The position numbers and the translations under genes were made by a program. This document shows positions 1 to 64,000 of a stretch of 64,000 nucleotides of DNA, one piece after another. Each line of letters starts with the position of its first letter. Within the stretch, counting starts at the first letter, position 1. Source of the DNA: Malacoraja senta (lineage: Eukaryota); the NCBI GenBank assembly GCA_038087875.1, contig CM075979.1, positions 45,384,001 through 45,448,000 of the forward strand, given 5' to 3'. The notes under the pieces were generated by a model, which had not been told where the DNA came from, ran no database searches, and was given only the letters and a program-made list of their open reading frames with translations.

Positions 1-9
1 ATTAGGAGT

Positions 10-266
10 GGCACAATGGAGCAGTGGATGTGTTGTTGCCTTAGAGCACGAGAGACCCGGGATCGATTCTGACTATGGACGCTGTCTGTATGGAGTTTGT
101 ACGTTCTCACCGTGACCACGTGGGTTTTCTCCGGCTGCTCCGGTTTGCTCCCGCACTCCATAGACGTACAGGTTTGTAGGTTAATTGGCTTTGGTACAAA
201 TTGTCCCTGATGTGTGGGATAGTGCTATGTATGGGGATCACTGGTCGGCACGGACTGGGGAAGCCT
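10..266 (+). mobile_element. tRNA-derived V-SINE (HE1-like); paralog of 7277-7540
   Basis: A-box-like GGCACAATGGAGCAGTGG, B-box-like GGATCGATTCT, central V-domain-like TGGAGTTTGTACGTTCTC. Confidence 0.75.
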
Positions 267-796
267 GGAATACAAGAGATATTGTGGTTCCGTCCGGAGA
301 AAAGGAGGAATGGACCAAGAAGAAGAGCTGTGATCACGTGAATCCCTGGAGGAGCATCGGGATGTAGGAGTTACTTCGGAAGGAAATTGGAACGACTAAG
401 AGAAGGCATGAGATCACTTTGGCTGAGAAGATTAAGGAGAATGCACCGAATTTGTATGAGTATATGAAGGGGAATAGAGAATTGGATTAGTGTAGGATGC
501 AGAATTGGCATGAAGTTCATACATTTTTGGAGCAGAATTAGGCCATTCAGCCCATCAGAAGCAGAGGGTGACAGTGAAAGATACAAGGAACTGTAGATGC
601 TGGTTTACAAAAACATGGACACAAAGTGTTGGAGTAAGTGGTTCAAGTAGCATCTGTGGAAAACATGGATAGGTAATCTTTTGGGGTGGGACCTTTTGTG
701 GACTAGAGACCCTGTCTAGTGGTGTGCCTCCCATTGCTGTTTGTTATCTATATCAATGATTTAGATGATAATGTACAAGGCACTATTAGATATTAC

Positions 797-1054
797 CTGA
801 GGTAACTTTGAGTACTGTAGTACGCACTTCAGACCAAGTGGCGTCTGGAGTGTTTGATTTGTGTTCAATATTGATCTGAGCAGCATCGTCCGTGGATAAA
901 TTAGGCTGCACCTTAATACAGCAGTGAATGTGTGAAAGACCCATATGGGTAAGTTGTAATTCAGCCTGATCTGCAGAGAAGGATTTATCTTGATTGCATG
1001 AATTCAGTTTAGTTAGAGGTTGTGTCACCCTTTTTGGTCCCTGCAATTGTTCTA
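797..1054 (-). CDS. 5'-truncated third copy of the Ig-like tail exon (possible in-frame 258-bp exon)
   Basis: Matches 8063-8343 up to about position 1078, then diverges. Donor CAG/GTAAT intact at 797/796. Phase-1 acceptor TGTCAG/TA at 1055/1054 after a long pyrimidine tract. Confidence 0.45.
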
Positions 1055-4000
1055 CTGACAACTGCCAGTGAAATAATTTGCAGGTGGAAAAAAAGATTTT
1101 AAAGGGCAGAGCACACAAAGAGAAAGAACTGAATTTGAATATGTGGAGTTGCACACAGATAATGTGCCATCTTTGTGAATTTACCTGATAGTTTATAAAA
1201 TTCTAAGCGCCATAGATAGGGTAGACAGTCAGAACCTTTTTCCCAGGATACGAGATACAAATACTAGAGGGCACAGCTTTAAGATAAGAGGGGCAACGTT
1301 TAAAGGAGATATCCAGATGCACAAAATATTTTGCTCAGAGTAGGTGGAACGAGGACCAGGTTTAAGGTGAAGGGGAAAAGATTTAATTGGCATCTGAGGT
1401 GTAACTTTTTCACACAAAGAGAGGTAGGTGCATGGAACAAGCTGCCAGAGGAGGTAGTTCAGGCAGGGACTATCCCAACATTTATGAAATAGTTAGGCTG
1501 GTAAATGGATAGGACTTGTTTGGAGGATTATGGAACAAACGCGGGCAGCTGGAACAAGTGTAGCTGGGACATGTTGGCTGGTGTGGGCAGGTTGGGTAAT
1601 AGGGCCTGTTTTCCACACTGTATCTATGACTCTGTGACTATGACTATGTGCTGCGCAGATTTTATACACAGAGGGTGGTGGGTGACTGGGACTCGCTGCC
1701 AGGGGTGTTGGTGGAGGCAGATACGATAGTGACGTTTTAGAGTCTTTTGGATAGACACACGGATATGCTGGGAATTTAGGGATATGGGTTATGTGCAGGT
1801 AGATAAGTGATGGTCTTGGCATCATGTTCAGCACAGACATTGTGGGTTGAAGGGCCTGTTCCTGTGCTGTACTGTTCTATGTTCTATGTTGCAACAAAAG
1901 CATTACCTTCCTGTTTTACTGCACTTGGATTTTCCAGATCCCTAGCTTGATTTTCATCCTCATCGGGACTTCCTGTTGTGACATCTGAATCCGGCGCTGT
2001 ATTAAAATACAAGAAGGAGTCTCACATGTAATAATGCCAACACTGCCTGAGATAAGGTATCCCAACACATTCCGAGAAGCTGGATCACAGGACTCGAACT
2101 TTTGTAGTTTCCCACCAATATTTTAAGAGCACAAAAGAGAAGCCTTAACCTGACTAAAGATCTGCATGTTGCCGCTGCAAAAGTTACGTACAATTGTTAT
2201 TTAGATAAATACATCACTCTAAACATCAAATTTCCTCTGATCCCGTCCCTGCTGTAAGCCAAATGTTTAATAGACTTCAGAATGAACATTTCTGGGATAT
2301 TTACACTGGACAAAATGTCTCTCTGTCAACCCAGGGAATATAATTTGAAAAAATTCGGCAGGTGCACTTAGAGTCATAGAGTCATAGAGTGGTACAGCGT
2401 GGAAACAGGCCCTTCGGCCCAACTTGCCCATGTCGACCAACATGTCCCAGCTACGCTAGTCCCAGTTGCCCAGATTTGGTCCATATCTGTTTTGATATAT
2501 GTCTGCTTACAAAATAAGTAAACTAGCACATAATATACAGAGAAAGATGGCTGCACACGCACTCGTGTTGGGATCAAAAACAGGTATGATTTATTTCCAA
2601 GTCAAAGGTCACAGACTAATTTACTGAGCATGTGCGAGAATGAGTACAGCTCATACGCATAAATTACATGGATATTGTCACATCTTTTCCTTTTTGACAT
2701 TTTGGGATTACATTTCCAACGATCCAAAACAAAGCAAACAAACACTTTTCATAAAATTACACCGTAGTAATATGGTTTAACTTAACAAAATAAAACAACT
2801 GTTCTGTCTTATTTCACAATTTCAATCATAGTCACACTTGTGACATTTCAATAACATAAAATAATGTTCACATGCTTTCTTCTCATAAGCTTGTAGGTAC
2901 ATCGCAACAAAACACATGACTTCATGACATACTCGCCGTACCTCTCCGGCAGTCTGGACATCTCTTCCTGCCCATGTCTTTGTGATGGTGTTTTTTTCAA
3001 AAGTGTCTTCTTTTCAGTCTGTACATTCTGTGCATCACTTCTAGTTTCTTCTCTTGTGTCACTTTGTTTTCGTTTAGATTTCTCTGTGTTATGAGTTTCA
3101 CGATTTGCATCTTTTTCTGGTGATGCATGTTGTGTTGGTATTTTCTGTGTCAGCTGAGGTTGCAATGGTTTCACAGTCTTCTCTGTGTCTGGTGGTTTCT
3201 CTGGAGTTATGTGTGGGGGTAGTTCTCCGGTCTTCTTCAGATCCACTCGATTATGTCGGATTAGAAGTCCTGACTGTCTCGACTTCGTATGATCTCTCAT
3301 CCAGTCGTGTCTGAACTGTTGCTCTCTGCCATCTCCTAGTTTATAGGATCTGAATCTTACGACATCACCTTCTTCCAGGATTGGCAGATCCTTGGCATGT
3401 TGGTTGTCGATGTTTGACATGTTTGAGGAGGTTTGATGTAGGAAGAGTCGTTCTTGTTCTCCTTCCATGTAATCTAAGTTCAATACTACTGTTCACTCCT
3501 TGCGCAGGGGTGTTGCGTAATTCCAGTATTGCCAAGTAAACATCTGTCTTGGAGCGTGTGGTTTTCTTCAATACTCGCTTAGCTGCCTTGACTGCCAATT
3601 CCACCTTACCGTTAGCTTGGTTATGTAGTGGTCAAATTCCCATTTCCTGGCAAATTTGGCAAACTCCTCTGATGAGAACTGTATCCCGTTGTCACTTACC
3701 ACAGTGCTGGGAATTCCGTATCTTGCAAAGTGGTTCTTGAGTTTCACAATGATTGTCCTGCTGCTCAGGCCATACAGTCTGTCTATTTCCCAGAAGATAG
3801 ATGGTCAACTGTGACTAAATATTGTTTTCCGTCAAGTTCAAACATATCGGTTCCCACTTTCTCCCATGGTCGATCAGGGAGGTCATGGGGCATCAGAGTT
3901 TCTTTCTGATTCTGTTGTTCGTACGTCCTGCAGGCTTCACAGTTTGAAATGAACTGCTTCACATCAGAGTTCATTCCGGGCCAGAAAATGCATTCTACAG

Positions 4001-7000
4001 CACGACTGGGGGTTCCTGCCACTCCTAGGTGAGAGGTGTGGAGTGTCTCCTTCATATCTTTGCATAGAGTGACAGGGATTACAACTCTCCCTCCTCTGAA
4101 TAATAGGCCGTCTTGCACACTCAACTCGTCTCTGACATTGAAGTACGGTTGTGCTACCTCTGGGACTTCTGCCTTGTGATCTGGCCATCCATTTTGGATT
4201 ACTCTCTTAACTGTTTGTAGTGTTTTGTCTTCCCTGGTGTGGGCTTGGATGCGTTTGACCTTGTCATCTCCCATGCTCAAGGACTCAACTACGTTGACAT
4301 CAGTGAATCTGTTTGACCCTGTGGTGTCAGGGAGGTATGCTCGGGAGAGCATATCTGCTAGATGCATGTCTTTTCCCTTTACCCATTTGATCTCGATATC
4401 CTAGTGTAGCATCCTCATCATCATGCTCAAGACATCTTGGTGCTCTAGGCAGAGGCTTTTTGACAATGACTTCCAACGGCTTGTGGTCACTCTCCACGAT
4501 CACTCACTGTCCGTAGGTTTATTGATGAAAGCGCTCGAGGGCAAACACTATTGCTAGTGCCTCCTTCTCAATCTGAGCATATCTCTGCTCGGTTGGTGTC
4601 AATGCTCGACTCACATAGAACAGTGGTTGTCCTTTCTGCATAAGTGTTGCACCTAGACCTGCCTTGCTTGCATCACATTGTATGGTCAGCTGTTCGTCTG
4701 GTGTGTAGTACGCCAGGATAGGTGCCGTTGTCAACAGCTCCTTGATCTTTGACATTGCCATGTCATGTTCTGATGACCATTCCCACTCTGCTTCCTTGTG
4801 GGTCAATCTCATCAAAGGCTCGAATGTGTGCAACAACATTGGCAGGAATCTTGCCAAGTAGTTTACACTGCCTTGAATCGTTCCAACTTGTGTATTGTCG
4901 GCTCTTCGCCGATGACATGCATTCTTGCCGCTGTTACCTCCGAGGATCTACATATGCCACAGTCCCCTGCAGTGTCAGATTCCTCTTCTGAAGGAGTGTC
5001 TTCCTAGTTGACTGGTCCTCAATACCAATGACGATGCGATCTCGAATGAGGCTTTCTCTCAGGCAATCACAGAAGTTGCATGTTTTAGCAAACTCCTTCA
5101 GCTCTGCAACATACGATTCAACGCGTTCCCCTGGTTTCTGGTCTCGTTTATTGAGAATGAATCTTTCATATGTTTCATTCGTCTCTCCTATGATGATGAT
5201 GGACATCTTGTCGATGATGACTTTCACATCCGTCTCATCTGCTACCGTTTCGAATGTCAGGGTATTGAAGATTCGCACGCCTTCCGGTCCAACAGAATGC
5301 AGGAATACTGCTTTTTGATACGGTTTCTCTTTCTTATCCAGTTCTGTTATCACTGCATAATTTTTATACATATGTCTGCTTACAAAATAATTAAACTAGC
5401 ACATAATATACAGAGAAAGATGGCTGCACACACACTCGTGTTGGGATCAAAAACAGGTGTGATTTATTTCCAAGTCAAAGGTCACTGATTGACTTACTGA
5501 GCATGTGCAAGAATAAGTACAACTCTTACGCATAAATTACATGGATATTGTTACAATATCCCTCCAAACCTGTCCATGTACCTGTCAAACAGTTTCTTAA
5601 ATTTTTTGAAAGTCCCCGTCTTAACTACCTCCTCTGGCAGCTTGTTCCATACACCCACCACCCTCTGTGTAAAAAAGTTATCCCTCAGATCTTTTCCCTT
5701 TCACCTTAAACCTATGTCCTCTGGGTCTCGATTCACCTAATCTGGGCAAGAGACTCTGTGCATCTACCCGATCTATTCCTCTCATGATCCTATACACCTC
5801 TGTAAGATCACCCATCATCCTCCTGCACACCAAGGAATAGAGTCCCAGAGTACTCAACCTCTCCCTGTAGCTCACACCCTCTAGTGTTCCACACTATGAC
5901 TCTGTAACTATGACTATGTGGGGGGCAGGTTTTATACACAGAGGGTGGTGGGTGACTGGAACGTGCTGCCATGAGTGGTGGTGGAGGCAGATACGATAAT
6001 GGCATTCATGAGGCTTTAGGATAGATGCATGGATATGCTGGGAATAGAGGGATTATGGGTTATGTGTAGGTGGATAAGTGATGGTCTTGGCATCATGTTC
6101 AGGCCAGCATTATGGGCTGAAGGGCCTGTTCCTGTGCTGTACTTTTCTATGTTCTATATTTCAGCAAAAGCATTACGTTCCTGTTTTCCTGCACTTTGAT
6201 TTTCCAGATTCTCTTTTTCCATTTTACCCTCATCGGTACTTCCTGTTGCGACATCTGAATCTGCCGCTGTACAATACAATACAATACAATTCAATACGGT
6301 TTTATTCGTCACATTGCACATAAAGTGCAAGTGACATGAATTTGCCAGCAGCGGTACAATGATAAAGAACACACAATACACAATAAAAATTTAACACAAA
6401 CATCCACCACAGCATTCATCACTGTGGCGGAAGAAACAAAATTTGGCCAGTCCTCCTCCATTTCACCCCGTTGTCAGGACCTCAACCCTCCGCAGCCGTC
6501 GCTGCGGGCGCCAAATGTACAGACAGGTAAAAGTCCAGGCAAGTCCAGAGTCGGCTCTTCCCCACCGGAGACCGCAGCTTCAGGTTGCTGTAGGCCGCAG
6601 GCCGGCGGTCGAAGCTCCCCTCCTGGGGTGATGGTAAGTCCACGCCGGGCCCGCGTATTAAAACACAGCAAGGTGACAACAACTGAACTTGAATGCGTGT
6701 AGTCCCAAACAGAAAATTCCACATATTTGAGCATTGACCTGAATATTGTATATAATATTTGCAGGGATTAACTAAATATAAATCATGTACAATCTGCAGA
6801 CAATGGTTGGACATCAAATGCCACTGAAAGGCCAACAATACTCTGGATGCTTTGAGAAAAGCCTTACCTTCACTTGCTCCTGCATTTTGGGTATCCTGCC
6901 TCTCTATCTGTTGTTCACCTTCATCACAACTCCCCGTGGCAGCATCTGACTTGGACACTGCATTTAAACAAAAGAAAGTCTCTCAGATGTGATAATGGCA

Positions 7001-10000
7001 ACACAGCCTGAGACAAGGTATGTGAGAAGCTGGATCACACCGCGAGGAACTTTATTATTCTTCCCCACAGTGAAGTCTTCATCTGCCGAAGGATCTGTAT
7101 CTCATTCCTGCAGAAAATACCTTCAACTCTTCTTCATTATGAACCTCATTTGTCTTTAGACTTTAGAGACACAGCCCTGTGGCCCAACGAGTCCGCGCCG
7201 ACCAGTGATCACCCCGTACACTAACACTATCCTACACATTAATGACTATTTACAATTTTACCAAAAGCAAATTAGGAATGGCACAATGGAGCAGTGGATG
7301 AGTTGTTGCCTTACAGTCCCAGTGACCTGGGATCGATTCTGACTATGGACGCTGTCTGAATGGAGTTTGGACGTTCTCACCGTGACCGCGTGGGTTTTCT
7401 CCGGCTGCTCTGGTTTGGTCCCGCACTCCATAGACGTACAGGTTTGTTGGTTAATTGGCTTTGGTACAAATTGTCCCTGATGTGTGGGATAGTGCTATGT
7501 TTGGGGATCACTGGTCAGCACGGACTGGGGAAGCCTGGAATACAAGAGATATTGTGGTTCCGGCCGGAGAAAAGGAGGAATGGACCAGAAAGAAGAGCTG
7601 GGATCACGTGAATCCCTGGAGGAGCATCGGGATGTAGGAGTTACTTCGGAAGGAAATTGGAACGACAAAGAGAAGGCATGAGATCACTTTGGCTGAGAAG
7701 ATTAAGGAGAATGCAAAGAGTTTGTATAAGTATATGAAGGGGAATAGAGAATTGGATTAGTGTAGGATGCAGAATTGGCCTGAAGTTCATACGTTTTTGG
7801 AGCAGAATTAGGCCATTCAGCCCATCAGAAGCAGTGACAGTGAAAGATACAAGGAACTGTAGATGCTTGTTTACAAAAACATGGACACAAAGTGTTGGAG
7901 TAAGTGGGTCAAGTAGCATCTGTGGAAAACATGGATAGGTAATCTTTCGGGTTGGGATCTTTTTTGGACTAGAGACCCTGTCTAGTGGTGTGCCTCCCAT
8001 TGCTGTTTGTTATCTATATCAATGATTTAGGTGAGAATGTACAAGGCATTATTAGATATTACCTGAGGTAACTTTGAGGACTGTAGTACGCATTTCAGAC
8101 CAAGTGGCGTCTGGAGTGTTTGATTTGTGTTCAATATTGATCTGAGCAGCATCGTCCGTGGATAAATTAGGCTGCACCTTAATACAGCAGTGAATGTGTG
8201 AAAGACCCGGATGGGTAGTTTGTAATTCAGGCTGATCTGCAGAGAAGGATTTATCTTGATTGCATGAATTCAGTTTAGTTAGGGGTTGTGTCACCCTTTT
8301 TGGTCCCTGCAATTGTTCTGCTGACAACTGCCAGTGAAATAATGTAATTGTTTTCTGCTCTGTCCTCTTCAGTGATATAACAATATCCATTGGCACCAGA
8401 GTAGTCATGGTCACATCCCAGCTCACATCAGCAGTTTCACCATGTACAACTTCATACTGATTCTTCATATCACTAATTGCAGGAGCTGAAAGATAGACAC
8501 AAACAAAATTAAATGCAATGTAAAGGTAATGTTCCATTTTACTCCATTATTGTCCAACACATTATTCCTTGCATATAATTTACAAACTTCATTCATTTAA
8601 ACTTAGTTTAGTTTAGAGATACAGCACGGGAACAGTTCTTCGACCCACAGAGTCCATGTCCACCAGTAACCACTCCATACACTAGTCCTATCCTATACAC
8701 TGGGGGCATTTACAGAAGCCAGCACGTAACCCACTGAGTCCACAATGACCACCGATCACCCAGTAGTTTTGTGTTATCCCACTTTCTCATCGACTCCCTC
8801 CACACTAGGGGCAATTTCCAGAGGGCCAATTAACTGACAAACCCACACGTCTTAGGGATGTGTGAGGAAAACCATAGAAAACGATGTCAAGGTTTATGGG
8901 GAGGAAGCAAGTGATTGGGGTTGAGAGGGAAAGATAGATTAGCATGATTGAATGGCAGAGTAGACTTGAAGGGCCAAATGTGTAGTGTATGTAGGTAGAC
9001 AAATCTCCAGGGCCTGATCAGATATATCCGCGGACATTGTGGGAAACCAGAGAGGAAATTGTGGGAGCCCTGGTTGAAATTTACGAGTCTTCTTTAAATA
9101 CAGGAGAGGTGCCGGAAGACTGGAGGGTGCCTCTATTCAAGAAGGGCTGCAGGGAAAATGCTGGGATCTATAGGGCAGTGAGCTTAACATCTGTAGTTGG
9201 AAAGTTACTAGATAGTATTCTGAGGGATAGGATACACAGACATTTAGACGGACAAGGGCTGATTTGGGATAGTCAGCATGGTTTGTACGTGGGAGATTGT
9301 GTCTCAGAAATCTGATTGAGTTTTTTGAAGACGTGACCAAAAAGGTCGATGAGGGTAGAGCAGTAGATGTTTCATATATGAACTTCAGTGAAGCATTCGA
9401 CAAGGTTCCGCATAGTAGGCTGCTCTGGAAGGTTAGATCGCATGGGACCCAAGGAGAGATAGCTGAATGGATAGAAAATTGGCTTAATGGAAGGAAGCAT
9501 AGGGTGATGGTGGAAGGTTGCTTCTCAGATTGGAGGCCTGTGACTAGTGGTGTGCCTCAGGGTTCGGTGCTGGACCCGTTACTGTTTGTCATCTATGTTA
9601 ATGGTTTGGATAAGAACACACATGGCAAGATTAGCAAGTTTGATGATGATACAAAAGTGGGGGGTTTTGCAGATAGTGGATATGGTTGTGAAAAATTGCA
9701 GCAGGATCTTGATCAATTGTCCAGGTGAGCTGAGGAAGGGTTGATGGAATTTAATACAAAGAATTGTGAGAGTTACATTTTGTGAAGTCTAACGTTTGGG
9801 AGGATCTACACAGTGAATGGTAGGGCTCTAGGAAGTGTTGTAGAGCAGAGAGATCTAGGGGTGCAGGTGCATGGTTCCCTGAAGGTGGTCACAGGTAGAT
9901 AGGGTGGTCAAAATGGTGTTTGGCACATTGGCCTTCTTAAGACAGAGTATTGAGTATAGAATTTGGGAGGTCATGTTGCAGTTGTAGAAGATGTTGGTGA

Positions 10001-13000
10001 GGCCATATTTTGAGAAATGTGTTCAGTTCTGGGCACCATGTTATAGGAAATATGTTGTCAAGCTGGAAAGGGTACAGAGAAGATTTACAAGGATGTTGCC
10101 AGGGATAGATGGTCTGAGCTATAGGGGGAGGTTAAGTAGGCTGAGACTTTATTCCTTGGAGTGCAGGAGGATGAGGAGTGATCGTATTGAAGTGTACAAA
10201 ATCATGAGAGGAATAGATCTGTTGTAACTTTTTCACACAAAGGATTCTGGTTTATGGAACAAGCTGCCAGAGGAGGTAGTTGAGGCAGGGACTATCCCAA
10301 CATTTAAAAAACAGTTAGACAGGTACGAGGATAGGACAGGTATGGTGGGATATGGAACAAACGCGGGCAGGTGCGACTGGTGTAGCTGGGACATGTTCGC
10401 CCATGTGGACAAGTTGGGCCGAAGGTCCTGCTTCCACACTGTATCACTCTGTGACTCAATGACTCTGCAGTAAAATCACGTGGTTTACGTTCAGGTTTAT
10501 TAATGTCACATGTACTAAGATACAGTGAAAAGCTTTGTTTTGCAGGCAACCTACCAGGTCAGATGTACACAGACACAACATGCTGGAGACACAACATGCT
10601 GGAGCAACATGCTGGAGTACAAGGCATTATTAGATATTACCTGAGGCCACTTCCGGTTGCGACATGCTCTGCTAGCAGTCGCAAACTTTTTAGCTCCGCT
10701 GAAAAAATCGCGATTTTTCGCGTTAAAATCGGGTCTGGAGGTCGGGACCGTTTTTAAAAACTTACCGGAGCTTCATGTCGCGGTGCTGATGACGTCATCA
10801 GTAAGCGCCGCGATTTTAACGGAGGGAAAGTCATTTTAAATGAAAAGTACATCTCCAGGTCAGAGCCCACAGAGGAAAATCTCAAAACATCTGCTGAAGA
10901 CTCTGGAACAGCAAGAAACTTCAGAACTGACCTCTGGAGAGGTCTCTGGAATGGCTACTCGATCTGCAAAAGAGAAAACCGAAATGGAGGACTTAAGAAA
11001 CTCGGTAAGAGATATCAAAAATGATATGGAAGCTGGGAACAGTAAATTGATAGCCGGTAATGATAAAATACTTGAGGGTATTGAGGCTCTCCAAAAAAGA
11101 ATTGAAGGTGTGGAAAAAGGACTATCGATAAAAATTGAAAAGGTGGCAGAAGAGACCACAAAGATGTTTGAGGCTGTGCACGAAACTGTGGCTGCAAATG
11201 CATCTGCAGTGAATGATTTGGAAGCTGCTGTGGAAGTGATGGCTGGAGAGATGCAGACTATGAAGTCAGAAATAGATAGTCTCAAGAACCAAGTCACAAA
11301 GGTTTCGAATAAATGTGTTGACCTAGAAGCTCGCTCAAGACGTCAAAATATAAGAATACGGGGTGTAAAAGAGGGAGCCGAGGGGGACAATGTTTGTGAG
11401 TTCGCTGCCAACCTAATTAAACACGTACTGAAGCTACCAGAAGCACCTGTAATTGAAGTAGCACATCGACTCCCCAGATTTAAATCAAGATCTCAAGGAG
11501 AACGTGCCTACCCACGACAGATCATAATTAAACTTCGGGATATCTCAACAATGGAAGCGCTGATGAAAAAAATCAACCACGGAGAGAAGATGATGTACAG
11601 AGGTGATACTATTAAACTCCTACGGGACTACCCTTATGAGATTGAGCAAAAGAGAAGAAAGTTCTCACAGACCAGAGAAGTTCTTTATGGTGTTAAGGGA
11701 GTTTTGTGTGGAGTGTTTTATCCGGCTAGAATGCGTATCACCTTTGAGGGAGTGTCAAAAACATTCACTAATTCGGATGAATCTCTCAAATACGCTCAAG
11801 AAATCGCGACTAAGGCTGCATCAACTGGAGACTGAAAACCAAGACGACATGAACAAACGAACTTGCTTATTCTTCCAACAAGAATATCACAAGGAAAGTG
11901 AATTAACTGAACACTGATTTTTTATTTTTTATTTGACTTCAAGCAACAGATTCTTAGTGAGACGTGGCTAGACATTATTATCTTCGCTGGAACATTGTGC
12001 TATGTAATTCAAGGACACTACGTGCTCAAACGAGGAAAACCTGATAACGGGACGAACTGCTGGGCTGAGAGTGAAAAACATCACATGGCTTATATTGTTT
12101 ATAAAAAAATGAAAAAACTGAGAACTAATAATAATTAACAATTAACAATACTAATATAGAAATAGCAATTGAAATAGATAAAAAATGTGCAGTCTGCTCT
12201 GTTTAGCAGATAACAGCAAGTGCTATGCAGCTCGAGAGTGGAGGGAGGGGGAGACCGGGTACCTGGCATAACTCCAGGAGCCAGACTCCCGTTAACCCTT
12301 CCAGCGAACAGCTCATTTTTAACAATATTAAAATCAATTTAAAATAGTTAAGAGATAATATACACTCGAGGTTGATATGAAAAATATATACGGCTTATAT
12401 AGTTTTACAAAATGCTGAGAATTAATCATAATTAATAATTAACAATACTAATATAGAAATAATATTTGAAACTGATAAAACTGTGGTGCCTGCGTCATAA
12501 CGCAGACAGCAGTTATCACCTATGTTCGCAGCTCGTGGAGAGGAGAGGAGATCAGGCACCTGGCACAATTCCAGGAACCTGACTCCGGTTAATCCACTCA
12601 GTAAACCGCTCACTTTAACAATACTAAATTCATTTTAAAATAGTTAAGAGATAAAGAGTGAGTAGGATATGGAATCGAATACATTTGACATATATATAAA
12701 TTGTAACTGGGTGAAATAGAACTGAATTGGAAACGGTAATGACCCCATAGATTTTGGGTAATAAATACAGCGGGGCTAACTTTATACCAACTACGCCGGA
12801 AGCGTTATGGATGTCGTACCCCACAGACGAGTGGGCCACTCACTACGGTGTTGAAATTTTAGACACCGTAAATTTATTTGATTTATATATATTTTTTTTA
12901 ATCACAATATGTCACATCTGTGTGTTTTTTCTTCAAGGACAATCGCGCAGGAGAACTACCAAGGAAGTCTATAATAGAAATACTCCCAAAATAACCAGAG

Positions 13001-16000
13001 TCCGGAGGTATGAACGCACCACAATAATTAAGGTCATTAAAATTGGTAAAAATGCATGACGACAATCAAAAGAAAATAGGAGGAATCACATTATGTAGTT
13101 GGAATATAAGGGGGATTAATGAACCTATTAAAAGGGGCAAGATACTAGCTCAGTTGAAATCATACAACACGGACATAGCGTTTCTACAGGAAACACATCT
13201 TAAACAGCAAGATCAGACAAGACTGAGGGCGAACTGGATAGGCCAAACATTTCACTCTTCATTTACCTCCAAATCTAGAGGTACTGCAATTATTATTCGT
13301 AAAGGAATTCCATTTAAATCAAAGAACACTATTTTAGATAAGGAAGGGAGATATCTTATAGTAGCAGGGGAGATCAATAACATGCCAATTACGCTGGTAA
13401 ATATATATGCGCCCAACTTTGATAACCCTCAATTTTTTAATAAAATTCTGAATATAATTGCAGAATCTAATTATCAAAATGTTATAATCGGAGGAGATTT
13501 TAATTGTGTTTTAGATCCTTATTTAGATAAATCGATGCAAAAACAAAAAGGTCAGACGAAATCTAAAACCAGTGAACTCTTACACACATATATGGAAAAC
13601 ACAAATATAACAGATGTATGGAGGATTGCAAACCCGACGGGAAGGGATTACTCGTTTTATTCAATGGTGCATAAAACATATTCACGGATAGACTATTTTC
13701 TAGTGGATACAAAATTAATTTCGCAATCTCTGAATCCTAAATATCATATTAATGCGATCTCAGATCATTCTCCGTTAACTTTTGTTCTAAAACTAGAAGG
13801 AATGTCTATGAATAAACCGTTCTGGAGGTTTAACTCACAAATTTTAAAAGACCCTCAAGGGAGTATCTATCTAAAAAAACAGATGGATCTATTTTTTGAG
13901 TTAAATGATACACCAGAGATATCCCCCACGTTATTATGGGAATCCTTCAAAGCATTTATAAGAGGAGTCATTATTTCATTTCAAGCCTATCAAAATAAAA
14001 AGAATAAGAATGAACAAAGACACTTAGAAGATCAAATAAAACAGTTAGATATAGATAATGCTAAAGACCCAACTATGGATAAACATAATAAAATACTACT
14101 ACTGAAATTTCAGTTAAATAAATTACTGTCAGAGAAAGTTATAACATTATTTCAAATCACAAAACAAGAACACTTCGAATTCGGGGACAAACCCCACAAA
14201 CTTCTAGCACGACAACTTAAAAAACGGGAAAAAGAGAATGCAATATTAAAGATTAAATCAGATAGAGGGGAAGTATTAACACTACCCAAGGATATTAATA
14301 AAAGATTTGCTCAATTTTACCAGAATCTATACACATCTAAAACGTCAATAGACAATAATAAAATCTCAGAATTTTTAGATAATTGTAATCTACCACAATT
14401 AGAACGCAGGGAACAAGAGGAACTGGGAGCACAAATTACTTCTAAGGAGATAGAAGACACAATAAAAACACTAAAAAATGGAAAAACACCAGGACCAGAC
14501 GGATTCAGTAATGAATTTTATAAATCTTTTTATGATATAGTTACTCCACGATTACAAAAAATGTATATATATGCTTATAAAGAGCAAAACCTACCTGAAA
14601 CACTAGCGGAATCAACGATCATATTAATACTTAAAAAAGATAAAAATATAGAAGAACCAGGATCATATAGAGCTATTGCTTTGTTAAATACGGATCAGAA
14701 AATAATAGCAAAAACATTAGCCAATAGATTAAGCAAGTATGTTAGTAGACTAATACATGAGGATCAAACAGGATTTATACCTAAGAGACACTCATTTAAT
14801 AATTTGAGACGTTTGCTTAACATAATGCATTCACATAAATCTTATGACGAAGAGTTAGCTATCATCTCACTGGACGCAGAAAAAGCGTTTGATCAAGTAG
14901 AATGGGACTATATGATCAAAGTATTGCAAAAATTCCAATTGGGAGAAAACTTTATTGCATGGATAAAACTACTATATAACAAACCTACGGCTAGAATACT
15001 AACTAATAATATATTATCTTCAAAATTCGAATTATCTAGGGGCAACAGACAAGGATGTTCACTATCACCGCTGTTATTTGCTTTGGTAATTGAACCCCTT
15101 GCTGAAAAAATAAGAACACACTCGAATATTCACGGTTATAACACAAAATATTCAAACAACAAACTATCCCTATATGCTGATGATGTACTACTGTACATCA
15201 CAAAACCACAAATTAGTATACCAAATATATTAAACTTAATTGAGGACTTTGGATCCTTTTCAGGATATAGAATAAATTGGAACAAAAGTGAAATTATGTC
15301 GATTAAACCAAAAGACTCAACACATCTCAGGAAATTCCCTTTTAAAATAGCTATGGAAAAATTCAAATATTTAGGAATTGAGATTACTAGAAATTACCAT
15401 GATATGTTTAAAGCTAATTATAATCCCCTACTTAAGAAATTAAATAATCTGATTAAATTTTGGAAAACACTTCCGATGTCCTTAATAGGTAGGATAAATG
15501 CTATAAAAATGATTTTCTTACCACAAATCCTTTACCTATTTCAATCAATACCTATATATCTCCCAAAAAAGTTTTTCAAAAAACTGGACTCAGACATTAC
15601 AAATTTTATATGGGATTACAAATCCCACAGAATACAAAGAACACACCTTAACAAACGAAAAGAGTTGGGGGGTCTAGCGCTCCCTAACTTTATGTATTAT
15701 AACTGGGCAGTAAATATTAAAAATATGATTCACCTGCTGGACAATTCTGCCCAGCAGGTGGACTGGATTATAATGGAAAAAGGGGATTGCTCCCCGAATA
15801 ATATAGGAGCGATTATTCTCTCTCCAATAAATTTGAATAATAAAAATTATAATAAAAATCCAATTATATATAGCACTATTAGAACATGGAAGCAAATAAA
15901 ACAGAATCTAAAATTAAGAAACCTATCTCTCTTAATACCAATAGTCAATAACCCATCGTTTAAACCTTCAATCATAGATAAAGCATTTATACAATGGGAA

Positions 16001-19000
16001 AGAATGGGAATTAAAACGCTCGAAGATCTGTATGAATTAGAAAAATTACTATCATTCCAACAACTACAACTGAAATATAATTTGAAAAATAATCAATATT
16101 TTAAATATATACAAATCTGTGACTATTTGAAAACACACACAAAAGATTATTATAATATGCCTTCCGACTTACTAGATGAAGCAATGAAGACAAAGGCGGA
16201 ATCAGTTAATTTAATATCATACTTATATAATATCATCTTAAATATAGAAATACCCACAACAGATGGAATTAGAAGAGATTGGGAACAAGATCTAGGTATA
16301 AAAATTTCAAAAGAGAGTTGGGATAATCATTTATTACAGGTGCATAAATGCTCGATCAACGTACGACATACGCTTATCCAATTTAAAACATTACATAGAT
16401 TATATTATTCAAAAACCAAACTAAATAAAATCTTTCCTAACGTCTCATCAATCTGTGATAAATGTATATGTCAAGAAGCTACCATAGCACATTCTTTTGT
16501 TTTTTGTACAAAAATCCAAAAATTCTGGTTTGAAATATTTGATATTTTTTCAAAATTAATCAAAATAAAACTGGTACCAAAACCAGAATGGATTATTTTT
16601 GGAATATCGGAAGGTATTCCTGAATTAAACGTGTATCAGAAGAATTTACTCAATTATGGGCTAATAATGGGAAAAAAGCTTATACTTAAATTCTGGAAAA
16701 CTGCGCCCACACCAACAATAAAAATGTGGACATCAAATATGTTGGAAACATTACATCTGGAAGAGATGAGATTCCTCCTAGTAGGTAAAGTAGATCAATT
16801 TCAAAAGACGTGGTCTACGTTTTTGGACCTATTACAAGCATGAGGTGCAATAGTAATTTAGAAAAACAAATAAATAAATAAAAGGTATCTGGACCTGGTA
16901 ATGGGAGGTAAAATAAAAACAGACTTGGTTGGTAGTTCCTTCTCTATGAAGTATGGTATAAGAGTTATAATAGAGCGATTGTTCCTTCTTTCTTTCTCTT
17001 TTTTTTTCTAGGGTCTATTTTCTAACTTTACTTCCTTCTCTAACCTCTTCTCTAAGGGGCTTTCTTTTCCCAACACTCTTTTGCACTTCACAACCTTTGC
17101 GCACTTTCTTCACTTTTCTTACTTCTTTCTTTTTCTTTCTTAAAGTTTAAAAAAATGAAGCGGTACAAAAAATGTATTAATATATACGTGTTGTACATTA
17201 CTGTAATCTACCGTACTTCTAAAAAATAAAAAAAAAAATAAAAAAAAAAAAAAAGATATTACCTGAGGTAACTTTGAGGACTGTAGTACGCATTTCAGAC
17301 CAAGTGGCGTCTGGAGTGTTTGATTTGTGTTCAATATTGATCTGAGCAGCATCGTCCGTGGATAAATTAGGCTGCACCTTAATACAGCAGTGAATGTGTG
17401 AAAGACCCGGATGGGTAGTTTGTAATTCAGGCTGATCTGCAGAGAAGGATTTATCTTGATTGCATGAATTCAGTTTAGTTAGGGGTTGTGTCACCCTTTT
17501 TGGTCCCTGCAATTGTTCTGCTGACAACTGCCAGTGAAATAATGTAATTGTTTTCTGCTCTGTCCTCTTCAGTGATATAACAATATCCATTGGCACCAGA
17601 GTAGTCATGGTCACATCCCAGCTCACATCAGCAGTTTCACCATGTACAACTTCATACTGATTCTTCATATCACTAATTGCAGGAGCTGAAAGATAGACAC
17701 AAACAAAATTAAATGCAATGTAAAGGTAATGTTCCATTTTACTCCATTATTGTCCAACACATTATTCCTTGCATATAATTTACAAACTTCATTCATTTAA
17801 ACTTAGTTTAGTTTAGAGATACAGCACGGGAACAGTTCTTCGACCCACAGAGTCCATGTCCACCAGTAACCACTCCATACACTAGTCCTATCCTAAACAC
17901 TGGGGGCATTTACAGAAGCCAGCACGTAACCCACTGAGTCCACAATGACCACCGATCACCCAGTAGTTTTGTGTTATCCCACTTTCTCATCGACTCCCTC
18001 CACACTAGGGGCAATTTCCAGAGGGCCAATTAACTGACAAACCCACACGTCTTAGGGATGTGTGAGGAAAACCATAGAAAACGATGTCAAGGTTTATGGG
18101 GAGGAAGCAAGTGATTGGGGTTGAGAGGGAAAGATAGATTAGCATGATTGAATGGCAGAGTAGACTTGAAGGGCCAAATGTGTAGTGTATGTAGGTAGAC
18201 AAATCTCCAGGGCCTGATCAGATATATCCGCGGACATTGTGGGAAACCAGAGAGGAAATTGTGGGAGCCCTGGTTGAAATTTACGAGTCTTCTTTAAATA
18301 CAGGAGAGGTGCCGGAAGACTGGAGGGTGCCTCTATTCAAGAAGGGCTGCAGGGAAAATGCTGGGATCTATAGGGCAGTGAGCTTAACATCTGTAGTTGG
18401 AAAGTTACTAGATAGTATTCTGAGGGATAGGATACACAGACATTTAGACGGACAAGGGCTGATTTGGGATAGTCAGCATGGTTTGTACGTGGGAGATTGT
18501 GTCTCAGAAATCTGATTGAGTTTTTTGAAGACGTGACCAAAAAGGTCGATGAGGGTAGAGCAGTAGATGTTTCATATATGAACTTCAGTGAAGCATTCGA
18601 CAAGGTTCCGCATAGTAGGCTGCTCTGGAAGGTTAGATCGCATGGGACCCAAGGAGAGATAGCTGAATGGATAGAAAATTGGCTTAATGGAAGGAAGCAT
18701 AGGGTGATGGTGGAAGGTTGCTTCTCAGATTGGAGGCCTGTGACTAGTGGTGTGCCTCAGGGTTCGGTGCTGGACCCGTTACTGTTTGTCATCTATGTTA
18801 ATGGTTTGGATAAGAACACACATGGCAAGATTAGCAAGTTTGATGATGATACAAAAGTGGGGGGTTTTGCAGATAGTGGATATGGTTGTGAAAAATTGCA
18901 GCAGGATCTTGATCAATTGTCCAGGTGAGCTGAGGAAGGGTTGATGGAATTTAATACAAAGAATTGTGAGAGTTACATTTTGTGAAGTCTAACGTTTGGG

Positions 19001-22000
19001 AGGATCTACACAGTGAATGGTAGGGCTCTAGGAAGTGTTGTAGAGCAGAGAGATCTAGGGGTGCAGGTGCATGGTTCCCTGAAGGTGGTCACAGGTAGAT
19101 AGGGTGGTCAAAATGGTGTTTGGCACATTGGCCTTCTTAAGACAGAGTATTGAGTATAGAATTTGGGAGGTCATGTTGCAGTTGTAGAAGATGTTGGTGA
19201 GGCCATATTTTGAGAAATGTGTTCAGTTCTGGGCACCATGTTATAGGAAATATGTTGTCAAGCTGGAAAGGGTACAGAGAAGATTTACAAGGATGTTGCC
19301 AGGGATAGATGGTCTGAGCTATAGGGGGAGGTTAAGTAGGCTGAGACTTTATTCCTTGGAGTGCAGGAGGATGAGGAGTGATCGTATTGAAGTGTACAAA
19401 ATCATGAGAGGAATAGATCTGTTGTAACTTTTTCACACAAAGGATTCTGGTTTATGGAACAAGCTGCCAGAGGAGGTAGTTGAGGCAGGGACTATCCCAA
19501 CATTTAAAAAACAGTTAGACAGGTACGAGGATAGGACAGGTATGGTGGGATATGGAACAAACGCGGGCAGGTGCGACTGGTGTAGCTGGGACATGTTCGC
19601 CCATGTGGACAAGTTGGGCCGAAGGTCCTGCTTCCACACTGTATCACTCTGTGACTCAATGACTCTGCAGTAAAATCACGTGGTTTACGTTCAGGTTTAT
19701 TAATGTCACATGTACTAAGATACAGTGAAAAGCTTTGTTTTGCAGGCAACCTACCAGGTCAGATGTACACAGACACAACATGCTGGAGTAACTCAATGGG
19801 TCAGGAGGCATCTCTGGATAGAAGGAATGGGTGATGTTTCGGGTGAGACACAGATCAGATGTACCAGGCATAAATGTGTGGGGATCCAAACAATAAATTT
19901 GGCATATTTGCTAATTTTCCTGATAGAAGTATATAAAATTAATCATGGATAGACTATCAGCAGCTTTTTCCCAGGATGGAAAAATCATATACTAGAGGGC
20001 ACAGCTTTAAGATGAGAAGGGCAAATGTTGAAGATGTGTGGGGTAGGTTTTATATACAGTGGATGGTGGGTGACTAGAATGCACGGCCAGGGGTGATGGT
20101 GGAGGCTGATACGACAGTAACGTTTAAGAGACTTTTGTATAGACACATGGATTCCCACCTGCTGAGGTTCCCACCTGCTTTAAAAGGGCATCACTTATAC
20201 TGGTGCCCAAGAAGAGCAAGGTGACGTGCCTCAACGACTATCGACCAGTGGCACTAATGTCTGTGGTGATGAAGTGCTTTGAGAGGTTGATCATGGCGCA
20301 AATCAACTCCTACATCGACAAAAACCAGGACCCACTGCAGTTCGCTTACCGCCACAACAGATCAAAGGTGGATTTTATCTTGCTGGCTCTCCACTCTGAT
20401 CTGGACCACTTGGACAACAAAAACTCATATGTCAGGCTGTTATTAATTGATTACAGCTCGGCATTTAATACAATCATCCCCTCCAAACTGGTTACCAAGC
20501 TCTCAGATCTGGGTCTCTGCGCATCCCTCTGCAATTGGATCCTCGACTTCCTCATTCAAAGATCACAGACTGTTCATATTGGTGGAAATGTGTCAGCCTC
20601 GATAACAATCAGCACGGGAGCACCTCAAGGCTGTGTGCTCAGTCCCTTGCTGTACTCACTCTATACTCATGACTGCGTAGCCGGTCATAGTGCGAACTCC
20701 ATCATCAAGTTCGCTGACGACACCACTGTTGTGGGACGTATCACTGATGGGGATGAGTCAGAGTATAGAAGTGAGATCGACCTACTGACCAAATGGTGCC
20801 AGCACATTAACCTGGCCCTCAACACCAGCAAAACCAAGGAACTGATGTGGACTTTGGAAGGGGTAGGATGGGGACCCACAGTCCCGTTTATATCAACGGG
20901 TCGATGGTAGAGAGGATCATGAGCTTCAAATTCCTGGACGTGCATATTTCTGAAGATCCCTCCTGGTCCGAGAACACTGATGCAATTATAAAGAAAGCAC
21001 ATCAGCACCTCTACTTCCTGAAAAGATTACGGAGAGTCGGTATGTCAAGGAGGACTCTCTCTAACGTCTACAGGTGCACAGTAGAGAGCATGCTGACCGG
21101 TTGCATCGTGGCTTGGTTCGGCAACTTGAGCGCCCAGGAGTGGAAAAGACTACAAAAAGTAGTAAACACTGCCCAGTCCATCATTGGCTCTGACCTCCCT
21201 ACCATCGAGGGGATCTACCGCAGTCGCTGCCTCAAAAAGGCTGGCAGTATCATCAAGGACCCACACCATCCTGGCCACACACTCATCTCCCTACTACCTT
21301 CAGGTAGAAGGTACAGGAGCCTGAAGACTGCAACGTCCAGGTTCAGGAATAGCTACTTCCCCACAGTCATCAGGCTATTAAACTCAACTGGAACAAATCT
21401 CTTAACATTAATAGACCATTATCTGTTTATTTGCACTTTATCTGCTTATTTATTGATGTGTGTATATATTTATATGATGGTATATGGACTCACTGATATG
21501 TTCTGTATTCATGCCTACTGTATTCTGTTGTGCTGAAGCAAAGCAAGAATTTCATTGTCCTATCTGGGACACATGACAATAAACTCTCTTGACTTGACTC
21601 TTGGATATGCTGGGAATTGAGGGATATGGGTTATGTGCAGTTAGCTAATTGATGTTCTTGGCATCATGTTCAGCACAGACATTGTGGGCTGAAGGGCCTG
21701 TTCCTGTGCTGTACAGTTCTATGATCCATGTTTCATAGTTGGCATATCACTTGGATCAAGTGATCGTCCTCTGTTTTTCGTGCGGATAGAACGGAAGAGT
21801 CCGGAAAATCCAAGGGTGGAGGGATTTGCTTCATGACCAACAACAACTGGTGCAACCATAAGGGTATTAAGATGCTTTCCCGTTCCTGCTTGTCGGACCT
21901 GGAGCATCTGACGATCTCATGCCGTCCATTCTACCTTCCCCGGGAGTTCAGCTGAGTCATCATAACAGCCGTCTACAAACCACCACATGCAGACACTGAC

Positions 22001-25000
22001 GCGGCACTATCGGTCCGACATCAATGTGTTATGTCGGCATCAGAACAAGCATCCTGATGCGGCTATGGTGGTGGCTGGGGGTTTTCATAGGGCGAACCTC
22101 AAAAATATTATAGCTAACTTCTGCCAACTCATCACGTGTGTCACCAGGGGGGAAAGAACTATGGACCACTGTTACACACCGTTCAAGAAAGGATACAAAC
22201 ACCGTACATCTTGAGGAAATGCGATTCCTCCTAATAGCTGAATTATACCAATTCTTAACGAGTTGGTCTCCATTTGTCGTCTTTTTGGAATCATATGGTG
22301 CAACACAATTGTAGAAGCTAACTGTTCCAGGACTGGGTGAGGGATGGTCAAGATTATAAATAATGATCTCCCTACTTTTATTTTGTTATTTTTTAATCTC
22401 TTTTTTCTATTTTCTTTTCTTCAATTTTCTTCTTTCACTCTTTTTTTCTTTTTCACACACTATATACCTCACGTTTTTCTATCTTTTATTATCTACTTTC
22501 TTTTTCTTATTCTTCTTTATTATAATAAAACAAATCAGAAGCTGTACATAAAATGCATTATGTCAATATATATTAGGCACTTTGGTGCCATATGATTGTA
22601 CTTACTTCTAATAAAATAAAAATATATTTTAAAAAAGGAAAGGATACAAGGCCGTTTCTCTCCCTCCTTTTGGAAAATCTGACCACGCTGCCATTTTCCT
22701 GCTGCCGGAGTATAAACATATAACCATATAACCATAAGAGCACGGAAACAGGCCATCTCGGCCCTTCAAGTCCGTGCCTAACACTTTTTTTTTTAATTAC
22801 TTCCCCCTAGTCCCATCTACCTGCACTCAGACCATAACCCTCCATTCCTTTCCCGTCCATATACCCATCCAATCTATTTTTAAAGGATAACATCGAACCT
22901 GCCTCCACCACTTCCACTGGAAGCTCATTCCACACAGCTACCACTCTCTGAGTAAAGAAGTTCCCCCTAATGTTACCCCTAAACTTCTGTCCCTTAATTC
23001 TCAAGTCATGTCCCCTTGTTTGAATCTTCCCTACTCTCAATGGGAAAAGCTTATCCACGTCCACTCTGTCTAACCCGCTCATAATTTTAAAGACCTCTAT
23101 CAAGTCCCCTCTTAACCTTCTGCGCTCCAAAGAATAAAGACCTAACTTGTTCAACCTTTCTCTGTAACTTAGTTGCTGAAACCCAGGCAACATTCTAGTA
23201 CATCTCCTCTGTACTCTCTCTATTTTGTTGACATCCTTCCTATAATTAGGCGACCAAAATTGTACTCCATAATCCAGAATTGGCCTCACCAATGCCTTGT
23301 ACAATTTTAACATTACATCCCAACTTCTATATTCAATGCTCTGATTTATAAAGGCCAGCACACCAAAAGCTTTCTTTACCACCCTATCTACATGAGATTC
23401 CACCTTCAGGGAACTATGCACAGTTATTCCTAGATCCCTCTGTTCAACTGCATTCCTCAATTCGCTACCATTTACCATGTACGTCCTATTTTGATTTGTC
23501 CTGCCGAGATGTAGCACCTCACATTTGTCAGCATTAAACTCCATCTGCCATCTTTCAGCCCACTCTTCCAAATGGCCTAAATCTCTCTGTAGACTTTGAA
23601 AATATTCTTCATTATCCACAACACCACCTATCTTAGTATCATCTGCATACTTACTAATCCAATTTTCCACACCATCATCCAGATCATTGATGTACATGAC
23701 AAACAACAGTGGACCCAACACAGACCCCTGAGGCACCCCACTAGTCACCGGCCTCCAACCTGACAAACAGCCATCCACCATTACTCTCTGGCATCTCCCA
23801 TTCAGCCACTGTTGAATCCATCTTGCTACTCCACCATTAATACCCAACAATTGAATCTTCTTAACCAACCTTCCATGAGGAACCTTGTCAAAGGCCTTAC
23901 TGAAGTCCATATAGACAACATCCACTGCTTTACCCTCATCAATTTCCCTAGTAACCTCTTCGAAAAATTCAAGAAGATTAGTCAAGCATGACCTTCTAGG
24001 CACAAATCCATGTTGACTGTTCCTAATCAGAACCTGCTTATCCAGATGCTTATATATATTATCTTTAAGTATCCTTTCCATTAATTTGCCCACCACTGAC
24101 GTCAAACTATCAGGTCTATAATTGCTAGGTTTACTCTTAGAACCCTTTTTAAACAACGGAACAACATGCGCAGTACGCCAATCCTCCGGCACTATTCCCG
24201 TTTCTAATGACATTTGAAATATTTCTGTCATAGCCCCTGCTATTTCTACACTAACTTCCCTCAATGTCCTCGGGAATATCCTGTCAGGACCTGGAGACTT
24301 ATCCATTTTCTTATTTTTCAAAAGTGTCCGCACCTCCTCTTCTTTGAATCTCACAGTTTCCATTGCTACTCTGCTTGTTTCCCTTACCTCACATAATTCC
24401 ATATCCTTCTCCTTGGTGAATACCGAAGAAAAGAAATTGTTCAATATCTTCCCCATCTCTTTTGGCTCTGCAGATAGCTGTCCACTCTGACTCTCTAATG
24501 GACCAATTTTATTTCTTGTTATCCTTTTGCTATTAATATAGCTGTAGAAACCCTTTGGATTTACTTTCACCGTACTTGCCAAAGCAACCTCATATCTTCT
24601 TTTAGCTTTTCTAATTTCTTTCTTAATATTCTTTTTACATTCTTTATACTCCTCAAGCACCTCATTTACTCCATGCTGCCTATAATTATTGTAGATCTCT
24701 CTTTTTTTCCGAACCGTGTCCAATTTCCCTTGAAAACCATGGCTCTTTCCAATTTTTACTATTTCTTTTCAACCGAACAGGGACATAAAGATTCTGTACT
24801 CTTAAAATTTCACCCTTAAATGTCCTCCATTTTTCTTCTACATCCTTCCCATAAAACAACATGTCCCAATTCACTCCTTTTAAATCCTTTCGCATCTCCT
24901 CAAAGTTAGCCTTTCTCCAAACAAAAATCTCAACCCTAGGTCCAGTTCTGACCCTCTCCATAATTATATTGAAACTAATGGTATTGTGATCACTGGACCC

Positions 25001-28000
25001 GACGTGCTCCCCGACGCATACCTGCCCTGTCTCATTTCCTAACAGGAGGTCCAGCACTGCCCCTTCTCTAGTAGGTACCTCTATGTATTGCTGCCAAAAA
25101 ACTATCCTGCACACATTTTACAAACTCCAAACCATTCAGCCCTTTTACAGAATGTGTTTCCCAGTCTATGAGTGGAAAATTGAAATCTCCCACAATCACT
25201 ACCTTGTGCTTACTACTAATATCTGCTATCTCCTTACATATTTGCTCTTCCAATTCTCGCTCCCCATTTGGCGGTCTATAATACACCCCTAAAAGTGTTG
25301 CTACACCTTTCCCATTTCTCAGTTCCACCCAAATAGCCTCCCTAGACGAGCCCTCTAATCTATCCTGCCAAAGCACTGCTGTAATATCTTCCTTGACAAG
25401 CAATGCAACACCCCCACCTCTTCCCCCTCCAATTCTATCACCCCTGAAGCAACGAAATCCTGGAATATTTAGTTTCCAATCACAGCCCTCCTGCAACCAT
25501 GTTTCACTGATCGCCACAACACCATACTTCCAGGTGTCAATCCAGGCTCTAAGCTCATCCACCTTTCTTACAATGCTCCTAGCATTAAAATATACTCATT
25601 TAAGAAACCCACCACCACTTATTCTCTGTTTATTATCTTTTTTTTCTTCTTTCTCCCCTACATTTTGGGTCCGAGTGCTTCCCTTCTCTGCCTCCTGCCT
25701 CCCACATTTTCCACTAACTTTCTCTATTTGAGTCCCCCCCCCAACCGTTCTAGTTTAAAGTCTCCCCAGTAGCCTTTGCAAATCCCACCGCCAGGATATT
25801 GGTCCCCCTCGGGTTCAAGTGAAACCCGTCCTTTCTGTACAGGTCACACCTTCCCCAAAATAGGTCCCAGTGATCCAGAAATTTGAATCCCTGCCCGCTG
25901 CACCAGTTCTTCAGCCACGCATGTATCCTCCACCTCATTCCATTCCTACTCTCACCGTCGCGTGGCACAGGTAGTAATCCTGAGATTGTTACCTTTGCAG
26001 TCCTTCTCCTTAACTCTCCTCCCAACTCCCTAAATTCTCCTTTCAGGACCTCTTCTCTTTTTCTACCTATATCATTGGTACCTATATGTACCACAACCTC
26101 AGGCTCCTCTCCCTCCTCTCCCTCCTCTCCCTCCGGCTAAACAGCGGATAGTATGGGAAGCGGCAGTGACGAAGGACGTAAAGCGGTGGTCTGACCATTT
26201 AGAGGCCATGCTACAGGATGCACTGAGTGACGTTGACTGGAATATGTTCCAATCAAGTTCCAGAAACGTCAGTGAGTTTGCGGAAGCTTTCACAGACTTC
26301 ATAGCATCACTAGTCGACAACATCATCCCCACGGTGAGGGTTAGCATCTTTCCTAACCAACAACCCTTGGTGAAAAGGTCCATTCACGTTGCTTTGGATG
26401 TTCGCACCGCTGCTTACAACTCCGGCCTGGCATCCGGCAACATGGATGACTACAAGGCAGAGTCCTATAGACTGTGAAGGGCGGTGAAGGACGCAAAAAG
26501 GAGGTACAGGGACAGGATCTAGTCACAGATGAAGCAGCGTGACACCAGACGCCTGTGGCAGGGGCTACGGACTATAACAAATTACCAGAGCAGCCCCCCC
26601 TCAACCAGGAGTGCCGGCGCCTCCTTAGCTGATGACCTGAACTCTTTCTATGCACGATTTGAGGTGACAACATCACCCCTAGCTCGCCGGCTAACAACAA
26701 CATCAGCAGCACGCTGGCTAACACGGCTGGAGTGAGTTCCACCGCTGGGGATGTGCACACATTCTCGGTGTCCGAGCATGACATGAGGAGGGCTCTGATG
26801 CGTGTGAACACGAGGAAAGCTGTAGGTCCAGATGGTATATCTGGGCAAGTACTAAAGTAGCTAATCAGCTAGCTCCAGTGTTCACCACAATATTCAACCT
26901 CTCCCTGGCCAAGTCCGTGGTCCCTGCCTGCTTCAAGTGATCCACTATTGTCCCAGTGCCTAAGAATGCATCTCCAGCCTGCTTGATAACTACCGACCAG
27001 TGGCCAGTGGTCATGAAATGCTTCGAGAGAATGATCAAGGACTACATCTGCGCTTTCCTCCCTCGTACCATGGATCCGCTGCAGTTCGCATATCGTCCAC
27101 GGATGATGCGGTCTCCCAGGTTCTGCACACCACTCTCTCTCTCACCTTGACCAGAAGGGGGGCTATGTGAGGATGCTGTTCATTGATTTCAGTTCAGCTT
27201 TCAACACCATAGTCCCCACCAGACTTGCTGATAAACTGCTGGAACTGGGGCTGAACACTCCCCTGTGTGCCTGGGTCCTGGACTTTCTCACTGCCAGGCC
27301 CCAGGTGGTCAAGATGGGGAGACATACCTCGAACCCCCTCACCCTGAACACAGGATCCCCCCAGGGTTGCGTCCTCAGCCCCCTACTGTACTCCCTGTAC
27401 ACACATGACTGTGTGGCCAGCTTCAGCTCCAACTCCATCATTAAGTTTGCTGATAACACAGTGGTGGTGACCCTGATCTCCGATAACGATGAGAAGGCCT
27501 ACCTGGAGGAGGTAGCTGATCTGGCACTCTGGTGTCAGGGCAACAGTCTCCTCTTGAATGTCACAAAAACTAAGGAGCTGATTGTGGACTTTAGAAGGTC
27601 ACAACAACTGAGAACGTACACGCCACTGGGGATTAATGGGACTACTGTGGATAGGGTGAGCAGCTTTAAATACCTGGGAGTCCACATCACAGAGGATCTG
27701 ACATGGACAACACACACAGCCACACTGGTGAGAAAGGCAAGGCAGCGCCTTTACCACCTCAGGCAGCTGAGGAAATTCAGTCTCTGTGAGGATCCTTCAT
27801 TCCTTCTACTCTGGTGCTGTAGAAAGCATCCTGCCAGATACATCTCTATCTGGTTTGGCAACAGCTCTGCCCAGGACAGGAAGGCTCTGCAGAGAGTAGT
27901 GTGTTCTGCCAAACGCACCATGGGAACTACACCCCCCCCCCCCCCTTCAGGACCTATACACCAGGAGGTGCAGATCCAGAGCCAGCAGGATCATGAAGGA

Positions 28001-31000
28001 CCCCTACCACCCCAGCAACGGACTGTTCCAGCAGCTGCGGTCAGGCACGCGCCTCCGCTGTCACACTGCGAAAACAGAGAGGATGAGACAGAGTTTCTTC
28101 CCACAGGCCATTAGGTCTGTAAACTCTGGTCTCACCAGGGCGTAAATCCTGTTGCATCTACTTTTTTTAATGTAAATACTGGTTCTGTTCTGTTCTTTTC
28201 TGTTGTTTTGCACAATCCCACAAGCATTGCCACTCTCATTTCACTGGACATCTTGTATGTGTATGTGACAAATAAAGTTGACTTGATGTTTCAGTAAAAG
28301 CATTACCTTCCCATTTTCCTGCGCATTGATTTTCCAGATTCATTGCTCGCCTTTCACCCTCATCGGGGCTAATGTAGCTGGGACATGTTGGCCAGTGTGG
28401 GCAAGGTGGGCCGAAGGGCCTGTTTCCAAGTTGTATCACTGTATGACTCTTTGATTATGAATGGCCAAGTTTTGTACCTATTACCTATGAATTTATGAAC
28501 ATGGAGAAAACCCACACAGTGGTGACATCTGAATCCGACATGTAATGATGCCAACACTGCCTGAGATAAGGTATCCCAACACATTAGGAGAAGCTTGATC
28601 ACAGATCTGTGGAATTCTCTGCCTCAGAGGGCAGTGGAGGCTGGTTCTCTGGATGCTTTCAAGAGAGACCTAGATAGGGCTCTTAAAAATAGCGGAGTCA
28701 GGGGATATGGGGAGAAGGCAGGAACGAGGTACTGATTGGGGATGATCAGCCATGATCACATTGAAAGGCAGTGCTGGCTCGAAGGGCCGAATGGCCTACT
28801 CCTGCACCTATTGTCTATTGTCTCGATCTTTGTAGTTTCCCACCAACATTTTAAAAGCACAAAAGAGAAGCCTTAACCTGACCAAAGATCTGCATGTTGC
28901 TGCTGTAAAAGTTACATACAACTGTTATTTAGTTAAATACATCGCTCTGGTTTTGTACGTGGGAGATTGTGTCTCACTCTGATTATGTCTTTTGAAGACG
29001 TGACCAAAAAGGTCGATGAGGGCAGAGCTGCAGTTGTTGTATATGTGGACTTCAGCAAAGCATTGAACAAGGTACCACATGGTAGGCTGCTCTGGAAGGT
29101 TCGATCGTATGGGATCCAAGGAGAGATAGCTGTAAATTGGCTTCAAGGAATGAAGCAGAAGTTGATGGTGGAAGATTGTTCCTCAGACTGGAGGCCTGTG
29201 GCTACTGGTGTGCCTCAGGGTTCAGTGCTGGGCCTGTTACTGTTTCTCTTGGTTCCTTGAAGGTGGAGTCGCAGGTAGAAAGTTTGGTCAAAAAGGCATT
29301 TGACAGATTGGCCTTCATCAGTCAGAGTATTGTGTATAGAAGTTGGGAGGTCATGTTGCAGTTATATAAGACGTTGGTGAGGCTGCATTTAGAGTATTGT
29401 GTTCAGTTGTTGTCAAGCTGGCGAGGGTACAGAGAAGATTTACGAGGATGATGCTGGGACTATCCTAATGTTTAAGAAACAGTTAGACAGATACATGGAT
29501 TGGACAGATTTGGAGGAATATGGGTGGGACTAATGTAGCTGGGACATGTTGGCTGGTGTGGGCAAGGTGGGCCGAAGGGCCTGTTTCTAAGTTGTATCAC
29601 TGTATGACTCTTTTCTTATGAATGGCCAAGTTCTGCACCTATAACCTATGAACTTATGAACATGGAGAAACATAGAAACATAGAAAATAGGTGCAGGAGT
29701 AGGCCATTCGGCCCTTCGAGCCTGCACCGCCATTCAATATGGTCATTGCTGATCATCCGACTCAGTATCCTGTACCTGCCTTCTCTCCATACCCCCTGAT
29801 CCCTTTAGCCACAAGGGCCACATCTAAATCCCTCTTAAATATAGCCAATGAACTGGCCTCAACTACCTTCTGTGGCAGAGAATTCCACAGATTCACCACT
29901 CTCTGCGTGAAAAATGATTTTCTCATCTCGGTCCTAAAAGACTTCCCCCTTATCCTTAAACTGTGACCCCTTGTTCTGGACTTCCCCAACATCGGGAACA
30001 ATCTTCCTGCATCTAGACCGTCCAAACCCTTAAGAATTTTGTAAGTTTCTATAAGATCCCGCATCAATCTTCTAAATTCTAGCGAGTACAAGCCGAGTCT
30101 ATCCAGTCTTTCTTCATATGAAAGTCCTGCCATCCCAGGAATCAGTTTGGTGAACCTTCTCAGTACTCCCTCTATGGCAAGAATGTCTTTCCTCAGATTA
30201 GGAGACCAAAACTATACGCTATACTCCAGGTGTGGTCTCACAAAGACCCTGTACAACTGCCGTAGAACCTCCCTGCTCCTATACTCAAATCCTTTTGCTA
30301 TGAATGCTAACATACCATTCGCTTTCTTCACTGCCTGCATGCCTATTTTCAATGACTGGTGTACCATGACACCCAGGTCTCTTTGCATCTCCCCTTTTCC
30401 TAATCGGCCACCATTCAGATAATAGTCTACTTTCCTATTTTTGCCACCAAAGTGGATAACCTCACATTTATCCACATTATACGGCATCTGCCATGCATTT
30501 GCCCACTCACCCAACCTATCTAAGACACCTTGCAGCCTCCTAGCATCCTCCTCACAGCTAACACTGCCGCCCAGCATCGTGTCATCCGCAAACTTGGAGA
30601 TGTTGCATTCAATTCCCTCATCCAGATCATTAATATATATATTGTAAATAGCTGGGGTCCCAGCACTGAGCCTTGAGGTACCCCACTAGTCACTGCCTGC
30701 CATTCTGAAAATGACCCGTTTACTCCTACTCTTTGCTTCCTGTCTGCCAGCCAGTTCCCTATCCACATCAATACTGAACCCCCAATACCGTGTGCTTTAA
30801 GTTTGCATACTAATCTCTTATGTGGGACCTTGTCGAAAGCCTTCTGAAAGTCCAGATATAACACATCCACTGGTTCTCCCTTTTCCACTCTACTAATTAC
30901 ATCCTCGAAAAATTCTATAAGATAGAATAGAATAGAATAGAATAGAAACTTTATTTGCCACACGACCAGGGTTGGTGGTAATTGGGTTCGGTACATGATG

Positions 31001-34000
31001 GTACACTGCTTTAGCACATTAACACTAACAACAATAATAATAAAGCACATCACAAATCACAAATCTCACCAACAATACATAGTGCAAAAGAACAGACAAA
31101 AACCATAGACAAGACACTGTATACATCAAAGTCAAACAGTTATTGGAGGGAATTAAGTGTTCTTATTGCTGAGGGGAAGAAACTGTTTTTAAAACGAGTG
31201 ACCTAAGGCGCCTCCCTGAAGGGAGAGACTGGAAAAGGTGGTTTGCTGGATGGGAGGGGTCCGAGATGATCTTTGTTGCCCGTTTTGAGGTACTTTGGAG
31301 GTAAATGGAATGGATTGAGGGGAGGGGAGAGTTGATGATCCTAGAGGCCTTGGAAACAATGCGCTGTATTCTGTGTCGTGAGTGACTGTCAGTGTTTCCG
31401 TACCAGACTGTGATTGAGGAGGTGATGATGCTTTCAATGATGGATTGATAGAAGCGTACCAGGAGGTGTTTGTGGACTCTGAACTTCTTGAGCTGTCTGA
31501 GGAAGTATAGGCGTTGTTGTCCTTTCTTAATGATGTGGTCAGACATGATTTACCTTTCATAAATCCATGCTGACTTTGTCCAATGATTTCACCACTTTCC
31601 AAATGTGCTGCTATCCCATCTTTAATAACTGACTCTAGCATTTTCCCCACTACCGATGTTAGACTAACTGGTCTGTAATTCCCCGTTTTCTCTCTCCCTC
31701 CCTTTTTAAAAAGTGGGGTTACATTAGCTACCCTCCAATCCTCAGGAACTACTCCAGAATCTAAAGAGTTTTGAAAAATTATCACTAATGCATCCACTAT
31801 TTCTGGGGCTACTTCCTTAAGTACTCTGGGATGCAACCAATCTGGCCCTGGGGATTTATCGGCCTTTAATCCATTCAATTTGCCTAACACCACTTCCCGG
31901 CTAACCTGGATTTCACTCAGTTCCTCCATCTCATTTGACCCCCGGTCCCCTGCTATTTCCGGCAGATTATTTATGTCTTCCTTAGTGAAGACAGAACCAA
32001 AGTAGTTATTCAGTTGGTCTGCCATGTCCTTGTTCCCCATGATCAATTCACCTGTTTTTGACAGCAAGGGACCTACATTTGTTTTAACTAATCTTTTTCT
32101 CTTCACATATCTATAAAAGTTTTTATGTTCCCTGCCAGTTTTTGTTCATAATCTATTTTCCCTTTCCTAATTAAGCCCTTTGTCCTCCTCTGCTGGACTG
32201 AATTTCTCCCAGTCCTCTGGTAGGCTGCTTTTTCTGGCTAATTTGTATGCTTCATCTTTTGTTTTGATACTATCCCTGATTTCCCTTGTTATCCACGGAT
32301 GCGCTACCTTCCCTGGTTTATTCTTTTGCCAAACTGGGATGAACAATTGTTGTAGTTCATCCATGCAGTCTTTAAATGCCTTCCATTGCATATCCACCGT
32401 CAACCCTTTAAGAATCACTTGCCGATGGGGCCACGCACAACAAGCCTGCTAACTAACCCTTCCTTATTACTCAATACCCAGTCTAGAATAGCCTGCTCTC
32501 TCGTTGGTTCCTCTACATGTTGGTTTAGAAAACTATCCCGCATACATTCCAAGAAACCTCTTCCTCAGCACCCCTGCCAATTTGATTCACCCAATCTATA
32601 TGTAGATTGAAGTCACCCATTATAACCGTTTTACCTTTGTTGCACGCATTTCTAATTTCCTGTTTGATGCCATCCACAACTCCACTACTACTGTTAGGTG
32701 GCCTGTACACAACTCCCACTAGCGTTTTCTGCCCCTTAGTGTCTCGCAGCTCTACCCATATCGATTCCACATCCTCCAAGCTAATGTCCTTCCTTTCTAT
32801 TGCGTTAATCTCCTCTCTAACCAGCAAAGCTATCCCACCTCCTTTTCCTTTCTGTCTATCCCTCCTGAATATTGAATATCCCTGGATGTTCAGCTCCCAG
32901 CCTTGGTCACCCTGGAGCCATGTCTCCGTGATCCCAACTATATCATATTCATTAATAACTATCTGCACATTCAAATCATCCACCTTATTACGAATGCTCC
33001 TTGCATTGAGACACAAAGCCTTCAGGCTTGTTTTTACAACACTCTTACCCCTTATACAATTATGTTGAAAAGTGGATCCTTTTTGATTTTTGCCCTGGAT
33101 TTTTCTGCCTGCCACTTTTACTTTTCACCTTGCTACCTATTGCTTCTACCCTCATTTTACACCCCTCTGTCTCTCTACTCATGCTCCCATTCCCCTGCCA
33201 CATTAGTTTAAATCCTCCCCGACAGCACTAGCAAACACTCCCCCAAGGACATTGGTTCCATTCCAGCCCAGGTGCAGACCGTCCTGTTTGTACTAGTCCC
33301 ACCTCCCCCAGAACTGGTTGCAATGCCCTAGAAATTTGAATCCCTCGCCCTTGCACCATTTTTCAAGCCACGTATTCATCTGCAATATCCTCCTATTTCT
33401 ACTCTGACTAGCACGTGGCACTGGTAGTAATCCAGAGATTATGACCTTTGAGGTCCTACTTTTAAGTTTATCTCCTAGCTCCCTAAATTCGCCTTGTAGG
33501 ACCTCATCCTGATTTTTACCTATATCGTTGGTGCCAATGTGCACCACGACAGCTGGCTGTTCACCCTCCCCCTCCAGAATGTTCTGCAGCCATTCAGTGA
33601 CATCCCTGACCCTTGCACCAGGGAGGCAACATACCTTACTGGAGTCTCTTTTGCGGCCGCAGAAACGCCTATCTATTCCCCTTACAATTGAATCCCCTAT
33701 TACTATAGCCCTTCCACTCTTTTTCCTCCCCTCCTGTGCCGCAGAGCCACCCATGGTGCCATGAACTTGGCTGCTGCTGCCTTCCCCTGATGAGCCATCT
33801 CCCCCAACTGTATCCAACAGATACCCGCACAGTCACAGAGAGAACGTGCAAACTCCATACAGACATCACCTGTTGTTTTGTGCTATGGTTTCTAAACTTG
33901 GTTCAAAACTTCATCTAATTGTGTGTGTCATGGGAAGAAAAGGAATCTTGTATTCGATATAATTAATCACTATAATCAATTACCTCGTGCAGTTTGTGAG

Positions 34001-37000
34001 CCCGTCTTGGCGATAAGTGGTGTACGTTTTGGGTCTTCACATTCCGTTGTATTTACCTGTCCTGAACAACATAAACAAGACAATTAGCCAGGAAACAAGC
34101 TGACCAGGTGCCAGTTTAAAAAGTATAAAAATACAGACCAATTCCAGCTTTCTGGACAATATATCTTTCTCTGGAACGCCAGAGGTTGAGGGGAGATCTG
34201 ATGGAAGTATATAAAATGATGAGAGGCATAGACAGGGTAGACAGTCAGAACCTTTTACCCCAGAATGAAAATGTCAAATATTAGAGGGCATCGGTTTAGG
34301 GTGAGAGGGGTAAAGTTTAAAGAAGATGTGCATGACAATTTTTTTTTACACTGCCAGGGGTGGTGGTGGAGGCGGATATGATAGTGGTGTTTAAGAAACT
34401 TTTAGACAGGCACGTGGATATGCAGGGAATGGAGGGAGATGGATTATAGATAAGAGCCGGTCTTGGCATCATGTTCAGCACGGACATTGTGGAATGAAGG
34501 GCCTGTTCTTGTACTGTACTGATCTATGTAGAGTCATAGAGTCATAAATTGATACATGGTGGAAACAGGTCCTTCGGCCCAACTTGCCCACACCAGCCAA
34601 CATGTCCCAGCTTCACTTGTCCCACCTGCCTGCGCTTGGTCCATATCCCCCCAAACCTGTCCTATCCATGTACCTGTCTAACTGTTTCTCAAATGATGGG
34701 ATAGTCAAAGACTCAACTACCTCCTCTTATGGCTTGTTCCACACACCCACCACCCTTTGTGTGAAAAAGTTACCCCTCAGATTCCTCTTAAATCTTTTCC
34801 CCTTCACCTTGAACCTACATCCTCTGGTCCTCGATTCCCCTACTCTAGGCAAGAGACTCTGTGCATCTACCTATTCCTCTCATGATTTTGTACACCTCTA
34901 TGAGATCACCCCTCATCCTCCTGCACTCCAAGGAATAGAGACCCTGCCTACTCAACCTCTCCCTATAGCTCACACCCTCTAGTCCTAGCAACGTCCTCAT
35001 AAAGCTTTTCTGAACCCTTTCAAGCTTGACAATATCTTTCCTATAACATGGTGCCCAGAACTGAACACGGGATTATTATGACGATTTAATTCAATTTATA
35101 AATCTTTCTATTCTTCAATTCTACAGCTGCGCAAATACTTAGAAGAGAAAATAAATTTCAAATGTTTAAAATTTTCAAGCATGTTGCTGTGAACATAATT
35201 TAAAACGTGTGAGCAGGCAGATGGAAACATTATTTCTTGTTATACAGCCAAGTTCAAATATCAAGCATGCTCTTTCAATATTTGGAATTGTGTCCATCCT
35301 TGCCAAGAGAAGTAAAGAATTATTTTGTAGACACAAGAGACTACAGATGTTGGAATGTTGAGCAATTAGTAAAGTGCTGGAGCAACTTAGCAGCTCAGGC
35401 AGCATCTGTAGTGGGAATAGACCAATGACGTTTCAGATCAGGACCCATCTTCAGACTCAAGTTTGAAACATCGTCTGTCCCTTCCCTCCATAGATCCTCC
35501 CTCTGAGCTCCTCCACCACTTTGCTTTCTGCTGAAGAATTATTTTTCATAATGAACTTAACATTACCAACAAACTGTAACTTTTGTCCAGGAATTGGATT
35601 TCATCCATTTGTTTCATGCACTAATTATGTACTGCATTTAACCCAATCAGTGGAAATTATATCATCACTGACTTGGTGAAATTGATCTTTAAAACATTTT
35701 TGATTAGTTTTAGCCTCTCAAACCTTTTGTGGTAGAGAATTCAGGAGAGTCTCCACATTCTAGAAGGAGAAATTCCTCTCCACCTCATGTTTCAATGATT
35801 GTGTCACTGCCTTCCTCAATGATTTTTGATTTGGATGATTTTTGATTTGGTAAGATCAACCTTCTAAATGTTGAAAAAAACAGATCTAATTTGTTTTCGT
35901 AATTCATGACAGAACATTGCTGTTATTCCACGAATAACCCTAATGGATCTCTTCTGAAATCCCTTGAACAGCAGTTGTTATTTTCTTGGTCCTGCAGGTC
36001 TTGGTCTGTACTCTGTACAATCGTAACAATAATTCACTATCTCTCCACTCCAACCACCTTGCAATGGAGCCCAGTAGGAAACTTGTTTCCTGGCTGCGTC
36101 CAGGAACGAAGGTGGTTATAATAAGTAGTGGACACTGCCCGCTCCATCGCGGGTACTGACCTCCCTACCACACACTGCCCGGTCCATCGCGGGTATTGAC
36201 CTCCCCATCACACACTGCCCGCTCCATCACGGATACTCACCTCCCACAACAATCGGAGGGATCTACAGGAGGTGCTGCCTCATAAAGGAAGCCAGCATCA
36301 TCAGAGACCCACACCACCCTGGCCACACACTCATTTCACCCCTGCCATCGGGGGGAAGGTACAGGAGACTGAAAACTGTAACGTCCAGGTTCAGGAACAG
36401 CCTCTTCCTAAAATCCATTTGGCTCTTGAATCATGGACTGTCTTGTTGCATCAAGGACTTTGGGCTCTTGGGTGAGTAGAGAGATTAGAGAGATTCCTTT
36501 ATTTGTCATTCAGACCTTTCGGTCTGAACGAAATTTCGTTGCCTGCAGTCATACATATAATAATAAATAACAAAACACACAATAAACACAAATTAACATC
36601 CACCACAGTGAGTTCACCAGGCACCTCCTCACTGTGATGGAGGCAAAAGTCTTAAAGTCTCTGTCTCTTCCCGCTTTGTTCTTCCTCTGCGCTGAGGCGA
36701 TCCAGGCTTCTGATGTTGTGACCCTACCGGGTGATGGTAAGTCAATCCCGCGGCTGAATCCGTGCTCCGCGATGGGCCGGTTCAAACTCCGCGGCCCGGG
36801 GTGGCCGATGCTGCTGAAGCTGCCGCCCTCCAGTCTAGCGGACGCAGCTGTAGTTGCGGGAGCCCCAGAAAAACAGGTCACCCACCTGTGACCTGCAAGC
36901 TCCCAACGATGTCGTCCACCGGGCCCGCGGCCGAGCCTCCGGATTCAGGTCGTCACCAGTGTCCTCGGTCGCCACCGCCGGAATGCCACCGCAGCCCCGA

Positions 37001-40000
37001 AGTTGGCCAGCCTCGCGCTGGTAAGTCCTGGCTCTGCCTCCGGAGCCTCGAGGTCGGTCGGTCGCAGTTGGAGTTGGAGGCCGCCAGCTCCGCCATTAGG
37101 CCTCGGTGCAGACGGAAGCAGAGAAGGGGGATACGACAAGAAAAAGTCGCATTCCCCCGAAGGAAGAGACAAAAATCATGTTTCACCCCCCCACCCCACA
37201 CATACACATCCCAATAAACTAAAATGTAATTAAAACAGGACAAAAGAAAACAACAAAAAAGTAAAAAACAGACGGACTGCAGGCGAGCCGCTGCTGTTCG
37301 ACAGCGCCACCACTTCCGGAAGGGTTATTCATTCATTGAATTATTTTTGTTTATTATATGTTAACTGTTTACAGGCCTGTTCAAGAGAGTCAAGAGTGTT
37401 TTATTGTCATGTCCCAGACAGAACAATGGAATTCTTACTTGTTGCAGCACAACAGAATATGTAAACATAGTACACTGTAAACAATATCATAAATGAGNNN
37501 NNNNNNNNNNNNNNNNNNNNNNNNNNNNNNNNNNNNNNNNNNNNNNNNNNNNNNNNNNNNNNNNNNNNNNNNNNNNNNNNNNNNNNNNNNNNNNNNNNNN
37601 NNNNNNNNNNNNNNNNNNNNNNNNNNNNNNNNNNNNNNNNNNNNNNNNNAAAGAAACAAACAATACTAGTGCAATAATAACAATAACCGTCTATTGTAGT
37701 TCAGAGCTTATTTGAGGTTCTGCTTCTACAAGAAAGAATCTAATTGTTCTATTGTCGCTACTTATGACAATAAAACATACCTGAATCTTGACGTTACATG
37801 TTAAATCACTTAGTTATTGAATAGAAAAGGCATCACAGTGACACAGCTGATAGAGCTGCTGCCTCACAGCGTGGTGACCCAGGTTCAATCCTGACCTTGG
37901 GTGCTGTCTGTGTGGAGTTTGCACATTCTCCCTGTGACCGCATAAGTTTTCTCCAGGTTCTTCTCTAATTTAATAGATTACTTTTATATTCTAACCAGAT
38001 GTTAAAAACTTTTTTTTTTCATCTGTTGAACTTCATGTTACAAATTTTCTGATAATTTGATTATGCTTTAAAATGATATGAGAAAATTCACTGTGAGGGG
38101 TTTGGCAGGCTAGGACTTTATACCTGACCTCGGGAGTATGGAGTTTGCACATTCACCCTGTGACCACGTAGGTTTCCTCCAGGTGTGGCTGTAAATTACC
38201 CCTAGTGTGGAAACATAGAAACATAGAAAATAGGTGCAGGAGGAGGCCATTCGGCCTTTCAAGCCAGCACTGCCATTCATTGTGATCATGGCTGATCATC
38301 CCCAATCAATAACCCGTGCCTGCCTTCTCCCCATATCCCTTGACTCCACTAGCCCCTAGAGCTCTATCTAACTCTCTCTTAAATCCATCCAGTGACTTGG
38401 CCTCCACTGCCCTCTGTGGCAGGGAATTCCACAAATTCACAACTCTCTGGGTGAAAACGTTTATAGAAAAGTTTATAGTGTGTAGGGAATGGATGTGAAA
38501 GTGGGATAACGTAGAACTAGTGTGGACGGGTGATCGATGGTTGGCGTGGACTCAATGGGCTGAAGGTTTTCATGCTGTATCTCTAAACTAAACTAAATTC
38601 CAAGCTAAATGAGAAACACGTTGAAACAAATGATCATAAAAGACAATAAGTGTATTAATTTTCACTTTTTTTGTTGATCGCTATAAGATGGAAAAGTGTT
38701 TACCTTTACATGTCTTCTTCCAGGTATAAAATACTACGCACACAACACAGAGAAATATGCCAATGCCACAGATGCCTCCAATAATCAGCCCAGATTTTCC
38801 ATGTTCTGTTAAAACAGGCATAGATCTATGAAAACGTGAATAATAAATATACTAGGCCATTTACAACATTCATCAGAGACACTAGAATCTGCAGATGCTG
38901 GAATCTTGAGCTAAACACAAAGTGCTGGAGGAACTCAGTGGGTCAGGCAGCATCTGTGGAGGGAATGAACAGACGATGTTTATGGTCGGGAACATCACCT
39001 CTCCATTCCTTCCACAGATGCTGCCTGACCCATTGAGTTCCTCCAGCACTTTGATTTATGTACAATATTCCACAGAATGTATCACTAACTTATTCTACTT
39101 ATCAGATTGGTTTATTCCCTTATGGAATTGGTGTAGTTCTGGTCACCCCATAACAGGAAGGATGTGGAGGCTTTGGAAAGGGAACAGAAGAGGTTTATCA
39201 GAGTGCCTGCTTGGAGCTGTTATCAGGCAACTGAATCATCCTATCACAACCAGAGAGCAGTGCTGAACTAACTATCTACCTCATTGGAGACCCTCGGACA
39301 ATCTTTGTTCAGACTTTACTGCATTTAATCTTGCACTGAATGTCATTCACATTTTTCCATTTAACATGTATCTGTACACTGTGGATGGCTCGATTGGAAT
39401 CATGTATTGTCTTTCCGCTACATGCTTTTCACTGCACATTGGTACACGTGACAATGAACTAAACTCAAAGGGAAAAGGTCCCCAGCTGTCGGGAGATCTA
39501 AGGTAGAAGCAAATGTAAATCAGGCTCAGATCAGCTTGAAGGTCTACAACCCAACTGTGTGATTGATGTCTGAGCTGATAATAATATCAGCCCTGTGTGT
39601 GAAGATTGTTGTGGAAGGTTTAGTATCACAGGACACGGTGTACAGAGTTGCTGCCTCACAGCGCCAGAGACCCGGGTTCAATGCTGACTATCAGCGCTGT
39701 CTGTACATAGTCTGTACGTTCTCCTCGTGACCTGCGTGGGTTTTTCCCGGGTCTTCTGGTTTCCTCCCACATCCCAAAGACGTACAGGTTTGTAGGTTAA
39801 ATAGCCTCGGTACAAGTTTGTACATTGTCTCCAGTGTAGTATAGTGCTAGTGTATGGGATGATCGCCAGTCGCCACAGACTCAGTCAGTGGGCTCAAGGG
39901 CCTGTTTCTGTGATGTATCTCTAAACTGAACTAAACTAAACATGGGTTCGATCCTGACCTCGGGTACCTATGTGTTTCCTCCCACATCCCCAAAAGGTGC

Positions 40001-43000
40001 GGGTTTGTAGGTTAATTGGCCCTCTGTAAATTGCCCCTAGTGTGTAGGGAGTGGATGCAAAAATGGGATAATGTAGAACTAGTGTGAACAGGTGGAAGTG
40101 GACTCGGTGGGACGAATGGTCTGTTTCCATGCTGTATCTCCAAAGTGAACAGGACATTATATTAAAGATAAGACTACAATGTAATGCAATTAGAACGCAC
40201 CTTCAGGCAGCTCAACTGCCAGTGTAAAGTTTCTATGGAACTTTTTATGCTTCACCTCACATGTATACACAGTGTGCCTTTCCACTGACGGTCCGATTCC
40301 TATCTTAGAGGAAAGACTGAATGTCCCATCTGTGTTCATAACCATATCCTCAATGTACTGAGATTTTGAAATTATTTCCAGTTTGTCTTCTGATAACGTG
40401 AACCAACTGATGGCAATCTCCTTAGGATAAAAATCTGTTGCATTACATGTTGCAAAGTTCTCTGTACCATTTTCAGTTTGAACATCTTCCTTGAATATGC
40501 TGATGTTTGGTTCAACTGTGGAAGACAGAACAGAATAGGTATACAATTAATAATTCAAATAATAATCTACATAGATCTTACTGAGACCTTACCGAGAACC
40601 AGGGAAACACATTCTATACATTCTCGTTCTTTTGTTTGTTGCTCTTATAGTTATACATCATGAAACAGGCCCTTCAGACCTTGTCCATGCTGACCACATA
40701 CCACATCTAAGCTTTGCCTGTGTTTAGCCCACATCTCTTTAAACTTTTTCCCACTCTATCTATGTACCTGTCCAAATGTATTTTAAACGCTGTTATGATA
40801 CAGGTCCAGCATTAATATCTCCAGCACTCTTGGATCCAGAGCCTTACTGGATTATCCATTTTGCCAGACCTACAGAGGTCACGGCCACCGAGGGGCCAAG
40901 ATACCGGCCCGCAAAGTGGGCCTTGGAAGTCGGATATGGGAACGGATCTGCCGGCTCTGGCCGGGCTGGAGTTCCAGAGCCACGGCCATAGGGGGAAAAT
41001 TCGACGCGCTGATCGGCAACGGAAGTCCCGATGAGGTAGAGATCAGCTGCTTCACACTGCCTAGGCTCCACATTTTGGGGGGGATTTCCAGGTGGGATTT
41101 CAAGTGCTCTCCCATAATTTTGTCTGGATTAGTGGGGATGCCAGACAATCAGTTGGCAGAAAATTGATGGTAGACCTATAATTGCCTCAACTACCTCCTC
41201 TGGTAGTTTGATACATACACCCACCACCCTCTGAGTGTAAACATTGTCCCACAGGTTCCTTTTAAATTTTCCCCTTTGACATTAAGCCTATGTCCTCTGG
41301 TTCTTGATTGCCCTATCCTGTGTAAAAGATTCTGTGCATTCACCCTATCTATTCTCCTCATGAATTTATACACCTCTGCAAGTCACACCTCATCCCCCTG
41401 TGCTCCAAGCAATAAACCCAACCTCGCCTTCTCGCTCAGGTCCTCAAGTTAAGTGCATCAGCTTAATTCTATCGAGTGACAATTCAGTGTGAGAGGATGT
41501 GGAGAGTTTACATTGGCACAGTTAAGTGAAAAGGTCCCGACCTGCTAACATTGGAGAAGTCCAACATGTAAAGTTACAATATACATCGATGATTCTATTT
41601 ACAATATACATCAATGATTTGGATGAAGGGATTCAAAGTAATTAGCAAATTTGCAGATGACACAAAGCTGGGTGGCAGTGTGAACTGTGAGGAGGATGCT
41701 ATGAGAATGCAGGGTGACTTGGACAGGTTGGGGGAGTGGGCAGATGCATGGCAGATGAAGTTTAATGCGGATAAATGTGAGGTTATCCACTTTGGTAGCA
41801 AAAACAGGAAGGCAGATTACTATCTAAATGGTGTCAAGTTGGGAAAAGGGGAAGTACAACGGGATCTGGGGGTTCTTGTACATCAGTCTATGAAAGTAAG
41901 CATGTAGGTACAGCAGGCAGTGAAGAAAGCAAATGGCATGTTGGCCTTTATAACAGAGGAATCGAATATCGGAGCAAAGAGGTCCTTCTGCAGTTGTACA
42001 GAGCCCTAGTGAGACCACACCTGGAGTATTGTGTGCAGTTTTGATCCCCTAATTTGAGGAAGGACATTATTGCTATTGAGGGAGTGCAGCATAGGTTTAC
42101 AAGGTTAATTCCCGGGATGGCGGGACTGTCATATGCTGAAAGAATGGAACAGCTGGGCTTGTACACTCTGGAGTTTAGAAGGATGAGAGGGAATCTCATT
42201 GAAATATATAAGATTGTTAAGGTTTTGGACACGCTAGAGGCTGGAAACATGTTCCCGATGTTGGGGGAGTCCAGAACCAGGCGCCACAGTTTAAGAATAA
42301 GGAGTAAGCCATTTAGAACGGAGACGAGGAAACACATTTTCTCACAGAGAGTGGTGAGTCTGTGGCATTCTCTGCCTCAGCGGGCGGTGGAAGCAGGTTC
42401 TCTGGATGCTTTCAAGAGAGAGCTAGATAAGGCTCTTAAAGATAGCTCTTAAAGAGTCAGGGGATATGGGAAGGCATGAACGAATGGCCTACTCCTGCAC
42501 TTATTGTCTATAGTCTATTGACTGTGAGTGATAAGGGTGCGCAGTTTTGACAACTGTAATATTAATAGTTTTGGAATTAGTATTAGAATAATGTCCAATT
42601 ACTGTATCCCTGATTGCATCAGTTTAGAGATAAAGCACGGAAACAGGCCTTCGGCCCACCGAGTCCACGCTGACCATCGATCACCCGTTCACACGAGTTC
42701 AGTGTAATTCCACTTTCTCATCACTCTCTACAAACTAGGGGCAATTTGCAAAAGGCGAATTAACCGACAAACATTTGGATGTTGGAGGAAACCGGAGCAC
42801 CCTGAGGAAACCCACGTGGTCACAGAGAGGAACATGGAAAGTGTGAGCACTGGGTGGCAGTGTGAGCTGCGAGGCTAACTTGGATAGGTTGGGTGAGTGG
42901 GCAGATGCAGTATAATGTGAATAAACGTGAATTATCTACTTTGGTGGCAAGAACAGGAAGGCAGGTTATCATCTGAATGGTGTCAGATTAGGAAAAGGGG

Positions 43001-46000
43001 AAGTGCTACGAGACCTGTGTGTCACTGAAAGTAAGCAGCGAGGTACAGCAGGCAGTGAAGAAAGCCTTCATTGTGAGAGGATTTGAGTATAGGAGCAAGG
43101 AGATCCTACTGCAGTTGTACAGGGCCCCGGTGAGACCACACCTGGCATATTGTGTGCAATTTTGGTCACCTAATTTAAAGAAGGACATTATTGCGATTGA
43201 GGGAGTGCAGCATAGGTTCACCAGGTTAATTCCCAGGATGGTGGAACTGACATATGATGAAAGAATGGGTCGACTGGGCTTGTATTCACTGGAATTTAGA
43301 AGGATGAGAGGATATCTTATAGAAACATATAAGACTCTTAAAGGATTGGACAGACTAGATGCAGGCAAAATGTTCCCGCTTTTGGGGGAGTCTGGAACCA
43401 GGGGTCACAGTTTAAGAATAAGAGGTAGGCCATTTAGGACCGATGAGGAAAAACTTCTTCACCCAGAGAGTTGTGAATCTGTGGAATTCTCTGCTACAGA
43501 AGGTAGTGGAGGCCAATTTACTGGATGTTTTCAAGAGAGAGTTAGATTTAGTTCTTTGGGCTAAAGGAATCAAGGGATATGGGGAAAAAGCAGGGACGGG
43601 GTACTGATCTTAGATGATCAGCCATGATCATATTGAATGGCGGTGCTGGCTCGAAGGGCCAAATGGCCTACACCTGCACCTATTTTTCTATGTTTCTATG
43701 TTTCTATGAAATGCCACACGGAGGTCAGGATCGAACCCGGGTCTCTTGTGCTGTGAGGCAGCAGCTCTACCAGCTGTGCCACTGTGCCACCCGAAGATAA
43801 AAAAGGTATTCTTAGAGGTAAAAAACAATCTTTGTAGAAATGTCACAGAAGAAAAGGTGGCTCGTTCCCCGAGTTGTGAAAGACATTGAAATGAGTGGAT
43901 TGAATGTTGATCGCAAACATAAAGAGGGTGTGTCAGTCAAGAGATTCCTGCCACTCCCTCTGAACGTGGATCAACTTCCTCTTCAACACAAGCACCACAG
44001 AACAATGCAGCACAGGAACAGGCCCTTCTGCCCACAATGTCTGTGCCAACCATGATGCCAAGTTAAACTAATCACCTCAACCTATACATAATCTATATCC
44101 CTCCAATCTCTGCACCACCATATACCTCTCTAAAAGCTTCTTAAACCTACTATTGTTTCTGCCTCCACCACCACCCCATGGCAGCACGTTCCAGGCACTC
44201 AACACCCTGTGTAAAAACTTGCCCCGCACATCTCCTTTAATCTTTACCTCTCACCCTAAAGCTGTGCCCTCTAGTCTTTGACCCCTGGGGTAAAATATGG
44301 TTTATGATTGCCTACTCTGTCAATGCCTCTTATATTTATATATACTTTACACTTTGCCCTCTCACTTTAAACTTATGCCGCCTAGTCTTTGACATTTCCA
44401 CTCTGGGGGAAAAAGGTTCTGACTTTCCGTATACATTTCAAGATCCTCCTCTATGTCTACAAAGCCCTCAATGGGCTTGCCCCCACCTACATTAAAAGTC
44501 TTCTCACCATCACTCCACCTCCAGGCCCCTCAGATCGGCCGACTTGGGGTTGCTGAATATCCCGCGGTCTAGGCATAAGCTCAGGGGTGACCGCGCCTTT
44601 GCGGTTGCAGCTCCTAAACTGTGGAACAGCATCCCCCTTCCCATCAGAACTGCCCCCTCCATCGACTCTTTTAAGTCAAGACTAAAAACTTATCTATACT
44701 CCCAATCATGTCTTGACATCCTCTGAGCGAGGGCTACATGTATATATGTATGTAGTTTGTTTATTTATATTATTCTTATAACAAATGTAAAGCACTTTGG
44801 CCAACGAGAGTTGTTTTTTAAATGTGCTATATAAATAAATGTGACTTGACTTGACTTGACTGTCTATCCTATCTAAGTCTCTCATAATTTTATATAAACT
44901 TGCTGCCTTTCACCTTAAAACGATTGCGATGTCAGTGTGGCGCAGCAGTAGAGTTGCCACGCTACGGCGCCAGAGAGATGGGTTCGATCCTGACTGCGAG
45001 TGCTGACTGTATGGACTTTGTGAACGGGTGATCATTGGTTGGCGCAGACTCAGTGGGCCGAAGGGCCTGTATCCTCGCTGTATCTAAACTAAACTATACT
45101 AAACTAATCTTCACCCTCTAGTCTTTGACGTTTCCTCCCAGGGAACAAAAAGTTCTTATCAATATCTCTCATAATTTTATATACCTCCGTCAGGTCTCTG
45201 CTCTTATAAACCTTGCCCCATCTCACCTTAAAGCTGTATCCTTTAGTCTTTGACAAGAGTGTAGTTCCCACTTAGAGCTGATATTTTAACTGTGATAATA
45301 ACCTCCCAACACAGATCAGCTGTGATATTCTGTCATGTTCACTGGGGAAAGCATTCCAATATGTTGATGGGTTTGTTTGAGCCAGCATGCTGTCTCCCAC
45401 CCATAGTGTGCAGAACAGAGCAGTGGTGCAGTGGTAGAGTTGCTGCCTTATGGTGCCAGGGACCCGCGTTCCATCCTGACTACGGGTGCTGTCTGAATGG
45501 AGTTTGTACCTTCTCCCTGTGACCTGCGTGGTTTTTCTGGGTGGTTTGGTTTCCTCCCGCACTCCAAAGATGTACAGGCTTGCAGGCTAATTGGCTCATA
45601 AAATTGTAAATTGTCCCTAGTGTGTGTAGGATTGTGTTAGTGTGTGGGGAGATTGCTGGTCGGCACGGACTCAGTGGGCCGAAGGATCTGTTTCCACTAT
45701 TTATCTCTAAACTAAACAAAACTAAACAGATGTTCTGACATTTATCAGATTACAAAGCTGATTTGATTTGATGCTGCAATTCCTGGAATTCCCCTCCTCA
45801 GCCAACAGTCAGATAAACAAACACACCCAAACTCACCGCAAATCCTGCAATCGGTTAGTTTCCCGGTCACAGTCGCCGAGTCACACAGCACAGAAAAAGG
45901 CCCTTCAGCCCAACGCATCCATACCAACCAAGATGTCCCATCTACACTAGTCCCACCTGCCCGTGTTTGGCCCATATCCCTGTAAACCCCACCCCCTCCA

Positions 46001-49000
46001 CAGAAGATGCAACACCTGTCCCTATACCTCCTCCCTCGACTCTGTCCAGGAACCCTGACAGTCCTTTCAGGTTAGCAGTGGTTCACTTGCACCTCCTGCA
46101 ACCTCATCTACTGTATCTGTTGTCAAGATGTGGTCTCTTATACATCAGCGATACCAAATGCAGACTGGGCGATCGTTTCTTGGGAAACCTTCGCTCAGCC
46201 CGCCTGGACCTACCTGATTCCCCAGTTGCTTGACACTTTAATTCCCCTTCGCATTCCCACACTGACCTTTCTGTCCTCGGTCTCCTCCATTGTCAGAGTG
46301 AGACTAAACGCAAATTGGAGGAACAGCCTCTCATATTTCGCTTGGGCAGCTTACAGCCCAGTGGTATGAATATTGGTTTCTCTTCAGGCATTTCCTCTCT
46401 CTCTATCCCTCCCCCACCCAAGTGCACTAGCTTTTCATTTTCACCCTACAAATGGTTTCCTTTATCATCATTACTTTTTTTTGCATATCTTTCATTCATT
46501 GTTCTTTATCTCTCCACATCACCATCTATATCTCTCGTTTCCCTTAAACCCAATCATTCTGAGGAAGGGTCTCGACCTGAAACGTCACCCTTTCCTTCTC
46601 TCCAGAGATGCTGCCTGACCCACTGAGTTACTCCAGCTTTTTGTTGTCTATCCATGTATCTGTCCAAATGTATTTTAAATGCTGTTAAAGGTACCTGTTA
46701 CAACTACCTCCTCCGACAGCTTGTTCCATTCACCCACTTTTCCATTTGTGAAAAAGTTGCCCCTCAGGAGAATGTTCAAACTCATAACAGACAGCACCCA
46801 TAGTCAGGATCGAAGGTGGGTCTCTGGGGCTGCAAGGCAGTGATTCTACCACTGTGCCACTGTGCTGACCCATAGTGCTGGAGTAACTCAGCGGGTCAAG
46901 CAGCATCTGTGGAGAACATGGATAGGTGACGTTTCACAGAGTGCTGGAGTAACTCAGCGGGTCAGGCAGCATCTCTGTAGAACACGGATAGTTGACATTT
47001 CAGGTCGGAACACTTCTTCAGAACCTTCTCTTTGGTAGCTTGCAGTCCAACTTTATGAATGGGCGGCACAGGGGCACAGCGGTAGAGTTGCTGCCTTACA
47101 GCAAATGCAGCGCCGGAGACCCGGGTTCGATCCTGACTACGGGTGCTGTCTGTATGGAGTTTGTACGTTCTCCCCGTGACCTGCGTGGGTTTTCTCCGAG
47201 ATCTTCCTCTCACACTCCAAAGACATACAGGTTTGTAGGTTAAATGGCTTGGTAAATGTAAAAATTGTCCCTAGTGGGTGTAGGATAGAGTTAATGTGTG
47301 GGATTACTGGTCAGCACAGACCCGGTGGGCCGAAAGGGCCTGTTTCTGCGCTATAACTCTAAACTAAACTAAACTAAACTAAATATTGCCCTGATCTGAA
47401 ACGTCACTTACCCATGTTCTCCAGAGATGCTGCCTGACTCGCTGAGTTACTCCAGCACTCTGTGAAACGTCATCTATCCATGTTCTCCAGAGATGCTGCC
47501 TGACTCGCTGAGTTACTCCAGCACTCTGTGAAACGTCATCTATCCATGTTCTCCAGAGATGCTGCCTGACTCGCTGAGTTACTCCAGCACTTTGTCTCTT
47601 TTTTTGTAAACCAGCATCTACAGTTTCTTGTGTCTCCAATAATTAATAAGTCTGTGAGAGTTGTGGCAAAATAAAAGCTTGTACAGGTACATGGACAGGA
47701 TTTGGGCCAAACATGGGCAGGTGGGACGGCATAGATGGGGCAAGTTGGGCTGAAGGGTCTGTGACTGTGCTGTATGACTCAAGGTTTAGTTTTATTTTAG
47801 AGATACAGCATGGAAACAGGCCCTTCAGCCAACCAAGTCAATGTTGACCAAATGGACACAACATACTGGGGATTATTTTTTTGTTGCAGAAGCCAATTAA
47901 CCTAGAAACCCGCATTTCTTTGGAAAGTGGGAGGAATCCAGAGCACCCGGAGGAAGCCCACGCGGTCACAAAGGGAACGTGCAAACTCCACACAGAAGGC
48001 ACCCGTGGTCTGGATCAAACCCGGTCTCTGGAACTGTGAGACAGCAACTCTACCACTGCGCCACTGTTACTATGACTCGAGAATAAACAATCTGATAGGA
48101 AACCATGATTTTGTTCTCCCTTACCTGAAACAAGCAACACTGAAGACTTTTCTGCTTTGTATGGAGTGACAAAAATAATGCAGGTATATTTTCCTTCTTC
48201 GTTCCGTTGCACTTTTGGGAGGTAGAGTGAAGCATTTCCTTTCCGTAATGCCTCTTCAGATATCCGTGCACCTTGTCTCATCGCGGCATGTGCCCCGCCA
48301 TAAAATCTGTACACTTCCCTCTGAGACGTTGGCAATTCAAGAAGCCAGTGGACAGCAACGTGTTTGAGGTTTGTCTCCGGTTGGTTGTATGTGCATTTTA
48401 GTAGAATATCTTCATTGACTGAAACCTCCATTGGCGAAGTAAATATCTGCAATTCCAAAGTACCTTCAAAATAATTTAATGTAGTAAAACATAATTAGTT
48501 TAGTTTAGTTAGATTAGTTTAGCTTAGTTTAATTTAGCTTAGTTTAGCTTAGCAACTCCCTTTACACTGGCATCAGCCAATCTTCCCTGTCCCGCCTGCA
48601 ACTGGTCCAAAACGCCGCAGCGAGACTCCTGACGGGCACCCGAAAAAGGGACCACATCACCCCGATCCTGGCCTCTCTCCACTGGCTCCCTGTGCGGTTC
48701 CGTATAAACTTCAAGATCCTCCTCCATGTCTACAAAGCCCTCAATGGGCTTGCCCCCACCTACACAAAAAGTCTTCTCACCCACCACTCCACCTCCAGGC
48801 CCCTCAGATCGGCCGACTTGGGGTTGCTGAATATCCCGCGGTCTAGGCATAAGCTCAGGGGCGACCACACCTTTGCGGTTGCAGCTCCTAGACTGTGGAA
48901 CAGCATCCCCCTTCCCATCAGAACTGCCCCCTCCATCGACTCTTAAGTCAAGACTAAAAACTTATCTATACTCCCAAGCCTTTCCTGACGTCCTCTGAGT

Positions 49001-52000
49001 GAGGGCTACATGTATATATGTATGTAGTTTGTTTTGTTGTGCTATTCTTATAACAAATGTAAAGCACTTTGGCCAACGAGAGTTGTTTTTTAATTGTGCT
49101 ATATAAATAAATGTGACTTGACTTGACTAGTTTATTGTCACATGTTTTTTCTACAGTGAAAATCTTTTGTTGCGTGCTAACCAGTTAGCAGAAAGACAAT
49201 ACGTTTTTTTGTTTCCTCTGGGTATGCGAATACTCAGGAAATAACAATAAAGATATACAATACATGGTTACAATCAAGCCATCCATAGTGTACAGATACA
49301 TGATAAGGGGAATAAAGTTTAGTACAAGTTAAAGTCCAGTAAAGTCCATATAAAGATAGTCTGAGCGTCTCCAGTGAGATAGATATTAGCTCAGTACTGC
49401 ATTTTAGTTGTTGATAGGATGATTCAGTTGCCTGATAACAGCTGGGAAGAAACTGTCCCTGAATCTGGAGGTGTGCGTTTTCACACTTCTATACCTCTGG
49501 CCTGATGGGAGAGGGGAGAAGAGGGAGTGAGAGGGGTGAGGTAGAACATGGATACAAGTCCTTCGGCCCACCGAGTCCACGCCGACCATTGATCATCTGT
49601 TCACACTAGTTCCATGTTATCCCACTTTCTCATCATACAGGGGCAATTTGCAGAGGGCCAACTGACCTACAAACCTTTGGGATGTGGGTGGAAACTGGAG
49701 CACCTGGAGGAAACCCATGGTTACAGGGTACAAACGCCACACAGACAGCACCCAAAGTCGGGATCAAACCTGGGTCTCTGGCACTGTGAGGCAGCTGCTC
49801 TACCAGCTGTGCATCTGTACCACCTATAACATCTGCAGAAAGATACTTTGATATCGCCAATGGATAGAAACACAAAGAAGTGAATACCATTCGCTGTTCA
49901 CTGTCTAATGGACTTGGACAGGTGCATGGATAAGGAAGGTTTCGAGGAATATCAATCAAATGCGGGCAAATGGGACAAGCTTAGATGGGGCATCTTGGTC
50001 GGCTTGGACAGGGTTGGGCCGAAGGGCCTGTTTCCGTGCGGTATGACTCTATATCATCATGCACATGGTAGACTGGTCTGGAGGGTGGGATTGCTTTGGG
50101 TCCAGAGTGAGCTAGCTAGCTAGCTGGGTGTAATAAGGGGTCAGAGAGTGAAAGTGCAGAAAGTTTAGATGAAAGGGCTGTGACCAGTGGTGTGAATTAA
50201 ATTAATTCACCCTCTAGATTAATTTAAAACCATTGTGTTTTGATGTTCTGTGTCAGAATGGAACTGGGATCAAGACTGGACAGGAAACGTTTTTTGTGCA
50301 GCTTACATTCCAGGAAGCTTTCAAACTGATAAAACTGATATAACCAAGGCACACAACATCATACTGCAACTTAACAGGCCCATTCATGGCAGTATACACA
50401 AATAAATACACACAAATTAGGAGCGGCGCAGCAGTAGAGTTGCTGCCTTATAGTGCCAGAGACCCAGGTTCGATCCTGACTATGGGAATTGGGGGAAACT
50501 TTTCCAATCTCTTACCTCGACGGAGATGCGATTTTTCTCCCTATCATATCTCCGTCCCCCTGTGTCTCCCTGCGGCCTAACAATGTGGAATGGTGCGGCC
50601 TTTCTTGAAGACCGGCCCGGCGCTTCAAGCCGCCGGCGTGCGGACTTTAACATCGTGGAGACTGCGATCCTTGCCGAGGATCAACTATGAAAGAGCTCCA
50701 ACCGCAGGGCCTGTGGACCTTAACACCGTGAATCCCACGGCCTCCGGTAAGAAGAGGCCGACTTGGGAGCTCCATGCTGTGGAGAGTTTGAATCCGTCCC
50801 AACGCCGGAGTATCGATCGGCGACTGTAGATGGTTCAATAGCCCCGACCAAGGGTGAACAAAAGAGGAAGATGATTGAACTTTATTACCTTCCATCACAG
50901 TGAGGAACGTGGGTTCCGCTGTGGTGGATGTTTATGTAAAATTGTATTTGATGTGGCTGTGTGTCTGTTGCTTTTTACTTAGTATGGCTGCATAGTAACT
51001 CAATTACCATTGTACCTTAATTGGTACGTGACAATAAATTTGAACTTGAACTTGTCTTTACGGAGTATGTACGTTCTCCCCGTGACCACGTGGGTTTACT
51101 CCAGGTGCTGCAGTTTTCTCCCACGCTCTAAATACATACAGGTTTGCAGGTTAATTGGCTTGGTATAATTGTAAATTGTCCCTTGTGTGAGATAGTGTTA
51201 ATGTGTGGGGATCGCTGGTCGGTGTGGACTTGGTGGGCCGAAGGGCCTGTTTCCGAGCTGTATCTCTAAACTAAACTAAACTAAACTAACTACATTTAAC
51301 GACTGCAGAGTTAAGGAAACTAGTAACAAGAGGAAGACCAGTAAAAGTATATTACAGAGCACATTCAATCATTCTTTTCTGATTATGCTTCGTTCAGTAA
51401 TAACATTTGCATTTCAATAATAACATTCTGTGTTAAACGAATAAAGGGAAATGTCAGGAAAGACACACAAAGATTTGGAAAGCACTGGAGGACATGCAAA
51501 TAGTCACACTGTTCTCAACCAATGCATCAGGAACTGGATGTAAAATGGCCCAAATTCCATATCAGGGTAATTTCCATAAATGCAGCTGTTTAGAGTATGG
51601 GTGAGGCAACTAAGTGTATTCCTTGGTAGCTTGAACTGCAGTAGATATAATTCTACTGAAATCACATACAGAGGGTGGCAAAAACAAGAGGAAGGATTGT
51701 GTCTTGTTAGTTCATAAATCAAAGGAGCAGAATTAGGCTATTCAGCACATCAAGTCTAGTCCGCCATTCAATAATGGCTGATCTAACTCTCCCCCTCAAC
51801 CCCATTCTCCTGCCTTCTCCCCATAACCCCTGACACCTGTACTGTTCAAGAATATATAAATTATTGCCTTAAAAATACCTATAGACGGCCACAAAGCCAT
51901 CTGTGGCAATGAATTCCCCGGATTCACCACCCTCTGACTTAAGAAATTCTTCCTCATTTCCTTCTTAAAGGAAAGTCCTTTAATTCTGAAACTTTGTGAC

Positions 52001-53179
52001 TCTCCCGCGACTGGAAACATCCACTCCACATCCACTTCACATCCACTCCACATCCACTCCACATCCACTCCACTCCATTCAGGCCTTTCAGTATTCGGTA
52101 CATTTCAGTGAGGACCCCCTCATCCTTCTAAACTCCAGCGAGTACAGGCCCAGTGCCATCAAACGTCTACTGTAACAGTCATAAATCAAGTTGATTGCAC
52201 TTCTGCTTCTTGAGGTTTGACCAGAAAAATTAAAATCGTTTGTATTTGTTCATTAATTGGTAAGAGAGAGCGTGATAAATATGATCAGAGACATCGATCG
52301 GATGTAGACTGATGACACACAAACATTAACTACCTCCCTTTAAACTGGGAACATCCATATTTGAACATAGTTTTCCAAGATCAATATCCCTAATGCTTGT
52401 AGTTCAGTAGTGCCTTGAAATCAATTATTTTATTATTACGGAGTTGTTAATTAATAGTATTTCAAATATTAACATTGGTCTACAATATCTGTGCTGAACA
52501 TGATGCCAACACTCTTATCTATCTGCACATAATCCATATCCCTCCATTCCCTGCAAATTCATGTGCCAATCTTCCTCCACCACCAGCCCTAGCAGCGTGT
52601 TCCAGGCACCCACCACCCATCAATGTAAAAAAATGCCCCGTACAATTTGCTTAGACTTTGCCCATCTCGTCTTAAAGCTATGCCTACTAGTATTTGATTT
52701 TATCCTGAGAAAAACGATTCTGACTATCTTATTTATCTCACCTAATTTTATACACCTATCAGGTCTCCCTGCAACCTCCGACGTTCCAGAGAAAACAATC
52801 CAAGTCTGTCCAATCTCTTCTTTATAGCTAATGCCCTCTCCAAAGCCTCCATATCCTTCCTGTAATGGGGTGAGCAGAACTGCAAGCAATACTCTATATG
52901 CAACCTAACCAAAGACCTATAAAGTTGCAAGATCATACCATGAGTTTTGATCGATCGTTAATATTGACAAAAGTCGTTCACAGGGCTGGAGATTTTGTAT
53001 CTGCTGCCACAGAGAAATGGCTTGAGGGAAAATAGAATCATTTTTGATCTACATTACACAGTCGACTTTGCAGACGAATGACTCTGTACAATTCGACCCA
53101 AGAGAAAACAGAAGTCAGGGGTCTTACCTGATAATGTAATGAAAGTCATCACAAGGGCAGACAAGGTTAAGATCGGCAT
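797..53179 (-). CDS. NCR3LG1: Multi-exon B7-H6 (NCR3LG1)-like IgSF type I membrane protein: leader-IgV-IgC1-TM plus extended modular tail; 3' end lies beyond the window start
   Basis: Eleven candidate coding exons with GT donors, all phase 1, internal exons with AG acceptors, no stop at any junction (2260 nt, about 753 codons). The IgV F-G strand [15 protein letters not shown] resembles the YxCxVxVTPxKA motif of B7-H6. Linkage of the tail exons to the 5' exons is inference. Confidence 0.7.
1190..1890 (+). repeat. Degenerate CR1 3' fragments; block paralogous to about 5886-6170 and 19920-21725
   Basis: CR1 3'-end sequence; same fragment order precedes each 90-bp exon donor. Confidence 0.65.
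1907..1996 (-). CDS. 90-bp phase 1-1 exon, acidic 30-aa repeat ([29 protein letters not shown])
   Basis: Acceptor TTTTAATACAG, donor GAAG/GTAATG, open frame, paralogous to 6177-6266 and 6868-6957. Confidence 0.7.
2488..2682 (-). repeat. Gypsy 3' LTR
   Basis: Direct repeat of 5370-5555; preceded on the minus strand by AAAAAGGAAAAGA. Confidence 0.9.
3365..5371 (-). pseudogene. Gypsy gag-pol remnants: gag fragment (4934-5371), RNase H (4519-4857), integrase HHCC and core (3365-4367); protease and most of RT deleted
   Basis: [12 protein letters not shown]...[10 protein letters not shown] RNase H motif; HTSHLG...CEAC zinc finger; WEKVGTDMF integrase core; frameshifts and stops. Confidence 0.85.
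5370..5555 (-). repeat. Gypsy 5' LTR, inner end and PBS deleted
   Basis: Direct repeat of 2488-2682 that runs straight into gag coding sequence. Confidence 0.85.
6177..6266 (-). CDS. 90-bp phase 1-1 exon, acidic 30-aa repeat ([29 protein letters not shown])
   Basis: Acceptor TTGTACAG, donor GAAC/GTAATG, open frame (inside ORF 6154-6381). Confidence 0.65.
6272..6654 (-). mobile_element. Non-autonomous CpG-rich retroposon with conserved hairpin box and (TATTG)n tail
   Basis: Absent from the paralogous acceptor at 1997-2020; shares hairpin box and 3' end with 36478-37325 and 50488-51054. Confidence 0.6.
6868..6957 (-). CDS. 90-bp phase 1-1 exon, acidic 30-aa repeat ([29 protein letters not shown])
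   Basis: Acceptor TTTTGTTTAAATGCAG, donor GAAG/GTAAGG, open frame. Confidence 0.7.
7277..7540 (+). mobile_element. V-SINE (HE1-like)
   Basis: Same structure as 10-266; part of the 1-1078 / 7273-8343 segmental paralogy. Confidence 0.75.
8063..8485 (-). CDS. 423-bp phase 1-1 exon encoding a degenerate C1-type Ig-like domain lacking both canonical Cys and the core Trp (copy B)
   Basis: Acceptor TCTATCTTTCAG, donor TCAG/GTAATA, 141 open codons; VPMDIVISL and AQINIEHKS align with YPKEIAISW and YTCEVKHKK of the gene's own C1 exon. Confidence 0.75.
8985..10452 (+). mobile_element. Degenerate CR1 LINE RT and 3' end (duplicated at 18185-19652)
   Basis: GVPQGSVL and KFDDDTK RT motifs with frameshifts. 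Confidence 0.85.
10647..10839 (+). promoter_or_regulatory. L1 5' UTR / putative internal promoter
   Basis: ETS-type CACTTCCGG at the 5' end; 16-bp palindromes AAAAATCGCGATTTTT (10703-10718) and CTGATGACGTCATCAG (10786-10801, contains a CRE); CpG rich. Confidence 0.6.
10840..11835 (+). CDS. L1 ORF1p (coiled coil plus RRM/CTD, Transposase_22 type), 331 aa
   Basis: Heptad-rich N-terminal half followed by [21 protein letters not shown] and IIIKL motifs. Confidence 0.93.
   Translation: MKSTSPGQSPQRKISKHLLKTLEQQETSELTSGEVSGMATRSAKEKTEMEDLRNSVRDIKNDMEAGNSKLIAGNDKILEGIEALQKRIEGVEKGLSIKIEKVAEETTKMFEAVHETVAANASAVNDLEAAVEVMAGEMQTMKSEIDSLKNQVTKVSNKCVDLEARSRRQNIRIRGVKEGAEGDNVCEFAANLIKHVLKLPEAPVIEVAHRLPRFKSRSQGERAYPRQIIIKLRDISTMEALMKKINHGEKMMYRGDTIKLLRDYPYEIEQKRRKFSQTREVLYGVKGVLCGVFYPARMRITFEGVSKTFTNSDESLKYAQEIATKAASTGD
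12118..12654 (+). repeat. Diverged about 240-bp direct repeat in the L1 inter-ORF region (12118-12358, 12415-12654)
   Basis: Shared blocks ACAATACTAATATAGAAATA, CCTGG-N7-CCAGG and AAAATAGTTAAGAGATAA in the same order. Confidence 0.85.
13043..16843 (+). CDS. L1 ORF2p: AP endonuclease, reverse transcriptase, CCHC domain (first ATG at 13052)
   Basis: WNIRG, LQETH, GGDFN, RIDY and SDH endonuclease motifs; QGCSLSP and YADD RT motifs; C-x2-C-x8-H-x4-C; uninterrupted 1266 codons. Confidence 0.97.
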   Translation: MVKMHDDNQKKIGGITLCSWNIRGINEPIKRGKILAQLKSYNTDIAFLQETHLKQQDQTRLRANWIGQTFHSSFTSKSRGTAIIIRKGIPFKSKNTILDKEGRYLIVAGEINNMPITLVNIYAPNFDNPQFFNKILNIIAESNYQNVIIGGDFNCVLDPYLDKSMQKQKGQTKSKTSELLHTYMENTNITDVWRIANPTGRDYSFYSMVHKTYSRIDYFLVDTKLISQSLNPKYHINAISDHSPLTFVLKLEGMSMNKPFWRFNSQILKDPQGSIYLKKQMDLFFELNDTPEISPTLLWESFKAFIRGVIISFQAYQNKKNKNEQRHLEDQIKQLDIDNAKDPTMDKHNKILLLKFQLNKLLSEKVITLFQITKQEHFEFGDKPHKLLARQLKKREKENAILKIKSDRGEVLTLPKDINKRFAQFYQNLYTSKTSIDNNKISEFLDNCNLPQLERREQEELGAQITSKEIEDTIKTLKNGKTPGPDGFSNEFYKSFYDIVTPRLQKMYIYAYKEQNLPETLAESTIILILKKDKNIEEPGSYRAIALLNTDQKIIAKTLANRLSKYVSRLIHEDQTGFIPKRHSFNNLRRLLNIMHSHKSYDEELAIISLDAEKAFDQVEWDYMIKVLQKFQLGENFIAWIKLLYNKPTARILTNNILSSKFELSRGNRQGCSLSPLLFALVIEPLAEKIRTHSNIHGYNTKYSNNKLSLYADDVLLYITKPQISIPNILNLIEDFGSFSGYRINWNKSEIMSIKPKDSTHLRKFPFKIAMEKFKYLGIEITRNYHDMFKANYNPLLKKLNNLIKFWKTLPMSLIGRINAIKMIFLPQILYLFQSIPIYLPKKFFKKLDSDITNFIWDYKSHRIQRTHLNKRKELGGLALPNFMYYNWAVNIKNMIHLLDNSAQQVDWIIMEKGDCSPNNIGAIILSPINLNNKNYNKNPIIYSTIRTWKQIKQNLKLRNLSLLIPIVNNPSFKPSIIDKAFIQWERMGIKTLEDLYELEKLLSFQQLQLKYNLKNNQYFKYIQICDYLKTHTKDYYNMPSDLLDEAMKTKAESVNLISYLYNIILNIEIPTTDGIRRDWEQDLGIKISKESWDNHLLQVHKCSINVRHTLIQFKTLHRLYYSKTKLNKIFPNVSSICDKCICQEATIAHSFVFCTKIQKFWFEIFDIFSKLIKIKLVPKPEWIIFGISEGIPELNVYQKNLLNYGLIMGKKLILKFWKTAPTPTIKMWTSNMLETLHLEEMRFLLVGKVDQFQKTWSTFLDLLQA
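17254..19790. repeat. Second copy of the tandem duplication (its first about 30 bp lie at 10617-10646, left of the L1)
   Basis: Near identity to 8054-10590; only one substitution noticed by eye (8696 vs 17896). Confidence 0.95.
17263..17685 (-). CDS. 423-bp phase 1-1 cysteine-less Ig-like exon (copy C)
   Basis: Same translation as 8063-8485; donor preserved within the L1 TSD. Confidence 0.75.
20153..21601 (+). mobile_element. 5'-truncated Rex-Babar-type LINE, frameshifted RT
   Basis: [25 protein letters not shown] and KFADD motifs (ORFs 20203-20910, 20847-21536); ACAATAAA plus (CTTGA)n tail; probable TGGAT TSD. Confidence 0.85.
22199..22637 (+). mobile_element. 5'-truncated L1 3' fragment
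   Basis: HLEEMRFLL matches the ORF2 C-terminus of the full-length L1; A-rich tail; 12-bp TSD GAAAGGATACAA (22187-22198, 22638-22649). Confidence 0.85.
22807..24723 (-). pseudogene. CR1 ORF2 reverse transcriptase portion, 638 aa open
   Basis: [21 protein letters not shown] and YADD motifs; separated by frameshifts from endonuclease fragments 24686-25562. Confidence 0.9.
25750..26094 (-). pseudogene. CR1 ORF1 SGNH-esterase C-terminal fragment
   Basis: VHIGTND and DGFHL motifs. Confidence 0.8.
28307..28540 (-). pseudogene. Disrupted copy of the 90-bp acidic exon
   Basis: Donor GAAG/GTAATG and [21 protein letters not shown] retained; split by a CR1-tail insertion (about 28370-28520); acceptor deleted relative to 1997-2030. 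Confidence 0.7.
28945..29610 (+). mobile_element. Deleted CR1 RT fragments
   Basis: [16 protein letters not shown] and GVPQGSVLG motifs. Confidence 0.75.
29670..33800 (-). mobile_element. Degenerate CR1 LINE with ORF1 esterase, endonuclease and RT remnants
   Basis: ORFs 33293-33817 (GDSIVRG, HIGTND), 32525-33115, 31189-32106, 30212-30577, 29762-30133; (TTTCTATG)n tail. Confidence 0.85.
30923..31545 (-). mobile_element. 5'-truncated Rex-Babar-type LINE nested in CR1 RT
   Basis: QRLYFLRQL motif, (CTATT)n tail; the host CR1 frame resumes on both sides. Confidence 0.8.
33293..33817 (-). pseudogene. CR1 ORF1 SGNH hydrolase/esterase domain
   Basis: [12 protein letters not shown] and HIGTND blocks; esterase ORF1 is established for CR1/L2 elements. 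Confidence 0.8.
33984..34061 (-). CDS. NCR3LG1: 78-bp phase 1-1 cytoplasmic exon ([26 protein letters not shown])
   Basis: Acceptor TTGTTCAG, donor CGAG/GTAATT, open frame, in unique sequence between repeats. Confidence 0.6.
35426..35454 (-). ncRNA. Minimal type I hammerhead ribozyme motif in a Penelope-derived repeat
   Basis: CUGAAGA-UGGGUCCUGAUCU-GAAAC-GUC-A. Confidence 0.6.
36132..36250 (+). repeat. 40-bp tandem repeat x3 derived from a Rex-Babar ORF2 3' region
   Basis: Unit ACACTGCCCGCTCCATCGCGGGTACTGACCTCCCTACCAC at 36132, 36172, 36212. Confidence 0.8.
36478..37325 (-). mobile_element. Non-autonomous CpG-rich retroposon with hairpin box and GAAA-tetraloop 3' stem
   Basis: 5' CCGGAAGTG; hairpin at 36595-36643; TTCAGACC-GAAA-GGTCTGAA at 36509-36528; ACAAATAAA plus simple-repeat tail. 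Confidence 0.55.
37498..37649. other. Assembly gap (N run)
   Basis: 152 N. Confidence 1.
38704..38805 (-). CDS. NCR3LG1: Transmembrane exon ([34 protein letters not shown])
   Basis: Acceptor GTTTTAACAG, donor AAAG/GTAAAC, 102 bp phase 1-1; hydrophobic stretch followed by basic residues. Confidence 0.88.
39640..40145 (+). mobile_element. Two adjacent V-SINE copies
   Basis: tRNA-like head, V-domain, (TAAAC)n tail. Confidence 0.7.
40201..40515 (-). CDS. NCR3LG1: IgC1-set domain exon
   Basis: Acceptor TCTTCCACAG, donor GAAG/GTGCGT, 315 bp; [17 protein letters not shown]...DGTFSLSS...YTCEVKH; four N-glycosylation sequons. Confidence 0.92.
40800..41180. mobile_element. Possible old Tc1/mariner (Tigger-like) MITE
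   Basis: TA-flanked imperfect terminal inverted repeats TACAGGTC...GACCTATA. Confidence 0.35.
41590..43710 (+). mobile_element. Two 5'-truncated CR1 copies (about 41590-42530, 42835-43710) separated by a minus-strand V-SINE
   Basis: KFADDTK and [11 protein letters not shown] motifs, CR1 3' end. Confidence 0.85.
44435..44862 (+). mobile_element. 5'-truncated L2 LINE
   Basis: [16 protein letters not shown] motif, (GACTT)n tail; closely related to 48553-49128. Confidence 0.8.
44935..45727 (+). mobile_element. V-SINE copies (about 44935-45110, 45420-45727)
   Basis: tRNA-like head with GGTTCGATCC-type B box, (TAAAC)n tails. Confidence 0.7.
45985..46650 (+). mobile_element. Penelope-like element 3' part (GIY-YIG endonuclease remnant plus terminal repeat)
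   Basis: [18 protein letters not shown] and [20 protein letters not shown] motifs. Confidence 0.85.
46559..46587 (+). ncRNA. Minimal type I hammerhead ribozyme motif
   Basis: CUGAGGA-AGGGUCUCGACCU-GAAAC-GUC-A. Confidence 0.65.
46874..47021 (-). repeat. Penelope terminal-repeat array (66-bp unit x2) with degenerate hammerhead head
   Basis: Inverted relative to 47398-47591. Confidence 0.75.
47065..47382 (+). mobile_element. V-SINE, near full length
   Basis: GGTTCGATCC B box, V-domain, (TAAAC)n tail. Confidence 0.8.
47398..47591 (+). repeat. 66-bp tandem repeat x3 of the Penelope terminal sequence
   Basis: Units start with GAAACGTCA at 47398, 47464, 47530. Confidence 0.9.
48125..48463 (-). 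CDS. NCR3LG1: IgV-set domain exon, B7-H6-like
   Basis: Acceptor TATTTTGAAG, donor TCAG/GTAAGG, 339 bp; LLKC...VHW...GNASLYL...[11 protein letters not shown]. Confidence 0.93.
48553..49128 (+). mobile_element. 5'-truncated L2 LINE
   Basis: [12 protein letters not shown]...LHWLPV...[15 protein letters not shown] motifs, (GACTT)n tail. Confidence 0.85.
50488..51054 (+). mobile_element. Non-autonomous hairpin-box retroposon inserted into a V-SINE (halves at 50420-50487 and 51055-51292)
   Basis: Hairpin box 50891-50926, GACAATAAA plus (TTGAAC)n tail; SINE sequence resumes after the insert. Confidence 0.6.
52020..52076. repeat. 11-bp minisatellite (ATCCACTCCAC)n
   Basis: About 5 units inside a CR1 fragment. 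Confidence 0.85.
53128..53179 (-). CDS. NCR3LG1: Leader (signal peptide) exon [18 protein letters not shown]
   Basis: ATG at 53179, hydrophobic core, consensus donor CAG/GTAAG, phase 1 compatible with the IgV exon. Confidence 0.8.
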
Positions 53180-53247
53180 CTTAAAAACGGAAAGTTTTCA
53201 CAAACATGAGGATCTTTAAAACAAGTTTACGACCTGCAAAGTAGTTT

Positions 53248-53259
53248 GACTTTCACTTT
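53248..53259 (-). promoter_or_regulatory. IRF-element/ISRE-like motif AAAGTGAAAGTC about 70 bp upstream of the ATG
   Basis: Close to the IRF1/2 consensus GAAAGTGAAAGT. Confidence 0.45.
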
Positions 53260-53356
53260 GACGGTCACATTCACATTTGTTCCAAGAATCGTGTGGACTC
53301 TAGACTTAAACAATAAATCATCAGAATCTTTTAGACGGACAGGTATATTATTCAGA

Positions 53357-53930
53357 AGATAGACACCAAATGCTGGAGTAACTCAGCGGGACAGGCAGCA
53401 TCGCTGGAGAGAAGGAATGGGTGATGTTTTGGGTCGAGATCCATTCTTCAGAATGAAAGTCACGGGGAAGAGAAATGAGAGGTACAGACAATAATGTAGA
53501 GAGATATAGAACAAATGAATGAAGATATGCAAAAAATTAACGATGATAAAGGAAACAAAAGCTGTTTGTTGGGTGAGAACGGGAACCTGGTACAACTTGG
53601 GTGGGGGACAGATAGAGAGAAAGGGAATGCAAGGGCTACCTGAAGTTAGAGAAATCAATATTCATACCACTGGGCTGTAAGCTGTCCAAGCAAAATATGA
53701 GGTGCTGTTCCTCCAATTTCTGTTTACGCTCACTCTGACAATGGAGGAGTTCTAGGACAGAAAGGTCAGTGTGGGAATGGGAAGGGGTATTAAAGTGTTC
53801 ATCAACCGGGAGATCAGGTAGGTTCAGGCGGACTGAGCGGTTGCCCAGTCCACGTTTGGCCTCGCCGATGTTTACGAGTCCACATCTTGAACAGCGGATA
53901 CAGTACATGAGGTTGGAGGAGGTGCAAGTG
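53357..53930 (-). mobile_element. Penelope-like element 3' part (GIY-YIG remnant, degenerate hammerhead)
   Basis: ORF 53636-53908 YCIRCSRCG...IGE...LEEQHLIF...QPSGMNIDF. Confidence 0.85.
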
Positions 53931-56599
53931 TATTTTATTCACCTTGATATTATCCCTGTTTGATTTCTACTAGTTTGTTTATTTCAGCGGAATGTTTCTT
54001 TAAACCACATGATTCCCATGCATTAAACAGCCAGTAGATTGGACAGACGTGGATTGTTTAAGTCATAGGGTCATAGAGAGATACAGCGTGGAAACAGGCT
54101 CTTCGGCCCAACTTGCCCACACCGGCCAACAATGTCCCAGCTACACTAGTCACACCTGCCTGCATTTGGTCCATGTCCCTCCAAACCTGTCCTATCCATG
54201 TACCTGTGTAAATGTTTCTTAAACGTCAGGATAGTTCCTGCCTCAACTACCTCCTCTGGCAGCTTGTTCCACACACCCACCACCCTTTGGTGAAAAAGTT
54301 ACCCCTCAGATTCCTATTCAATTTTTTCCCCTTCACATTAAACCTATGTCCTCTGGTCCTCGATTCACCTACTCTGGGCAATGTGCATCTAACAGATCTA
54401 TTCCCCTCATGATTTTATACACCTCTATAAGATCATGCTCTCATTTTCCTGCGCTCCAAGGAATAAAGTCATAGCTTACACAACATTGCCCGATAGCTCA
54501 GACCCGCTAGTCCTGGGAACAGCCTCGTCAATCTCTGTATCCTTTGCAGCTTGGCAGCATTTTTCCTATAACATGGTGCCCACAACTGAACACAATACTC
54601 TAAATGCAGCCTCACCAATGTATTATACAACTGCATCATGGACTCACAACGTCTATACTCAATACTCTGGCTGATGAAGGCCAATGTGCCAAAAGCCTTT
54701 TTGACCACTTTATTTACCTGCGAATTCATCTTCAAGGAACCATGCACTTGCAGTCCTAGATCCCTCTGCTCCATAACACTCCGCAGAGCCCTACCATTCA
54801 CTGTGTTTTCTCTGGGATGTCGGAGACTGAGGGGAGATCTGATAGAAGTATATAAAATGATGTTAGGCATAGATGGCATTGACAGTCAGAATCCTTTTTC
54901 CTTGGATAAAACAAATAAAATACAGCTTTAGGATGAGAGAGGCAAAGTTTCTTTGAATTGTACTTGGCAATTGTTTTTACATCGAGGGTGATGAGTGGCA
55001 GCAACGTGCTGCCAGGGATGGTGGTGGAGGCAGATGCTAAAGTGGAATTTAAGTGACTTTTGGATACCTGAGAGAGGTATATACAATTCTGACAGGCATA
55101 GGCAGGGTAGAAAGTCTGTACATTTTTCCCATGTGGGAACTGTTAAAGACAACAATACTGGAGGAAATGAACACATTCCCAAGATCAGCAGTTCATCTAT
55201 CTATTTAATTACCGTCTCATTCCACATCCAGCTTACTGTAGTGTGTGTGATCAACATATTGTTACTGGAGCAACTTGCCAAAGTCACCTCAATACATCCT
55301 GAATCCTGCAAACTCCAACTCATTCCCAATCTGCTCTCTGCCAAACTGTGCTAAGTCCTTCTATCATCATTAGGCCAAAGTCACAGAGCACTTTATCCAC
55401 TTGCACTGCTATAATACCTTCCCCATGCAACAGTAGGGTAAAGAATGCTTGACAATGCCCTCCCAGAGATGGACAAGATATATTCATCTTACTGCCAATA
55501 CCCACATCCCAAGAATGAATAGAGAAGATAATAGCAGATCAATTGATATGAATAAAGTCTCACCTGCTGCTTGTAATTTCAGAATGTAAATTAATATTCC
55601 AAGGGTTATACATATCATCTCCATGAGGCAGATTATAATTACAATCTTAATATGATTTATGGGTTCTGTAAATGTTAAGAACATAAAATTACATAGTATT
55701 TGAATAAAAGATGCAATTGATTCTGAAATGGTCAGGAATGTGTGAATAATCCTTGGACTTTGCCATAGTGCTTGTACACATTTGATTTATCAAACTGAAT
55801 CACATTGAATTGAATTGAATTGAATTGAATTGAATTGAGATATACACCATGGAACCCTAGGGCCCACGAAGTCCACGCCGACCATCGATCACCCGCTCAC
55901 ACTAGTTCTATGTTATCCCATTTTCTCATCCACTCCCTACACACTAGGGTAGAGTGGGCGATTGCTGGCAGATGAAAGCTGGAAGAGAGGAGGGGCAAAG
56001 GACAAAGCCTAATGAGTAATAGGTGGATCTAGGTGAGGGGAGTTAATGATAAAAAGACGCAAAATGTTAGAGTAACTCAGCGGGTCAGGCAGCATCTCTG
56101 TAGAACATGGTTAGGTGAAGTTTTGGGGTTGAAACCTCTGCAGACTGATTACTGAGGAAGGGGGAAAGTAAGCTGGATGTGTGGAGGGACAGGATGAATA
56201 ACAGCTCATCCTGGATGTCCTTGTTACACCAGCATCTGCAGTTCCTTGTCTCTACATTTAATACCATCTCCAGCTTTTCATACCTGTGAATAAGAGAACG
56301 ATGAACATGGATATATCATCGCGATACAAACAACTGCTGATAATGGAATCTTGAGCAAGAAACAAATGCTTGGAGGAACTCAACAAGTCAGGCAACATCT
56401 GTGGAGGGAATGGACGGGCGATGTTTCGGGTCGGACCCAAACAGGTCCCAAACAGAGGCGTCATCTATCTATTCTCACCACAGATGCTGTCTGACCCGCT
56501 GAGTTCAATCATGGCCGATATACAGTAAATGCCCAATGACTTAGCCTCCATAGCCGTCTGTGGCAATGAATTTCACAGATTCACCCTCCTCTGACTACA

Positions 56600-58195
56600 G
56601 AAATTTACCCTGAAGTCCAAACAAACCGGGCAGGGGCTTAACACTTTAACCAATCAACAATGGCAGGGTAACTATCTAGCAACATTATTGTAACATATGT
56701 TAACTTAGTTTGCATTGATCCAATTAACCTCATGCATTTTACATTTCCTTGGATGTTCTCTGCAAAAATCCCATCCATCTGTCACATGAATATGCAACAC
56801 TGATCTGGGCCCAGACTTACTGGCACCATTCAGAAGCTTGTCTTATTTCTGCAGCGCACACCAGACTTGACCAAAATGGCCTAGTGATACATGAGTCCTT
56901 ATTAAGCTTTGGGGACTATGGCTGCTCGGTTTTAGCCAGGATTAACGTTCCTCCCTTTTATCAAATATGATAACCATCATTTATGATAATCAAAGATACA
57001 TTGGTGACTGGTACATTATCAAACAAATTAACAACAAGATGATGTTTCTTCTCAGAATCTCATCAAGCTTCCCGAGTTTTCGTGGGCGTAGCTTCATGTT
57101 TCCCGTCTGATGACTCTTCACTTCCCGAGTTTTCATGGGCGCAAATCCTCTCCATCTGTGTTGTCAATCCCTCTGTACTTGATCCATAGTTGAACCTATA
57201 ATTCCTAAGGGAACTTGGCATTAAGCAAATTACAATCCACACTTTCACTGATACTTTCCCACCCATTAACCAAAAGTCCTCTTTCTGTACACTATTACTA
57301 TTTTGAGATATAATCTTTCCCATACAAGATCAACACCAACATGTAGTCAGTTATCTTCACAGTCACATGCTGGTTTCCAATGTGCCTCTAATGAAGGTTT
57401 CTCATATAAATTTCAGCTGGGTTCAGTCCAGATTTCCCTACAGGCGTGACTCTCATTCAAACAATCAGTCTTACAAATTTCTTACACCGCTTTATTATCA
57501 AGGGTTGGATCAATTTCGATCCATTGGTCAAATACATCGACTCTGACAACAAGTACCCACTCCACTGGTACTTCTTACAACCCAATCACTCCTTCTTTTC
57601 CAGCAACTCTTTCTAGGCAGTCAGCCTTGACAATAAAGGAAATCTTGTATCTTGAATCTTGACTTCTTGAAGGGAAACTTTGTCCTTTACACTTCCTCAT
57701 TCCCAATTCTTTTTATGCCGTCTCTCACGTTCTCTACATTTTCAGTCATGTTCTTACTCTTTCCCTCTGTCAAGTTCCTGTCCTTCCTTTCATGACTGTT
57801 ACTAATCCTTCACTCCTCTCTGGCTGTCTATCTGGGGGTGAGACAATAAAAATACCAGGTTAATTTTCAATTTTCAAATATTCCTAAGCCATATCCCATA
57901 ACCCATTTCCAATTCTCAAATTTTAGAGTCCTTCCAATTAATCACCACCCAATTTAGAGATCTAATTCAGAATTTTGTCAATTTATTCTTAAAAACTAAA
58001 TTTAGGCGCAAAGTAGGTGTCCCCGAACCACAGAGGAGTATTAATTCCCAGGTTTTCTTCTTTATTCTTTTAGGTCGGAGCTTGCCTCAATGATCTCTAG
58101 AGGCTGTCTGTATTTTTTCAAATTCTTGAGACTTGTTCTTCCTTTTCACGGGTGTCAATTACGATGTTACGTTGGTAAGGTTGGGCACTAGGGTA
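56600..58195 (-). mobile_element. Highly decayed ERV/LTR-element remnant
   Basis: Integrase-like RVTPVGKSGLNPAEI (about 57410-57453) and GGKVSVKVW; PPT-like AAAAGGGAGGAA (56948-56959). Confidence 0.4.
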
Positions 58196-58825
58196 TAGGT
58201 GAGATCTTCCTCTTTTTTAATTTGTAGGAATAGGAATACGGAGAAGCAGCCTTCTTTGTCTGTCGGCCTTTCCCAGATGGTAGACGTTAAAGGGACAGGA
58301 CAGTATCACTTCTGGGAACTTAATATTCAGGGTTATATATCCTATAGAAAGGACAGGCAGGTGGGCAGAGGAGGGGGGGTAGCTCTCCTGGTGAGGGATG
58401 GAATTCAGTCCCTTGCGAGGGAAGACATAGGGACTGACGAGGTAGAGCCACTGTGGATTGAGTTGAGGAATTGTAAAGGCAAGAAGACACTAATTGGTGT
58501 TATTTACAGACCCCCAAACAGTAGCCCGGATGTAGGGTGTAAGTTGCAGCAGGAGTTAAAACTGGCATGTAACAAAGGTAATGCCACTGTGGTGATGGGG
58601 GATTTCAATATGCAGGTAGACTGGGAAAATCAGGTTGGTTCAGGACCCCAAGAAAGAGAGTTTGTAGAATGCCTCCGAGATGGATTCTTAGAGCAGCTTG
58701 TAATGGAGCCGACGAGAGAAAAGGCAATTCTGGATTTAGTGTTGTCCAATGAACCAGATATGATAAGAGAACTCGAGGTAAAGGAACCGCTTGGAGGTAG
58801 TGATCATAATATGATTAGTTTTAAT
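58195..58825 (+). mobile_element. CR1 endonuclease fragment, host of the DIRS insertion (continues at 63696-63870)
   Basis: GVIYRPP, MGDFN and GGSDHNMISFN, resuming as LQFEKENVKSEV after the DIRS element. Confidence 0.9.
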
Positions 58826-59046
58826 AGTAAGATTAAACGAGAACTTACCAGTTTGAAGTTTGATCTGTATTTTATGAGGAGTTACGATGAGGGATTACGT
58901 GAAGAGCCCGTCCAGCACGCATGCGCGACATTCTTCAAAGCAGCGGTGTGGAATCACAGGACACACAAGAATTGAAATAAACATAGTAAAGAAAAGGAGA
59001 ACTAAGATACCAGTTGATCTCTATATTTGAGGGTGGGAGCGGAGGG

Positions 59047-59158
59047 CACGTAATCCCTCATCGTAACTCCTCATAAAATACAGATCAAACTTCAAACTGG
59101 TAAGTTCTCGTTTAATCTTACTATTTTACTTCGGAGTCACGTGAGTGACTACGTGAAG
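59047..59158. repeat. DIRS internal complementary region (ICR)
   Basis: Reverse complement of the left terminus (58826-58901) joined to the reverse complement of the right terminus (63660-63695). Confidence 0.95.
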
Positions 59159-59325
59159 ATTTTAAAGCTCTGTGATTTCAAACCGAGTAACAGTTCATAC
59201 TTCACTCGCTGCCGAAGTGTTTCAAGGGAGGAAGTATGTTATCGTAATCAACCATGAATCTGTTTGTAAACAATAATTGTATTTATTAAACAATAACAAA
59301 AGAAAAATGCTCCCCCGGGCTTAAA

Positions 59326-60297
59326 TTATATATTTGCAGATTCTAAAATTCTTTCTGCAAATAACACAGGTTCTGCTAGCGGCTTGTTGTAGAACGTTTG
59401 GAACGTTTTCTCCATGGACCACCCCACTGTAGCCAGGATGTGGTTCAGTGGTACGTCCATCCTTTTAGCCGCCGATGTGGATGCTGCCCTAGTGGAGTGA
59501 GATGTATATACGTCAGTATCTACTCCAGCAACTCCCAGTACCTGCTTTAGCCACCTTGAGATGGTTTGGCTCGATACCCGACCATGTGGTTGCTTGTGGC
59601 TGACCCATAAGGCTTTTTCTCTCCCTCGGGAATCTCTTGTTGTGTTGATGTAAGTCAGTAGGTGAGTCATGACACACAACCGCGGGTCAGGTGGGTATGC
59701 CCGGAAATCCATAACTAGGCCTGAAGTTCCTGACCTGCTCTGCTTTACCAGCTCCTGAATGGTGAATGAGACCCGGTCTGGTGTTATAACCATGTTGTCC
59801 AGTCGCAGTAAGTAGAGGGACTGGACTCTTTGTGATGAGACTAGTGCCATCAGCATGACCGTTTTCAGGGTTAGCTGTTCCAGAGTGAGAGACCTGGCTG
59901 GTGACCATCCTCTTAGGTATGTCAGGACCACACTGACATCCCAGATTCTGGTGTATCTAGGTCTAGGGGGGTTAGAATTGAATATACCCCTCATGAGTTT
60001 AATCACCAGCGGGTGAGACCCTATAGCCTGTTGTTCTGGTACTTGTTTTAAATAGGCTGACAGAGCACTTCTGGCAGTATTGATGGCGCTGTAGCTCAAT
60101 CCTTCATTATGGTGAAGGCCAGCCAGGAACTCCAGTACATTGGTTATGGTTGCAGATGAGTACGTTGTCCCAGTAGTCGAGCAGTATCTTTCCCACTTCC
60201 TGATGCTCGATAGGTATTGTTTCCTGGTGGACATACGGTGGGACGCTGTCATCGTGTTGATGGTTCTGTCAGACAACCCCAGCAGTGGTCTTTTCAT
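59326..60297 (-). CDS. DIRS tyrosine recombinase (ATG at 60297), open
   Basis: QRVQSL (Arg), SHSTRAAS (H-x-x-R), GW and FQTFYNK (catalytic Tyr). Confidence 0.92.
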   Translation of the reverse strand: MKRPLLGLSDRTINTMTASHRMSTRKQYLSSIRKWERYCSTTGTTYSSATITNVLEFLAGLHHNEGLSYSAINTARSALSAYLKQVPEQQAIGSHPLVIKLMRGIFNSNPPRPRYTRIWDVSVVLTYLRGWSPARSLTLEQLTLKTVMLMALVSSQRVQSLYLLRLDNMVITPDRVSFTIQELVKQSRSGTSGLVMDFRAYPPDPRLCVMTHLLTYINTTRDSRGREKALWVSHKQPHGRVSSQTISRWLKQVLGVAGVDTDVYTSHSTRAASTSAAKRMDVPLNHILATVGWSMEKTFQTFYNKPLAEPVLFAERILESANI

Positions 60298-62245
60298 AAC
60301 CTGCAACCCAGTAGGTTAATTTTGTCATGGCATGGATGACTTATGCCTGATACCGGGTGAGTCAATAGGTCTGGGCTACTGGGGAAGGTCATAGGAGTTT
60401 CAATGACCATGTCGAGGACCACTGGGAATCATGGCTGTGTAGGCCAGTCGGGTACTATCAAAATACCTGAAGCAGAGTCCATCTGTATTTTGCGTAGTAC
60501 CCTACTGATGAGGCAGAAGGGGGGAAAAGCATAAAAGAAAGAGTTTCCCCAGTTCAGCGCGAATGCATCTATCGCTGCTGCCTCAGGGTCTGGTTCCCAA
60601 GCGACATACATTGGTACCTGGTGATTTAGTCTGGATGCAAAGAGATCGATATCTGGTGTGCCATATTGCTTTGTAATTTTAGCAAAAGCTCTAGGATTTA
60701 ACATCCATTCGGTGTTATCATTGAATTTGCGTGACCTGGTGTCTGCCAGTGTATTTAGCTTATCTGGTAGGTAAGTTGCTGATAGCCAAATATGTCTATC
60801 GACACACCATTGCCAGATTTTGTTGACCAAATTGTCACATGATATCGATTTTATTCCGCCCATATGGTTAATATAGGCCACCACCGTGGTATTATCAATT
60901 TGTAAACGAACATGCAAATGGTGCATATCCATAGAATATGCTTTTAAACCATAAAACGCACCCAACATTTCCAAGTAATTTATGCCCAGTGTTTGTAGTA
61001 AAGATGATTCTAGGTTAGTCCATCTACCACCTGTGCTGGATATGGTATTAGTTGCTCCCCAGCCTTGAGCACTGACATCTGTTTGTATAATTAATGTTGG
61101 GTTATTGATGATGATAGGGCTGGAACTATGCCAAATGTGTTCTATCCACCATTGTAACTCTGATATTGCTTCAATGGGTAATTTCATGGTTCGGTCAAAG
61201 TGACCTGCATGTCGTTCCAATGCCTGTACTTTTGCCCTTTGTAGGTTCTGATAGTGCAGGGGTCCAAATTGTGTAGCTGGAAATGCTGCTACCATTTTGC
61301 CAATTACTCTTGCCACTTGTCGGATGGTTGGTCGATTGCTAACCATTAAATTGTTGCACGTCTGTGCCAATTCTGCTGCTTTACCTTTTGGCAACGTTAC
61401 AGACATGTGGACTGAGTTAATTGTGAATCCCAGATAGTCCATACTTGTGGATGGCGTCAACTTACATTTATCTGGATGTATGACAAATCCCAGGGTTTCA
61501 AACAATTGTTTGGTAGCTAATACAGCTGATTTAGCCAACTCCATGGTTTTGCCTACTATTAGGATATCATCAAGATATGCCAGGACAATATGTCTTTGTT
61601 TTCTTAATGTTGCCAAGGCTGGTTTTAAGATCTTGGTAAATAGTCTAAGGGCTGATGTTAACCCATTAGGCAACACTTTATACTGCCATAGTTGCCCCAT
61701 CCAGGTAAATTTCAGGTATCTGCGATGACCCTTATGAATGGGTACTGAATAGTAGGCATCTTGTAAATCAATACCTGCCATAAAGTATCCTTTGGAAATC
61801 AGTTGTTTGGCAGTTACAAATGTTTCCATTTTGAAATGTACATACTTAACAAAGGTATTTAGTGAAGTTAAGTCAATGATGATGCGACATCCACCATCTT
61901 TTTTGCTTTTGGTAAATATATTTGAGACAAATTCCAAAGGTTCATGTTTGGATTTCTCAATGACACCCTTTGTAAGAAACCTCACCAGTTCTGCTTGAGT
62001 CTCTAGTTTCTCTTTGACTGAGAGGGTAAAGACCCTTTGGGGTATGTGCTGAACTGGTGGCATGTTTTCTTGAATGAACTCTATTTTGTATCCCCGAACA
62101 CTGTTAAGTATATAACTATCATTCGTGAGAGACCTCCATGCTTCAATGAACAGATGTAATCTCCCCCCTGTTAGTACAGTCCCCCACTTTTTATATGCTG
62201 ATAGGAACCAGACCCACCTACCTCCATAGTTACGGGAGTGTTCAT
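60294..62245 (-). pseudogene. DIRS RT / RNase H / adenine-methyltransferase-like ORF; open 60429-62063, with a premature TGA at 60429 and a 1-nt frame offset near the N-terminus
   Basis: IDLQDAYY, LPNGL and YLDD RT motifs; TDVSAQGWG and INYLE RNase H; DLFAS and YAFPPF MT-like motifs. Confidence 0.9.
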
Positions 62246-63486
62246 TGCTTCTGTTTCTTCATCCGCCGTTGTACTGCTGGATGTCCTGTTGGTTGGGGGT
62301 GGCGCATTTTTCATGGGGTCCGCTCTGGGCCCTGGCCTAAAAAAGGCTTTCGGGGATGGAATGCGGACCCCGAGCTTTCACCAGTCCTGAATGTTTGTCG
62401 TCAACTGGTGGACGTGGTGGGGTACTGCTGTCTGGGTTGTGTGGGTCTGCTCGTTCTGGGGCCTGCCCTCATGAGGCCAAATGCTTTGGCCTCTTCCTCC
62501 AGGTCTTTTACTTGTTTTGTTAAGTCCTTCCCGAATAACAGGATCTGTGGCTCTGAGGCCGGTGTTTTACACAGTCCTGCATACCTGGGATTGAGGGCAG
62601 GTCTTATTATCTCCTTGCGGAGGTTGTTGATCTCGTATTGGGTGTTGCACAGCATAGCTAGAGTGTCTTGCTGGTCTGTGGTCATATCCACCCCATCCAC
62701 GGAACGAGCATAGGATGTTATCCCTGTTGTCAGGAGCTTGAGGATGCGTTGTAATTTTAGCTCTTGGCTCCGGATACTCTGTCCAACATACCCCCAGATT
62801 TGGCTGTTAACGGCCGGTACATTAAGCGAACTGCAGTTCTCCGGAGGCGAGTAGATTTCTAGTGCCTCATTAAGTACCTGATCTTGTAGGGGTTTGACAG
62901 ACAGGTGGTTAATGCTGGCCGCCAGTTTTGGCTCCAATGGCCGCCCTGCTCGTGGTGTAGCCACGTAGCGATTCACCACACCCAGCAGCTCTTCCTGGTC
63001 CTGTACCCCAAGCGTACTCCCGATATCTTCAGCCAATGACCCCTGTTCTTGACCAGCCCAGTCCTGGTCGCCAATGCTGCCCTCGGCTGAGGGAGAAGCA
63101 ATGGCCAGTGCATTGTAAGGCACTGCTGTGGGAGTGCCTGAACCCCCTTTGCGAGACTGCTCCAGCTCCCGAAGCAAGTCTTGCTGGAGCAGTTGCTCCA
63201 TGAGCCTTTCCATTTGGCTCAGGCGGCTACCCCTTCCGCTCTCAGGCGGAGCCTCCTCATCGGAGTCAGACATAACCGGCCGGTCTGTTTTTTGTCTTGA
63301 TTTGCCTCCAGCCCGCTGCTGCTCCTCAGGCTGCGCTAGCGGTACTGGGCTCGGCTCGGTCTCGATGAGGGTGGACCGCAGCATGTGCGGTCCAGGTGCC
63401 GCCTCTCGCCCCCCACTGATGGGACCCTCTGGGTCTGTTGGAGTCGAACGGGGGGTGGTTTTCTTTGCTTGCCGTGCTTTACTCAT
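62242..63486 (-). pseudogene. DIRS ORF1 (gag-like), ATG at 63486; premature stops at 62401 and 62311, natural stop at 62242
   Basis: Open 62401-63522; PENCSSLNVPAVNSQIW and LLFGKDL blocks typical of DIRS ORF1; same frame continues through two TGA codons to KKQKQ*. Confidence 0.8.
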
Positions 63487-64000
63487 TTTCCCAGTTTTAT
63501 CTGGAATTACAGAGCAGAGCAAGCTTGCTATTATGACCTCAGAGTAAGTACTTACCTGATGGGCCGCTTTTTAAACTTGTAGCGGGAGCGCCTTGTACTC
63601 CCGTTCGTCGCTGTTGCACTGCGTGAACGCTCATGTCGTGCATGCGTGCTGGACGGGCTCTTCACGTAGTCACTCACGTGACTCCGAAGTAAAATCTGCA
63701 ATTTGAGAAGGAGAACGTTAAATCGGAAGTGGCAGTGATGCAGTTGAACAAAGGGGACTATGAAGGCATGAGAGGGGAGCTGGCCAAAGTAGACTGGAAA
63801 GGGATCCTAGCAGGAATGACGGTGGAACAGCAATGGCGGGAATTTCTGGGCATAATCCGGGAGACGCAGGATCATAGATACATAGATACATAGATACATA
63901 GAAAATAGGTGCAGGAGTAGGCCATTCGGCCCTTCGAGCCTGCACCGCCATTCAATATGATCATGGCTGATCATCCAACTCAGTATCCCGTACCTGCCTT

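Follow-up and report, generated by a model that had tools for sequence, protein, structure and literature searches.

In receptors of the Ig superfamily, the Ig domains are nearly always extracellular. A B7-H6-like gene on the minus strand of a 64,000-nt stretch of skate DNA (the window) raises the question whether an Ig domain of such a receptor has come to lie on the cytosolic side of its own membrane segment. The best explanation, to which a probability of roughly three in four is assigned, is that the tail carries Ig-fold modules which would derive from the C1 domain of the gene, would be cytosolic in the main isoform and may act as a scaffold or sensor.

Exon Structure of the B7-H6-Like Gene

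The exons and further features of the locus are given in Table 1. Conceptual splicing of ten window exons, with all sites being canonical AG/GT and in phase 1-1, yields an open frame of 667 residues. From the leader to the linkers, the exon series runs collinear with XP_078271721, a Rhinoraja longicauda model (tblastn), and with the locus of this model. The leader is 89% identical to residues 1-18 of this ortholog, the V exon 79% and the C1 exon 77% identical to it (tblastn). The transmembrane (TM) exon is directly followed by a Lys-rich stop-transfer flank, as read from the sequence, and the linker at 6868..6957 matches the linker which is found after each domain in the ortholog (tblastn). 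A sequence-only reading had placed 423-bp exons downstream of the TM and tail exons and assigned them to the V-C1-TM gene. Both exons are present, and due to the collinearity with XP_078271721, the canonical splice sites and the open conceptual frame they can be regarded as part of this gene. The candidate at 28305..28370 has an upstream flank unlike those of the other linker exons and its nearest AG is out of frame (sequence reading); it is probably the relic of a linker unit.

Table 1. Features of the B7-H6-like locus in the window.
Feature	Position	Strand	Remarks
Leader exon	53128..53179	-	ATG at 53179; ends phase 1; GT donor
V-set exon, 339 bp, phase 1-1	48125..48463	-	Pfam V-set E 9.7e-11; AG/GT
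C1-set exon, 315 bp, phase 1-1	40201..40515	-	Pfam C1-set E 1.6e-13; AG/GT
Transmembrane exon, 102 bp, phase 1-1	38704..38805	-	matches TM segment of Rhinoraja ortholog
First tail exon, 78 bp, phase 1-1	33984..34061	-	AG/GT; 70% identity to Rhinoraja ortholog residues 266-292
Relic candidate, fragment of 30-residue acidic linker unit	28305..28370	-	tblastn to Rhinoraja ortholog linkers
Tail Ig-like domain exon, 423 bp, phase 1-1 (17k copy)	17263..17685	-	AG/GT
L1-type LINE between the two full domain copies	10840..17253	+	ORFs, poly-A
Segment duplication, 2535 bp	8054..10588 = 17254-19788		one mismatch: 8696 T vs 17896 A
Tail Ig-like domain exon, 423 bp, phase 1-1 (8k copy)	8063..8485	-	AG/GT; sequence as 17k copy
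Acidic linker exon, VSKSD type, 90 bp, phase 1-1	6868..6957	-	AG/GT
Acidic linker exon, AADSD type, 90 bp, phase 1-1	6177..6266	-	tblastn to Rhinoraja linkers; AG/GT
Acidic linker exon, APDSD type, 90 bp, phase 1-1	1907..1996	-	tblastn to Rhinoraja linkers; AG/GT
5'-truncated domain exon, residues about 48-140 (third copy)	798..1077	-	

The assignment to B7-H6 was borne out by the ectodomain of the Rhinoraja ortholog. Its best matches among PDB sequences were the human B7-H6 chains 6yjp, 4zso, and 3pv6, with E-values of 4.9e-24 to 7.5e-23 for the NCR3LG1 chains, followed by CD276 (1.7e-15), so that human B7-H6 is the nearest of the B7 members matched.

Relatives of the Tail Domain in Cartilaginous Fishes

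The domain product of the window gave no match in pairwise searches (BLASTP to its own C1 domain, PDB sequence search) or in a word-index search, and no Pfam family was found even at E-values up to 10. An exhaustive search with the domain retrieved 13 proteins at E<1e-10, all of them from cartilaginous fishes. The relatives span 11 species of this group, and nearly all are labelled "uncharacterized"; the cluster partner of one family member carries the NCBI name NCR3LG1-like. The gene models of the other species are automatic predictions, and every model with a complete N-terminus has the order V-C1-TM followed by one to eight domain copies. In Leucoraja erinacea, the N-terminal 31 residues of a predicted isoform are 94% identical to the end of the domain and continue into linkers of the same type.

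Predicted genes of sharks, rays, and chimaeras share the V-C1-TM-domain layout, and for this reason the tail domain is probably an old and so far undescribed intracellular module. The layout would be older than the divergence between chimaeras and the lineage of sharks and rays. In the domain tree the sequences group according to the species groups. Callorhinchus carries four or more loci of this kind on a single 15.6-Mb scaffold, which indicates a lineage-specific multigene family. The study by Flajnik et al. from 2012 is said to be a key paper on shark B7H6.

Five residues do not vary within the family (V24, I34, R40, F49, and W51), and C99 is almost as constant. Against Rhinoraja, the dN/dS ratio of the domain was 0.56-0.62, with 0.28 for the V exon and 0.79 for the C1 exon of the same gene. 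The value near 0.6 for the domain, which lies between those of the two ectodomain exons, points to no more than a weak short-term constraint.

Probable Descent From the C1 Domain and Predicted Structure

The likeness of the domain to the C1 domain of the gene, which had been noted in three motif pairs (VPMDIVISL/YPKEIAISW, HCCIKVQP/SSKIGIGP, and AQINIEHK/YTCEVKHK), is not significant by pairwise BLASTP. At the family level it is real: hhalign aligned the family profile with the C1 domains of the same genes over 96 columns, from strand A to strand F (93.9%, E 1.6e-7), and exactly these motifs were paired. Furthermore, the Pfam C1-set was weakly matched by seven of the 26 family members (best E 1.2e-4), being the commonest weak family match. 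The Pfam C1-set (PF07654) pattern L.C.V.GFYP..I.ISW in strands B and C corresponds to L.W.V.GF.P..I.IV. in the tail domain, and DGTFSVSS...Y.C.V.H in strands E and F to DGTF.V.C...L.V.V.H. However, the window domain remains below any Pfam threshold, contains neither the Cys pair nor the Trp, and has a long insert of about 35 residues between strands C and E with an invariant LFHW motif.

With the single sequence of the window product the AF2 prediction was poor (pLDDT 48), but with the 26-sequence family alignment an Ig sandwich was obtained (pLDDT 88.6, pTM 0.83). For this model Foldseek returned V-type Ig domains with probability 1.0 (E 5.5e-5), and VIA-align gave Z 11-12 over 110-117 residues against V-type Ig domains (rmsd about 2.7 A). 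The matches in AFDB Swiss-Prot were likewise all Ig V-type domains. The C1 topology has seven strands and no C' or C'' strands; in the model, which is nearest to V-type Ig, extra, V-like strands are predicted within the C-to-E insert. An Ig fold for the 141-residue product, which was to be checked by AlphaFold, is therefore predicted with the family alignment.

In canonical Ig domains a B-F disulfide is packed on the C-strand Trp, a feature which is usual rather than obligatory and which is absent from the tail domain. The claimed replacement of both disulfide cysteines and the core Trp was seen at all three sites of the 26-member alignment: the B-strand Cys site holds Trp in 23 members and Cys in three, the C-strand Trp site Leu, Val, Ile, or Phe, and the F-strand Cys site Val, Ile, or Leu. 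The description as cysteine-less had to be dropped, as the product has Cys at positions 74, 99, and 100. Taken together, sequence and model support a C1-derived Ig fold that lacks the canonical disulfide.

According to the proposed explanation, the C1-set domain of the NCR3LG1-like gene would have given rise to an Ig-fold domain of roughly 140 residues, which now lies 3' of the TM exon. Domain exons and 30-residue acidic linker exons would build a long modular tail, the copy number of which may shift by duplication of symmetric exons. In the cytosol the domain would fold without the disulfide, with Trp in place of the B-strand Cys and aliphatic residues at the sites of the C-strand Trp and F-strand Cys.

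The YEVV motif was found in each full window copy, as the sequence-only reading had reported. As a signalling motif it is hardly convincing, since it is limited to the two skate sequences of the family and falls within the beta-strands with which the fold begins.

Predicted Membrane Topology of the Tail

The complete orthologous models contain a single hydrophobic segment after the leader, and the leader and TM exons are also present in the window. Judged by these features, the skate protein is a type I single-pass membrane protein. A flank rich in Lys and Arg follows the TM segment in all models. Because of the signal peptide, the one TM segment, and this flank, the tail is expected on the cytosolic side in the main isoform, which is in line with the distribution of N-glycosylation sequons: 34 were observed in the ectodomains against 15.8 expected (2.2-fold enrichment), whereas the tails showed no enrichment (30 observed, 31.5 expected).

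An improbable alternative is that the tail domains act outside the cell. Skipping of the symmetric 102-bp TM exon would lead to a secreted V-C1-(domain-linker)n protein, and the tail modules would be Ig domains merely without the canonical disulfide. Such extracellular domains exist, e.g., the first domain of CD2, and the skate domain contains several cysteines. In addition, the predicted isoform X3 of Heterodontus lacks the TM exon, so that the C1 end is joined straight to the tail. However, the other four of the five predicted Heterodontus isoforms and all other complete models retain the TM segment, and the sequon distribution argues against an exported tail. Furthermore, the 26-member alignment shows no conserved Cys pair but one near-invariant residue, Cys99 (25 of 26 members), which, from the alternation of the E-strand residues, seems to face the core. 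The linkers are strongly acidic, with a net charge of the tail of -13 to -64 in all models but one, which speaks against this alternative as well.

Copies of the Domain Exon and RNA Data

The array of domains that had been proposed for the window stands only in so far as three copies exist; they amount to one exon, a near-identical and very recent duplicate, and a dead fragment. Both full 423-bp copies lie inside the 2535-bp duplication, the two halves of which are 99.96% identical. The 8k copy retains the ancestral downstream intron, and the linker exons that follow it are ordered as in Rhinoraja. The L1 element between the copies has an open ORF1-like frame (10840-11835) and an ORF2 (13043-16843) with endonuclease and reverse transcriptase. 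The truncated third copy is part of a further duplication (1-1077 vs 7271-8343, 95.45% identical); no in-phase AG acceptor was found upstream of it by sequence reading, and it is probably a dead exon. Under the proposed explanation, one exon of the window would be functional, its duplicate would have arisen very recently in association with the L1 element, and the truncated copy would be an older relic.

This surrounding also gives room to a second alternative, in which the 423-bp exons of the skate would be decaying relics amid retroelements, or part of another transcript, and the tail would end earlier. It would fit with the truncated copy and its missing acceptor, the poly-A of the L1 element, which runs to about 17253 and starts 8 nt after the donor of the 17k copy, and the 21 kb of retroelement-rich DNA between the TM exon and the first domain exon. 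No splice joints for the skate gene were found in runs X1-X4, of which X3 and X4 behave like DNA and X1 and X2 are possible RNA runs; X4 gave a contiguous DNA-like contig across 7995-8628. On the other hand, X1 and X2 together yielded only two small contigs, both inside the domain exon, with readings of zero in the unique intron bins. Both full copies have an open frame and canonical splice sites, and the intact intron and linker order of the 8k copy, as well as the Leucoraja isoform that runs from the domain end into the linkers, make decay of these exons unlikely.

Finally, a chance or transposon-derived open frame unrelated to Ig domains, to which the blank searches with the window product and its poor single-sequence model might point, has a negligible probability and was rejected in view of the family in 11 species, the hhalign match to C1, the confident AF2 model, and the Ig structural matches at Z about 12.

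Comparison With Known Proteins and Possible Role of the Tail

Human B7-H6 (NCR3LG1) is a ligand of NKp30. Like the skate-type protein, it has a signal peptide, a V-set and a C1-type domain, a single TM segment, and a long tail. Short motifs of the ITIM-, SH2-, and SH3-binding type occur in the human tail together with a Gag-like segment, whereas the skate-type tail is built from folded Ig-like modules with acidic repeats of 30 residues. In Pfam scans of ten full-length relatives neither a Gag nor a PRY/SPRY family was found.

The PRY/SPRY or B30.2 domain is the intracellular part of the butyrophilins (BTN/BTNL), which have a B7-related V-C ectodomain. In BTN3A1 it senses a cytosolic ligand and alters what the ectodomain shows to lymphocytes. 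Both protein types combine a B7-type ectodomain and one TM segment with a folded beta-sandwich on the (in the skate, predicted) cytosolic side, which makes the butyrophilins a working analogy for the architecture only; the skate-type domain is a C1-derived Ig domain, not B30.2, and is repeated one to eight times with acidic linkers. Tandem scaffold arrays of cytosolic, disulfide-free Ig sandwiches are known from titin, filamin, myosin-binding protein C, and similar proteins. In these soluble cytoskeletal proteins the domains are of the I-set or filamin type, whereas the skate domain is related in sequence to the C1-set, stems from an immune receptor, belongs to a type I membrane protein, and carries the insert of about 35 residues.

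The most likely role of the tail would be that of a multivalent cytosolic protein-binding scaffold or sensor, which could couple the cell interior to the display or clustering of an NKp30-type ligand, in analogy to the B30.2 domain of the butyrophilins. The sequence-only reading had suggested a putative signalling or decoy function. A more far-reaching version is rather doubtful: cartilaginous fishes might have independently evolved a butyrophilin-like "inside-out" receptor. In this version, a duplicate of the C1 exon would have been placed beyond the membrane exon, and its product, having given up the disulfide, would serve in the cytosol as a multivalent sensor or scaffold. Its copy number would evolve fast, and it would control NKp30-ligand display or clustering in stressed or infected cells.

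Apparently, duplication of a symmetric exon has placed a C1-type domain on the cytosolic side of the receptor from which it came, where it was re-packed without the disulfide and has been retained from a time when chimaeras had not yet diverged from sharks and rays. Should the topology prove correct, this would be a clear example from nature of how an immune domain of the cell exterior can adapt to a reducing cytosol, and would define a domain family without a Pfam entry. It would also suggest that in the oldest jawed vertebrates an NK-cell ligand is linked to events inside the cell by a folded tail, in parallel to the butyrophilins, which use a different domain. For annotation, the family provides a name for proteins which are now listed as "uncharacterized" in at least 11 species.

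Gene Structure and Copies of the Domain Exon

The 423-bp exons in the window of Malacoraja senta, which encode an Ig-like tail domain of about 140 residues, belong to a gene of V-C1-TM architecture. A tblastn search with the gene model of the Rhinoraja longicauda ortholog (XP_078271721), whose domain is 80% identical, placed its parts in collinear order on the minus strand of the window, and this exon order recurs at the Rhinoraja locus, where 6 kb separate two full domain exons. With exact boundaries, the ten window exons show AG/GT sites (10/10) and are of phase 1-1 throughout after the leader; spliced conceptually, they yield 667 residues in an open frame, which continues past the window start. 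Collinearity with model and locus, the canonical splice sites and the open frame thus bear out the sequence-only reading, which had assigned the 423-bp exons to this gene. The best solved relative of the Rhinoraja ectodomain is human B7-H6 (E 4.9e-24, vs. 1.7e-15 for CD276).

Features of the B7-H6-like locus and its surroundings (window positions; k, approximate position in kb)
Feature	Position	Strand	Remarks
Leader	53.1k	minus	tblastn with Rhinoraja model
V	48.1-48.5k	minus	tblastn with Rhinoraja model
C1	40.2-40.5k	minus	tblastn with Rhinoraja model
TM	38.7k	minus	tblastn with Rhinoraja model
Tail exon	34.0k	minus	78 bp; tblastn with Rhinoraja model
Domain exon	17263-17685	minus	423 bp, open, phase 1-1; pyrimidine tract and AG before, GTAATA after
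Domain exon	8063-8485	minus	423 bp, open, phase 1-1; pyrimidine tract and AG before, GTAATA after
Acidic linker exons	6.9k, 6.2k, 1.9k	minus	90 bp each, 3′ of domain exons; tblastn with Rhinoraja model
Third domain copy, 5′-truncated	798-1077	minus	within older duplication
Near-identical duplicate	8054-10588, repeated at 17254-19788		2535 bp, one mismatch (8696 T vs. 17896 A), 99.96%
L1-type LINE	10840-17253	plus	between the two full domain copies, at edge of 2.5-kb duplication
LTR-retroelement pol remnants	2848-5371	minus	RNase H, integrase zinc-binding domain; between 1.9k and 6.2k linker exons
DIRS-like retroelement	59326-63522	minus	three open ORFs
DIRS-like ORF, tyrosine recombinase	59326-60306	minus	open
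DIRS-like ORF, reverse transcriptase	60429-62063	minus	open
DIRS-like ORF, further upstream	62401-63522	minus	open

An array of such domains had been proposed for the tail. Two full exons with identical products are indeed present, but the twin is very recent and the third copy is truncated. Because of the near-identical 2535-bp repeat and the 5′ cut of the third copy, the array in the window comes down to a single exon with its very recent duplicate, plus one dead fragment. The fragment is included in an older duplication (1-1077 vs. 7271-8343, 95.45% identical), and no AG in the required phase was found by reading upstream of it.

Four sequencing runs were compared with the locus. X3 and X4 are DNA-like, with even depth across introns and exons. 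The depth over the duplicated domain exon was doubled in neither of them, and in X4 both copy-distinguishing letters (T and A at 8696) were present at similar depth. The 2535-bp duplicate may be a genuine recent duplication or an assembly artefact. X1 and X2, possibly RNA and from another organism, gave two small contigs within the domain exon (8106-8240 and 8295-8412); the two bins without depth at repeat level (6742-7055 with the 6.9k linker exon, and 7527-7683) held none. No splice joints were seen in any of the four runs.

A lone piece of an acidic linker unit (28305-28370, minus strand), probably a relic, is found 3′ of the first tail exon and 5′ of the domain exons, with unrelated sequence in place of its 5′ part. 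The two domain exons of the Rhinoraja locus (35443-35850 and 41407-41850) are 99% identical to each other, with a dS of 0.012. From the first of these exons, the NCBI model includes no more than the final 31 codons, entered through an internal acceptor; this may be a mis-prediction or a genuine alternative acceptor.

Origin and Fold of the Domain

No match to the window product (140 residues) was found in Pfam, in the PDB sequences or by a word-index protein search, and a word-index homolog search with the Rhinoraja domain returned the query alone. BLASTP of the product against the C1 and V domains of its own gene was not significant. The origin from C1 became visible at profile level: hhalign matched an alignment of 26 domain instances to the C1 domains of the same genes with 93.9% probability (E 1.6e-7, 96 columns). 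The C1 motifs L.C.V.GFYP..I.ISW, DGTFSVSS and Y.C.V.H are paired with the domain motifs L.W.V.GF.P..I.IV., DGTF.V.C and L.V.V.H, respectively, and these are the same motifs that had been matched by eye. Based on this pairing, the cysteine of strand B is replaced by tryptophan, the tryptophan of strand C by leucine or valine and the cysteine of strand F by valine or isoleucine, so that the loss of both disulfide cysteines and of the core tryptophan, noted before, holds for the family. Between strands C and E, an insert of about 35 residues carries an invariant LFHW.

The 26 instances form a strongly conserved family: V24, I34, R40, F49 and W51 never vary, and Trp22 (retained in 23/26) and Cys99 (25/26) rarely do. 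The term cysteine-less has to be given up, as the domain contains Cys74, Cys99 and Cys100. From the alternation of Val97, Cys99 and Ile101 in strand E we infer that Cys99 faces the core. The YEVV motif, for which a signaling role had been considered, occurs in two skate sequences only and lies within the first β-strands; this role is rejected, because the alignment contains no conserved tyrosine column.

The C1-set family of Pfam matched weakly in 7 of the 26 instances, which is the commonest match of any family, and the domain is not covered by any Pfam family. When the PDB was searched with the family profile, only chance matches came up (E ~0.5). The ESM Atlas feature search of the product pointed to V-set Ig domains, which was taken as a lead only. 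Single-sequence AF2 modeling was poor (pLDDT 48), and a likeness of this model to viral jelly-roll capsids in Foldseek was discarded as meaningless. AlphaFold supplied with the family alignment reached a pLDDT of 88.6 and a pTM of 0.83. This model matches Ig domains with a Foldseek probability of 1.0 and, in VIA-align, with Z 11-12 over 110-117 residues at ~2.7 Å. The Ig fold postulated from the sequence is therefore present in the model. In structure the model is closest to V-type domains, since extra strands are contributed by the insert between strands C and E.

Distribution in Cartilaginous Fishes

The domain is conserved across the cartilaginous fishes. Among 1.84 billion representatives, phmmer detected 13 proteins at E<1e-10, all 13 from this class. 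Cluster look-up gave 11 species, namely Heterodontus francisci, Scyliorhinus torazame, S. canicula, Stegostoma tigrinum and Heptranchias perlo, as well as Rhinoraja longicauda, Leucoraja erinacea, Mobula birostris, M. hypostoma, Hemitrygon akajei and Callorhinchus milii. The gene models are automatic predictions and nearly all are labeled "uncharacterized protein"; a cluster partner from Callorhinchus bears the name "natural cytotoxicity triggering receptor 3 ligand 1-like." Wherever the N-terminus of a model is complete, the Pfam domains V-set and C1-set come first, followed by one hydrophobic segment and then the domain. The copy number is one in rays, two to three in Rhinoraja, Stegostoma and Scyliorhinus, seven in Heterodontus and eight at one Callorhinchus locus. 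A contig search for a record encoding the Leucoraja isoform found none. The finding is an Ig-superfamily domain placed unusually on a known receptor type. In the full-text literature that was searched, Ig-like modules are not described for the tail of B7-H6; an earlier mention may exist.

In the domain tree, Callorhinchus stands apart from the elasmobranchs and the batoids are grouped. The repeats of Heterodontus and of Stegostoma each cluster by species, and, among the Callorhinchus copies, the first-position domains from two paralogs form a cluster. These groupings indicate that the domain predates the split of chimaeras and elasmobranchs and was since duplicated or homogenized within lineages. 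Compared with Rhinoraja, the domain exon shows a dN/dS of 0.56-0.62 at a dS of 0.18, values intermediate between those of the gene's V exon (0.28) and C1 exon (0.79). This corresponds to weak constraint over the short term, as rapidly evolving immune genes usually show.

Membrane Side and Possible Role of the Tail

The complete models all begin with a signal-like sequence and contain one TM, which is followed by a flank rich in Lys/Arg. The tails are strongly acidic in every model except one, and the domain family has no conserved cysteine pair. The ectodomains contain 2.2 times as many N-glycosylation sequons as expected from composition (34 vs. 15.8), whereas the tails show no enrichment (30 found, 31.5 expected). 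From these features together we infer a cytosolic tail. The modules could instead be secreted through a TM-less isoform, as predicted for Heterodontus francisci (XP_067902349, isoform X3), where the TM exon is skipped and the whole V-C1-domain array would be released; the sequon counts, at expectation in the tails and enriched in the ectodomains, speak against it.

For a cytosolic tail, the repeated folded modules and acidic linkers might form a multivalent binding platform or sensor, which would tie the intracellular state to how an NKp30-type ligand is displayed or clustered. This role is speculative, drawn in analogy to the B30.2 domain of butyrophilins, and we give it roughly one chance in five.

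Retroelements and Other Sequence Features

The L1-type LINE has an intact ORF2 of 1266 residues with endonuclease and reverse-transcriptase domains; its open ORF1-like frame of 331 residues has no Pfam match. The poly-A of the element comes to within 8 nt of the donor site of the domain exon at 17k. The element looks young and is possibly still active.

The intron 3′ of the TM exon contains 152 N (37498-37649), an assembly gap or masked stretch. Finally, a tandem repeat (47379-47639, minus strand) lies in the intron just 3′ of the V exon. It has a period of 66 bp, with offsets of 66 and 132 when the sequence is compared with itself by k-mers, and an ORF there repeats a unit of 22 residues.
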